64,000 bases of DNA from NCBI GenBank assembly GCA_040285855.1, contig JAUFOQ010000001.1, positions 3,224,001 through 3,288,000 of the forward strand, given 5' to 3'. The position numbers and the translations under genes are program-made. This DNA is from Eukaryota sp. GEM-RC1. Its lineage: Eukaryota. Below the pieces are notes generated by a model. That model saw nothing but the letters and a program-made list of their open reading frames with translations. It made no database searches and was not told the DNA's origin. Positions 1 to 64,000 of this stretch are shown here, piece by piece; positions within the stretch are counted from its first letter, which is position 1, and the number at the start of each line of letters is the position of its first letter.

Positions 1-228
1 GCTTTTCTTTAAAGACTGGACTGAAGGAAGAGAGAAAAGAAGAATGACAAGGATAGGATTGACCGTGGAAGACGATGGCCTTGTCAGTGAGAAACTGCTT
101 CTGTTTGTTGAGAAAGAGTTGAGATACGATATCAGCAGAATTGGAGGGTACCTCGCTGTGCTTGCACGAGGTAGACCTTGAAGCTTCATGTACAGAATTA
201 TCATGAGCAAGCACAAAAGAGGAAACAT
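1..228 (-). CDS. 5' part of a BTB/POZ-domain gene running off the window edge (frameshifted)
   Basis: Manual minus-strand translation gives FLTDKAIVFHGQSYPCHSSFLSF/SPVFKEK, a BTB N-terminal D-x-x-I...PCH...L...SPVF pattern. Candidate ATG at 228. Confidence 0.5.
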   Translation of the reverse strand, partial: MFPLLCLLMIILYMKLQGLPRASTARYPPILLISYLNSFSTNRSSFSLTRPSSSTVNPILVILLFSLPSVQSLKKS

Positions 229-1578
229 TTGGTCGGGACATTGGAAGAACTGAAATTTAAAATATTCAGCAGTCAGTACGAAAAGAGGGCACGTGTTCCT
301 GATTTTTATTAAAATTCTTGTTTCTACTCCGACCAACAGCAGTCAACCTAAATTGAGCTGGAAACTTCAAACACAAATTCTTTACACCTACTAAATAGAT
401 CAGATTTTCGTTGAGCTGTCAACAGCTTAGCCATATGAGTAAGTCAAGCCAAATTTGGATATGACTTGAGCCGAGTCGTTTGGCAGCTCTATATATGTAC
501 ACCAATTTACCCTTATTGTCTGGTTGAAATATCAATTATAGAACATTCACTTTATTAATCTACTTTCTTCATCATCACCAACTTCGATCTTTAGGGTTTT
601 CATTTCCAGTAAAACTTGCTCCAAACTATAACTTAATCATCTCTCATCTAGGATCTAATGCTCAGTATTGCTCGCAAGAACTCAGTGTAGAGCATATTTC
701 GCCTTTTGTTGCAATATAATATGCTTTTATTAGGGCTTTAATTGTTTGACGGTCAACCTGCTAAGAGGCAACAAATCCAATCGTTGTAACAAGGTATAAC
801 TGCCAGTTAGTGAATATCAGAAGGGTAAACTCTATTGTTATTGTTTTGATTCTTTTGCTGTATCATTGAGGTGTAAGTAGAGATCACCTATTTATTGAAA
901 AAAATTGTTTTCTATTCCAATAATGACCAGTGGCAAAGATAGTGAGTTCTGTAAGTGTTCCAAGAGCGCCACCGCTTTAGTTTTTTTCTTAATTGTAATA
1001 GTTTGGAAAAGGATAACTAACAATTTGACTTGACAGTAGAGTTATTTCCTTTTCACAAATCCATTCATAACTCACATGATGTTCTGATAAATTGTTAAAT
1101 ATTTCATAAAAGTGGATCGTACTCATGAATTCAATTACAATATTCAAAAGATACAGCATTGTCTCCGTGTTCCTGTAATCACTATTCATTACTAGTATTT
1201 GTAAGTACATTTTTGTGTCAGAAGAATTACTCACTTCAAGATCAATAAACATAAGAAGGTTAGAAAGGACTGTTCAATGACTAAAGCAGAGTCGAAACGA
1301 CATGACTAAATCGCATGTGCCAACAAGTAGATGATAAATCAAACGACTTGACAGTTAAATCGAATCTACTTTAGCTCTGCTTGGATGACCCCAAATCGAC
1401 TTAAAGTCGAGTAAATTAACAGTCCTAATTGTTACACATGTGATAGACTCGACTCAGACTGTAAATTGAAATCAATTTGCAATGACAGAATCAGTGATAA
1501 AGACTTTTTGAATGGTGTTTATCTTCATTTAGTCAGTAAACTTTGATCAAGATTGGAGTCTGGATTGTTCTTCTGTTA

Positions 1579-4500
1579 ATGCATCAATTATTCTATGTTT
1601 GTTTGCTCATCCTCCTAGTTGTTGGTGATGTGCAGCTCCATAATGGATGTCCGCCTCCACTATCATATGCTTCAGAATCACTTTCTGCCAGTTCAAACGA
1701 AATTCATCAGCTAATCGCTAGTGTCAGCCACAAGTCTGTTCTGCAACAGTTTCCTGGTCTAGTTGTTGGTCATCCAGTTCCCGAACCCTCTTCTTCTTCT
1801 CTTTCTTACCATTATCTTGTATTTACCGCAAATTCTTCTACCTATGATGCTCTCATTTCTTCTGAAATACCTATTTATATATATACACCTCGGTTCAAAA
1901 TCTGTGAAAATCTGAAGAGGGATTCAATCTACCCCCTCACTATTCTGCTCCAACTAGTACCTGCTTCTATTCTCCAAACCACCAATCTCTCTCCATCGGA
2001 CATCCTCCAATCCCTTCATGACGTGGATGGTGTCTTTGATTGCTCCTTCTACTCAGCCCTTTCTCTTCAATGTACACTCTCACAATCATCTTCTCTCCAA
2101 GATCTTGCTGCCTTAGACTTTATCTACTGGATCGAACATTCTTCTCCAGCAGTCCCTCTCAATCAACAAGCTAAAACCATCTCCTACGGCAGCTTTACTA
2201 ACTTCAACGCTTTCAAACAACGTAACCTTGATGGCCGTGGGCACGTCATCGCAGTCACTGATTCTGGTGTTCGTGTTGATTCTTGTTATTTCACTGATCC
2301 CAATCATCCTCCACCTTATAACTCTTATAATGAGAATCATCGTAAGATTGTTGGCTATAGAATTTTAGGTGATCAGAATGAGCACTTAAGCCACGGAACT
2401 CATGTCGTGGGTACAATTACTGGACAAAACGGAGACTTTAGTGATGGGTTAGCCACAGGAGTGAAGGTTTACTTCACTGACATTGGTGTTCGAGACGGTT
2501 TAATCAGTCCAAATGTATACGAGATTCTTGATCATCACAGATCAACACCTGCTTCAATCAAAATTGATAGCAATAGTTGGGCTTTCCAGACCTCTGCTTA
2601 CACAAGCAAATCTCAGGAAGCTGATGCTTTTGCTTGGGAACACAAAGATTATCTAATTATATTCGCTGGTGGTAACGATGGAGTTTCCGGTTTGAGTACA
2701 ATCATGAGCCCTTCTAATAGCAAAAACGTGTTAACCGTTGGCGCTGTCTCTACCAATATAGAAGGTGCTTATGACACCTGCTGCAATCACGGTGCCTACT
2801 CTCTCAGTCACATTGATGATTACCCAGAAGAGTTCTCTGAAGATCGTGTTACTCAATATTCATCACGTGGACCTACTCTGGACTTTAGAATCAAACCAGA
2901 TATAGTAGCTGTTGGGGGTTATATACGATCAGCTGGGTCCACGTCATCATGCACGTCATCAGTGAGTCGAGGAACTTCCATGGCTACTCCCCAGGTTGCT
3001 GCGGCGGCGGCTGTTGTTGCACAGTATTTGAAGGACGGGTTTTATGAGGGGAAGACGATTAGTCCATCAGCAGCGTTGTTGAAAGGATTGTTGTTGGTAG
3101 GTGCTGTCGATGTAGGTCAAAATCATCGTGGTGATTTGATTCCTCGAATGCCATCGATTTTACAGGGGTTCGGAAGGTTGAATTTATCACGTTCATTGCC
3201 ACTTGATGACAGTCACTTTCTGTTTTTGAGTGATGATCTGGCTTTTGATGGATCAGCTCATAATTATGATTTCTACTTTGAAATCACGGAGACTTCTGTT
3301 GACTATCCTATTAAGATTGTCTTGACCTGGACAGACCCTGTTGCCTCAATCAGTGCTCTTTTTAAACTGGTTAATAACCTTGATCTGACTGTCATCACGC
3401 CATCAAAAGAGATCGTCTACGGTAATATGCAAACACTACCTGACATCCATAACGTCATTGAAGCTGTTGCTTTTCCTTTTACTGCTGAAACTGGTGTGTA
3501 CAGAGTTCGAGTCTCGGCAACGTCACTTGTGGAATCACCCCAACCATTTTCTCTCGTAGTCTCTGCATTCAAAGCACGTCGATTGGACCGCCATTCCGCT
3601 CTTGTGTCTGACTTTAACTCCAAATGTCCTAACAACTGCTATAACCGTGGTCAATGTCAAACAAACAGTGGTACCTGCTTCTGTGAATCTGGTTTCAGAG
3701 GACTATTCTGTGAGTTTTCTAGTTGTGTCAACAATTGTAGTGGTAATGGGCGATGTTCAGGGGGTAAATGCGACTGCTACCCCGGGTTCTTTGGGGTTGG
3801 CTGCTCAGTTGGACTTTGTGAGGGAAGTGTGGTTCTAAGCCAGCAAAGGGCGTTATTCGTGATCGAGCTGGAAATGGTGGACTTTCACAGCATCCTCCAG
3901 GTCAGAATTGCCTTTGGTCGATCTCACCAAGTGGATTTAACTCTCAATCAGATTCGATTGTGATTGATTTTTCATATGTATTGTTGGGAAATGGCGATTC
4001 CCTGGAAATTCGAGAATCCAGCCCTCTGGGTGAGTTGCTGGCTGACATTAACGGTTCAGACCTTCCTGAAACGGTTGTCACCTCCGCAAGTACAGTATAT
4101 GTTGGATTCAATACGGTTTCACGTTCAGGAAATCTTGGATTCGAACTTCGTTGGGCTGTCATACCTAAGAGTCAAACTCTAGATCCAGTTTTTAACTGTT
4201 TCGGAGTGGGCACGTATAGTGATGACTTCATGACGTGTGATTGCGACTCTAGTGTTTTTGTCAACTCTAAGTGTTCTGAGATTCTATGTCCATCCGAAGG
4301 CGCGTCACTTCTCCCAATGTTCAGTTTGAACTTTGAGTTTGACGGTCGGGGTCTTCGGACTTCCCAAGACTCTTTCATCACTGATACTGAGGAAACTTCT
4401 GTTTTCGGTGGTTCAATCTCTTCCATTCGTGCTCACTCTCCACAAGGAGCTCCTTTCCTGGGAACTGTCTCCAATGAACTAGCACCCTTCTGCGTCAAGT

Positions 4501-4922
4501 CATTACCTTTAAGGAAGAGAATGTTTGGTACTGGAGATGCTGGATTCTCTAGAATTGGACAAGAGAATTATGATATCTCCATTGAGTTTTCTACTTTGGT
4601 ACATGGGGTGGAAGTGGATTTTTATGGAGTTTCTAGTGGGTCCCCAAAGGTTACAGGTCGTGTTCATTTGAATAATGGATCAAAATGTGACGTGTCCAGT
4701 GACGTTTTTGTTACTGAAGACCAGTGTAATGCTTCTGTTGTGGCTCCTGGAAATTTAGTTTCGGGTACTTTTAAATATTTTGTTTCAGATGATGATACTA
4801 TCAAAGTAGATGAGTCTGTGACTGATCTCGAACTCGTCAATGATTTTGATTTGTTTTTGATTTCAGAGATTCGAATTAAAGGTCTTTGCAGTTCGTTTAT
4901 CTCCCCCTGTGATGTCTGTTAA
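1579..4922 (+). CDS. Secreted subtilisin-like (S8, Kp43/TagC-like) serine protease with EGF-like repeats and a CUB domain; one frameshift near 3840
   Basis: Hydrophobic N-terminus MHQLFYVCLLILLVVG. Triad motifs VTDSG, HGTHV, GTSMATP, plus FAGGN and SSRGP. EGF repeats CPNNCYNRGQC and CSGNGRC. The shifted frame continues NCLWSIS...IDFSYVLLGNGDSLEI (CUB-like) into ORF 3960-4922. Confidence 0.85.
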
Positions 4923-5289
4923 AATCCTTGTTTTTATTATTTGTATATTGTTTTTGTTCTTTCGGTGAATGTCTCTTATAAAGTAAACCATTCATTTGTT
5001 CTAATTTCTTGATTGGTATCGTCTCTTGGTTAGATGTTCATCAGCGAATAGAGCAATCTCGTGAAGAAGAGACTGGATATATGATATACGCTGTTCTCAA
5101 CGTTTTCATGCTCAAAATGATTCATTAAAGTCCAGAAGAAAAACCAGCCCAGGACATCATTCTACAATGCTAGAGAGGCTTGTTTACGGGCAGTACAGAA
5201 CGCAAAACCCTTGTTTATGATGTGTGATGATGCAATAGGGAGATCCCCTTTTTCTGAGTACGAATCTGTTGTTTTCTCTTCATCAAAAA

Positions 5290-5876
5290 ATGACAGCTAT
5301 CTTATCCCTCACATCTACAGACCTTCAGGCCCAAGCCCGCATCTCTTCTGTCTCTACAAGTTATAACTCAGGTTCTATGGATAGTGAAACCCAATATTGG
5401 CTCATTGTCATTCTTTTATGTCTCTGCTTCAATGTCTTCGCTATTGTATGTCCTTTCATGCTAATCCAAGTTTTGCATTCCCTTTGTTAAACGGGAAAAT
5501 CCTCAAAGTCAACATCTTCTCTCCCGTACCCCTGAAGTTACCATAACTGTCGATCACTCCCGTAAAACCGTCTCTTGTCAGAAAACTGGACCCCTTGCTA
5601 ATCAGTCCTCTATCAATACCTATGCAGTCTCTGAAGTTCAGAAGTTTGCTTCCGGAATTCAAAACGATTCCCCCTGCAGCGTTTATGCTCATGTCGACTG
5701 GCCTCCAATTCGTTGTTCCGGGATCTATGCATCTATCTCCTCATGATCTATCGGCCCTTATATCTCATCTCAACAATGAGATCAATAGACATTCCATGCC
5801 ATCATATCATTCATCACATGTCCCTAACTATGATGTTGTTCCGATTTTTGACCCATCAGCCCCACCTCCATTTTAG
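5290..5876 (+). CDS. Small single-pass membrane protein, paralog 1 (frameshifted)
   Basis: Starts MTAILSLTSTDLQAQARISSVS, has a hydrophobic segment, ends PIFDPSAPPPF. Clearly homologous to 6303-6893. Confidence 0.55.
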
Positions 5877-6302
5877 TTTACCGTTTTTTAATAGGTGTTT
5901 TGTGTACATAGATATAATTTTGTCGTTTTTTGTTATTGTTATCATGTTAGTTTTGACCAAAATTCAGACTGTTTGCTCCTCTCCTGACGTAAACAGTAAG
6001 ATTTGTAGGCAAAATGTTTCCCTTTAATGAACTTTGGCTGAAATTCAAATTAAGATTATCAATGACGACATCAAATCATACTCAAATTAACGAAATAGAG
6101 GACCTTAAGCTGAACACGATAAGTACAAGAAATTGTGCACAAAAATAGAAAAACCTTGATACTTCTACAACAACGGAAGAAACGTAGTCGTCACAGAAGG
6201 AACATCAATCCTAGAATCTATTTAGTGAACCAGTTTATTCTGAAGTTTATAAAGATGCAAGAATTGATCTTAAACGTGAAGAAATCCAATCGTTCGAACT
6301 AA

Positions 6303-6893
6303 ATGACTGCTTCTCTGTCGCTCACCTCTACTGATCTTCAGGCTCAAGCCCGGATCTCATCTGTCTCTGTATCGGCAGATCCCTCCGATTCTTTGAAAGA
6401 TGGTTTCCCTTATATGTGTGTAATCATGATGTTGTGTGTAGTCTTCAATGTTTTTGCTCTTGTTTGTTAATCGTCTTGTTAATCCAAGATTTGCATCCCC
6501 TTTCTTCTTGCTAAACGTCCAAGCCCCCAGAGAGAACATCTTCGAACCCGTACTCCTGAAGTCACTGTTACAGTCGATCACTCTCGCAAAACAGTCTGTT
6601 GTCTTACATCTGGTCCTCTTGCTCGTCATCCATCAGTCAAATCATATCCAGTATCTGAGATTCAGAAAGTGGCGTCTGGTGTTCATGAAGCTTCCCCGGC
6701 AGCTTTCATGCTCATGTCTTCAGGTCTTCAATCGCTTATTCCTGGATCTATGCATCTTTCACCTCAAGACTTATCGGCCCTCATATCCCATCTGAATTCT
6801 GAGATTAAACGAAGCACTGCACCAATATACCCCTCTATTTCTGAAACTGGTGTTGTTCCTATTTTTGACCCTTCGACACCACCTCAATTGTAA
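6303..6893 (+). CDS. Small single-pass membrane protein, paralog 2 (frameshifted)
   Basis: Starts MTASLSLTSTDLQAQARISSVS, shares PAAFMLMSxGLQ..PGSMHLSPxDLSALISHLN, ends PIFDPSTPPQL. Confidence 0.55.
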
Positions 6894-6954
6894 CCTACCT
6901 TTTTTGTATCATGTATCGTGTTGTAATGTAAACATATATAACATTTGTGATTCT

Positions 6955-7703
6955 TTATTTTGATCCTTTCAATAACGATTGGAAAAACTCTGAAGTGATT
7001 TGTTCAGGAGGTAATAATGAATCCCTCAGTGAAGACAACCATTGTTGATGTGACTGCATCTTGCAATCATTGTTAGAGAGGTTTGATGTATCTGCTTCAG
7101 ATGGGGGAAATTCTTCAGCGCGACGTAGCATGTCTTGTTGGTCTGCTGGGGTATACCGCATTAGTAAGGTTTGATAAATATCGTCTTGACTGTCTGTGTT
7201 GGGGGGAATAAGTAAGCTGGAAGATATAAAGGAGAGATTAGGTGTGTTTGAAATGATGGATATAAGAGTGGTGGTCAGACTTTGTTGAACTGCAAGCAAG
7301 CCAAATGATTGGTTGATACCCCATAAACGAAGGTTGAGAAGAACCTGGGTAGTGGAAGTATCACCGAGGAATAGAGAGAGATAGCGAGGGATGCTAGAAT
7401 GTAGGTCTTTGAGTTCAGTAACCCATCTATTCAGTTGTGAGAATTGATTAGTTTCTTTGGTATCAAGACACAAAAAGACGTGAGAGGGTGTAGAACGGAG
7501 GCTCGAAACAAAATCTGGATGTGTACATACCCAAACACAGTATATTTGGGAGTTCAAATGACACAAACGACAACTGATGGGAACATTTTGCACCTTCTTA
7601 GAAGTGTTTTTGCTGGCAAATCAACTGGTTTGGAGGAGGAGACCAAATCATAGAAGTGAGGAGCAGGTGTTCCAAGAATCCAAAGCGATGGGAGTTTTTC
7701 CAT
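6955..7703 (-). CDS. Hypothetical protein
   Basis: 212-codon ORF (6955-7593) that probably extends via one frameshift to an ATG at 7703 (MEKLPSLWILG). No recognised motif. Confidence 0.45.
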
Positions 7704-7729
7704 TTGTTGAGAAACAAATTTATCTCACC

Positions 7730-8008
7730 ATGATCTCAGTTGTTGTTGAGTTTGGAGGGGGAGTTGATGAGTACTTTCATCATAAAACCTCTATAAGGCT
7801 TACTCTTAATCCTGATTCTTCCTTTAATGAGTTATTCTCGCTTCTTCAAGAAAATTGCACCCTTCCAGTCACAAATTTCTATGATAATGGTGTCAAACCT
7901 GGATACATGCTGCTAGTGAATGATGCAGATTATGAACTTGTTGGACATGACTACCGGTTTGAAAACAATGACAACGTTGCTCTTATTTCTCTTGTTCACG
8001 GCGGTTAA
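7730..8008 (+). CDS. URM1: Ubiquitin-related modifier 1
   Basis: MISVVVEFGGG...VKPGYMLLVNDADYELVG...ISLVHGG*: Urm1 signature motifs and C-terminal HGG. The true ATG is at 7730. Confidence 0.9.
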   Translation: MISVVVEFGGGVDEYFHHKTSIRLTLNPDSSFNELFSLLQENCTLPVTNFYDNGVKPGYMLLVNDADYELVGHDYRFENNDNVALISLVHGG

Positions 8009-8704
8009 TTTCTAACATATCTTCTCCATTAGAGTCTTAGTCTACTTAGTTTGGTTTTGTTTGTATTTTTCATACAAATTGGTTTATTTATTACTAAAAC
8101 TGATGATTGCCGACTTACTGCTACAGTGTTCCTGACAGAAATAAATGGAATATCACACGGAAAATTGAATCACAGCAGCAGTCTAATTGACGTACGTTTC
8201 TGGTACAATTTCAATTTTGAATTTTAAGAGACGCTTCCTTCTTTTGGTTTTGCTATGAGTTCCTATCGAATAAAAAGGTCACACAACTTAAAACTTAAAT
8301 TATTTTGTTTATGTTTTGACATTCGAATCTAACGTTCATCAGAATCACGAATTGATCTTGTCGGTACAGTTAATGAAGTAAGAGAATCGAATGGAGACTG
8401 ACGACTTGACATCTAGCATAAAATGAATCTCAAATTCCGGCAATTCAAGTACTTATGCAGTCATACAATTTATGTTCAACATTTATCAAGCAATCACATG
8501 GTAATGACCCTTCATCATGTACAGTTTTTGAACGCAAATGGTCCGTGCTGGGGCAATTTTAGGCGTACAGTACCATACGTGCGGTACGTACTACCAAACA
8601 TATTGTGTAAAGTACTTATTTTACTAACTCTAAACAAAACCTTAGTAGTTTTCTAAAGAATTCATATCGTCCTTCTTTGACAATCATTTTACGACTTTTA
8701 TCAC

Positions 8705-9316
8705 ATGATCAAACACGCTGCCAATCTGGTTACATGCATTCGAATTTTCCTACTCAAATACTTCATTTCCTTTTACAATTCCGGAAAATACATTCAAGCC
8801 ACAGAACTACTGTTTATTGCTGGCATCACAGATAAACTTGATGGCATGATCGCACGAAACTTCCACTGCCAAACCACCCTTGGAGCCTACTTAGATCCTC
8901 TAGCAGACAAGTTATACTCAATCACGTTAACAATCATATTCTCAAGACATGGAGACCTTCCCATTGTTCTAGCTGCATTAATCCTGGCTCGAGATATTAC
9001 CATTATGCTTGGAATTCTCCACTACAAGCTGAAAGGTTTATCATTTACAATGGGCTCCACTTTTGTCTCAAAGTGTAATACAACGTTTCTCTTCATGTTG
9101 TATGGCCTTATTGTAACAAGAAAAACTACAATAGTGAACAAACCGCAATGGGAGTCTTCACTGTACATTTTGATCACTCTAACAACTATTATAAGCAGTC
9201 AACAATACTACGTCATTGCCATGGAAATTGAGCGTAGACAACAACTGAGAGAGTTTATAAAGTGTGCAAAAGTAGTAGACCAGATAGCATTAGTTGAGAA
9301 AAAAGAAATCCGATAA
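8705..9316 (+). CDS. CDP-alcohol phosphatidyltransferase (cardiolipin synthase / PGP synthase-like)
   Basis: ANLVTCIRI and TDKLDGMIARxxxxxTTLGAYLDPLADK match the DxxDGxxAR...GxxxDxxxD signature. Several hydrophobic helices. Confidence 0.85.
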   Translation: MIKHAANLVTCIRIFLLKYFISFYNSGKYIQATELLFIAGITDKLDGMIARNFHCQTTLGAYLDPLADKLYSITLTIIFSRHGDLPIVLAALILARDITIMLGILHYKLKGLSFTMGSTFVSKCNTTFLFMLYGLIVTRKTTIVNKPQWESSLYILITLTTIISSQQYYVIAMEIERRQQLREFIKCAKVVDQIALVEKKEIR

Positions 9317-9360
9317 AAGTTGGTAATATATAAGTGATTTTCCACACATTTGTAAACCTA

Positions 9361-9912
9361 ATGCACCACAAACAGCTTTTGGAAGAATTCTTGCACAAAA
9401 GACCATCTCCGACTGAGGTTCACTTTCAGCTCTTCAAGAACTCAGGATTCGCGCATTGTAAGGACCCATCAGAGATCTTTGAGAACATGGAGATGATTGG
9501 GGTTCTTCAGCGATGTATTGAAGATGAAGAGAACAGAAGAAAACTCTTAGAGTGCAAAAACTTTTATAGAAGCGTGATGCTTCCAAGAGAGGTGTTCTGC
9601 CTGCAGGAACAGTGTGAAGCTATTGAAACAGCCAAAGCAAACATGGAAAAGCAAATGATTGCAGAACTGGAAATGCAATCTTATTTGACTGAGATTCATC
9701 ATTCCAAGAAACAAGAACTGTCTCTTGTTGAGAGAAGACGTGGAGATCTAGAAGCTCAACAGAAAGTGTTAGAGTTGGACCTTGAGGAACTACGCAAGGA
9801 ACAGTCACAGACACAGGTCATTTTATCTAAAACACCCAAGTATACAGACATTGCACAGTTAAAGGAATTAGAAGAAGAAGCAAATCGTTTGAGGGATGAG
9901 CTCCATTTGTAA
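9361..9912 (+). CDS. Coiled-coil hypothetical protein
   Basis: Intact ORF rich in E/K/L/Q heptad-like sequence. Confidence 0.55.
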   Translation: MHHKQLLEEFLHKRPSPTEVHFQLFKNSGFAHCKDPSEIFENMEMIGVLQRCIEDEENRRKLLECKNFYRSVMLPREVFCLQEQCEAIETAKANMEKQMIAELEMQSYLTEIHHSKKQELSLVERRRGDLEAQQKVLELDLEELRKEQSQTQVILSKTPKYTDIAQLKELEEEANRLRDELHL

Positions 9913-12393
9913 GTACTTTGTGCGAATAAAGCAGTCAATTTGATGGTTTGTTTAACTCCAAGAAGTTGATTTTCTATTTGAAAGCTTCAGAATGATACAG
10001 GACCTCACGTCCACATCATCAGAACCACCACTTACTTCCAGATCGTTATAAACTAAGGTTGATCACTTGAATCGGTTTACTAAAATTAATATATCCCGTT
10101 TTTTCTGCTTTCTTAAATCATATTAAGAATTCAACTAAAGGTTTTATGTTATAAATTAACGAAATACAAACAACTACAACTTAAAAAATATTAAATGATC
10201 CACATCTACTCTTGACCTACCACGATACAATTTGTCCAGAATACGATTCAAATACTTTGGGAAACTTCTCTATAAGGAAAAAACAATGCGATTGCGCCAA
10301 AGAGACGGATTAAAATTTTTCAACAAAGAATTCAACTTGTTTGATTACTCAACAACCACGTCCTTTTGGATTGCATTTCTCTGATGAGGCTCGGAAATTA
10401 AATAGGCTCTTACGTTTGGGTTTGTTGCCTGCTGAATTGCTCGACAATTCTGAATGTGTCTGTAGTCATCATCCTAGTGTCAGTGAGACTAATTAAGGGA
10501 TAGATGGCCAAAAATCTCAGTTCAAAATTAGTCTCAGTGAGAGTAATTACTGATGCCGGTATAGATACAGATTCTTGATTCACCACAAATTGTAACAATC
10601 TGTCTAGTCTTGTCACGCTATACTAAACGTAACTTACAGTGTCCTTAATCTAAAACTCTTGTCTCTTAAAGTTACAATGTATTACAAATGAGGTATTACG
10701 ATCTCATCAATCGCCATTAGTCTCCTTTCTGGTTCGCAAAGAGTAACAATGAGTAATAGAACAGTTGGGGTTTCGCCTTTGCTAACCCTACTTTGAACTG
10801 ATGGATAGCTCGTACCTATGTAGATCTTCAACCAAACGTCGATGTCTAAACAGTGTTTGTTTTTATGTTCCGATAGTCTTCTTTTGTATAGATTATATGA
10901 GGATATCACTGAACCAATTGCCTTTATTGAATGTGAGATAGATAATACAACAAGTGAATTAAAAGAGAAAGCCAATCTTAAGAATCACATTTATGATGTC
11001 AATCATGTACAGATCAAAATACCCACTGCGACTGTAAGTAAGTAACACATCTCACTAAGAGAATTTGCATCCCCCAAATAAAAAAGATAATGAAAGCAAG
11101 TGAAGCTAAGACCGAAATCTCTGAACAACCTAAGAGGAGAGACGTTGCAACAATGCGTGATCGAAGGAAACAGAGCAGCATTCTACTTCTCCCACTAGTA
11201 GAATGCTCACGGATAGAAGACGGATCGGCGAAGATTTGAGGATTGTTGTTACACGTAAACCTCCTTCTTCCCTAAGTTAAGACGGTACACGAGAGGTGTA
11301 GATGTGATTATGGGTAAAGACAGAAGACATATTCATTAGATGATCTTACATTGTAGATGATGACCACATCTTTTTCTCCCTCCAACTTCTATAGGAGCTG
11401 AACTCTTTTGAGACCGTTGCTTCTCCTCCCTCCTCGTGATTACACTAGCACTACCGTGTTGCTTCTGGGTGCAATGATTGGTTGGTATTGGTGAATACAA
11501 GTATTTCATCGATACATGAGCCAATCACCACACGTCTGATGACGTGCTATCACGTGAGGTACAACACTTGGCATAACAACCGTGTCTTCCGCTTTCACTT
11601 CTTATCCTACCCTTCTCTTTCTTTCTTTGCGTTCTTCCTTGTGTCATCTGTTGTTATCCAACATTCTCACGAACTCTCCTATTCCTTATCGTTTCTGGTC
11701 TAGAAGATGATTGTTCTCATTCAGATTAATCTCCCGTGTTTCTGCCAGCTACCTCTTCAACTCAAAAACCAACTGGTTGTTCAATCTGCTTTTCTATTGA
11801 CTTCTCTTGACTATTCTGGAATCTCGACTCACTTCTCTGACCCAAGTGAGACAATTTCTAGAGTTTGGGTGTTGTTTTTCATCTAATCTGATCGATTCTC
11901 TGAATCATTACTGATGACGTGATTTGGTCTCTTTTTTTCGAGACACGAATATCTATACTGATCCATTTATGTTTAATGTTTTGTTCATGTTATTTCAAGG
12001 CATTGTTCTATTTTTAGTTATTTGCTTTTTATTATTTCCGTTATTGATTTTTTTACGTTCTTTGTATTTCTGTTGATGATGAAAGTAATTTTCTTCATTT
12101 AGATTTTCTTCAAGAATTCAGTGTCTTTTTTTTCGAATAACTTCCAGCCTTCAATTCAGTGAAGTTGGGTTTTCAATAATAATACACACTTGACTGTTGA
12201 CTTTGTACTGGATTGCTGTTTAGTGAGTTGCAATCAGCACAGTCGGTTTGGGCTTGTTATGGAAAGCATCAGCAAAGGCCTTACTGGTATTGTTCTTCTT
12301 CGAGAGCAGTACTGACACAGACCACACCTCATCTGAGAAGATTCATTATTCAGGACTGAATTTTACCTGTATCGTTAGCTGATTCACCTGTAA

Positions 12394-13255
12394 TCAAAAA
12401 AATTTCACGTCAGTCTTTGAGACCAAGGCTGACATTATATCATGTAACAAATCTCTTCTTTCATCAATTGAACTAGAAAAGGGTAAGAATTGAACTTTGT
12501 TAGTCAAGTTTGCATATACATCAGAGTGATCATGGACAAGTTGACTTTCTTGCAAATTAGGAGCAATCACAACTGATTGCGAAGTAGTGTTTGAGAAGGC
12601 TTGTCTAGTGCTACCCGTTTTCGTTTCTTTACGAACCTTCATAAATCCATTTAGATTATCCCTATCAAAACCAAGAAGAAAATGACAACGAAATTTGAGA
12701 TCACTGATATGTAAAGATGACATAATAATTAGTGATTGATCATTTTTCAAAATGAATAATAAAGAGTTTTGGAAATGAATTTTTTTAACTAACCTTCTAT
12801 ACAATCAAACATTATTAATGTTTTCTCTCTATTCAGGCAATGAACGACACAGAATCCAAGCCCAGTAGTGTAAATGACGGCATTGTATGATGCTACGTAC
12901 ACTGCATTCACAATAAAATCGTCAAAATGACAACTAGATAGGAACATGTTCACAATGGAACATGAATATATGCAAGAATTTGCTTTGTTACAATAATGAA
13001 ATGATCCTCGATCGCAACAATGTACACACATTCACTATCAGAAGGCTCTTTACTGTATGGCAATTGTTTGTAACGATATTGATTTTGATAGACATAAGAA
13101 ATCCAGAATTGAGACTTTTCAGTAGAAACAAGTATAAGTTTTCTCTCTGCTTTGTAAAGTAAAGCAATAGAAGTGATAAGCGTTTCAAACTTCAACATGG
13201 TTTTGGGGGTGAACATTTCGTAGAATATAAAATCAACTTTACCATTTGATTGCAT
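12394..13255 (-). CDS. Fragmented hypothetical protein
   Basis: Overlapping minus-strand ORFs of 101, 80 and 136 aa that could join by frameshifts. No recognised motif. Confidence 0.25.
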
Positions 13256-14549
13256 AATGAAGCTCTTCTCTCTGGGAGTGATGGTGGTGATGATGAAACT
13301 GATGATGATGACAATACGTCATCTAGTATGAACGATTTTGTTGTGTGTGTGATGATGATGATAATAATCTCAATGTCGAGAGTGTAAGTGCCATCAATTC
13401 TGATTTAATTTTCAACAAGACTGTGTCAAAACTGACCAAAACAATAGTTACTATATTACCTAAATTGAGACCAAATCTATTGTCTCGAAATACTCTCAAA
13501 CCAAATTCGAATTTACCTAGTTTGAAATTATCAAAAAAAAATTACAGATCATGTGGACGCTGAATCTGTCAACAGAATACCAAATTCACTTGGTCTTCAG
13601 ACAGAGTTTGAAAACACCTTGAACAGTACTCATAGTATTACCATGTAGACAGAAGCAAAGGTTCTTAAAATTGTCCACGATATTGTAGCTCTACACTGGA
13701 ACCACAGTGTTACAACGTCAGACTCTCTTCCAAATATGAAATTGAAACTTGAATTGTTAAAAGATTTAAATTTAATAATGACCAAAATTTTGAGTTTTCA
13801 TTTGGATGATGGGGACAAATACTTTTGTTGTGTCGATTCTAGATTTAAATGATGAATTGGTTTGTGATGAACAATGCTGACTAATATTAGATGAATTTCG
13901 TGAAGTGATGTGTGAGTATTGTTGTGGGATTGGATTTGAGGAGTCGTACGCGTTGGCTGTGATGTTTGCATGAGTGATGGGATGATATAGTTTTGTTAGT
14001 TAAGTTATATAAATTCATATAGAATATTTTAATTGTAATGTTTAACATTACATATGGGAGAAAAAATTATCAATAACAAAAATTCAATACCCATACTGCA
14101 CTTTTTTTGAGATTGATTCTCACCAAATGTTGTCATTGCAAATATTGTAACACCAAATGTTTATATATCATTTAAATCTAAGAGTATTAGAGTTTGTAGA
14201 ATATTTTTGACCATTTTCCCAAATGGATGGGTTAAATACGTGAAATTTTTCTAATATATACAGAGTAAGGGATCACTTTCGATAGTGTTGACAATGAAGT
14301 CACGAATTTCACGAGATTCATGAAGGAGAAGAAACTTCAAAAACGCCGGAGAAGTAATGGCCGACCCATGTGGAAACGGTAGATGTACTAAAAAGAATCT
14401 TGCTATTGAAATTTGAGATTCATTTGGGAAAGATGGGTGTAAACGGCACGTGTTTTGGTCTCCTCACCTCAGATACATGAAACCGAAGCTGTTTGACGTA
14501 AAAGCCTTTGAGAAGGAGAAAAAAGTTGTGGAATGGTGATGGTCTGAAA

Positions 14550-15056
14550 CAGTGTTTGAAAACCACCCGGGTGGAAATGAAAACCACCCGGGTGGCGTCT
14601 GGGTGGTACTGGGTGGATAATTTTGGTCTCACCATCATCTTCAATCCATGACTTCCTGAATACATACCTCGTTGTTCAACGTTTCCTGAATACAATTATT
14701 TTAACGGGAGTTATTTCATAGTTTGTAGGAAGGTTACCTTATTGGGTGCCGAATAAACATCTCTCACTTTCTAGGCTCGGATAGGCTAATATCATCTTAT
14801 ATATATTTTTTTAGAGGGTTGTGTTAATCCCAAACCTGTACAAAGTTCTTCATTGTTAGTTATTTTATATCACACACTGCTAAAGTACTTTAAGTTTCAT
14901 CGTATATGGTGTATAAAGTAGTTTTTGCACCAAAACTTATGTCTCGTTCTTTAATGCCACCCGGTGACCACCCGGGTGGAAATGAAAACCACCCGGACGC
15001 CACCCGGTTCCACCCACCACCCGGATGGCGTCCGGGTGGAAAATTTTCGAACACTG
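14550..15056. mobile_element. Non-autonomous hAT-type MITE, 507 bp
   Basis: TIRs CAGTGTTTGAAAA and TTTTCGAACACTG. Perfect 8-bp TSD GTCTGAAA at 14542-14549 and 15057-15064. Subterminal CCACCCGG / CCACCCGGGTGG clusters at both ends. Confidence 0.85.
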
Positions 15057-15125
15057 GTCTGAAATGCAACTAGAACAAAAGCCATCAAGATCATTTTTGG
15101 TTGTCTTTCTCTTTACAAACTTCAA

Positions 15126-16405
15126 ATGCAATCTCAATCTGGCTATGAACTTCTCTTCAAAGTTGTACTAATTGGTGACCTCGGCAGTGGTATCTTTCCA
15201 TTACATACCAATCTTAGGCAAAAGTTCTCTTCTCTCTCACTTTACGCGTAACGAATCTCCCCGCAACAGTACCATTGGAGTTGACTTCGCTACAAAAGAT
15301 CTTGAAATTGATGGAGTCACGATCAAGGCCCAAGTGTGGGACACATGTATGGACCTTTCCTCCTTATCTTAGCCATCCAGGAGCGATACAAGGCTGTCAC
15401 ACACGCCTGCTTCCGAGGCGCAGTTGGTGCTCTTCTCGTATTTGACCTTTCGAATAGAGAATCTTTTGAAAAAGTTCCAGATATGCTTGTTGAACTACGT
15501 AGCAATTCCGATCCTGACATCGTCATAACACTCATTGGTAACAAGTGTGAGGTAGAATCTGTTAGAACTGTGAGCGAGGAGGAAGCCGTCGAATTTGCAC
15601 GCCTTAATGACGTCAGTTATATCGAAACATGTATAGTGGACGGAACAAATGTTGATAAGGCTTTTCACGATCTGTTTACGGTCATTTATCGCAAGTACTC
15701 TCAAAAGTACTTCTCAATGGAGGAAATCCTCCAACTAAAGAAGATGTAGCTACTGATATTTGTTCCAATACGATGAAGAGCGACCTCCAGAACGCGGAAG
15801 TGCAACAACTACTATTGAGAATTCAGGAATTAGAAATGGAAACAAAAACCTTAAAAAATGAAGTCGAGTCTCTACGCCCTTTTAAACAGAAGGTAGAAGA
15901 AGAAGAGAATGAAAGAAGAAGAATTGAATCTCTTATTGGTACTTTTGATCCTACTACTTGTGGTTCTTCCCTTTCCTTATCAAATAACAATACTGTTGTT
16001 AAAAGAATGATTCCACATGTGATACGGAATGTTTTGTAGAAGTTAATCTCCCAGACAATTGTTCTGCCACCTTTACTAGACTAGATGATCTTGGAAACTA
16101 TTATACTGACTTTATTGGCTGGAAACTTAGAGCTAATATTCAGTATCATGAGCTTCCCTAATCCTTGTTTTCAAAGCAATGGAAGCTTTAGAGGATATTA
16201 CTACCCTTTTGATCCTAGATTTACTGAAATTACTGAGGGAGAATCAATTACCGTCACTTTTTCTAAAGGTATGGCTTACTTCAAACCTTCTACTTGTATT
16301 ACTACTTTTAGTATTGCAATTCCTAAAGGTTACGTGTTTGGAATGTATATTCGAGGTGCAAGTCACGAATGGAAAGTTGAACGTGCTTCATTTCCCAGTG
16401 AATAA
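15126..16405 (+). CDS. Rab11-like small GTPase fused to a coiled coil and a SPRY-like beta domain; introns 15190-15217 and 15347-15372; later frameshifts
   Basis: Spliced translation: [59 protein letters not shown]. Downstream frames match the C-terminal domain of the BTB family. Confidence 0.75.
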
Positions 16406-16958
16406 GGAAAAATAATTGTAAATATAATTGTTATGTAATAAAGTACGATTAAATAATGTAGTTCGACTTACATTTGTACTCGTTAAGACAGTTAAAGAGA
16501 ACTTTTACTGGGAAAATACACAGGATGACCAAATTACAGACGCAAAAATACAATACAGCAGATAAAAACATCCAAGAAAGTGATGATGTAGTCTATTTAT
16601 TTTACGTAATGAAAACTGACAGCTCTAAAATTCAGTGTTAAAACGTACAATACAAAATACAGTAACTTACAGATATGTGTATTTTTGAAGTTTGATATAG
16701 ATATAAGATGAGCCATCCGTTTAATCATTGAAACGGCAGTTTACACTACTTTCACACGACGATTTCATTGTTCTTGTCCCAGTAAATCAGGTTGGGCTAA
16801 AGAGATACTGATGTTTTCAACCATATGGTACTTGTGGACGGTTTTTTTAGTGGAGTTGGTTTCACTTGTTTCCGGACACTCTCACGCTATTCATTTGCCG
16901 AAGGAATTTGCTATCATTATTAGCAACAACAGCACTCTGTAATCTACTTCAAAATATT

Positions 16959-17397
16959 CTAGGAATGGTAATTAGTTTAGTTCTCACCTCCATGAACTGA
17001 ACTGAACTGATCATCTTCTCCATGGTATATTATTGTTGTTTCATAAATCAATCTAAAGGACAAAATGGATCGTCTATTTTCCAAACACTCCTATAAGTAA
17101 GTACACCCAAAAACAAGACAGAAGTATGATATCTCCATCTAAGATATGATTTGGGCTAAACATTTGATTGCTTACATTTTTGACTACACCCTGAATGAAT
17201 GTTGTAATCAATTTCATTTTGTCCAAAGACCAACTTCCAACTAGTTCTCAGTTATCGAATTATACAAACACAAGTCACTATAATGGTTAATGGGATGAAT
17301 AGAAAACAAAACCGAAGTCTCACTTAAGTGTGACACAGTTCAATCAGTTCCAGTTCAGTTCATACTATTTTTGAACTGAACTATTGTACATTCCTAG
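16959..17397. mobile_element. Older MITE-like element with ~60 bp imperfect TIRs
   Basis: Left end CTAGGAATGGTAATTAGTTTAGTTC..ATGAACTGAACTGAACTGAT. Reverse complement of right end CTAGGAATGTACAATAGTTCAGTTC..ATGAACTGAACTGGAACTGAT. No clear TSD. Confidence 0.6.
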
Positions 17398-17539
17398 TTT
17401 TTCAGCCATTCTAAACGCCTTTACAGGATGAAACACAAATTTGGATTATGAAGATCACCTCATTTTTGATCTGAAAATTCATTTTATGAAAAGTGATTCA
17501 AAACTAGTCCAATCCTTTCAGAGAAAACCATGTGCTTTA

Positions 17540-17895
17540 AACGTGGGATAACATGAATCATGTACAGCATCATGAATAACTGAACATAGACCACTTTAGG
17601 ATCAAATAACGGAAGAACACATGTACTTTTCGCTCGTATTACACCCAATCAAGGCTGAGGAAATTAAACTGATTGTCAATGATTCCAAAACTAATCAAAA
17701 GAACAGCTCATCATTAATACATACGTTGGGGTAAACTTTAGAGTAAACTCAAATTTTCAACCACTATTAAATACAGTTTAATAAAGTAAAGTAGTAATGT
17801 ACCTTAATTCATCGAACTGACACAAACGACAAAGATATCCAACCTAGACACCTGTTTAACACCATCCAACACGTGTTGAGGTGAATCTGAAAATA
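17540..17895. repeat. Diverged duplicate of 58010-58330 (probably a decayed repeat-protein gene fragment)
   Basis: Collinear shared words: CACTTTAxGATCAA, TCAATGATTCCAxAACT, AGCTCATCA, GTAAACTTT, AACACxTGTTGA. Confidence 0.5.
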
Positions 17896-18026
17896 GGTAC
17901 GAATCGGTGAATAGATATAGGTCACCAATGGTGTACTGAGATGGAGGAAGACATTTCCTTGGTTCAGACTAAATACACACCCCCACGGACGACAATTTTT
18001 GCTTTACACAACAATTCTTCCTCTGA

Positions 18027-18618
18027 TTGATTCCTTCTTATCTCCATCGATTTGCCTTATATATGTCATCCACATTCAATCGCACATCATGTTCCTTTTC
18101 CTTTGCAGAACTATTCCCTGAAGCGAGCTTGTATACCAAACGCCAAGATCTTATCGAGTTATTCAAGACAGAGCTCCCAATGCTTGAAACAATTAGGTCT
18201 TCCTTGCTGTCACGTCATCAAACAGCTGGTTGAAGAAAACCTTTTTAATGAAGAGAGAAATCAGAGGAATGGTTCCAACCTCCAACAATTTCAAAGGGAA
18301 ATTTCTGAAGTAAATGAAAGAGTTCTACGTATTGATGACTTTCATCCCCAGTGGCATTTAGGGATTGTCACAAAGTACGACCCTGTTGTGGAACAGAGAA
18401 AAGAAGAAGTTGCTGAAAGAAAGAGACTACTGATAAAGAGATTAACTGAGGAAGTAGAAGGCTTGAATGAAGTTGAATTCATGAGTTTAGAAACTCAAGT
18501 GGTGAACGTCCTCAACAACAACAAGGAAAGAATCAAAGAACCTGAAGCAATTACTGCTACCAAGGGAAGAAAGAAATCAGGCAGAGATGCATTGAACAAA
18601 AAGGCAAGAAGAGATTAG
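18027..18618 (+). mobile_element. MULE (Mutator-like) transposase C-terminal remnant
   Basis: SWIM-type C...GLPCCH followed by LRIDDFHPQW and a basic tail (KGRKKSGR). Parallels KPCAHE...LEDFHVQW at 54.3 kb. Confidence 0.6.
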
Positions 18619-18754
18619 ATATAATAGCTTATAACAGTATTAATAAAGGAAAGTCTATATTTGCAAGGAAAGTAGATGGAGAGAACAACGGCAACCAAGG
18701 AAATGTTGTGATGGAGAAAGAAAATGCCCCTTTCACTTATCCTAGAATCAACTC

Positions 18755-20392
18755 ATGAGTACCGATCCTTCTCCTTCTCCTTGTTGTACCAGGAGTGATA
18801 ATCCCAATATTACGTCCACCTCATCTGACTCTTTTGGTCGAGATTATGAAGGGATCGAGAAAGTTGTATTAGATTGTGAGTTGGTCCAACGGAGGTACTT
18901 TCGAATTGAGCGTTCATTTGATCTAACTGACTCTGCTTTCTCCGCTCCTTTCTCCTCCTTGGATGATCTACTCCACTACTTTCAAACCAATCTTAGTTCT
19001 CCAGGATACGTAATCAAACATATCAAAGAAGATCATCGATTTGCATGCCCCTTTCCTAAATATCACTTCAGGTCTTTTGTTGATGAAAGTCTTGTCTTGG
19101 TCCAGACTTCTCCTTCTCCGACTGCTCCTTCTAATCAGTGTTTACCTTTTCTTATTTTTGAGAAAAAGTGTAATGCATCGAAAACCAATAAGAATTTCGC
19201 AACTGGTCGAAGTCAAGTCGCTAAACAGCTGATCAATTTGCTTTATTCTTATCATATTATATTTGGTATGGATTACAAAGTGCCTTTGATTGGTATTTGT
19301 GGAGATAACAACAGTTTCTTTTTCGTGAAGTTCGATCTCGATACACAATTAGTACAATTTTCAGATTATTTTAATGTTTCCAACTGTCCTATTGAAATCT
19401 TTCGTATGTATTTTGCTTACTTACAAAACCTCGTCAACACTATTATTGCTCTCGATTACTCTCCAGGTGCTGTAACTCTCGGCTCCGTCAGAAATGCAAA
19501 TGAATTCTCTCCTCTTGTGGTTGATTTGTTTTCACGTGTACCAGATGAACTCAACGATTCTATTCTTGTTCAATGCTCAGAGAGAGCAATAGTTTTTTAC
19601 TGAAAGCGGCTAGCGTTATTTTACCGTTTAGTTCTCAGTTGGCACAGTTTAAACAACCTCAGGTGTATACCTCTAGAATTTCGTGGCTCTTTCATAGGTC
19701 TCGGGGATAAGCTCTTGGAGAGCCCCCACGCTGGTGAACATGTGGATCTTGTTAAACACGATTCACAACAATCACATTGTTTTATTGCAGTTACTATTGC
19801 GGCTCTAAAGGAAATCCAGAGAGTTCATTTAAGTGGAATTATTCATCGTGATTGTCGTTTTCCAAATCTTGTGTTTACTCTCACGGATGATTCAGGTTGG
19901 TCTTGTAAGCTTATTGATTTTGAGTTTGCAAAAAATATTGAACAGGATCCATCAGATTCTCACGGGGTCGAAATTAATTCCCTCCCTGAAAACTTTGATG
20001 TTCCTCCAAGTCTTCGAAGTCACACACGTGTCGTCTATGTACGCCTTAATTACTTTGATGACTACTGGTTCTTCATTTCATCTCTTTTTAGAAAAATTCG
20101 TGATTTTTACAAGGTTTCGATAACCTCTGTGGAAGTTGATGCTAAATATGGTGGAATGAAGCAACTTTTCGAAAAGCTGATTACTGAAAAAGCTGTTTGT
20201 CCAGTGGTTAAGACAGTACTTTCAGAGCTAATTGCTCCTTACAATGATGTAGAGACCTTGTCAGCTTTTTCTTGGCACCCAATTGTTTCTTCATTAGAGT
20301 CTATTACAGATGATAGTCAACTTACTTGGAAGTTGTCTCCTGCTATTCCTAGTGTCAAGAGAGACGTTCTTTTTTCCACGAGGTCACAGTAA
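18755..20392 (+). CDS. Crinkler-like PD-(D/E)xK nuclease-like domain plus protein kinase-like domain; interrupted at 19601
   Basis: FLIFEKK...SQVAKQL (ExK plus Q helix). Kinase motifs IHRDCRFPNLVF and KLIDFEFAK. ORFs 18755 and 19715 share a frame, separated by one TGA. Confidence 0.6.
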
Positions 20393-21023
20393 TAGTTGCT
20401 TGCTTCTGTTGAATAAGCATTGTTCGAATTTTCTATTTGAATTTACATCCAGTTTTGGTCTTTTGTTCAATGACAAATCTTGTTCATTCTATTCCTGGGT
20501 TAAGTTCGTTAGTCTCGGTTGTTGAGAATTTCTATATTGATATTTCGAAAAGCTGTTTTCCTTTAATTTACCAAGTATGCCTAAAGAAATCTATATTGTA
20601 TCTCTCTTTGTGTGTATGTAAACTTCAAAATAAGCTCTTGAAGGCATTTGAAAACCTGGATTTCGAAAATCGTGTCAGCTTGGAATCAGTTTTGTACAAA
20701 CTTTGAGAGAGGAATCAAATCGGTCATTTGTCAACTTGATAAGGATAAACCTATGGTAAACGACAATACACATATTGTTACGATACACAAGTTTGAATAA
20801 TTTGTGACTTACAATTGGCCCCCTTTGTGTTTCCTCATAGACATGATTGCAACTGACTTGATTCAGCAAACATATTAACAGTAAACATGACATGTCCATA
20901 AAAAAGCTTCAATTGGTTTAGGTATTGCACACGTAAAACACTGAAAACTAAAACAAAATAACAACTGAATTTTTATATCAAAGAAGTGCTGCAACAAACA
21001 AGAACTAACAATAAAGAATTCAA

Positions 21024-22474
21024 CTAAATCTCAATTACATGAAATCCAAGTTCTTCATCAGTAGGTTCTTTATAAGTAATATTGGGGAAACACTTATCCA
21101 TTAACCTCACACAGCGAGTACACAGACCTCCCTTTCTTACCTCAAACTGTGAGTAGAAATCAGAATCTGAGTCTGACTCTTCAGAATCACTATCATAGCA
21201 AGGTTCAAATGCATCATATGAACAATGACAGTTATTAACTACAACAGAAAGTCTGCTCGGAACAACTTCAGCTAAGCTCACGTCATCTTTTTCCACACAC
21301 ACTCGAACATCCTCCAAAACAAGTATTCTAAGAACATGTAATTGTTCAAGTAACTCTGGAATATCAGAGATTTCAAATTGATCATCATCAACAAGCACAA
21401 ATTCGTTCAAAGTACGTGGTAAATGGTCTATTTGGTCAGACACACCTTCAAAAGACCTTAAAGTCAGCTTATCCAAGGGACAAGAAGTTAGATTAGGAAT
21501 ATCACCACCACAAGTATCCATGTCTAGAATTCGAAGAGACGAAGGACAAACAAAAGTAGCAGGATATTCGTCGAATTGAGTAGCGTCACACCGCAAGACT
21601 TTTAACGACCGGAAACGTGATAAATCAAAACTTCCAAGATACAATGCAGAGATAGATTCTAATTGATTGTTTTGAGCTATTTGTGATGCTGTGTTGAAAG
21701 GTATAAGATCTCCATGTATCTCCTTGAGGGTTCCTTTGGACAAGACACTATATGAGAGAAGATCAGAGGAATCTGGCCAATCAGAAAGTTCAAGTGAAAC
21801 GAGAGAGAAGTGTGCAAGGGCAGGGAAAAGTATAGTCTTGACTGATTCCACAATTGCTTTGTTGTCAGGCATTTTGATGGTGACTTCTCTAACTGTAGAA
21901 GGCTGGTTGACAACCCATTTAGCCATGGTTTCAACTTGTTGCTTTTGTTTTCTATTCCGCTGCTGTTTGTTCTTGGATTGAGGTCTGACAAAAGGAAGGT
22001 GACGTGCTTGTTGAAGGAGGATAGTTGAACTGATGTAGTATCAATAGCAACATTGTAGAATCTGTGGGCATTGGGGAAAGTTAGTGGATAGAAAAGCTCT
22101 TTGATTTGGATGGAGCAGGTTGAAGGTAAGCTTCTGAAAAACTGATTAGTGAATGTTTCATAGATTGTGGCGATATCGATACATGGATCGATCTGAAGGA
22201 GTTGGAGAGATTTGCAGTGGTGGATCAGTAGAGGAAGACGTTCGCGACTGTAGATGAACTGGGAGGCATCACTTAGATCGAGTTTAGTGTAAGTTGATAG
22301 AACACGGACTATGAGCTGATGAAAAGCGGATGATGTAGAACTAAGATGGTGCAGAGATGTGAAAGACACCTTACTTAGTACAAGAGACAACACACTGGAA
22401 GGTAACAATGTCGTCGTCAATCGAATTGAAGGAGGTTGCTTACGATTGAAGCGCCTTTTAGATGTATGACTCAT
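21024..22474 (-). CDS. F-box / leucine-rich-repeat protein (one frameshift near 21950)
   Basis: LLPSSVLSLVLSKVSFTSLHHLSSTSSAFHQLI is F-box-like. LxxLxL repeats include SLKVLRC, SLRILDM, PLDKLTL and VLRILVL. Confidence 0.65.
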
Positions 22475-22530
22475 AGAAGTAGAAAAATGGAGATCTTAAA
22501 TCAAGTTTGGTTTGAGAAGACCAAGATGTC

Positions 22531-22586
22531 AGATGTGACATGAGTCATGTGACATGACCAAGATGTGACACGAGTCATGTGACATG
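22531..22586. repeat. Two copies of a 30-bp-period repeat upstream of the F-box gene
   Basis: AGATGTGACAyGAGTCATGTGACATG at 22531 and 22561, one mismatch. Confidence 0.8.
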
Positions 22587-24309
22587 TAATCTAAATTGAA
22601 GAGATTCAATAAAGTGAAACAGATTCACCATAGAAAATGTTATGACTAATGACAAATAACTGGGTCTCACCCCTAATCCCCGCTCCAAATGATGCTCCAC
22701 AATGGCTTTGATGTTGATACATGCTAACTTGTAACGATTCCAAATCTTGGCATTACCATTACATTCTTGGGACTTTCAAATCAAACATGGACACAACACT
22801 TCGAGAAGACGTGTTCTCTTGGCATTGGCCTAAAGAACTGATGTTCTTTTATTGGTGGAAGGGAAATGATAAATGTAATGGCATAAAATGTAGTACTAAC
22901 AAACAATACTTGCAACAATTGAAAATAAGTACTATTTTAGCAAAAAACAGTAGATAAAAATGAACCTTTTACAGTGAAATTAGCTGAGCTTGACTTAGAA
23001 AGGAAAAAACGACACTACTTCTTGAGAAAAGAAGAAACCCAAGATTGTCAGGAGATATTTCACTTTGACGGTCTTTCACGATCTTTGCCTGCTCAAATAT
23101 TGCACTGAGCTGGAAGGGAGAACATACATTCAGCAAAGGAATTGAAAGACAAAGTGAAACACAAAGACAGCCATCATAGACTTACAGAGTTGGAATAAAG
23201 ACAAGAAGAGACACTGTAGATATGAAAAACGAAAAAACTGCATTTTACAATGGATGATGATGTTAGCTGTTTGGTGACATGAACTCTTATAAATGGTGTC
23301 CGTCATATCTGATACAATCGCGAAGACCTACTAAAAGGACTCAATTATTGTTCTCAAGGTAAATTCTTGGTAGAGACCCTTTGGTAAGCAGTATGTTATT
23401 CTTGAAGGGGTCTGATTCTGAAGGCTTCTTGACTTTTTCTGTTGTTTGTTAAATGCTCCACTCTTCTCCTTTAGTCTGAATAAGATTAACACAAAATGAT
23501 TGTAAACCATTGGTACCGTGTAAAGAAATGTCGTTACTTATTTCTTCTGCATTTTCCAAATGTTTGTTTTTTAAACGTTTTTTAAATCAGAACAACCGAC
23601 TTCATGTGCTGTATTTATGAAAAATTTTTGATTATGCTGATCAGTGTACATCAATAAGAATACATTGTGGCTATCTTTTCTTATTGCGGTAGTAATATAC
23701 TGCTGCTACACCACCTTGTGTGTCAGAGATTTGAACCCACGTAGCCCAAATTGATAGAGCAGTTGACAACACAACCAACAGCTTTACATTTACACTACAT
23801 TTCATTGATGTAAGAAACAGAATTACTAAGCTGAACGGGCGTTTGCGTAATTGTTTAACAGAGAACGATGCACTGTTTCGATCGTACGCGTCAAAAAACT
23901 ACGTTTTTTATTTGAACCTGATTTGTGAGTTAAAAAAGTGTTTCCATCTTATAATATCAATTTTGTTTAATCTCTTAAGAAATAGAACATACTTCTTAGA
24001 TCAAAATCGATTATTACATGAAATACAGTACGTAATTACAGCATATTGTTAGATTATATTATTAGATCACGTCATCACTGAGTCAGTGTAGCTACTGATA
24101 ATTCACCATTTGCATTTGTTAAACAATGATTATCTGACTTAAATTTTGACTGTTTTCAAATTTTCACTGTGTTCACTGTCGTACACATTTAAATACAACT
24201 CACTTAGCTGCTCAAGACGAGGAAGAAGAAAAAGATGATTTTTATTCGAATTAGGATCATTTTGACGTTCCTTTTACCAGGAGTAGTTACAGACAGAAAG
24301 ACATATTAC

Positions 24310-25008
24310 TCCACAGCTTCTAATCATTAATGAGGCCTGTCAGTCTGCTGAGCCAGAAGTTATGGCAGCTTTCGTACTTGTAACCACCTAACCTCCACAG
24401 TAATTGTTCGAACGATTGATATTGGAAGTCAGAGACTTGCCAATAGATACCATCAATTAAAACATCAGTATCGTCAGTTTTCATAATTCTGTGTTTTATG
24501 AAGATACTATTGAAACAGAAGAACCGTTCAAGGGTAAATTCTTATTTGCGTCACGACGATTAAGAGATACTTATGGATCTCAACAAGAATACTCAGATGA
24601 ACTTGCAGGAAGTGTTGTAATTGTGGAGAAGTTCAGGCAATTAAACAATCGGTAATTGATTTTCACGATAATCATAAGACTTCAATGGAAGAAGTTCTTC
24701 AACGTTCAGGCACAGTGGCTGTTTTGACACCTTACATGACACAAGTTCAACAGTTAAATGTTTTATTCAATGAATCAAAGATGGAACCACAATTGGAAAA
24801 TGTTGATGTCTCAGCAACTGATGCCTATCAAGGTAAAGAGGTGAATGTGGCTTTTATTAGTACAGTTATAACGTGGCAATCTGACAAAGCTGATCAAAGT
24901 TTAGGTTTCTTGACCGACAAACGTCGAAAGAATGTCATGTTCACCCGAGCCAGATTCAGCAATATTCTTTTTGGTCATGGTCGACTCTTACGATCGAATC
25001 CTCATTAG
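24310..25008 (+). pseudogene. Upf1/Sen1/Dna2-like superfamily 1 helicase C-terminal remnant
   Basis: LLIINEACQSAEPE, LKHQYRQ, VLTPYMTQV, ATDAYQGKE and LGFLTDKRRKNVMFTRAR. Stops present and no P-loop seen. Confidence 0.7.
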
Positions 25009-25407
25009 GATTGTTTAGTTGCTTACAATTCAAATGCAACTGACAACTTTCAAAGTGATTTACAACAAGCTATGCTTAACCTGCGGACTGCAACTCAATT
25101 TAAGAGAGCAGGTGAATCTTGATTGCACTAGTGAAGGTTTTAAGAAAGTGTTGCGCAATTTCGAAGAAGATGTAGCATTAGAGGACTCATGTAATTATGA
25201 GTCATAGTTTTGTTTTGTTTTTTATAATGTACTTAAATTTCTGATAAATAAAATTCAATAAATTTGATATTTCATGATAACGTAAACATCAAAAAAACAT
25301 CAAATCAGCTTTACAGTTGATTACTAATTGTCAATAAATATTTAATTTTTGAAAATATTGCAATACCAAATCACAATGTGTTACGATTAATATTAATAAT
25401 TCTAATA

Positions 25408-26581
25408 ACTCACAAAGCTCGTCAAGTAATCAACAATGACGATGACTATGATCTCTTCTATCTATCTCACTACTTCAAGTGTGATGCTCTATCTTCCCAA
25501 ATCACGTCATCACTCAACTCTTCCCTCGTAGACTCCCAATACTTGTCTACCTTCATCTCAAAAGTTGGAAAACTGACGATATCGGTGGTTATTTAGATAT
25601 CAAACCTGGTGATACTCTTCATATTCCAAATATTCCTGGAGAATTTGGTTGGAGAGATGCTTCAATTTCCCTTTGGATATACTTTGAAGAAGGAGGAATT
25701 GGGTTTGATTGGAGATTGGCTTTGATAAATTAACATTTTTAAAATATTTGTTTAAATTACTAAAAGAACTGGGTAAGTAAGAGGAAAATACCTATTTTTG
25801 AGGAAACCTGGTTCATTATAACTTATAAGTATAGAAACTAAATCAAATTAGAAAAAGTTTCTGACCAATTTAAATTGATGTGGTAATTGGCTTCAGCCAT
25901 TAAAAACATTAAAATAACATAGAAGAATACTTCAATAAATCTATAAATAATTAAAAAAAGATTCTGAGTAGTGAAAATTCCTTCCTCCACTGGAGTAGAA
26001 CCATTTAATAAGATTATTGATACAAAAGGAAAAAGAATTCAGTAACATTGAAGAAATTCTCCATCAATAGTTATGAAAACTGCCTCGATGGCCCCAAATG
26101 AAACTAGTAGATAAGAACAAGTGGTAATGAGAGAAGGCAAAAAAGTAGAGAGAGATGAAGAAAAACTGAGAAGACAGGGAAAGACATTCGCATAATGAAG
26201 AAGAGATTCTAGAAGAGTCTTTCGTGTGATTGTAATACACCCACGAATGTCTCAGCCCATGAGAGATCACGTGATCATTCAAGTGAGAGAAAGAACAACT
26301 TAAGAGCAGAGTAGAAGAAAACTCGAAATAAGAGGATCGGCTTGATGATGTAAGGTTGCGCGCCGATACCAGGGCGATCACAGTCAACGAGAAGCAACGC
26401 TAGGAGGATTAGGAGGTGACATGGTTGAAAGAGTGATCATTCTGACTCGTTCTGCACTCAACTTGACTCTTCTCCTAATGCTATTCTTACTTCACTCTTA
26501 CTTCCATTAGATGTCCAGAGTTGTTCCTATGAAATCTCTTTGTTCACAGCAAGGGTAAGTCAGTCCTCTTCTTAGTTGACC
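25408..26581 (+). repeat. Dispersed repeat, copy 1
   Basis: Near-identical to the reverse complement of ~61270-62760 and similar to 33345-34520. Confidence 0.9.
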
Positions 26582-27419
26582 CAGCTATACAATGGTCACT
26601 GACTTTTGCTTTACGTTCTAATTAAATTCCAGCAGAACACTTCAATATTACTAGATCAATAGCATCGATTCGTTTATTTGATCAGCCTTTTTATTTCCGT
26701 TGTAGTTAAAGAATTACCACAGTTTTTCTTTGTTCACTTTGCTGCTGTCCAAACAGTAGTTTTTACACTGAAATGGTTGCTGTTAGCCTGGCTTTCCGGA
26801 ACAGTGCAGTTTCATCCATGAAAAAACAGAATATATATAGAACTCATCGTTTTGGTTGTACTCAGTCGAGTTACCAAAAAAAATTACAAAGTACAACATT
26901 TTGAATATGAATTATGCCCTTTTGATCTTTCAATTTTCGGACGTTTAGGAAAAAGTGTATTGAATTTTGATGTAGGTTAGGGTTAGGGTTAGGTGCTGTT
27001 TTAATGATATCAAAGTTTTGTTGGTTGATCTATTACATTTATAATAAAAGTGTCTTCTCAAAAAAAAATACTGTTACACTATTTTTCTACACATTTATGA
27101 GAAATATTGGAGGAGATGGTGAACGATTCAATCAAATTCAAGGAATGTTGAATCCTTCCAGAATTCGTGGAGGAATCAGATTTCTCAAGTAACGAGTTGG
27201 AAGAGATATTCCAACAGGAATCGTTTGTAACTTATACAGTGATTTCATAATGCTCTTCAACTAAATGAAAGAGAAGAAACACTGTTAGAATGAAAAAAAC
27301 ATTTTTTTAATTCAACGAATATCTGTAATCTATACAAAATATCTGCTATTTGTACAAAACAAATCTTTCCCGAGATTACGATGGGAACAAATATTTCCTC
27401 AATAATTTGCCAAAGAACG

Positions 27420-27960
27420 ATGTTTCAGCTAGAGTGAACAGATTCGGTTGAACCTTCCAAATGATATCTAGGAGCACATATATACTGGACCTTTTTGAAA
27501 ATCAACAGGCCATGGTTCGACGGTCTTGTCAGACACGTTCCAACCAGTAACATCACTACTAGTACGAATTTACCATAAGAAGAATCAAAGCAAATCTTGA
27601 TTATTACTATACTCAATACTCACTTCTGAGCAAACTCAACTGTTATGTAAGTAGGGATTTTATGAGTACATTGTAATCAATCAAAACTGATAGAACTCTC
27701 CTCGAAAAGGGCATCTAATATTTCCAACAGTCAGTCATCACACCTAGAATTTGTTTCAAAAAACAAAATCTCTGACTCATTTAACCACTGTGTCTCGCAG
27801 TTCTTCACTGTGTTGATCAAGGCAAAGACCCTGAATGGTACCATCCTTTGAGTAGTGGACACTAATACCTAGCAATGATTGACAGTAAATCATCCATAAA
27901 AACCAAAACTTTTTAATAGTTGAGAGACACTCCCACTTGATTCTGTACCAGTAGAATGAC
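27420..27960 (-). mobile_element. Possible decayed MULE-type transposase fragment
   Basis: ICFDSSYGKFVLVVMLLV resembles the first catalytic-Asp strand (hhhDsTy...hhhhhV). The rest is disrupted. Confidence 0.25.
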
Positions 27961-28263
27961 ATTGCGGAGGATTTTTGGTACCTGATGGGTAAAGTTTGTC
28001 TACTTTAATACATCACAAATGAAATCCTCTAAAGATTTAATCAAACTGGGCAGATGACTTCGTGATAATTGATTTAATAGACGTAATCATCGATCGGAAC
28101 AGAGAAAAATCAAAACGGCTATGCAAAGTTAATCAGTTAAACTAGTAGTTTGAGACTTAAACAACGGTGCAAACACAGTTAAAAATATGTATTTTATTAA
28201 ATTTGTAGGTATATAATAGTAATAGATACAAACATTAACCATCTTGATTTCATCAAATTTCAT

Positions 28264-29300
28264 ATGTCTTCACTTTCAAACATATGCTCAAAGCAACAAT
28301 ATAAATTGGCAGATAACGCCAAGATGAAACTCACCACATACAAACTTTCGGCTCTGTTTGGTGGAGTCTCTTCTTCTGAAACTCCTGAAACGGACGATGG
28401 TACCTCAAAACCTTCTCCTGAAAAGGATACGAGAAGTTCCCGTGCAAACTCTGCTTCTAGAAAACGCCGATCTCAAAAAGTAGCTCCTCTTGCAAAAAGA
28501 AAAGCATGTTTGGAATGAATGCGACAGGAAACACAAAATGGTGTAGTCAAAATATCATCACGAGCAATTAGAGCATTTCCTGATGTATTTTCCAGTAATG
28601 CGAACGCTGCATTGGTGAAAGCGAGCCGAATGTTTAAAGACCATGAATCACAATTGGAAAAACTCAGTAGAACCACAATGACTGTACAGCCAGTGCAGGT
28701 CAATGGTAGGAAAAAGGTACATCTGAAAGCGGTGGCAGGAAGAGTCTGAAACCCAACGACATCATTGACTTTGCAACCTACTACCTTCAATGGAGCGTAA
28801 TCGACCCTAACCACAAACCACCGGTAGGGGGCTCCATTCGGATGGTCAAGACACTTCTTCGACTTCGTTCGAGCTGATGCAATGACAGCTGACCCCTCTT
28901 ACCTCCAACGCTTCGTGAAGTTTGACATACAGTCCCAACTGTCAATGCAAAAGGAATGGGATGGTAAGAACCCTCTCTATGGTTGGCTCTTCTCAAGCGT
29001 ACTCAGTTCCCAGACGAAACTATGCCATTAAATGAGCTCAACTAGGTCCATTGCAGATCCCGAAGAGCAATGGGGTGAATTCATCTCACGTTAACACCAC
29101 GTTCTACAAAGAACCCAGGCCATCAAGCCTCAGATACATCATCAACTTCGTACTACTCTCTCGTATCAGAAGAAATCAGCTCTCAGAGAAGACCAACTTC
29201 CACAATTCGAGCAACATTAACCAGACCCAACAACTCCTGTCAAAAGAGCAATGGTTGGTTTTGCGTCTGTGACACCAGTTGGGTATCACGTATTCTAGTT
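28264..29300 (+). mobile_element. Decayed pogo/DDE_1-like DNA transposase remnant
   Basis: RAIRAFPDVFSSNANAALVKASR and KKVHLKAVAGR resemble an N-terminal block I recall from pogo-like elements. Multiple stops and frameshifts. Family assignment is from recall only. Confidence 0.35.
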
Positions 29301-31020
29301 CATAGTATTACCAATAAACGTATTCCTAACTCTAATGTGTAAAGGCGAACAGTACACTGTCTTAGCACTTACTATGATCCAGTTCTTGGACTTCTCAGTG
29401 AAGCACCTTCTGACGAACATTTATTGAAGTCAATCTATTGTCTGTGATCAATGTCTACCATTCCTAAGCCAAAGAAGCTGATGAGGAACTATTGAAGTAT
29501 CTAAAACTCGCCACACAGATCGAAACTGTCAGAGAAACCAGTTTCCCCAACTGATGTTCTCTATTTATATTTCCTGGGAGACCTCTAGTTAAAAAAGTTA
29601 TAGCCTCACCGATAAAATATATCAAATTGTCCGATATTCCTTCAACTCATACACCTTCTGTTTCACATATCACGTCTGTTCAACTCACTTCAATTCATCG
29701 CCCTACTTGCTCGTCAAAATTGTCTTATCTTCTGATTTAGCTCCCAAGAACAGAATCTATAGGACTTAATAGCTCCAAGATTATCGTTGTATTTGTGTAG
29801 ATCATTCAATTATATTTGGTCAGAGTTTCAGACATTTTGTCTTCAAACTAATTGATACAAATACTTCGAGAGGATGTATCTTTTCCTACGGAAATCTAGA
29901 TCAAAATTTCATATGTAAATATATATAAGAAGTGACATCACATATTGATAAGAAAATTTACTTTCATTATCAGACAATATGATAGCAAACTAATAATGAT
30001 CAGTATACATCTCCAATGGAAAAACAACCTCTTTGTCTAATTGCGAAGATAGATCGACTACCACAAGGATTTAAATAATTACTCTAGTGAAAATACAGAT
30101 TACTGGGGTAAAACTCATACTTAGGAAATTACACCAATCGGCTTAATTAGTCTGAACTGAAAATATTCTGGCCCAGGCTGATTTAATCGAAACGTGTCGA
30201 TTAGAAGAGAACAAAAATGGACTTTAGAAGAGAGTCGAAACTTCCAATAAAGGATTGATTGATAGTTACAAATGATGGTAGGTATTTGATTGACTCGACA
30301 CACTCAGTAACAGTAAACATATATTTTAACCGCTATTAGGTGTACCACTTCACAAGACAGGTGAAGACTTCTACTAGTGATAAACGTGTAAACGATTCAA
30401 ACCCTTAGGTTAATTTGGTAAAGTATCAGCACTAATCTAGCAGATTATCATCCTAGAACTGAGTTTACAAGTCATCATTGACAAACAAGAGGTTTTCAAC
30501 AATCGATGGGGTGATCGAATATCAATTTGTCCCTATCAATTTCTTGATTTTCCACTCCCTAAACTCGTCAATTGGCGATTTAAAAGAATGCCACGTGGCA
30601 TCCAACAGACACAACACGTGGTACACTCGATTTGTACATTACATGCAACGAGGAAGTGAACATCACGTCATCAAGTCACGTCATCAGATGTTAGCAAATG
30701 AGGGAAGAATATAGATAGATAAGTTCAATTAGACAGCGAGAGTCTCGATCAGAAAGTAGCAAAGAAAGTAAGATGTTTCCTCTTCCTAGGAACCCCCCTG
30801 ACAACAGTTTGAGTTTGAGGTAGTTTAGTTTCTTGAGTGGGTGTTAACCTTCAATGACGCAGGTTTGGAGACTGAGACTATGAGGTGAAAGAAATTCTGC
30901 TACATGTAGTGGTAATCCCTACTTCATTACTCTCTCTGAGAGTATTTCCAGCGGTAGGCGGTTAAGTTCCAGCGAGAGGTTCAAAATTTCGAGAACCAGA
31001 ATCAAACCAAACCAAACCAG

Positions 31021-32083
31021 ATGGCACTTCTGATATGTCCCAGTTCTTTCCCTCTTCCACGGAACTATTTCAACAACTACACACTTCTAATGTAATTCTC
31101 CTTGAATGATCTAATGTTATTCGTCGACTCGCTGAAAACTGGTTATCCAGACATAGAACTCTAATTCATGAATGTTTTCCACTTAAACTCTCTGAACTCG
31201 CTCCAATTTCATCAAAGTCTGACTCAAATCACGCAAATCATTGGGCTATTTCCTCTGGTGTGTTTTCTCTACTACAACAACGTAACTATAAATGGACTAA
31301 AAACCGCTTGAAAAAACTCCAGACCCTTGTACAGTACCAACTCCATCTTACATACTCTCTTTTTGCTTTAACAACAAAGTACCACACACTCCCCAGTTCG
31401 ATGTCTATCTTTTTAGACTCAATTGACTGGGATGAAATAACGACTGCTATTTGCCCTATCTACATGTCTGCTGATGTTGTTCGCTCTGTCTATCTCCATC
31501 ACTTTTCTTCCTTTTCTAATAGTCCAATGTCTCCAAGTGATCTCTCCCTCCTCCAATCTCTTGTCCCTCCCCGGGTTCTCCTCCTCAAGTACTAGATTGG
31601 TCAGTCATAACCCAACAATACAACCTCCAAACTTCTCAATCATTCCCAATCTCTCCCTCCCGTTCTACTTCCTCTCTCTTCTTTCACTACATGAAGAAGA
31701 TCGTAATCCCATCATACTCCTTTAACTACCCTTTAGCTCTCTCTTATCTTGAACACAATCCCAATGCTCTGCGTGCTGCTTGTGCTGTAGGTGGGATACC
31801 AGAACCCTCGATGAAGACACTTCAAGAGAGATATCTAAGGAAAGTTAGGAAGGCTATTAGAGTTGGTGGTTGGACTCAGACTGATGATTTGAAGTTGATA
31901 TTGGCTATGGGAATGTATAAAAATTTTCATCAGAAGGATCACTGCTTACGTGTCATGATGTGTTCTCAAGCTGTACATGTGAAAACACCAGTGTATAGGT
32001 TGGTTGCTCAACATTTTACTGGGAAAGATAAGGGAGCTATTGTGAACAGAGCTCGACAATTGAAGGGAAGGAGAAAAGCTTAG
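31021..32083 (+). CDS. Myb/SANT-repeat protein (frameshifted)
   Basis: YKWTKNRLKKL, IDWDEI, GGWTQTDDLKLILAM and YRLVAQHFTGKDKGAIVNRARQL resemble Myb repeats. Confidence 0.55.
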
Positions 32084-32599
32084 TTTCATGCTGGATATAT
32101 TGAATTTTGTGTAATTTATTTAACTTTCAGATGACGTGAGCATGTTGAACCCCCTGATAGACTTTCATTGACCAATTGAATAGGAATTGATAAAGGCAAT
32201 CCTCATCAAATAAGGGAAGCAGACTAGTATAAATTTTATTGATATTTTGGTCAGATACAAAGATTGTTTCAAATATTTGACTCAAAGTATGATAATTCTC
32301 TTCAAAAACTTCATTGGTGATTGGTATGAAGAAAAAGTGTTTATTGACACTAGTATTATTTTGTTTTAGTCACTGTTTTGACTAATTCTTTAGTTTTGGT
32401 GATTCAAACTTGTATTCAGAACTGAAAGTCAATATGAGTTTTTACTATAGATCTACTACTGTTCAATGATGTTTTATTGTTTTCGTCCATTTTACTTCTA
32501 AGTTAGATTCTGTTTATAAACTCGATGTACCTAAACTTTATTTAAAGATAGACATGACATTGGAATAATCTATTGGATTTAACATTTTAAAAAGCAGTG

Positions 32600-33131
32600 G
32601 AAGGTTACTACAAATATACACATTTAGACTGGTGACTTGGTGATTGATGGCAATCAGTACTGAAGGGTTTAAAACACTTGTCCAACACAGCACTTCTACT
32701 CAATCACAGTTGTGGTTTATCAAATCTTTGGTCGAATCAATTTTGAATCAGTCTTTAGATGTAAAGGATTTTTTAAATATATTCAATTCTTGTCCAATGC
32801 AAGTTATGTCTTTACATCAATGGAATGAATGTCTGTTTGTTTCTTTAACAGATGTTAAAGAATTGGAATACGTTTCGTCGATGTTTTTGTGTAAAAAAGT
32901 TCAAGATCATTGTGGCGTCTCGTTAGTTAAGGAAAATTCTAATTTACTTATATATATTGCTAAACTAAAAAGTGAAATTGAAGAATTAACATAGAGTACT
33001 ACATAAACTCCTTTATTGGCTCAATCAAAAGTGATTAGATTCTCTCAAACTAAAAGACATCCTCAGATACAAGTTAGTGATGATAAAGAGAGCGTTGTTG
33101 TTGGAAATTGTGCTGATCGTGTCGCATTGCT
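32600..33131 (+). pseudogene. Fragment of a BTB-family-like gene, truncated by dispersed repeat copy 2
   Basis: QLWFIKSLVES resembles QVIWLLxCLLKS of the BTB paralogs. A coiled coil and RFSQTKRHPQIQVSDD follow, ending at the repeat boundary. Confidence 0.35.
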
Positions 33132-34737
33132 AAATCCAAGGTAATTCCTTGCCCTCCCTCCACTGCGAGTGTTCCTCGTAGAAGTGTAACACCCCGTTCT
33201 TTGTTCTCTCTGTGTCGTATGACAACTCCTACTTCATTAAAACGTTAAATACAATAAACAAATTTCAATAATAAAGCAAATCTTCGCTCTGGAAACAAGA
33301 ATTTAGGACATCTCAATAAGACTAATTTCATTCAAATCACTGAAAAAGCTCGTCAAGTAATCAACAATGACGATGACCTCTTCTATCTATCTCACTACTT
33401 CAAGTGTGATGGTCTATCTTCCCAAATCACGTCATCACTCAACTCTTCCCTCGTAGACTCCCAATACTTGTCTACCTTCATCTCAAAAGTTGCAAAACTG
33501 ACGATATCGGTGGTTATTTAGATATCAAACCTGGTGATACTCTTCATATTCCAAATATTCCTGGAGGATTTGGTTGGAGAGATGCTTCAATTTCCCTTTG
33601 GATATACTTTGAAGAAGGAGGAATTGGGTTTGATTGGAGATTGGCTTTGATGAATTAACATTTGTAAAATATTAGTTTCAATTACTAAAAGAACTGGGTA
33701 AGTAAGAGGAAAATACCTATTTTTGAGGAAGCCTCGTTCATTATAACTTATAAGTCGAGAAACTAAATCAAATTAGAACAAGTTTCTGACCAATTTAAAT
33801 TGATGTGGTAATTGGCTTCAGCCATTATTATTATTATTATTATTATTGAAATAACATAGAAGAATACTTCAATCAATCAATAAATAATTAAAAAAAGATT
33901 CTGAGTAGTGAAAATTCCTTCCTCCACTGGAGTAGAACCATTTAATAAGACTACTGATACAAAAGAAAAAAGAATTCTGTAACATAGAGAAATTGTCCAT
34001 CAATAGTTATGACAACTTTCCTCGATGACCTCAAATGACACTAGTAGATAAGAACAAGTGGTAATAAGAGAAGACAAAGTAACAAGTAGAAAGAGATAAA
34101 GAAGAACTGAGAAGACAGGGAAAGGCATTCCGCACAATGAAGAAGAGAATCTGAAAGAGTCTTTCGTGTGATTGTAATACACTCACGAATTTCTCAGCCC
34201 ATGAGAGATCACGTGATCATTTAAGTGAGAGGAGAAGAACTTAAGAGCGAAGTAGAAGAAAACTCGAAGGAAGAGGATCGGCTTGATGACGTAAGGTTGC
34301 GCGCCGATACCAGGGCGATCCCAGTCCACGAGAAGCAACGCTAGGAGGATTAGGAGGTGACATGAGGTAGAAGACTGATCATTCTAACTTGTTCTGCACC
34401 CAGACCAATTTCACTTCTCCTAATGCTACTCTTCCTTCACTCTTGCTTCCATTAGACAGAGTTGTTCCTATGTTGTGTCTCTATTCACAGCAAGGGTAAG
34501 TCACTCCGCTACTTAGTTGACCATGTTCCTAGTTTATTGACAACAACAATCGAACTAATGTCGATACATCATTCTGTTTCTATTTCTCTATCAAAATGAA
34601 ACCTTTTTTTGGATGGAAAGTTTTGATACGTAAACTTGTACATTATACTTTCACCAACCTAATACAACCGATTTTTATCTCGCATAGTCTTTGATGTCCA
34701 GTGCCTATCCACTTCTTGAATGAAGACGTGGTTTGTC
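33132..34737 (+). repeat. Dispersed repeat, copy 2 (more diverged; ATT microsatellite expansion at ~33824-33847)
   Basis: Collinear with copy 1 and with the reverse complement of 61068-62968. Confidence 0.9.
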
Positions 34738-35257
34738 TACTTACATGTGGGTTATATAATTTTGTTGAAAATGTGGATGTAGTGGTATCTCATTTTTTAA
34801 TATAGATGGTTTGTTCTTATTTTCAGTCAAATGAGCTTAAGCGGTGTTGGTGTATCATTATATCATTCTGTTCAAAATTTCTTGTCACAAACGGAATATT
34901 AAATTTTGGTGTTTCATGTTTATCTTTTCGAGAGGATAAGGACTCCACACATGAATAAAACTGGGTAATCGTAAATTACTACAGATCTAATAGAATCTTT
35001 GTTCTAAGAATATCAACTCTCAAAAAGGCCAGAAAATACAATTCTGTACATTAACTGCAAATCAAATCCAAGAAGTATTGATAGAAGCCAAGGATCAGGT
35101 GTCGCACCAAAATCAAAGGTACATATAGTTTCTAGTTGAAGGAGGCAATGACTCACTAAAGTATGATCATATCTCTTATGTAGTGTGGCGCAAACGAACA
35201 ATGTGTGAGGAGAAGCATGAGTTTTCGATCAGCTTGTCTCTACAAAAACCACTATAG

Positions 35258-37099
35258 ATGACTTCTACCCAAATCTCCCCTACTTCTCTCTGCATCAAGC
35301 TCTTGGAAACTTCCCTGAAACATGATTTCGTTTCCAGCTTTAAAGATCTTCAAATCCCATGCCATTCCGTCGTCCTCGTTCAGTTCTCTGAATTTTTTCA
35401 TAATCTGTTTACTCTTAACTTTTCCGATGACCAGGAAACCCAAGATTTCTCTTCCCTCAATGTCTCCGCCTCTTCCTTTCGCTCCTTCTTCTCCTATCTC
35501 TACGCTCAGCCAGTAGAGATCGCGCTTGACAATCTTTATGAGTTCTACGTGCTTTCTAGATACTTTATGGTTGAAGATCTCAAGACTACTTGTCTTGAAT
35601 TGCTAACTTCCTTTTCTAACTCTACTGATTCTTTACTTTTTCTTGTCAAACAAGCAAGTCATTGCCATGACCAAGAATTCTTAAATCACTTGTTACCGTT
35701 TTTCAATTCTGATTTCGAAACCATGTCCGAAAGTTTTCATCTTTGTTTTGAATATTTGTTGCTCTTTGGTAAAGAGTTTGAATTTAAAAATCAAGTTATT
35801 TGGTTGTTGAGTTGCTTACTGAAATCTATTTACAATCAACAAATTGATGATGAACAGTTCCATTCATTTTTAGATATTTTAAAAGTTGAGAATCTGACTG
35901 GTCATGAATTATTTCAATATCTTATTCAACATGTCATTGATAATTCAATTTTTGAGGCTTCATTTGTCAAATTTTCGTTGGATTATTTTTCCAATAATTT
36001 CAACATTTCAAATATTCCATTGAACTGGGTTCTGAAAGTGTTAGTCATACTAAATCGTGAAAATTCTTCTGAAGTATTTGAAATTATTCCACTTGTTTCA
36101 CAGTTTCAAGATTTTTCTCATCAACAACTTCTTTCTCTGAATCCAAAAGTATTGCTTGAAATGGTTAGTAAATCTTCGAATAGTAGAGACTTTTCAATAT
36201 TTTGCCTCCAAAATCTGATTAAATCCTGGTCATCTGGAAAAGGAAGTTCTTGGCAATCAAATGACGTCAAAGATTGTCTTGAGTCAATCAATTTGTCGTT
36301 ATTAACTGGGTCAGAAATCCAATCGTTGATTCTTACTCCTTTAGGAGATGATGACGAGTTGGTTTTAATTATTTCAAAAATTACGAATAAGGTCATTGTT
36401 CCTGGTTTAGTTGATAGTTTTGAACTTCAAAAGGAAGAGTTGAAAAAGGAACTGGAAAATTTAAAGAATGAGAATGAGTTGTTATTGTCCAAAAACAATG
36501 AATTAGAGGCAGAAAATCTTGTTCTATGCAATCAATTTGAGTAGTTTAAACAGAAGGCAGAAGAGAATGAAAGAAACAGAATTGAAGCTCTCAACAAGGC
36601 AAAATCAGAGGAAAATGAAAGAATAATAATTGAACTGAGTAAGAATTTATTCAACAGTAACGTTTGTGGTTCTTTGCTTTCCTTATCAAATAACAATACA
36701 GTTGTTAAAAAGAATGGTTACAATGGTGATGCCAATAGTTTTGTAGAAGTTAATAATTCAGACAATTGTTCTGTTAAATTTACAAGGTTAGATAATTGTA
36801 CGTGTGGTAATACTGAGTATATTGGTTGGAAAGATAGAGGTAGTCTTCAGCGTAGTTCTGAACCGAGTCCTCGTATTTGTCCCAGAGGTAACTACAGTGG
36901 AGGATCTTTCTCCCCTTCAAATCCAAGATTCCCTAAAATTACCAGAGGAGAATCAATTACTGTTAGTTTTTCTAATGGTAAAGCCCACTTCAAACCTTCT
37001 ACTTGTACAACTACTTTTAGTATTGATATTCCTAGTAATTTGGTTTTTGGAATGGAAGTTTTTGGTCAAAATCATGAATGGAAAGCGGAACGTGTTTGA
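35258..37099 (+). pseudogene. BTB - helical region - coiled coil - SPRY-like protein with an in-frame TAG at 36542
   Basis: Starts MTSTQISP, with KHDF..FKDLQIPCHS..YFMVEDLK. GAG TAG TTT here versus GAG TCG TTT in the 45091 paralog; the frame resumes to HEWKAERV*. Confidence 0.85.
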
Positions 37100-37334
37100 T
37101 TGATGTGATTTGATTGTTTTGTTTCTTACGAAATGGAGTTGTACTGTACTTGTTTTTAATCCTCATTGACTCTGCTTGTCTGTTTCTTTGAAATTGGAGA
37201 ATTTTCAACTATAGAAACAATTTCATCTGTGCCGTTAAAAACCATTGGTGACTCATCAAAATAAACCTTAAAGTCTTTTACCACTAACTTACTCTAGACC
37301 AAACCCCAATCTTTACTCTTCAATTGTTGCTTAG

Positions 37335-38100
37335 TTGCTTCAGGTGCTGGTCAATAATGGCGTTTTTTGGTTTTCAGCAAGCAACGCTTCTGAAATTTCA
37401 TCTATAAAGTCTTTTTTGGAGCGTTTTATAATGAAAGAACTGACTCTTAAAAGATGTCTTTTTGCGACAGAATCCACCAATAATTTGCTTGTTTTAATCG
37501 CTACCGGTTCATATTTGACATCTGTAGACTTCAGTGAATGTCAGCTATCAAGTTTAAGTTGTTTTTGGTCACATCCTGATAATGAACGTTCTTTGATCCG
37601 TGACTGCTTAACTGCTGCCAATCGAAAAGTCAATAATGTGATTCCAGAATTGATTGGTACACTCCAATTAAATTCAAACATAATCAGTGTTAACGATAGC
37701 CACAATTCTATTAGTATAAATGTTCTCGTATCTATTCTGGAACAAATTGATATTGACAAATTAGCACAAAATATTAAAATTTTGTTCACATCATTGTTGT
37801 TGTTCTTTCTGCCATTCATTATAAAAATGAGGGTGACTCTGTTGTTTTATCTTCATTGTAAAATAATTCAAATTTTGATACTCCTGCTAGAAGAAATGAA
37901 TTACTCCATTGAATTGCAACAACTTGTTTAAAATATGATCTTGAAGGTACTCATCAACTTTGAAAGTCAGTTTCGGCTGACCGGTATCACAATCATAGAG
38001 TGAACAAGAACTTGTCTCAGGACATACTCAACTTTTTAATGTAAAGGACTGACTCAACGAGTAGCAATGATTTAGCTAAATTTTTCAAGGATGGAAAAAT
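37335..38100 (+). pseudogene. Leucine-rich-repeat gene fragment
   Basis: MKELTLKRCLF, YLTSVDFSECQL and IISVNDSHNSI are LRR-like. No clear start; stops downstream. Confidence 0.5.
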
Positions 38101-38569
38101 CTAAATCCATTGTACATATATTTGAAAACACTGAATCAATTTGAGTACACAAAACATAAATGAGAACAGAACAACTATTGTCATCGATGATTTAAAAATT
38201 AATTCGAAAACTACTCCCGAGAGCAACTTGTCTCCATTTAGCAAATTTGTTTGGGTTAATTGAAGCTGAACAATATGTTTGATCATATTCTACAATAGAT
38301 ATTCTACAAAATGATTCTTACTCTTAATCATTCTTGACGAGTACACACGGCTAAAATACATTCATTAACATGACAATTCTCTCCGTCTAAAAGGTAGTAG
38401 CACTCATCAAGTCTACATTTACTAAGGTAACTCAATGACTGAGACACTAGAGGCAACGTGATCAAGTTTGTATGGAAACTGAAGAAATGTTTTTCAGTGT
38501 CCATTAAACAAACTCCAGCTTTTAACATTAAATGACGATGAGAGATCGCACAGTAACTGTAAAGGCTAG

Positions 38570-39412
38570 TGATTTTTTACTTTTTCTAGTTAAACAAGCA
38601 AGTCAATGCCACGATCAAAAAGTCTTAAAGCACTTGTTACAGTTTTTCGATTCTGCTTTTGAAACCATACCTGAAAGTTTTCCTCTATGTTTTGAATATT
38701 TGTTGCTTTTTGGTGAAGAATTTGGATTTAAAAATCAAGTTATTTGGTTACTGAATTGTTTACTAAAATCTATTAATAGTCAACAAATTGATGATGAACA
38801 GTTCGATGCATTTTTAAATATCTTGAATTTTGAGACTGTTTCCGGTCATGAAATATTTCAATATCTGATTCAACCCTTTTAATAATTCAATTTATGAGGC
38901 TTCAATTGTCCAATTTTCACTCAATTATTTTCCCAAAAATTTCTGTATTTCAAATAATCCATTAATCTGGGTCCTAAGAACCTTAGAAACACTGAATTGC
39001 CAAACATTTTCTGAAGTATTTGATCTTATTCCACTTGTTTCACAGTTTCAAGATTTCTCTCATCAACCAATGTTTTCTCTGAATCCAAAAGTATTGCTTA
39101 AAATGGTTAGAAAATCTTCCAATAACAGAGACTATTTAACATTTTGCCTCCAAAATCTGCTTGAATCCTGGTCATCTGAGAAAAAGAAGTTGTTGGCAAT
39201 CAAATGATGTCAAGGATTGTCTTGAGTCAGTCAATTTGTCATTTTTAACCGGGTTAGATATACAATCGTTGATTGTTACTCCTTTCGGGAATGATGACCA
39301 ACTAGTGCCTGTTATTTCCAAAATCACACTTAATGTCATCGTTCCTGGTTTAGTTAATAGTTTTGAAATTGAAAAGAAGAGTGGAAAACTGAAAAGGCAC
39401 AATTACTTTTAA
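38570..39412 (+). pseudogene. Internal fragment of the BTB family gene
   Basis: FLVKQASQCHDQ...QVIWLLNCLLKS...WQSNDVKDCLES matches the paralogs. It lacks the BTB and C-terminal domains and contains stops. Confidence 0.85.
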
Positions 39413-41014
39413 AAATTCAAAATTTAGAAACATCTTTAACCAATTCTCAACCAATCTCTATTTTTTACAGAATATTGAAGAAACTGTAAATGACATTGAA
39501 TTTGATATTTGCTCCTTAGTACAATCATTGACAAATTGTAATGTTGTTGATGAAGACGAAGTTTTGAGTGGTCCCTTTGGTGTTCGTCATGATAACTGCT
39601 GTAAAGAAGATCTTTCGGAGGGTTCTTCAGCTGTTTCTTCCAACAACAATGCTTTTGATGTTGAAGTCACTGAACCTACTTCTGTTCATTTTGGATCTAA
39701 CTTTGGTGAAGCTGAAAACGTGGGAACGCGACACCGAACAGTCGTGTCTTCTGGAAATGGTTATAGAAATGGTTATAGAAATAGTAGTTACAGTGGAAAT
39801 GGAAATGGTTATTGGAGAGGTGGTTTTCGTGGTGATAGAAGACGTTGTTCTAGTGGTAGATCACGTCGATTCAAATCCTTACAATTGCTGTAATTCATTA
39901 AATTATTTTGGTCATTGGTTAAAAATGTTTGTTGGACTCTGAACCGCTCTTTTTTGTTGATTGCTCATGTTTCTGCCAAAGCTCTTGCCTCTTTAGTATC
40001 TAACAAGAACTAGAGTATCATTTTTAATTTTAGTATATACTTTTAAAACGTCTAACAATGATCTAGCACATATCCACAATAAAGTTTACAATAAAATTCA
40101 AATTGATCCATTATTGTAAGCATTCGATGTATACGTTTCTGATGATGCTCTAGTATCTTGATTTTATTTTATTTACTACTTTTTGTAAGAATCACCCTTA
40201 TTTAAAATACAATGCAAATGTAACTTAAATTAATTCTTGCAAAAGATTTTGTTTACTGTGTCAGATGCTGTCTCTGATGGAACAGTGAATGAATTGTCGT
40301 CTGAGCCCCCAACTCTAATAACCAAGATTGTAGAGTCTAAAAAAAATAAGGATACTAGTAGCTTAAAAGCAGAAAAGATTGTGAAGAAGAAGTTGTAGTA
40401 TTTTATCTATGTGAGAAACTCATCTACCGTAATTGATTTCTAGGATGTAGAGATTTGTATTTGGTGTTGAGAAACAGATATGCGGATTGGCTAACATATA
40501 CTGTCATGTGCCATCACTGTCATTACAATTCTCAAAATCGTGGCAAACCCAAGTTGCTTGAAACTGAACCAAATACAGCTTTGCACAAAGATCACAGTAG
40601 TAAAATCTGTCGATGCTTGACAAGAATCAAGATAAGACACAATGAAATCGCCTCGTCGAGAATTGGTAATGTTATCATCACTATAACGCTTAAGAAGAGT
40701 TTCAATATGCTCATTAAAACCATGACATTTGTACACTTCGTACGTAACGTCACGAACTGGATTGTGTAAAATCGATCAGAAGTTTAGACTGTGAACTGAA
40801 TAAACTTTTACAACTAACACTGTTTTGTAAATGTTTAGGTACTTCATCTACTACAGGTTCCATCTTTCCTGTGATATCTTTGCAACTAATGTATACAAAA
40901 GTATATTAACTAAAAGAAAACATACAAGAAAAAGACTAGCAGAGTCAAAGAGGATTTATAACAAGTACAGTACAACTCCATTTCGTAAGAAACGAAACAA
41001 TCGAATCACATCAA

Positions 41015-42817
41015 TCAAACACGTTCCACTTTCCATTCATGATTTTGAGCAAAAACTTCCAACCCGAAAACCAAATTACTAGGAATATCAATACTAAAAG
41101 TAGTTGTACAAGTAGAAGGTTTGAAGTAAGCTTTACCATTAGAAAAACTAACAGTAATTGATTCTCCTTTGGTAATTGTAGGGAATCTTGGAATTGAAGG
41201 GGAGAAAGTTCCTTCATGAGAGTACGCTGAAGGAGCAATACAAGGACTCGGAGTAGAATCATCTTGAGGACTACCTCTATCTTTCCAACCAATAAAGTCA
41301 GTACAAAAATCACCATGAAGATCATCTAACCTTGTAAATTTAACAGAACAATTGTCTGAAAGATTAACTTCTACAAAACTATTGGTATTACCAGTGAAAC
41401 CATTCTTTTGACAACACTATTGTTATTTGATAAGGAAAGTTTTGATCCACAAGTAGTAGAATCAAAAGTATCAATAAGAGCTTCAATTCTTCGTTTTTCA
41501 TTTTCCTCTTCTTCTTCTACCTTCTTTTTAAAGAGAAGTAGCGACTCAACTTCATTTTTTAAAACTAGAATCTCCATTTCTAATGCCTTGTTTTGGAACA
41601 GTAACAACTGTTTTTCGTTATTCCATTGTTCTTTTCCTTGTTCAACTCTTCCTTTTGAAGCTCAAAACTACCAACTGAACTGGTAACGATTACATTATTC
41701 TTAATTTTTGAAATAATAGAAATCAACTCATCATCATGTCCTAAAGGAGTAAGAATCAACGACTGTATTTCTGACGCAGTTAACAATGACAAATTAATTG
41801 ACTCAAGACAATCTTTAACGTCATTTGATTGCCAAGAACTTCCTTTCCAGATGACCAGGATTCAATCAGATTTTGAAGGCAAAATATTAAAAAGTCTCGA
41901 TTATTTGAAGATTTCTTAATCATTTCAAGTAATACTTTTGGATTGAGAGAAAGAAGTTGTTGATGAGAGAAGTCTTGAAACTGTGAAATAAGTGGAATAA
42001 TTTCAAATACTTCAGATGAAATTTCACGATTTAGAATGACTAACACTTTCAGAACCCAGTTTAGTGGAATATTTGAAATATTGAAAGTATTTGAAAAATA
42101 ATTGAGCGAAAATTTGACAATTGAAGCATCAAACATTGAATTATCAATGACGGGTTGAATAAGATATTGAAAAATTTCATTACCAGAAACATTCTCAACG
42201 TTCAAGATATTTAAAAAAGAATCAAACTGTTCTATATCGCGATGTTCACCAGATTTATATAAACAATTTAATAGCCAAATAAATTGATTTTTACGTCGAA
42301 ATTGTTTACCAAAAAGCAACAAATATTCAAAACAAAGAGGAAAACTTTCCGGAATGGCGTCAAAATCAGAAGTGAAAAATTGTAACAAAGAATTCAAAAA
42401 ATCTTCGTTATGGTTTCCACATTGTTTAACAAGAAAAAGTATAGACTCTGTAGAATTAGAAAAGTGAGATATTGACTTAAGACAAGAACTCTTGAGATCT
42501 TGTACCTCAAAGTATCTCGCGAGTATGTAGATTTCATAAAGATTCTCAAGAGTGATCTCTACTGGCTGAGCGTAGAAATAGGAGAAGAAGGAGTGAAAAG
42601 AAGAGGCGGAGACGTCGAGATAAGAAAAATCTGCAGAACTCTTATGTTTTGACGAGTCGCAAGTAAACATGTAGCGCAACACATCGGAACTTTGAGCGAG
42701 GACGACGGAATGACACGGGATTTGAAGATCTTTAAAGCTTACGACGAAATCATGTTTCAGTGAAGTTTGGAAGAGCTTGTTGCAGAGAGAAGTAGGGGAG
42801 ATTTGAGTAGATGTCAT
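41015..42817 (-). CDS. BTB - coiled coil - SPRY-like family paralog (several 1-nt frameshifts)
   Basis: MTSTQISP start. Manually rejoined C-terminus FTRLDDLHGDFCTDFIGWKDR...HEWKVERV*. Confidence 0.8.
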
Positions 42818-45090
42818 TGAGAATCTGATGTGAATGGCTGCTAATTAATATAGTAGAGTAAACTCTCTCTAATTGAAACGACTTGGTGAATGCAGTTTCG
42901 TTCCTATTACAGAGAGTTCCTATAAATCTACCCTTAACTTAACATACACATGTGTACTAAGCTTATTAAATCCATAACATCAATTATTTCGTTAGGTATT
43001 GTGTTACTCGGCGACAGGGTTTTTTGTTGCAATATCAAACAGTTTTCAATTACAGCGGTTGCAATTGGAAAGAGTTTACTGTAGTAATAGTGTGTTGTGT
43101 GGTGCTTTAAATCAATTTTTACTTGTCCATCGACTGTCATAGTGCTCGATGTTAGGTAACAGCCTCCCATTCCAGTAATTCGACCCTCCTAGAGTGGTAT
43201 TGTTTTGTTTGTCTTACTGTTTGCGTGCCCAGACCATTTCTTGTGCCCCAAATTGACATGTTTCTGCTATATTTTCTCTTATGCGATCAATCATGGAATC
43301 TCTTCCGTTTGCTATATTGTTGCTATGTATAAGTAAAGTGCATATGTCCACCAGATCTATATTTTAATCTTGAAACAATGCATAATGACTCTGATGAGGC
43401 GATGTAGACATGCTAAACAGAATTCTCCACTCTCATTTAAATCCCATGTTTTCGAAAAATGTCACTCTATACCATCATTCTGAGATAAAGAGTTCTCATT
43501 TAGTAAAGTGGAGAGACCTAAGAATTGCTGTACATGTTCACGTTCTTTGTTCCAAATGTCATCCTGTAGCTTCTCTTTTCTGGGAATCAAAGAGTTCTAA
43601 AGTATATATTGTGTTTACTGATCAGTTTAGAAATTGAAAAGTTGGTTCGTGTTAACATACACTTGTTCTGCACCAGAACCTGCTTTCTTTTGGGAAAAAC
43701 TTCCGGAAGCAGCTGAAATGATTACTTGTTGGCAACCGCATATCGAGAATCCCACTTCTCAAAACATTGAACTTGCATGTGTTAATCCTTATCTGCAATT
43801 TTCAGTCAATGACTCAGACTGTGAACAGTGTAGTCCACAGAAATGTTTTTGGTATTATATGTACTGTAGGTACCAATTGATTCCACCCGTGATGATGTTT
43901 TTTGATGTTAATATAAGCCATGTTGATGATTTTTTTAAGAAGATTTAAATAGTATCCAAAGAAGATGTTCATCCAAAATCTGCACTATTATCATTTGCTT
44001 CTTTATCTACTAATCGTTTACAAATTCAATCTATTAGTTTGGTCCATTTTTGACTGGTCCATTTCATGGCCGTAACACTAATTAAAAGTAATATGAGTTC
44101 AAGTAGAGTTGTTGATTTTTTGCGATTTCTGATTTACGTATGCACCGTTCCATTGATTAGTATTGTTTCAACAGTTGTTTTCATCAAATAATGCTTATGA
44201 TCGTGATCTTGTTCACTCTTTGCCATTCAAAACCATTTTTAACAGTAGATTTGGAGACGACGATCACTCTTTAAAGCTCACAGAAACCTCAGTTTGTTCA
44301 AAATACTGATGATTTGTTTTATTAGACGAAAAGTACATTACCCACAGATGTACTGTAAACACGTACGATACGGCTTAAATGCCATCAGCGCGGTACGTAA
44401 TACGAGGGATAGTCGTTAAGTGTAGACTTTGATAATTTTGTTTGTAAAGATCCACCCGCACAGATTTAACACTTTTCATTGTGCCCGATTGTATCAAACT
44501 TGTTCTGGCATCGTTTTTGAAGTGTTTCTTGGGTCTTTCTGGACAGTTTGAAACTCAACATCACGGTATGCTTGTAGTGATGTGGGTATGAAACCTAAAG
44601 GTGAAAAGAGGAAGGTACATGTAAAAGCTGTTCATTGTTCTGTTGTTGTTCAAAATTAGCTGTACAGTATGTTTATCAAGAAAAAAACGGATTTATGTGC
44701 GGAGACAAACACACAACAGGAAAACAACAAATATATAAAAACTATTAAAACAAATTATCAAACGAACTACCTAATTCCGAAAAGTAGTTGCCTCCAAACA
44801 ACTTGGACAAAATGGAATCAACATATCTATACATCGACCTTAAAATCGAAAAAGCAAACTTACTCTTCCAGTACGATCTGTTAAACTTCTTGCCAAATTC
44901 TAAAGACAAATTTTCAAATAAATTTAAAAACTCCTTGGTAGAAGAACCGAAAATTCCGTACAAAAAAAACTGCAAAAGGCTGAAAGACGATATTATTGTG
45001 TCTGCGTGAATTCAATGCAGCAAGTTGATGTCCGTACGTAGACACTAAAAAAAAAGTTTCATTTCATTTCCCTTCCCTGCTGTTATCATT

Positions 45091-46890
45091 ATGACTTCTA
45101 CCCAAATCTCCCCTGCTTCTCTCTGCAACAACCTCTTCCAAACTTCACTGAAACATGATTTCATCTCTAGCTTCAAGGATCTTCAAATCCCATGCCATTC
45201 CGCCGTCCTCGTTCAGTTCTCTAAATTTTTCCATAATCTGTTCACCCTCAACTTGTCAGACGACCAGGAAACCCAAGATTTCTCTTCTCTCAATGTCTCC
45301 GCCTCTTCTTTTCGCTCCTTCTTCTATTATCTCTACGCTCAGCCAGTAGAGATTACCCTTGAGAATCTTTATGAGTTCTACGTTCTTTCTCGATACTTTA
45401 TGGTTGAAGATCTCAAGACTACTTGTCTTGCATTGTTAACTCACTTTTCAAACTCTACTGATTCTTCACTTTTTCTAGTTAAACAAGCAAGTCAATGTCA
45501 AGATCAAGATTTTTTAAAGCATCTGTTGCCGTTTTTCAATTCTGATTTCCAAACCTTACCCGAAAGTTTTTCTCTTTGTTTTGAATTTTTGTCGCTTTTT
45601 GGTGAAGATTTTGGATTTAAAAATCAAGTTGTTTGGTTATTGAATTGCTTACTGAAATCTATTGACAATCAACAACTTGATGATGAACAGTTCGATTCAT
45701 TTTTAAGTATTTTAAATGTTGAGAATCTTACTGGTCATGACCTATTTCAATATTTGATTCAACCCGTGATTGATAATTCAATTTTTGAGGCTTCAATTGT
45801 CAAATTTTCGTTGAAGTATTTTTCGAATAACTTCAACATTTCAAATATTCCATTGAACTGGGTTCTGAAAGTGTTGGTCATACTCAATCGTGAAAATTCT
45901 TCTGAAGTGTTTGAAATTATTCCACTTATTTCACAATTTCAAGATTTCTCTCATCAACAACTTCTTCCTCTGAATCCAAAAGTATTGCTTGAAATGGTTA
46001 GGAAATCGTCCAATAGTCGAAACTTTTTAATATTTTGCCTCCAAAATCTGATTAAATCCTGGTCATTTGGAAAAGGAAGTTCTTGGCAATCAAATGACGT
46101 CAAAGATTGTCTTGAGCCAATCAATTTGTCGTTTTTAACCGGGTCAGAAATACAATCGTTGATTCTTTCTCCTTTAGGAGATGAAGACGAGTTGGTTTTA
46201 ATTATTTCAAAAATTACGAATAAGGTAATTGTTCCTAGTTTAGTTGATAGTTTTGAACTTCAAAAGGAAGAGTTGAAAAAGGAACTGGAAAATTTAAAGA
46301 ATGAGAATGAGTTGTTATTGTCCAAAAACAATGAATTAGAGGCCGAACATCTGGCTTTAAACAATCAATTTGAGTCGTTTAAACAGAAGGTAGAAGAAGA
46401 AGAGAATGAAAGAAAAAGAATTGAACTCAGTAAGAATTTATTCAACAGTAATAATTGTGGATCAGAACTTTCCTTGTCCAATAACAATACAGTTGTTAAA
46501 AAGAATGGTTACAATGGTGATGCCAATAGTTTTGTAGAAGTTAATAATTCAGACAATTGTTCTGTTAAATTTACAAGGTTATATAATTGTACTTGTGGTA
46601 ATACTGACTATATTGGGTGGAAAGATAGAGGTAGTCTTCAAGATGGTTCTACTCCGAGTCCTCGTATTGCTCCTATAGGATGGTCTCATAGAGGATCTTT
46701 CTCCCCTTCAAATACAGGTTTCCCTACAATTACCAAAGGAGAATCAATTACTGTTAGTTTTTCTAATGGCAAAGCTTACTTCAAACCTTCTACTTGTACA
46801 ACTACTTTAACTATTGATATTCCTAGTAATTTGGTTTTTGGGATGGAAGTTTATGCTCAAAATCATGAGTGGAAAGTGGAACGTGTTTGA
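45091..46890 (+). CDS. BTB - coiled coil - SPRY-like family paralog (intact, 599 aa)
   Basis: Uninterrupted ORF: BTB N-terminus, coiled coil at about aa 390-450, and a beta-rich C-terminus starting [10 protein letters not shown]. The SPRY-like label is inferred. Confidence 0.9.
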   Translation: MTSTQISPASLCNNLFQTSLKHDFISSFKDLQIPCHSAVLVQFSKFFHNLFTLNLSDDQETQDFSSLNVSASSFRSFFYYLYAQPVEITLENLYEFYVLSRYFMVEDLKTTCLALLTHFSNSTDSSLFLVKQASQCQDQDFLKHLLPFFNSDFQTLPESFSLCFEFLSLFGEDFGFKNQVVWLLNCLLKSIDNQQLDDEQFDSFLSILNVENLTGHDLFQYLIQPVIDNSIFEASIVKFSLKYFSNNFNISNIPLNWVLKVLVILNRENSSEVFEIIPLISQFQDFSHQQLLPLNPKVLLEMVRKSSNSRNFLIFCLQNLIKSWSFGKGSSWQSNDVKDCLEPINLSFLTGSEIQSLILSPLGDEDELVLIISKITNKVIVPSLVDSFELQKEELKKELENLKNENELLLSKNNELEAEHLALNNQFESFKQKVEEEENERKRIELSKNLFNSNNCGSELSLSNNNTVVKKNGYNGDANSFVEVNNSDNCSVKFTRLYNCTCGNTDYIGWKDRGSLQDGSTPSPRIAPIGWSHRGSFSPSNTGFPTITKGESITVSFSNGKAYFKPSTCTTTLTIDIPSNLVFGMEVYAQNHEWKVERV

Positions 46891-47459
46891 TTGAATTGAT
46901 TGATTGTTAGTATCAACTGGAGTTGTATCGTTTCTATACTGACATCATTACTTTAATTCTAAAAGTTTAGTTTCTCCTTGCCATCTACTTCCAGAAACCA
47001 TACAAGTGTAGAGCTTGAACGTTCTAATCCCGAACAAAAATTACTGTTGCATTTATATCTTTAGTATTCATCACTTGATCTGTGTTGCGAAGATACATTT
47101 ACCAAATATACGATGACAGTGGTGTTGTATTTCAAGAAGTACAATGTATTGATTAAGAAATCATGATACGTAATCATTACTAGTACAAGATGAAATCATA
47201 ATTAAAACAGAGGTACATAGTCAAAAATCTAATTAGAAAGAAACTACATGTATTTATTAAATATAGTAAACATTGCTCTTAGTAGACGTGAAAAAAAACT
47301 TACATCCAAACCTCGAATGTAGTTTATAAAGGGTTCAGATCTTTGGTCAAGAGAACCATCAACCAATCAAGAATTTTTAAAATATTTAAAATTGTCAAGC
47401 ATCAATCATCAACCCGAAACACAAACTATTCCATAACTCAATCAAATTTGATATATCAA

Positions 47460-49095
47460 TCAACACAAGGCTATTCTAGTTGCCCAATACCTAATCTCTT
47501 GAAGAGCACTTGCATGCTCAGTGTTACGTTGCAAATTCAAGTCAACTTCATCACCTCTAGAGGTTAAGCCACACCCAGCTTTAATAAAAGAGTCATAAAA
47601 CTGTCTAAATACAAAGACGTTTGGCCTTGCTGCAAGTAAAGAAGCTACGATTCTACTGGCTAATTTAGATGCATTGGGGACAATAGAAGGAGATTCAACT
47701 AACTGGATTAAGCATTGAACAACAGAAGGTTTGCAAATGGCGACTTTTGAAGAAATATCGAAATCTGAAAAATAGAAAATAATTGTTAAAATTTGATAAT
47801 GAATTCGTGACACTAAATCAAAATTAACACTTTCAGAATTTCCTTCTACTTGAAAAAGACTATCTTGACTCCAATTTAATACAAATATTATAGAAGGAAT
47901 CAGTACTTTAGAATTAATTATCAATCTATCCTCATTTAAAGGATTTAAACAAAGTCCTAGCAAGGAAGTGCACGCAGAAAGACAAAAGAATAAATTTGGA
48001 TTAGTCATGTAAGATACAAGCGGCGCTATAAACAATGAAAGATCCAATGATTGCTTATCTGGATTGATTGAAGAAAGACTCAAAAAGGGTGACAACGCAG
48101 CAAAGAAGTCAAGAGAAATCAACAACAGCTCATGTTCAGCAGTAGAACTACTTAATATACTACATATAAGCATAGGATAATCATCACTTTCTGCTAATAC
48201 CTTTGCAGTTTCCTCAGTTTGAGCAATGTTTCTAAGAAATACTAAAGCCTTAGTACAAATCTCCAAAGTCCGACGACGTGAAGGGGAAGTAGGAAGAGAA
48301 AAAACTTGGGGGAGGTTACTAGCGATCTTAAGCACGAGAGGTAGAAGGAGAGGATATCTAGCAGGGCAGAAAGAGAAAAGTTTGTCATTAGAAAGGTACA
48401 AGAGGATGGAGAGCCCTTTCTGAATCAGTGACTCAATGTTAGACTCTAGAAACAAACAAAGCTTATGAATAGACGTATCTTCTTCAGAGTAGTTGGCTAG
48501 GTCTACAGAGTCTACCTCAGTGAAGTCGTACTTGAAGAGAGGACGGGATACGATGTCCTCAATGAAGATGTTGAAGGGAAGGACTGGTAAAGGAGCGCTT
48601 TCGAAGGATTGAATTGGGACTGCAGCTGGAGTAGAAGGCATTGGTAGTTCTCTACTTGGGAGTTTGTTCTCAAAGGCTTCTGCTAGAGTTGAACCCCATA
48701 GGTGAACTAGTTCGTATGATAGTAGGAGGTGGCGATAGTGTTTACCTAGGAGATAGCCGGCATTTGTAGAAGTTTCAGGGATTCCGATAACGTCAGCAAC
48801 TTGTCTGAAAGAACGGGTGCCGGCAACAGCTTCTAGACCTCCTCTGAAGGTTACTTCACGGTATAGTTGAAAAGATCAACTTCAGTGTGGCCAATTCTTG
48901 GAATAAAGAGAGCAACACTGCGACTAGCATTGAAAGCCTTTATGTTTTCAAAGAAGTGGTTTCGTTCTTCGTTTAGGACAGAAGCAGGAACAGGAGGAGC
49001 TTGGGGTAGCTGGGTACCACGGATGGGGTAAACTCCAGCAAAAGTAGAAGGGGGATGCATTTACAGGGACATTCTCCTGGAGGATATGCAAACAT
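47460..49095 (-). CDS. ARID-domain protein with ARM-like helical C-terminus (SWI/SNF ARID1/ARID2-like; frameshifted)
   Basis: One T restores PRIGHTEVDLFQLYREVTFRGGLEAV...FRQVADVIGIPETSTNAGYLLGKHYRHLLLSYE, an ARID domain. It continues into the 393 aa Leu-rich ORF. Confidence 0.8.
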
Positions 49096-50205
49096 GGAGT
49101 TTTCTGAAAAGCCACTATACAGTTTTTTTTGGGTGAATATCCCTCCTACTAGTAGTCCCCATTTTACCAATTCTCCCACACACCCAATTCCCACAAATTC
49201 TTTTTACTTATGGGATATACTTTTGGAATGCTTTGGGACTCAAGACTCGACTTAACGAGCATGTCTATCCACGCTTCGGAAGACACCAAAGTGACGGCTG
49301 TTTGGTCCTATCTCTGGATGGGGAGAACCATCTTCTGATGATTCATCAGAGACTCTGATGATGCTTCTGTGAGGATCCTCTTGCGTGAATTTTATTCCCC
49401 TTCCCTTTCCTCTCCCCAACAATTCCCCCATCTCCTCCTCTGTGGTCTGTTGTGTCCTTTTATACATGCCATTATCCTTCCTAAGGTTATCTGAAGTACA
49501 ATCTAGTGCAGAACTTCACTTCCTTCCTATTCAATCGAGGTAGCTTCTTTCTTCCATTAAAGTAAGTTGAATGTATTTCCCATATGTGATTTTAAATTTC
49601 TGAGATAAATATTGTTTATTCGTAATTAGAACCAACCAATGTGTGCTGCAAATAGGGATCATTACCTACCGATATATTTGTCTCGCAAAGGCAGTTGCTC
49701 CTGCAATTTCCAATTGTTTAGTAATATAACCATTCGGTTTTTAAGACTGTATATCATTGGTCTATCGCACAGTAGCAATAATCAGTCATATAGAATGCTT
49801 AAACAGAGGACTGGATGTTGTCACACTTGTTTTCAAGGAAGATCTGATGATGGGGTCTAAGTGTTTCTAAAAGGAAGACGAGTCTTGAGTTTCTGGCAAA
49901 AGACTTCTGATCATTGTGGCCTGAATAGAGACCGGAAGATGCACATCTTAAAAGATAGAATCGTGAATGAAACTAACATGAAGATATTCTGAGAGAGTGA
50001 GGTATAATGACTAAAATTGTTGAGAGGAGGTAGGATAGTTGTACACCGTATCTAGAGAAGGAGACAAAGTTTTGCCATAAATTAACCGAGTTGTAAAGTG
50101 GAAAGTAAACTGTTGACAAACTAACAATCAAGTAGGAAACTGAATCCTGTCGAGAGGAAAGTGACGAGAACGAATCACAATGTCGACAATTGTTATTTCC
50201 TTCCC

Positions 50206-51243
50206 ATGTCTCCTGTCAGTCTTCCCGAAGTAGTTCACGGCCCGGAGTATACACCTTATCCTTGTGGTTCATCCTCTCACAACCATGGTGACACTATATT
50301 TCCCCCGCCTCTTAAGAAGTCTCACCTGTCTTCTGTAGATGACATCCCACTGTATTGCCTTATTGATTTTAAAACGGTCATTACCGATAGTGAACGACTT
50401 ACCCCACTCCTTTTCAATGTTAAGAAGAAATCTCTTCCAAAATGCACTACTACAGAATCTTCAACAGAAATTGTTTCTAAAGAACAAGAGGCTGCTGAAG
50501 TTCCAACAATCAGTGAAGAAATTGAAGTGTCCAGGCCAGAGCTGGTACCAAATGCGGAGGATGATCAAATCATCCTTATTGTCCTCACATTTATTTACAC
50601 CAATTTCGTTTCTACTGTTGTCATCAGTACCAAAAAAACAAGTGATTTTGATGGTGTTCAAACAATTACTTTTCCATCAGAAGAAGTCATGATTAATGGT
50701 CTTATATCTTTACTGTCCGAGAAAAAGCCTAGATTGCTTATAAGTTATAACTCTGAAAAATTATTGTTCCCGTTTTTAATTGCACGATGTAAACTTTTGA
50801 ACATCTCCACTACATTTAATGTGGATGAGCCATTCAGGCCTTTTATTCCCATCTGGTTCTATAGATGGTGTAAGCAAAGCGAATTTGGACCATTTATTTC
50901 CCTTGACATGGCAAATGTTGTAAAGTCAACCTATGTTTTCAAAGGTGGTAGAGGTTTAGAAAATGTTTGCTCCAAATTGTTTCAAAAGGCAATACCTAAT
51001 TTAATTTTATCACCAACTGAATTCAAAACTTACTTCAACCAATTCAAAAAAATCCTAAAAATATCAACGGTTAGCCCTGAACGGGAGAGGGAGTTTACTT
51101 TGCTTGCTCAAAATATTAAAACTTCCAAGTTATGGATGGATGACAGAAAACGCAACTCTCTGGTTGAAGATTTGCTGAACAAAATTAAGATGTTGTCCGA
51201 ATTGAAGAATTATTTTTTGATGAAGAAATTCAGCTTGTTTTAG
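50206..51243 (+). CDS. Inactivated family-B DNA polymerase 3'-5' exonuclease-like domain (probable N-terminus of the Fanzor fusion)
   Basis: LIDFKT (ExoI-like), PNAEDDQIILI, FPSEEVMINGL...PRLLISYNSEKLLFPFLIAR (ExoII-like) and SLDMANVVK...LENVCSKLF follow the PolB exonuclease pattern. Acidic catalytic residues are partly lost. Confidence 0.65.
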   Translation: MSPVSLPEVVHGPEYTPYPCGSSSHNHGDTIFPPPLKKSHLSSVDDIPLYCLIDFKTVITDSERLTPLLFNVKKKSLPKCTTTESSTEIVSKEQEAAEVPTISEEIEVSRPELVPNAEDDQIILIVLTFIYTNFVSTVVISTKKTSDFDGVQTITFPSEEVMINGLISLLSEKKPRLLISYNSEKLLFPFLIARCKLLNISTTFNVDEPFRPFIPIWFYRWCKQSEFGPFISLDMANVVKSTYVFKGGRGLENVCSKLFQKAIPNLILSPTEFKTYFNQFKKILKISTVSPEREREFTLLAQNIKTSKLWMDDRKRNSLVEDLLNKIKMLSELKNYFLMKKFSLF

Positions 51244-54055
51244 ACCGCCCTCCGATTAAAGTCGTAAAAAAGGATTGGATAAGGTTTTCAGAGATTATGA
51301 AAACATTCAATTAATTAAAATTTGTTCTAAACGAAATCAAAAAGCAACTGTGAGGGGGAACCACCTTCTTGAAGCATTTGCTTCTACGTGAATTTGAAGA
51401 TTTTGGAAGAATCGAAGCTGAATCAATAGTCAAAGAAAGAGAATTGATGTTACTGCACGATGACCCTTCGTTGTCCATGATTGGAAATGATTCTGAGTCT
51501 TCTGAGAATTGTAATATCTGCTATAATTACAAAGACTTTTCGGTTCGCTTACCAGATTTGAGTCCTTTTTGGCTCTTGGATCAATAAGGCACGTTCTCCG
51601 ACGAATGTATGTGGAGAAAAAAAGGCTTGCGGTATTTCCGACTTGAAAATGTCAAAAATAGAAGCAGAAGCAGTTTTACAAAATGAAAAATTTGATCATT
51701 CTTTGAAACAAAAAATCGCATTACATTACTGTAATAATTTTTATCCAATTCTTGACTCTCTGTCTCATGAAATTGGAAGTAACAACATTTCTTTTCCTAA
51801 TTTGGAGTTTATGTCAGGCATTTATCATTATACGGCTAAACAAATTGAAACCAATTATGCTAACAATTTGGCGAAATACTTCCACAACTATGTCTTTCGC
51901 TACTTTAACATTGTTACGTTGAAGAACTATCGTCTTAAACAAATTAAAGAGCAACACTTAAAGAAGGAATTGAAATCAAAATTAAATTCCATCAGAGAAC
52001 TGATTATTGATGGAAACTTTGAAGACATTCCAATTGATGATCATATCATTTTCCCCTTCCCGCAATCAGAATTGACTTTAATCTTTTTGCATATTTAAAA
52101 TTCTGTTTGTTCCCTACCATTGCCAAAGGCAAGAATCTTTACTACGCTCAGAAAGTCAAGCCACTACAATTTCTTTCTCATGCTGTTTATATCAACAGAA
52201 TCATTCAGTCTTTTTGTTCAATTGATGGGAAACCCTTAAAGGTTAATAATCCGTTCCCAATGACCAAGACGTTGGTCCCACAGCATATTAGATTAGATAC
52301 TGCTTGGATAAACCAAAGAGTTTTAAATTTGAAAGGTTCCGCTAACGTTATTCGAAAGGAAGTATTTGACTCTGTACTTACCGAAACAGGTATTACATCA
52401 TCACGATCATTTGGTCTGAAGTATTCTTCGATTGTAACAGATGGCATTTCCTGTTCCTTGGTTATGATTCGAAAAGATTTGCTGGATGAAAACGGTAACA
52501 CCTTTGAAGATTTTACCGCAAAATCACTAATATCTTCGGAAAGATATATTGACTCTTTAACGTCGGAAGACATTGAAAAAATGAACCTGACAGAAAAGAG
52601 AATAATTGGCATTGACCCGAATGAATATGACTTGATGTTTTGCGTATCTCCAAAAACAAATGAAGAGATATTATTTGAAGAATTTTCTTGTTCGGACAAA
52701 TATCCCACGAAAAAACGGCTACCTTCAGAAATGAGACTGAAACAAAAAGGTGGTATTAAAAAAAGAAAAAAACAATTGAACCAATGGAGACAAACCCCAT
52801 CTCAACGAGTACGGCTGAAACCAAACCACTTTTTGACCAGCTTCAGGTACAGTGCTGGGGAGAGATCATATGACCGAAAAAGCAAGAAATATCGGTTGAC
52901 TGAAAGAAGAAAACTAAAAACTTCCTTCTTTGAAATTACGAAAACAGAAACTGAAAGATCGCTCCAAGATTATACAGTCGAAAATTCTAATGGTAGAACT
53001 GTTTCTGGTCAAGAAATCCTCGACGAATTTGCTCTTGCCGTCTCTAGAGGACAACAAAGGTCCTGTTTCAGTGATGAGTTCGAGACTTACATCAAAGAAG
53101 CTGAACGGAGTTGTGTATACCTGAGTGATTTCTATGAAGACGATTGGTTTACGAAAAGGAAGTTTCAAATTTATTCCAACAATCAACAGAGTGAAGATAA
53201 TATGTTGGAAAGGTTTAAATTAACCTATGGATCTCCAGAAGACCTTGTCCTTGGTTACGGGGACTGGAGTTCTAAGGGAAACACAAGAAAAGGTAAAACT
53301 CCAGCTATTAGAGGAGCAGAAATCCGAAGAATGTTAAGAAAATTCGGGTATAAGGTATTTCTAGTTGACGAATACCGTACCAGCAAGTCCTGTTCAAAGT
53401 GTGCTGCTCAAGGACTATTTGGATTATGTACAAATGATCCATCTATCAAAGTTTTAGGCCCAAGAGGACTGCGTCAAATAAGACGGAAGAAGAAGAAACT
53501 CAAGGAAAAAGTACTGGTCTACAACCGTAAGGATCCACCGAAAAGAGAAGCTTTGAAGACGAGTGGGAGAAGATAAAGAAGTCCGTAGAAGTAAAAGCAA
53601 AGTCAACACCATGGGGGCTGGTGAAATGCAAAAGGTGCAAGACTTATTGGAATAGAGATCTCAACTCTTCGATCAATATCTATTCCATTATCGAAGCCGC
53701 TATCAAAGGTCAAGCTAGACCATCTATTCTCGAGAGATCACAAACTTTAACAACTGATTTCGAGAGTGGTAATGTTACTTTGAAGAGAGATCGAAAAGAG
53801 ACTGCAGCGAAAAAGACTCGTAAAGAAAGAGAGTGTGGAGAATGTGGACAAACAGGTCACGACATACGAACATGTCCACAGCTAGATGAGTCAAACCAGG
53901 GTTCACCTAAAACTGGATCGAGAAAAGAAAAGGAGGAACCCCACCGAAGGCAGTCAAAAAGAAGAAGATCTCCCTTGAAGAAATCAGTCCACCATAAACG
54001 GTCGGACAGCGCTATGTGTATGAAGCTATCTCAGTCTCACCGTATCATCTCATAG
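51219..54055 (+). CDS. Fanzor1 (TnpB/Cas12-like RuvC RNA-guided endonuclease), split by 1-nt indels
   Basis: IVTDGISCSL; RuvC-I IIGIDPN (D 52614); VLGYGDWS; VFLVDEYRTSKSCSKC (E 53370); WGLVKCKRCKTYWNRDLNSSINI (D 53657). The N-terminal region has NLYYAQKVKPLQFL and IETNYANNL. Confidence 0.88.
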
Positions 54056-54146
54056 CATAGCGTGTCTGTGATGCCTAAATGGATATGACCAAAGTGGGAG
54101 CAGGATTTACTTTGGGAGGATTATCCATTTGGCATGAACTTCACAG
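54003..54146 (+). ncRNA. Candidate Fanzor omegaRNA scaffold
   Basis: Two long imperfect hairpins overlap and follow the Fanzor stop codon: 54003-54068 and 54071-54135. Confidence 0.6.
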
Positions 54147-55400
54147 CACTATACAAAATTTGTTTTCTTGCTATACATAGTACACTCGTGTAGCATTCCC
54201 AGTTACGATACAAAATATCGATCACGTCTTCTTCATCCTCAGAATCGTCTTCATTGCTTTTCTGTAACAACCACTGCACATGAAAATCTTCCAGAGTAAG
54301 TCGTTTCCGCAATTGTAGTAGCTCGTGAGCACATGGTTTACGGTACACTCTTCTATGATATCCTTTACAATCAAGTTCTTCACTAAAAGGATCTTCTTCT
54401 TCAACTTCTGGCTTAGCATCTTTAAAAACTGTTGGTGAACCATTTCCAGAGCTCATGCTGATACTTTTCTATGGAGTCTGTTGAACATTGATTCTCCAGC
54501 AATCTTTGTCAATCTTTGATGTTTTTCTTTTCAATATCAAAGTTTCTCTCTTCAGCTGATCTTCTCATGATTTCAATTGCACGTTCTGCAGATTCCAACA
54601 AAGTCATGTTGCTGATTTTTTGATTGTTCTTCAAATGAGCATGTGAACCATCTACTTTCTGGCTTGAATACTTTTTTTGAGAACTTTTGCTTATTATTGC
54701 CATAAGTGCAATCCATAATAACTATAGAATTTAATTGTTTGAAAAGTTCTTTGTTGTCCTTACATACCATTAGCAAGTGATCTATGTTTCTATTGTCATC
54801 AATTTCAAATTCAAAGTCTACATCATCAGAGTAGGTGTTAATAAGATAGTCTAATGCAGAACTGTTTCCAATTGCTCTTTCTTTTCCTTAGCGATTTACA
54901 TTATAAAGATCATTTAATGTTAGATTCATTATTCCTTCTTAAAAGAGTATATCACGAGTAATCCTCACACTGCGAAATGCATCCAAGGTTTGTTCTACTT
55001 TACGTTTTATTTTAGGAGACAAAGACTTCCCTCTATGAGCAGAGAAGTATTATCATGTGATTGTGGTCACTACAGTGTATACCAAGTGCACCAAATTTTG
55101 CACATTTTGCTTGTTTTCACGTATTTGATGCATTTTGGATCTTAACGATCCATGCATTTTGATTTAGATGTGTTCTCCAAATGTGTTTTTTATTCCGTAT
55201 CAACTTTGACCATGTTATACATGACTCTGGGCACACTATATTTGCCATAAACATAGATAAAATCCATAATTTACACACTCAATCTCGACTGTTTATGATT
55301 CTCATGTCACTACTACTCTTATTAGAAAAGCCATCACCAGCTACAGCGAATCCAAAAATATACATTTAGTTTTCATAATACCCTTGCAAATCTGATTTGT
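54121..55400 (-). mobile_element. Decayed, internally deleted MULE transposase convergent with Fanzor
   Basis: HNH-type N-terminal remnant, TLNDLYNV, SIVIMDCTYGNNKQKF (first Asp), QKVDGSHAHLK (Glu-region-like) and SWIM-like CKG...KPCAHE...LEDFHVQW. Confidence 0.7.
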
Positions 55401-55589
55401 CCATAAAATAGTTTCCCCTAGCATCCTTTGTTACTTTGCTATTTATCTCAAAATTAGTAGTTTTGGTAAAATATGGAGTAGGACACTAAATTTTGAATGA
55501 TTGATTCGAAATGGATACGATTGCTTTCAATTAAATTCTATCACAATACGACTCAAATTCTTTGGCAGCAATCAATCAAATCACATCAA

Positions 55590-57390
55590 TCAAACACGTT
55601 CCACTTTCCATTCATGATTTTGACCATAAACTGTCATTCCAAAAACCAAATAACTAGGAGTATCAATACTAAAAGTAGTTGTACAAGTAGACGGTTTGAA
55701 GTAAGCTTTACCATTAGAAAAACTAACAGTAATTGATTCTCCTCTGGTAATTGTAGGGAAACTTGGTTTTGAAGGGGCGAAAGAACCTTCACTGTAGTTA
55801 CCTCTAGGCCCAATACAAGTACTCAAAGAACCATTCTGAAATCTATTTCTATCTTTCCAACCAATAAAGTCAGTAATACCATCTCCATGAAGATCATCTA
55901 ACCTTGTAAATTTAACAGAACAATTATCTGAAAGATTAACTTCTAAAAAACTATTGGCACTACCATTGGAACCATTCTTTTCAACAACAGTATTGTTATT
56001 TGATAAGGAAAGCAAAGAACCACAAACGTTACTGTTGAATAAATTCTTATTCAGTTCAATTATTCTTCTTTCATTTTCCTCTGTTTTTGCCTTCTGTTTA
56101 AACGACTCAAATTGATTGCATAGAACCAGATTTTCGGCCTCTAATTCATTGTTTTTGGACAATAACAACTCATTCTCATTCCTTAAATTTTCCAGTTCCT
56201 TTTTCAACTCTTCCTTTTGAAGATCAAAACTATCAACTAAACTAGGAACAATAACCTTATTCGTAATTTTTGAAATAATTAAAACTAACTCGTCGTCATC
56301 TCCTAACGGAGAAAGAATCAACGATTATATGTCTGAGCCAGTTAATAACGACAAATTGATTGACTCAAGACAATCTTTGACGTCATTTGATTGCCAAGAA
56401 CTTCCCTTTTCCAGATGACCAGGATTTAATCAAATTTTGGAGGCAAAATATTGAAAAGTCTCTACTATTTGAAGATTTCCTAACCATTTCAAGCAATACT
56501 TTTGGATTCAGAGAAAGAAGTTGTTGATGAGAAAAATCTTGAAACTGTGAAATAAGTGGAATAATTTCAAATACTTCAGAAGAATTTTCACGATTTAGTA
56601 TGACTAACACTTTCAGAACCCAGTTCAATAGAATATTTGAAATGTTGAAATTATTGGAAAAATAATCCAACGAAAATTTGACAATTGGAGCCTCAAAAAT
56701 TGAATTGTCAATGACGTGTTGAATAAGAAATTGAAATAATTCATGACCAGTAAGATTCTCAACATTTAAAATATGTAAAAATGAATCGAACTGTTCATCA
56801 TCAATTTGTTGATTGTCAATAGATTTCAGTAAGCAATTCAATAACCAAACAACTTGATTTTTAAATCCCAAATCTTCACCAAAAAGCAAAAAATAGTCAA
56901 AACAAAGAGGAAAACTTTCAGGTAAGGTTTCGAAATCAGAATTGAAATACGGTAATAAATGCTTTAAGAACTCTTGATCTTGATATTGATTTGCTTGTTT
57001 AACAAGAAAAAGTAAAGAATCAGTAGAGTTTGAAAAGGTAGTTAGCAATCCAAGACAAGTAGTCTTGAGATCTTCAACCATAAAGTATCGAGAAAGCACG
57101 TAGAACTCATAAAGATTCTCAAGGGTAATCTCTACTGGCTGAGCGTAGAGATATGAGAAGAAGGAGCGAAAAGAAGAGGCGGAGACATTGAGAGAAGAGA
57201 AATCTTGGGTTTCCTGGTCGTCTGAGAAGTTGAGGGTGAACAGATTATGGAAAAATTTGGAGAACTGAACGAGGACGACGGAATGGCATGGGATTTGAAG
57301 ATCCTTGAAGCTAGAGATGAAATCATGTTTCAATGAAGTTTGTAAGAGGTTGTTGCAGAGAGAAGCAGGGGAGATTTGGGTAGAAGTCAT
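55590..57390 (-). CDS. BTB - coiled coil - SPRY-like family paralog (one frameshift near 56405)
   Basis: MTSTQISP at 57390. ORFs 56383-57531 and 55590-56321 join to match the 599 aa paralog. Confidence 0.85.
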
Positions 57391-58593
57391 TGGATGAGAA
57401 ATGCACCTGTGTAAAATACATACTACAGTACAAGTAACATATTTTTGAATCATTTTGTTTTCGTCACTTATTTTGAAAAAAACGGCGTTTTTTATACTTG
57501 TCAACGTTTTTAATTTTCCGAATTGACACAAAAAAGCACGACTTTCTACTTCACTTTTGTCTTAATGTAACAGGTGTTATTTCATGTATGTTATTTCTGA
57601 CCCTGAAACAAGGCAAGAGCATTTGTTGGTGACACTATTACTGGTACAGTGTATGCTCTTCGGTTCTGTATCGGAGTGAAACGACCTTCAGGTACACCCT
57701 AACAGTGTTCTTGTTCCATATCCCTTGTTATCTTCCCGTCCTGACCACGTGATCATCGTTAGTTGAGCACTGTACTTCATCTTCATGATGTTCTCCTTCC
57801 AATCTCAAAAGATCATAGCTGCAATGATCGAACTTTGAAAGATCTGATCGATGAAAATGAAGTGAAAAAAGTGAAAAGTTGAAAAAGTTGATCTGCCCCT
57901 TTTGAACGTTTGTATTTAATTTCTAAAAAACGTAAAAAACGATAAAAACCGGCGTTTTTTATTTTTGAACAACCTTTTTACAAGCCTACATACTAATATG
58001 TTCAGTTCAACACGTGTTGGATAAATTCTAAGCAGGAGAACACAATAACTCACTTTAAGATCAACCAAAGGAAACAAATTCTTCTTTTCACTCATATTAC
58101 AATGGAACCAAGTTCATAAATTGGACCTGATTTTCAATGATTCCAGAACTGATAACAAGAAGAGCTCATCAATAATCGATACATTTAAGTAAACTTTTGA
58201 GCAAAGTCGATTTTTCCACCTGTATTCAATATAGTTTTATCAAGAACAGTAGAAAGTTACACAAATTCATTGAAGCGACATAGAAGAATGATATATTCAA
58301 CACATGTTGAAGTGACTCAGAACATATTAAAATACACATAGACATCCACATTTTCTTCATCCAAACTCATATCCACAACGAAGCCACACTCTGGCACTTC
58401 TCGTAATTTTAGAGTTCTGTGACTCCCCAAATTGCATCCTAGTAACATTTGCCGACGTTGTATATCCAATACTCATGTCACATGCCAATAACTCCCGATA
58501 GACATTGTTACTCCTTCGATTGAAAAGAGAAATGATTTTTTCAACTGAATTGCCTTTGAGAAAATCAAACGGACATGGAAACGTACATTTTAT

Positions 58594-61120
58594 AATAAGT
58601 GAAAGGTATTGATGAAAAGCACGAACCCCGTCCTACAACTGAAATACACTCATACGACAATAAAGTAAGTTGAAGTTGTATTTCAAAAGTTGTATTTGGG
58701 TCCCAAAACGGTAACTTTCTCACAAGATATTTTCAACAGAATGATAGAAAACATTGCTTAATTACCACTGCAAATAAGAACATACCAACAATTTAACAAA
58801 TGAGATACCGACACATTTATGTACATTGTAAACAATAGTTGTATTTTTATATTGTTAAATTTTTTTAAAGAGGTAATCGAAAGTTTAAGTATACTTACCT
58901 TCTCAAAAGAACCAAACTGAAAACGGAAAAACAACTCACTGTGTATAATCGCCATTTCATCAATATTCAACCAACAGTTCTCCAGTCACTGGTAATGACG
59001 TGACAGATGAACAAGTGTTTGATTGATGGAAATACAATCGACAAACCACGCCTTCATTCAAGAAGTGGATAGGCAATGGACATCAAAGACTAATAAAATA
59101 AAATAAGTGAAAGGTATTGATGAAAAGCACGAACCCCGTCCTACAACTGAAATACACTCATACGACAATAAAGTAAGTTGAAGTTGTATTTCAAAAGTTG
59201 TATTTGGGTCCCAAAACGGTAACTTTCTCACAAGATATTTTCAACAGAATGATAGAAAACATTGCTTAATTACCACTGCAAATAAGAACATACCAACAAT
59301 TTAACAAATGAGATACCGACACATTTATGTACATTGTAAACAATAGTTGTATTTTTATATTGTTAAATTTTTTAAAGAGGTAATCGAAAGTTTAAGTATA
59401 CTTACCTTCTCAAAAGAACCAAACTGAAAACGGAAAAACAACTCACTGTGTATAATCGCCATTTCATCAACATTCAACCAACAGTTCTCCAGTCACTGGT
59501 AATGACGTGACAGATGAACAAGTGTTTGATTGATGGAAATACAATCGACAAACCACGCCTTCATTCAAGAAGTGGATAGGCAATGGACATCAAAGACTAA
59601 TAAAATAAAATAAGTGAAAGGTATTGATGAAAAGCACGAACTCTGTCCTACAACTGAAATACACTCATACGACAATAAAGTAAGTTGAAGTTATATTTCA
59701 AAAGTTGTATTTGGGTCCCAAAACGGTAACTTTCTCACAAGATATTTTCAACAGAATGATAGAAAACATTGCTTAATTACCACTGCAAATAAGAACATAC
59801 CAACAATTTAACAAATGAGATACCGACACATTTATGTACATTGTAAACAATAGTTGTATTTTTATATTGTTAAATTTTTTAAAGAGGTAATCGAAAGTTT
59901 AAGTATACTTACCTTCTCAAAAGAACCAAACTGAAAACGGAAAAACAACTCACTGTGTATAATCGCCATTTCATCAATATTCAACCAACAGTTCTCCAGT
60001 CACTGGTAATGACGTGACAGATGAACAAGTGTTTGATTGATGGAAATACAATCGACAAACCACGCCTTCATTCAAGAAGTGGATAGGCAATGGACATCAA
60101 AGACTAATAAAATAAAATAAGTGAAAGGTATTGATGAAAAGCACGAACCCCGTCCTACAACTGAAATACACTCATACGACAATAAAGTAAGTTGAAGTTG
60201 TATTTCAAAAGTTGTATTTGGGTCCCAAAACGGTAACTTTCTCACAAGATATTTTCAACAGAATGATAGAAAACATTGCTTAATTACCACTGCAAATAAG
60301 AACATACCAACAATTTAACAAATGAGATACCGACACATTTATGTACATTGTAAACAATAGTTGTATTTTTATATTGTTAAATTTTTTAAAGAGGTAATCG
60401 AAAGTTTAAGTATACTTACCTTCTCAAAAGAACCAAACTGAAAACGGAAAAACAACTCACTGTGTATAATCGCCATTTCATCAATATTCAACCAACAGTT
60501 CTCCAGTCACTGGTAATGACGTGACAGATGAACAAGTGTTTGATTGATGGAAATACAATCGACAAACCACGCCTTCATTCAAGAAGTGGATAGGCAATGG
60601 ACATCAAAGACTAATAAAATAAAATAAGTGAAAGGTATTGATGAAAAGCACGAACCCCGTCCTACAACTGAAATACACTCATACGACAATAAAGTAAGTT
60701 GAAGTTGTATTTCAAAAGTTGTATTTGGGTCCCAAAACGGTAACTTTCTCACAAGATATTTTCAACAGAATGATAGAAAACATTACTTAATTACCACTGC
60801 AAATAAGAACATACCAACAATTTAACAAATGAGATACCGACACATTTATGTACATTGTAAACAATAGTTGTATTTTTATATTGTTAAATTTTTTAAAGAG
60901 GTAATCGAAAGTTTAAGTATACTTACCTTCTCAAAAGAACCAAACTGAAAACGGAAAAACAACTCACTGTGTATAATCGCCATTTCATCAACATTCAACC
61001 AACAGTTCTCCAGTCACTGGTAATGACGTGACAGATGAACAAGTGTTTGATTGATGGAAATACAATCGACAAACCACGCCTTCATTCAAGAAGTGGATAG
61101 GCAATGGACATCAAAGACTA
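58594..61120. repeat. Tandem array of five ~507 bp units
   Basis: GAAAGGTATTGATGAAAAGC recurs at 58601, 59109, 59616, 60123 and 60630. Units are nearly identical. Confidence 0.97.
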
Positions 61121-62968
61121 TGCGAGAAGCAATAGGTTGTATTAGGTAGGTGAAAGTATAATATACAAGGTTACATATCAAAAGTTTCCATCCAAAAAGG
61201 TCCATTTTGATAAATAAACAGAGACAGTATGGTGTATCTACATTAGTTTAATTGTTGTTGTCATTAACCCAGAGACTTGGTCAACTACGAAGAGGACTGA
61301 CTTACCCTTGCTGTGAATAGAGACATTTCACAGGAACAACTCTGGAAATCTAATGGAAGTAAGAGTGAAGGAATAATAGCATTAGGATAACAGTTAAATT
61401 GGGTGCAGAACAAGTTAGAATGATCACTCATCTAACCTAATGACACCTCCTAATCCTCCTAGCGTTGCTTCTCGTAGACTGGGATCGCCCTGGTATCGGC
61501 GCGCAACCTTACATCATCAAGCCGATCCTCTTATTTCGAGTTTTCTTCTACTCTGCTCTTAAGTTGTTCTTTCTCTCACTTGAATGATCACGTGATCTCT
61601 CATGGGCTGAGACATTCGTGGGTGTATTACAATCACACGAAAGACTCTTCTAGAATCTCTTCTTCATTATGCGAATGTCTTTCCCTGTCTTCTCAGTTTT
61701 TCTTCATCTCTCTCTACTTTTTTGCCTTCTCTCATTACCACTTGTTCTTATCTACTAGTTTCATTTGGGGCCATCGAGGCAGTTTTCATAACTATTGATG
61801 GAGAATTTCTTCAATGTTACTGAATTCTTTTTCCTTTTGTATCAATAATCTTATTAAATGGTTCTACTCAGTGGAGGAAGGAATTTTCACTACTCAGAAT
61901 CTTTTTTTAATTATTTATAGATTTATTGAAGTATTCTTCTATGTTATTTTAATGTTTTTAATGGCTGAAGCCAATTACCACATCAATTTAAATTGGTCAG
62001 AAACTTTTTCTAATTTGATTTAGTTTCTATACTTATAAGTTATAATGAACCAGGTTTCCTCAAAAATAGGTATTTTCCTCTTACTTACCCAGTTCTTTTA
62101 GTAATTTAAACAAATATTTTAAAAATGTTAATTTATCAAAGCCAATCTCCAATCAAACCCAATTCCTCCTTCTTCAAAGTATATCCAAAGGGAAATAGAA
62201 GCATCTCTCCAACCAAATTCTCCAGGAATATTTGGAATATGAAGAGTATCATCAGGTTTGATATCTAAATAACCACCGATATCGTCAGTTTTCCAACTTT
62301 TGAGATGAAGGTAGACAAGTATTGGGAGTCTACGAGGGGAGTTGAGTGATGACGTGATTTGGGAAGATAGAGCATCACACTTGTAATTCTTTTTTTTTGA
62401 TTGTTGTTTCAATTTTGACGAAGAATTATTGAGAGATCCTATAGTTGTTCTGTAAGGATTAGGAGTAATTAATTAATTAATTGTAGAAGATGATACAGGG
62501 ACTTCATTACATTTCTCGACACTTGTATTTTACTTTTGTTTCTTGATATAGTTTTTGAGGAGACATTTACTTCTTACTGTGGTTTTTAAGGATCCACGTA
62601 AATTCCTTTTTATATTCTTACGATGAATGGAATAAAGTTCTTCATTACCTGAATTGTGAGTTAATTGTTGTGCTGGCAGAGAGGGATGCGACTAAGTAGT
62701 GAGATAGATAGAAGAGTTCATAGCCATCGTCATTGTTGATTACTTGACGAGCTTTGTGAGTGATTTGAATGAAAGTAGTCTTATTGAGATGCCCTAGATT
62801 CTTGCGGCTAGAGCGAAGATTTGCTCTCTATTTTTGAAATTTGTTTATTATATTTAACGTTTTCACGAAGTAGGAGGTGTCATACGATACAGAGAGAACA
62901 AAGAACGGGTGTTACACTTCTACAAGGAATACCCGTACTGGGGGAAGAGGAGGAATTACCTTGGATTT
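61068..62968 (-). repeat. Dispersed repeat, copy 3 (inverted, with a 310 bp insertion at 62384-62693)
   Basis: The reverse complement matches copies 1 and 2. Confidence 0.9.
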
Positions 62969-64000
62969 TGATATGAGTTGTTCAAGTGAAGCAGGAGAAG
63001 GTAGATTGGAAGAGTGTGGATGACCTTAAGTCACCCATTCAGATTGAAGAGTTTTCTTAACAGATGCAGCAAGGTGCTGCTAATGTAGAAGTCCACGACT
63101 ATAAAGAGAACGGAATCACGTGGCTAGAGAAGAGTGGGAAACAAGAGGTTTGAAAGGAACCAAGGGATTTTTCGGCCTGATCATAGACGATCTTGGAAAT
63201 GTTAGTTGGATAGATCTTAGGGATGTTACCACACCACCACCTTGTTGCAACCAGGATTTCAGCTTTGTTGGGTTTTCTGTAAGGTGCTTGTTTTTTCTGG
63301 GAATACTCAGCATTAAGGATGATAGTCTGGATGGACAAATTTCGCTTGATCTTGAGCCGAAGTATAGAAGTCATCTCGAAGAAGATCGTTAAGTGAACCA
63401 AGAATAGTTAAGTAGTCTGTATTACCGTCATAAAAAAGTACCTTTGGTGCGTTGAGGATTCTTTTCCACCCTTGATAAAACAAGTGGTTTGTGTGCTACA
63501 CAACTAGAAAACAAATAATATTAATGAATGCAAGGTAATACAGACAATTAAAACAAAATGTCAAACTAACTGCCCCTTTCCGTACCAACAAACAAGGCAA
63601 AATGATATCAACATACTAGTATACATACATTTAAAAAAATTAAATTTAAAATGCGAAAACGTAAATTTACTCTTTACTCTTCAAGTACAATTTGTCCAAC
63701 TTGATATTGATCACAAAATCAAATTTTCTGATTCAAAATATGATTTCTTTTATGAACTCTCTTAATGTTTTTGTGCTCAAAAAATACGTGTGATGCGATT
63801 GCTGTAATGTAATTGAATCACACAGTCTAAATTTAGTGATTCACAACTACTAGTATGATTTGCAGTACTACTAGTACAGAACAAGGGTGTACCACTCACG
63901 TCCAACATCTGTTTCTTCGAAATATGATACATAAACAGTGAATTTCCACCCACACAATCACGTGATGCAACTGCCATTGTCTGAACTTCACAGACACCAA

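Follow-up and report, generated by a model that had tools for sequence, protein, structure and literature searches.

The locus analysed here lies in a 64,000-nucleotide stretch of contig JAUFOQ010000001.1 of Eukaryota sp. GEM-RC1 (positions 3,224,001 to 3,288,000; hereafter the window), in which a broken plus-strand gene encodes a PolB-type exonuclease domain followed by a Fanzor1 nuclease. The features, in window positions, are:

50206..51216, plus strand: PolB-type 3'-5' exonuclease domain (PF03104, AF2 model, Foldseek); ExoI is followed by a disordered acidic insertion
50365..50376, plus strand: ExoI, DFKT; in the family alignment the first Asp is retained and Glu has become Lys
50743..50769, plus strand: ExoII, SYNSEKLLF; Asp lost (P0019 has GYNCDKFDI)
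51169..51183, plus strand: ExoIII-equivalent helix, DLLNK; Tyr and Asp lost relative to P0019 YCVND in a gapless local match
51190..51292, plus strand: exonuclease-Fanzor junction, spanning breaks 1 and 2
51255..53743, plus strand: Fanzor1 (WED/REC/RuvC/zinc finger), split by breaks 2-6 and colinear with P0019
52614..52616, plus strand: RuvC-I Asp (GIDPN), a conserved alignment column
53370..53372, plus strand: RuvC-II Glu (DEYRTS), six residues ahead of the first CxxC (53391-53402)
53657..53659, plus strand: RuvC-III Asp (WNRD), downstream of the second CxxC (53627-53638)
53834..53875, plus strand: CCHC zinc knuckle within the basic tail at the C-terminus (stop at 54053-55); zf-CCHC_6 E 0.004, below the cut-off
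54062..54149, plus strand: long stem-loop starting 7 nt past the stop
54121..55290, minus strand: relic of a decayed MULE/MuDR-like transposase, oriented towards the Fanzor gene, with a weak ZSWIM RNase H-like match

Reading frame and surroundings of the window copy

Open-frame reading gives five plus-strand ORFs with six frame changes over 50206..54055. The initial annotation had joined these ORFs through six corrections without meeting an in-frame stop, and we recovered the same arrangement at the same positions; the stop at 51186 in the frame carrying DEEIQ...IKVVK, and the lack of an ATG upstream of that motif, were likewise found on re-reading. The seven pieces, each read in its own frame, contain no stop and give 1,281 residues with an X at each break. 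The frame changes lie near T6 at 51213-18 (break 1), A6 at 51266-71 (break 2), 51365, 51578, 52070 and 53540 (breaks 3-6). Homology localises breaks 1-3 to within one or two codons, and breaks 4-6 are true frame changes whose exact base may fall anywhere in the open-frame overlaps 51562-51587, 52041-52098 and 53531-53576. Six pieces are each free of stops in the proposed frame alone, and that frame also gives the highest best score against relatives, with thin margins for the three short pieces.

We lean slightly towards assembly error as the source of most of the breaks. The window copy has no stop, while 5.4% of substitutions would create one, and breaks 1 and 2 both fall in runs of six, which make up 1.7% of bases. 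Truncated sibling records speak on both sides: shifting one base, in most cases where F or K is frequent, fully explains 6 of 12 and nearly explains a seventh, but the other five have no such explanation and count against assembly error, as do the true pseudogenes of the region (see below) beside unbroken host ORFs nearby (599, 794 and 470 codons). Tiny introns were judged an unlikely origin: frame-restoring GT-AG pairs occur at five of the six breaks, but break 5 offers none, and an intron at break 1 would delete conserved residues.

The stem-loop folds at -35.3 kcal/mol (z -5.15, equalled in 0 of 200 shuffles), the third lowest z among 639 windows of 100 nt, and its reverse strand folds equally (z -5.13). 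It matches no Rfam family, and Rfam overall returned only two sub-threshold matches. We regard the stem-loop as a candidate omegaRNA scaffold, since a Fanzor1 omegaRNA would be transcribed from the 3' end of the element and the stem-loop lies where one would expect it. It runs into one end of the MULE-like relic, whose ZSWIM RNase H-like match (E 0.0028) is below the cut-off and in which HNH, MDCTY and SWIM-like motifs resembling MULE patterns were picked out by visual inspection. No terminal inverted repeats or target-site duplication were found around the single window copy, and at this locus no terminal inverted repeat common to the Fanzor gene and the relic was detected, such as would enclose both, with a 9-bp target-site duplication, in a MuDR/MULE-Fanzor element. 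A Fanzor1 has a eukaryotic or giant-virus host, and the neighbouring BTB, ARID, Ras-family, F-box and Urm1 genes agree with such a host; the ARID gene lies about 700 bp away. The region also holds true pseudogenes, namely a BTB copy with a substitution stop and the relic itself, which is riddled with stops.

The Fanzor1 and exonuclease domains

Fanzor1 is an omegaRNA-guided endonuclease whose WED and REC domains grip the TAM, and it probably acts by restorative homing. Identification of the window protein as a Fanzor1 with an intact RuvC triad and a CxxC..CxxC finger, as annotated initially, is upheld by structure-database matches, profile score and motif positions. Positions 52041-53573 match the PDB sequences of the solved Fanzor1s GtFz1, SpuFz1 and PpFz1 with E 3e-14 to 2e-11, a profile built from 14 stand-alone Fanzor1s scores 251 bits, and WED, REC and RuvC follow the order of the solved proteins. 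The Fanzor1 motif D-X(125,275)-[TS][TS]-XX-C4 finger-X-RD is present as GIDPN, DEYRTSKSCSKC, CKRC and WNRD, with about 254 residues from D to TS and break 6 between the two CxxC pairs. The position of the RuvC-II Glu beside the zinc finger is the Fanzor-type placement (PMC13565253). A motif search found the CCHC knuckle of the window copy in none of the 37 proteins compared. In trees built without cellular Fanzor1s, the window and RCL Fanzors form one clade, with support of 97/97 in a first tree flagged for a long branch and SH-aLRT 99 in another.

The N-terminal part had been read as a PolB 3'-5' exonuclease pattern, and both Pfam and structure comparison bear this out. PF03104 matches 50206-51240 with E 7.5e-11 and 42.3 bits against a curated cut-off of 23. 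The AF2 model of the domain has a pLDDT of 59.6 overall and 80-94 in the core, and the check for an RNase H/DnaQ-like fold, run with Foldseek and VIA, returned the PolB exonuclease fold, Foldseek with E 3e-8 and VIA with Z 12-13 at an rmsd of 3.7-6 A for some 150-170 residues. This model supersedes an earlier one (5 sequences, pLDDT 39) that had given weak RNase H-like matches with integrases on top. Neither the window pieces nor any scanned family protein matches the polymerase palm PF00136, whereas the true PolBs P0021, P0022, P0024 and P0025 have it; the stretch NCNICYN, considered as a palm remnant, was dropped because it lies inside the Fanzor REC region.

The domain is probably catalytically dead, as had been proposed from its first two motifs. 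ExoI, which maps to strand E20-28 of the AF2 model, reads DFKT in the window copy and DIET, DVET or DFET in relatives, and the substitutions in ExoII are confirmed; the third motif, on a helix with pLDDT below 50, appears to be lost too. In total, three of the four catalytic acidic residues are gone, and none of ExoI DxE, the ExoII D and ExoIII YxxxD is complete.

As to the donor of this domain, archaeal PolB and Pol delta rank top by sequence, and the structural scores are tied. A giant-virus origin seems less favoured: 75 Imitervirales-type PolB exonuclease regions (best 45, median 33 bits) fell below four archaeal-type PolBs (62-79 bits), in a comparison limited to these two groups, the archaeal-type proteins being chosen by similarity to the query. 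A search of phages with the exonuclease ORF and a search of viral contigs with P0006 returned no match.

A family of exonuclease-Fanzor1 fusions in skoliomonads

We found 31 related protein records, all eukaryotic, from three named genomes of skoliomonads, which are free-living metamonads. From a 15-hit HMMER search, P0023 (a false hit with fibronectin repeats) and the four ordinary PolBs named above were left out of this count. A word-index search with the exonuclease ORF among longer proteins had found 0 of 3,194 candidates; this was a false negative, as P0019 was recovered by the full HMMER search.

The fusion itself is real and the window copy is a broken one. That the two parts belong to one protein had been the central claim of the initial annotation, which also called for other copies with the exonuclease region in frame, and both are answered by 15 of the 31 records, which cross the junction in a single frame; they include P0001, its 9-member cluster and P0019. 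P0019 (1,473 aa) aligns end to end with the X-read window protein (356/1,104 identical) and is colinear over all six breaks. The 35-residue junction across breaks 1-2 aligns with P0007 without gaps at a score of 45, the next best offset scoring 17; a score of 45 anywhere in P0007 arose in 1 of 5,000 shuffles, and the uncorrected frame scores 12. The junction also aligns ungapped to P0008, P0001 and P0003. In the alignment, stand-alone Fanzor1s start where the exonuclease domain stops, and about 20 residues separate the end of that domain from the first WED strand. In a direct BLASTP comparison, the match of the exonuclease ORF to P0007 fell short of significance (E 0.88), and among ESM Atlas clusters of at least 50 members none holds both domains (top score 0.76). 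The initial annotation knew of no description of the pairing, and likewise the literature that we searched yielded no account of it.

The in-frame architecture is kept across several subfamilies whose exonuclease domains are 17-47% identical. ExoII and all three RuvC motifs occur in a single chain in six of the 31 records, and all four exonuclease acidic residues together with the RuvC triad in four, which are full-length (P0007, P0008, P0019 and P0026). Three RCL subfamilies, 21-31% identical, retain the catalytic exonuclease residues that are covered. ExoI DxE is missing from every GEM-RC1 subfamily, and none of the 16 GEM-RC1 records reaches the RuvC domain; the dead subfamilies, 27-47% identical, still share the blocks WFxRWCK, GPF and KGGRxLxNV. 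Because the family has members that appear catalytically intact, the exonuclease-dead state would be a trait of the lineage and not of the architecture.

Family copies, many of them near-identical or fragments, lie on several contigs per genome, and a second copy, P0011, is 95% identical to the window copy and broken at other places; the family is likely mobile. Many relatives add a 2A-like motif and an Ulp1-like protease, both varying between subfamilies. The motif D(V/I)ExNPGP, as 2A/StopGo is defined in a published abstract, is exact in 8 of 31 relatives, with a one-residue variant in a ninth. No 2A motif occurs in the six frames of the window, and no Ulp1 domain around the window copy.

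Compared with the known Fanzor1s (SpuFz1 8gkh/9ceu, GtFz1 9cer, PpFz1 9cf0; Bao & Jurka 2013, PMC3627910; Saito 2023, PMC10432273; Xu 2024, PMC11423790), the family has the same D-E-D triad and CxxC..CxxC finger and the same WED/REC order and RuvC insertion, and the window copy has a structured RNA candidate past the stop and a putative DNA-transposon neighbourhood. It differs in length (about 1,280-1,755 aa), in its N-terminal PolB exonuclease and, often, in its 2A and Ulp1 parts: known Fz1 proteins are mostly 600-700 aa, and in our comparison set of 75 stand-alone Fanzors (minimum length 600 aa) the proteins span 602-676 aa with no exonuclease match. With the family-B polymerases (archaeal PolB, Pol delta, Pol epsilon, Pol zeta, ASFV Pol) it has PF03104, the fold and the ExoI-III order in common, and the RCL relatives also have all four acidic residues; unlike them it lacks palm, fingers and thumb, carries a 50-90 aa insertion after ExoI and continues from the ExoIII helix into the Fanzor, and in the window copy the exonuclease appears catalytically degenerate by sequence. 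P and piggyBac transposons with an accessory DEDDh likewise place a 3'-5' exonuclease fold on a mobile element (PMC3627910); the family's domain is PolB DEDDy and not DEDDh, and that paper gives no fusion to an RNA-guided nuclease.

Proposed role of the exonuclease and alternative explanations

Based on these findings, we consider it probable that the locus holds one frameshifted PolB-exonuclease-Fanzor1 gene of a multicopy, likely mobile skoliomonad family, in which an RNA predicted from the hairpin after the stop would guide the Fanzor to cut the empty donor site. The joined proofreading domain may help the element to trim or hold the ends of the DNA that it would cut. From the spacing of about 20 residues between this domain and the first WED strand, we infer that it is placed on the TAM side of the R-loop. 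Cutting would leave the TAM-side fragment with a displaced 3' single-stranded tail that lacks homology to the donor junction, and trimming of this tail by an active proofreading domain may allow the end to serve as primer for copying the element. In the window lineage, catalysis would have been lost and the fold kept, likely as a structural module or as one that binds ends or ssDNA. We hold this joint scheme tentatively, at somewhat less than an even chance. In full forms, the 2A-like motif would free the Ulp1-exonuclease-Fanzor chain from a leader peptide. A still more speculative version is a natural two-nuclease, RNA-guided enzyme that cuts the empty site and trims the non-homologous 3' tail itself, thereby driving homing. 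It would be produced as a polyprotein processed at 2A and carrying a SUMO-protease-like domain, and in the window lineage its exonuclease would have become a non-catalytic clamp that binds ends.

Described Fanzors are compact, single-nuclease proteins; the fusion is a new form of Fanzor1, with an inferred exonuclease role. It also extends the range of Fanzor1 to metamonads, for which our literature search gave no result. Whether a Fanzor element is copied back depends on what becomes of the cut DNA ends, a matter largely untested in eukaryotes, and the active and dead versions of a natural fusion make the role of end trimming in homing testable. Engineered exonuclease-Cas12/TnpB-type fusions such as exoCasMINI (PMC12337685) also tether an exonuclease, but they are artificial, whereas the skoliomonad fusion is natural, PolB-derived and retained over long divergence. 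Editing was lowered when TREX1, TREX2 or T5 was fused to MmeFz2 (PMC12923547) and T5E to SpuFz1 (PMC13434818), and a simple model in which the exonuclease helps is therefore not favoured; these assays read indels and not homing. As these two engineered attempts reduced activity, an evolved junction may be of use to genome engineers.

The alternative that survives best, though we think it unlikely, accepts the fusion and takes the exonuclease as a passenger captured once, a spacer or solubility part of a polyprotein that is now decaying, with the window copy a true pseudogene. The loss of ExoI DxE in all GEM-RC1 subfamilies, the inconstant Ulp1 and 2A parts and the many decayed genes near the window copy would fit, but the retained catalytic residues of the RCL subfamilies, the blocks kept by the dead ones at such low identity and the stop-free window copy argue against it. 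Less probable is an action on RNA, in which the exonuclease shortens or shields the omegaRNA at its 3' guide end and sets guide length, leaving DNA ends alone. RNases do occur among DEDD-family nucleases, Fanzor1 omegaRNAs extend 14-15 nt beyond their conserved end and require a defined 3' end, and the window copy has a zinc knuckle beside the hairpin; against this, the domain belongs to the DNA-preferring PolB type (DEDDy), and known Fanzor structures would place it on the WED/TAM side, away from the guide 3' end.

Domestication of the family for host RNA-guided defence or regulation seems improbable: the proximity of the ARID gene and the lack of element ends in the window point that way, but the spread of numerous near-identical copies and fragments over different contigs fits a mobile element. 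Finally, two adjoining genes or a chance insertion, with a dead polymerase fragment ending at the TAG at 51241 of the assembly (its 345-aa ORF being an ESM Atlas record of its own) beside a separate Fanzor, perhaps with the small introns weighed above, is very improbable and largely refuted, given a first WED strand without an upstream ATG, no family record scanned with a palm after the exonuclease, and above all a junction that lies in frame, with identical spacing, in the 15 relatives that cross it.

Fanzor1 gene and its exonuclease-bearing relatives

By each sequence feature tested, the window gene at 50206-54055 (+) is a Fanzor1. The ORFs and six frame changes listed in the initial annotation are present in the sequence, and piecewise translation with X at all six breaks yields a stop-free chain of 1,281 residues. 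The 511-codon frame matches three solved Fanzor1s, and the signature previously called intact was seen in full: RuvC motifs GIDPN, DEYRTS and WNRD, and both CxxC pairs. The first ORF, already read as following the PolB exonuclease pattern, matches PF03104 (PolB exonuclease family) above the cut-off (E 7.5e-11) and also archaeal PolBs in the PDB. The protein ends in a zinc-knuckle tail that is absent from all 37 proteins compared and may be a capture from an adjacent element:

53744-54055, + strand, basic tail at the C-terminus, carrying a CCHC zinc knuckle (motif)

Searching longer proteins with the Fanzor piece gave 1 match among 7,054 candidates, P0001, a 1,324-aa protein of Eukaryota sp. 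TZLM3-RCL (RCL) that has PF03104 and whose cluster has 9 members. Of 15 proteins found by a full HMMER search with the exonuclease (exo) ORF, 10 belong to the family, 4 are ordinary PolBs and 1 is a false match; their clusters contribute 12 further family records. The 31 family records come from GEM-RC1 (16), TZLM3-RCL (14) and TZLM1-RC (1); 15 of them (9 RCL, 6 GEM-RC1) cross the exo-Fanzor junction in a single frame, so that other in-frame copies do exist, and the remaining 16 are fragments ending before or starting after it. ExoII and all three RuvC motifs stand in one chain in 6/31. Across breaks 1 and 2, the window junction aligns ungapped with that of the relative P0007 (score 45; 1/5,000 shuffles), and P0019, a relative of 1,473 aa, is colinear with the entire X-read window protein (356/1,104 positions identical). 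At break 3, the window reads VRGN-X-FLKH and GEM-RC1 records read VRGTHFLKH, which supports this break. The fusion is common to the window gene and intact relatives. The P0019, P0026 and P0027 subfamily has NEYRTS in place of the DEYRTS of other Fanzors, with the catalytic Glu retained.

In six larger forms (P0007, P0008, P0015, P0018, P0031 and P0032; TZLM3-RCL and GEM-RC1 records), the exo domain is preceded by a short leader at the start of the protein, then a 2A-like D(V/I)ExNPGP motif and an Ulp1/C48-like protease; P0018 apparently has two protease-like units. The exact 2A-like motif lies near the N-terminus in 8 relatives and an Ulp1-like catalytic Cys motif occurs in 7, with Pfam C48 matches at or just below cut-off; neither the 2A-like motif nor an Ulp1-like domain was found in the window.

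Unlike the window protein, stand-alone Fanzor1s (86 viral and metagenome loci) begin at the strand just after its exo domain; none of the ORFs in these loci matches this domain, and the 75 Fanzors with 600 aa or more reach a maximum of 676 aa. In a tree with 14 stand-alone Fanzors and no cellular Fanzor1, the Fanzors of the window and of RCL form one group (97/97, long-branch warning given); with P0019 added, again with no cellular Fanzor1, the grouping has SH-aLRT 99.

The exo-fused architecture is apparently undescribed: as the initial annotation supposed, we could not find it in the accessible Fanzor literature, though other supplements, Repbase and subscription-only papers could change this. 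Nor did we find in that literature a Fanzor1 with Ulp1, a Fanzor element with a 2A motif or a Fanzor in metamonads. "Exonuclease" has 0 occurrences in the accessible main text of PMC3627910, PMC10530073, PMC10432273, PMC10711439, PMC11423790, PMC10691335 and PMC13565253, and DNA_pol_B, PF03104, Peptidase_C48 and exonuclease are absent from the legible supplements of PMC10530073 and PMC10432273. Engineered fusions with an exonuclease have impaired MmeFz2 (PMC12923547) and SpuFz1 (PMC13434818), and one, exoCasMINI, has improved Cas12f (PMC12337685). PMC11316075 assigns the RCL and GEM-RC isolates to Skoliomonas, metamonads that live free in soda lakes and whose assemblies combine Nanopore reads with correction by Illumina data; we found no mention of Fanzor in its accessible text.

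State and possible role of the exonuclease domain

We modelled the structure of the exo domain from an alignment of 25 rows (mean pLDDT 59.6; 80-94 in the core). The model matches PolB exonuclease domains in Foldseek (E 3e-8) and VIA-align (Z 12-13, with ASFV, delta, epsilon, zeta and archaeal enzymes tied), and the fold is that of a PolB exonuclease, as first proposed. The ExoI strand of the model is the DFKT strand. Of the acidic residues, the window copy retains the first Asp alone: Glu is Lys in ExoI, Asp is Leu in ExoII and YxxxD is DLLNK in ExoIII, so the exonuclease is probably dead, as first proposed. ExoI DxE was found in no GEM-RC1 subfamily, and these subfamilies are 30-47% identical to the window domain, with conserved blocks in common. 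Since the RuvC triad and the complete set of four acidic residues are retained in P0007, P0008, P0019 and P0026, and the GEM-RC1 subfamilies are degenerate but conserved, the ancestral domain was most likely active, catalysis being lost in one lineage and the fold kept.

TnpB and Fanzor cutting leaves the TAM-side product with a displaced, single-stranded 3' end of flank sequence; this strand mismatches the donor junction and has to be taken off before the end can prime copying. Intron homing in phage T4 uses the 3'-5' exonuclease of the phage polymerase. Fanzor1, an endonuclease guided by RNA, recognises the TAM via WED and REC, and restoration of the element at empty sites is its proposed role (PMC13565253). 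The exo domain joins the protein some 20 residues N-terminal to the first WED strand, which would place it on the TAM side, near the displaced 3' tail. We tentatively suggest, by analogy, that it would trim this tail in active family members and hold it in dead ones. Alternatively, the exo domain may trim an RNA 3' end or be a passenger, or the family may be domesticated.

Surroundings and the frame breaks

The window is eukaryotic and repeat-rich, with genes for BTB paralogs, ARID, Ras-family, F-box, Urm1 and subtilase proteins. Next to the Fanzor gene lies a relic that we take to be MULE-like from motifs read by eye against MULE patterns:

54121-55290, - strand, decayed, internally deleted MULE/MuDR-like transposase relic facing the Fanzor gene (motifs)

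MuDR elements are known to carry Fanzor1 (PMC3627910); a search for inverted repeats common to the relic and the window gene found none. A stem-loop at 54062-54149, starting 7 nt past the stop codon, has z -5.15 (0/200 shuffles) and ranks third of 639 100-nt segments; it also folds on the opposite strand and overlaps the end of the relic. Since the SpuFz1 omegaRNA (88-90 nt) comes from the interval that separates the stop codon from the right end (PMC10432273), the stem-loop is a fair omegaRNA candidate.

We lean slightly towards reading the breaks as mostly errors. The window gene has no stop, while 5.4% of substitutions would create one; runs of six make up 1.7% of bases, yet hold breaks 1 and 2; and P0011, a second copy 95% identical, is broken at a different place. 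Compared each with a longer sibling, a one-base shift accounts for 6 of 12 truncated siblings fully and 1 nearly, but 5 have no such explanation. In three of the five BTB paralogs, likewise, the frame shifts at a single A/G run (979-984 in reference positions); 1 is intact, and codon 429 of one copy is a substitution stop. Real decay is the rival reading: slippage favours runs too, breaks 3 and 4 lie outside long runs, true pseudogenes (a BTB copy, the MULE-like relic) are nearby, long host ORFs in the window are intact, and the window copy has neither leader nor element ends.

The expanded BTB/POZ family lies at 35258-37120, 38565-39403, 40926-42817, 45091-46890 and 55570-57453, with a 3' piece near 15686-16384. 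Five 507-bp tandem units (98-100% identical except the last, partial one) occupy 58591-61185. A dispersed repeat of ~900 bp, possibly a young non-autonomous element, occurs in both orientations at 25439-26422, 33364-33988 and 61440-62341 (92-99% identical). A fragment at 24601-25008 (+) looks, from its motifs judged by eye, like the C-terminal portion of an Upf1/SF1 helicase. The strongest fold of the window is at 14950-15049 (-56.4 kcal/mol, z about -7), just upstream of a Ras-family gene.
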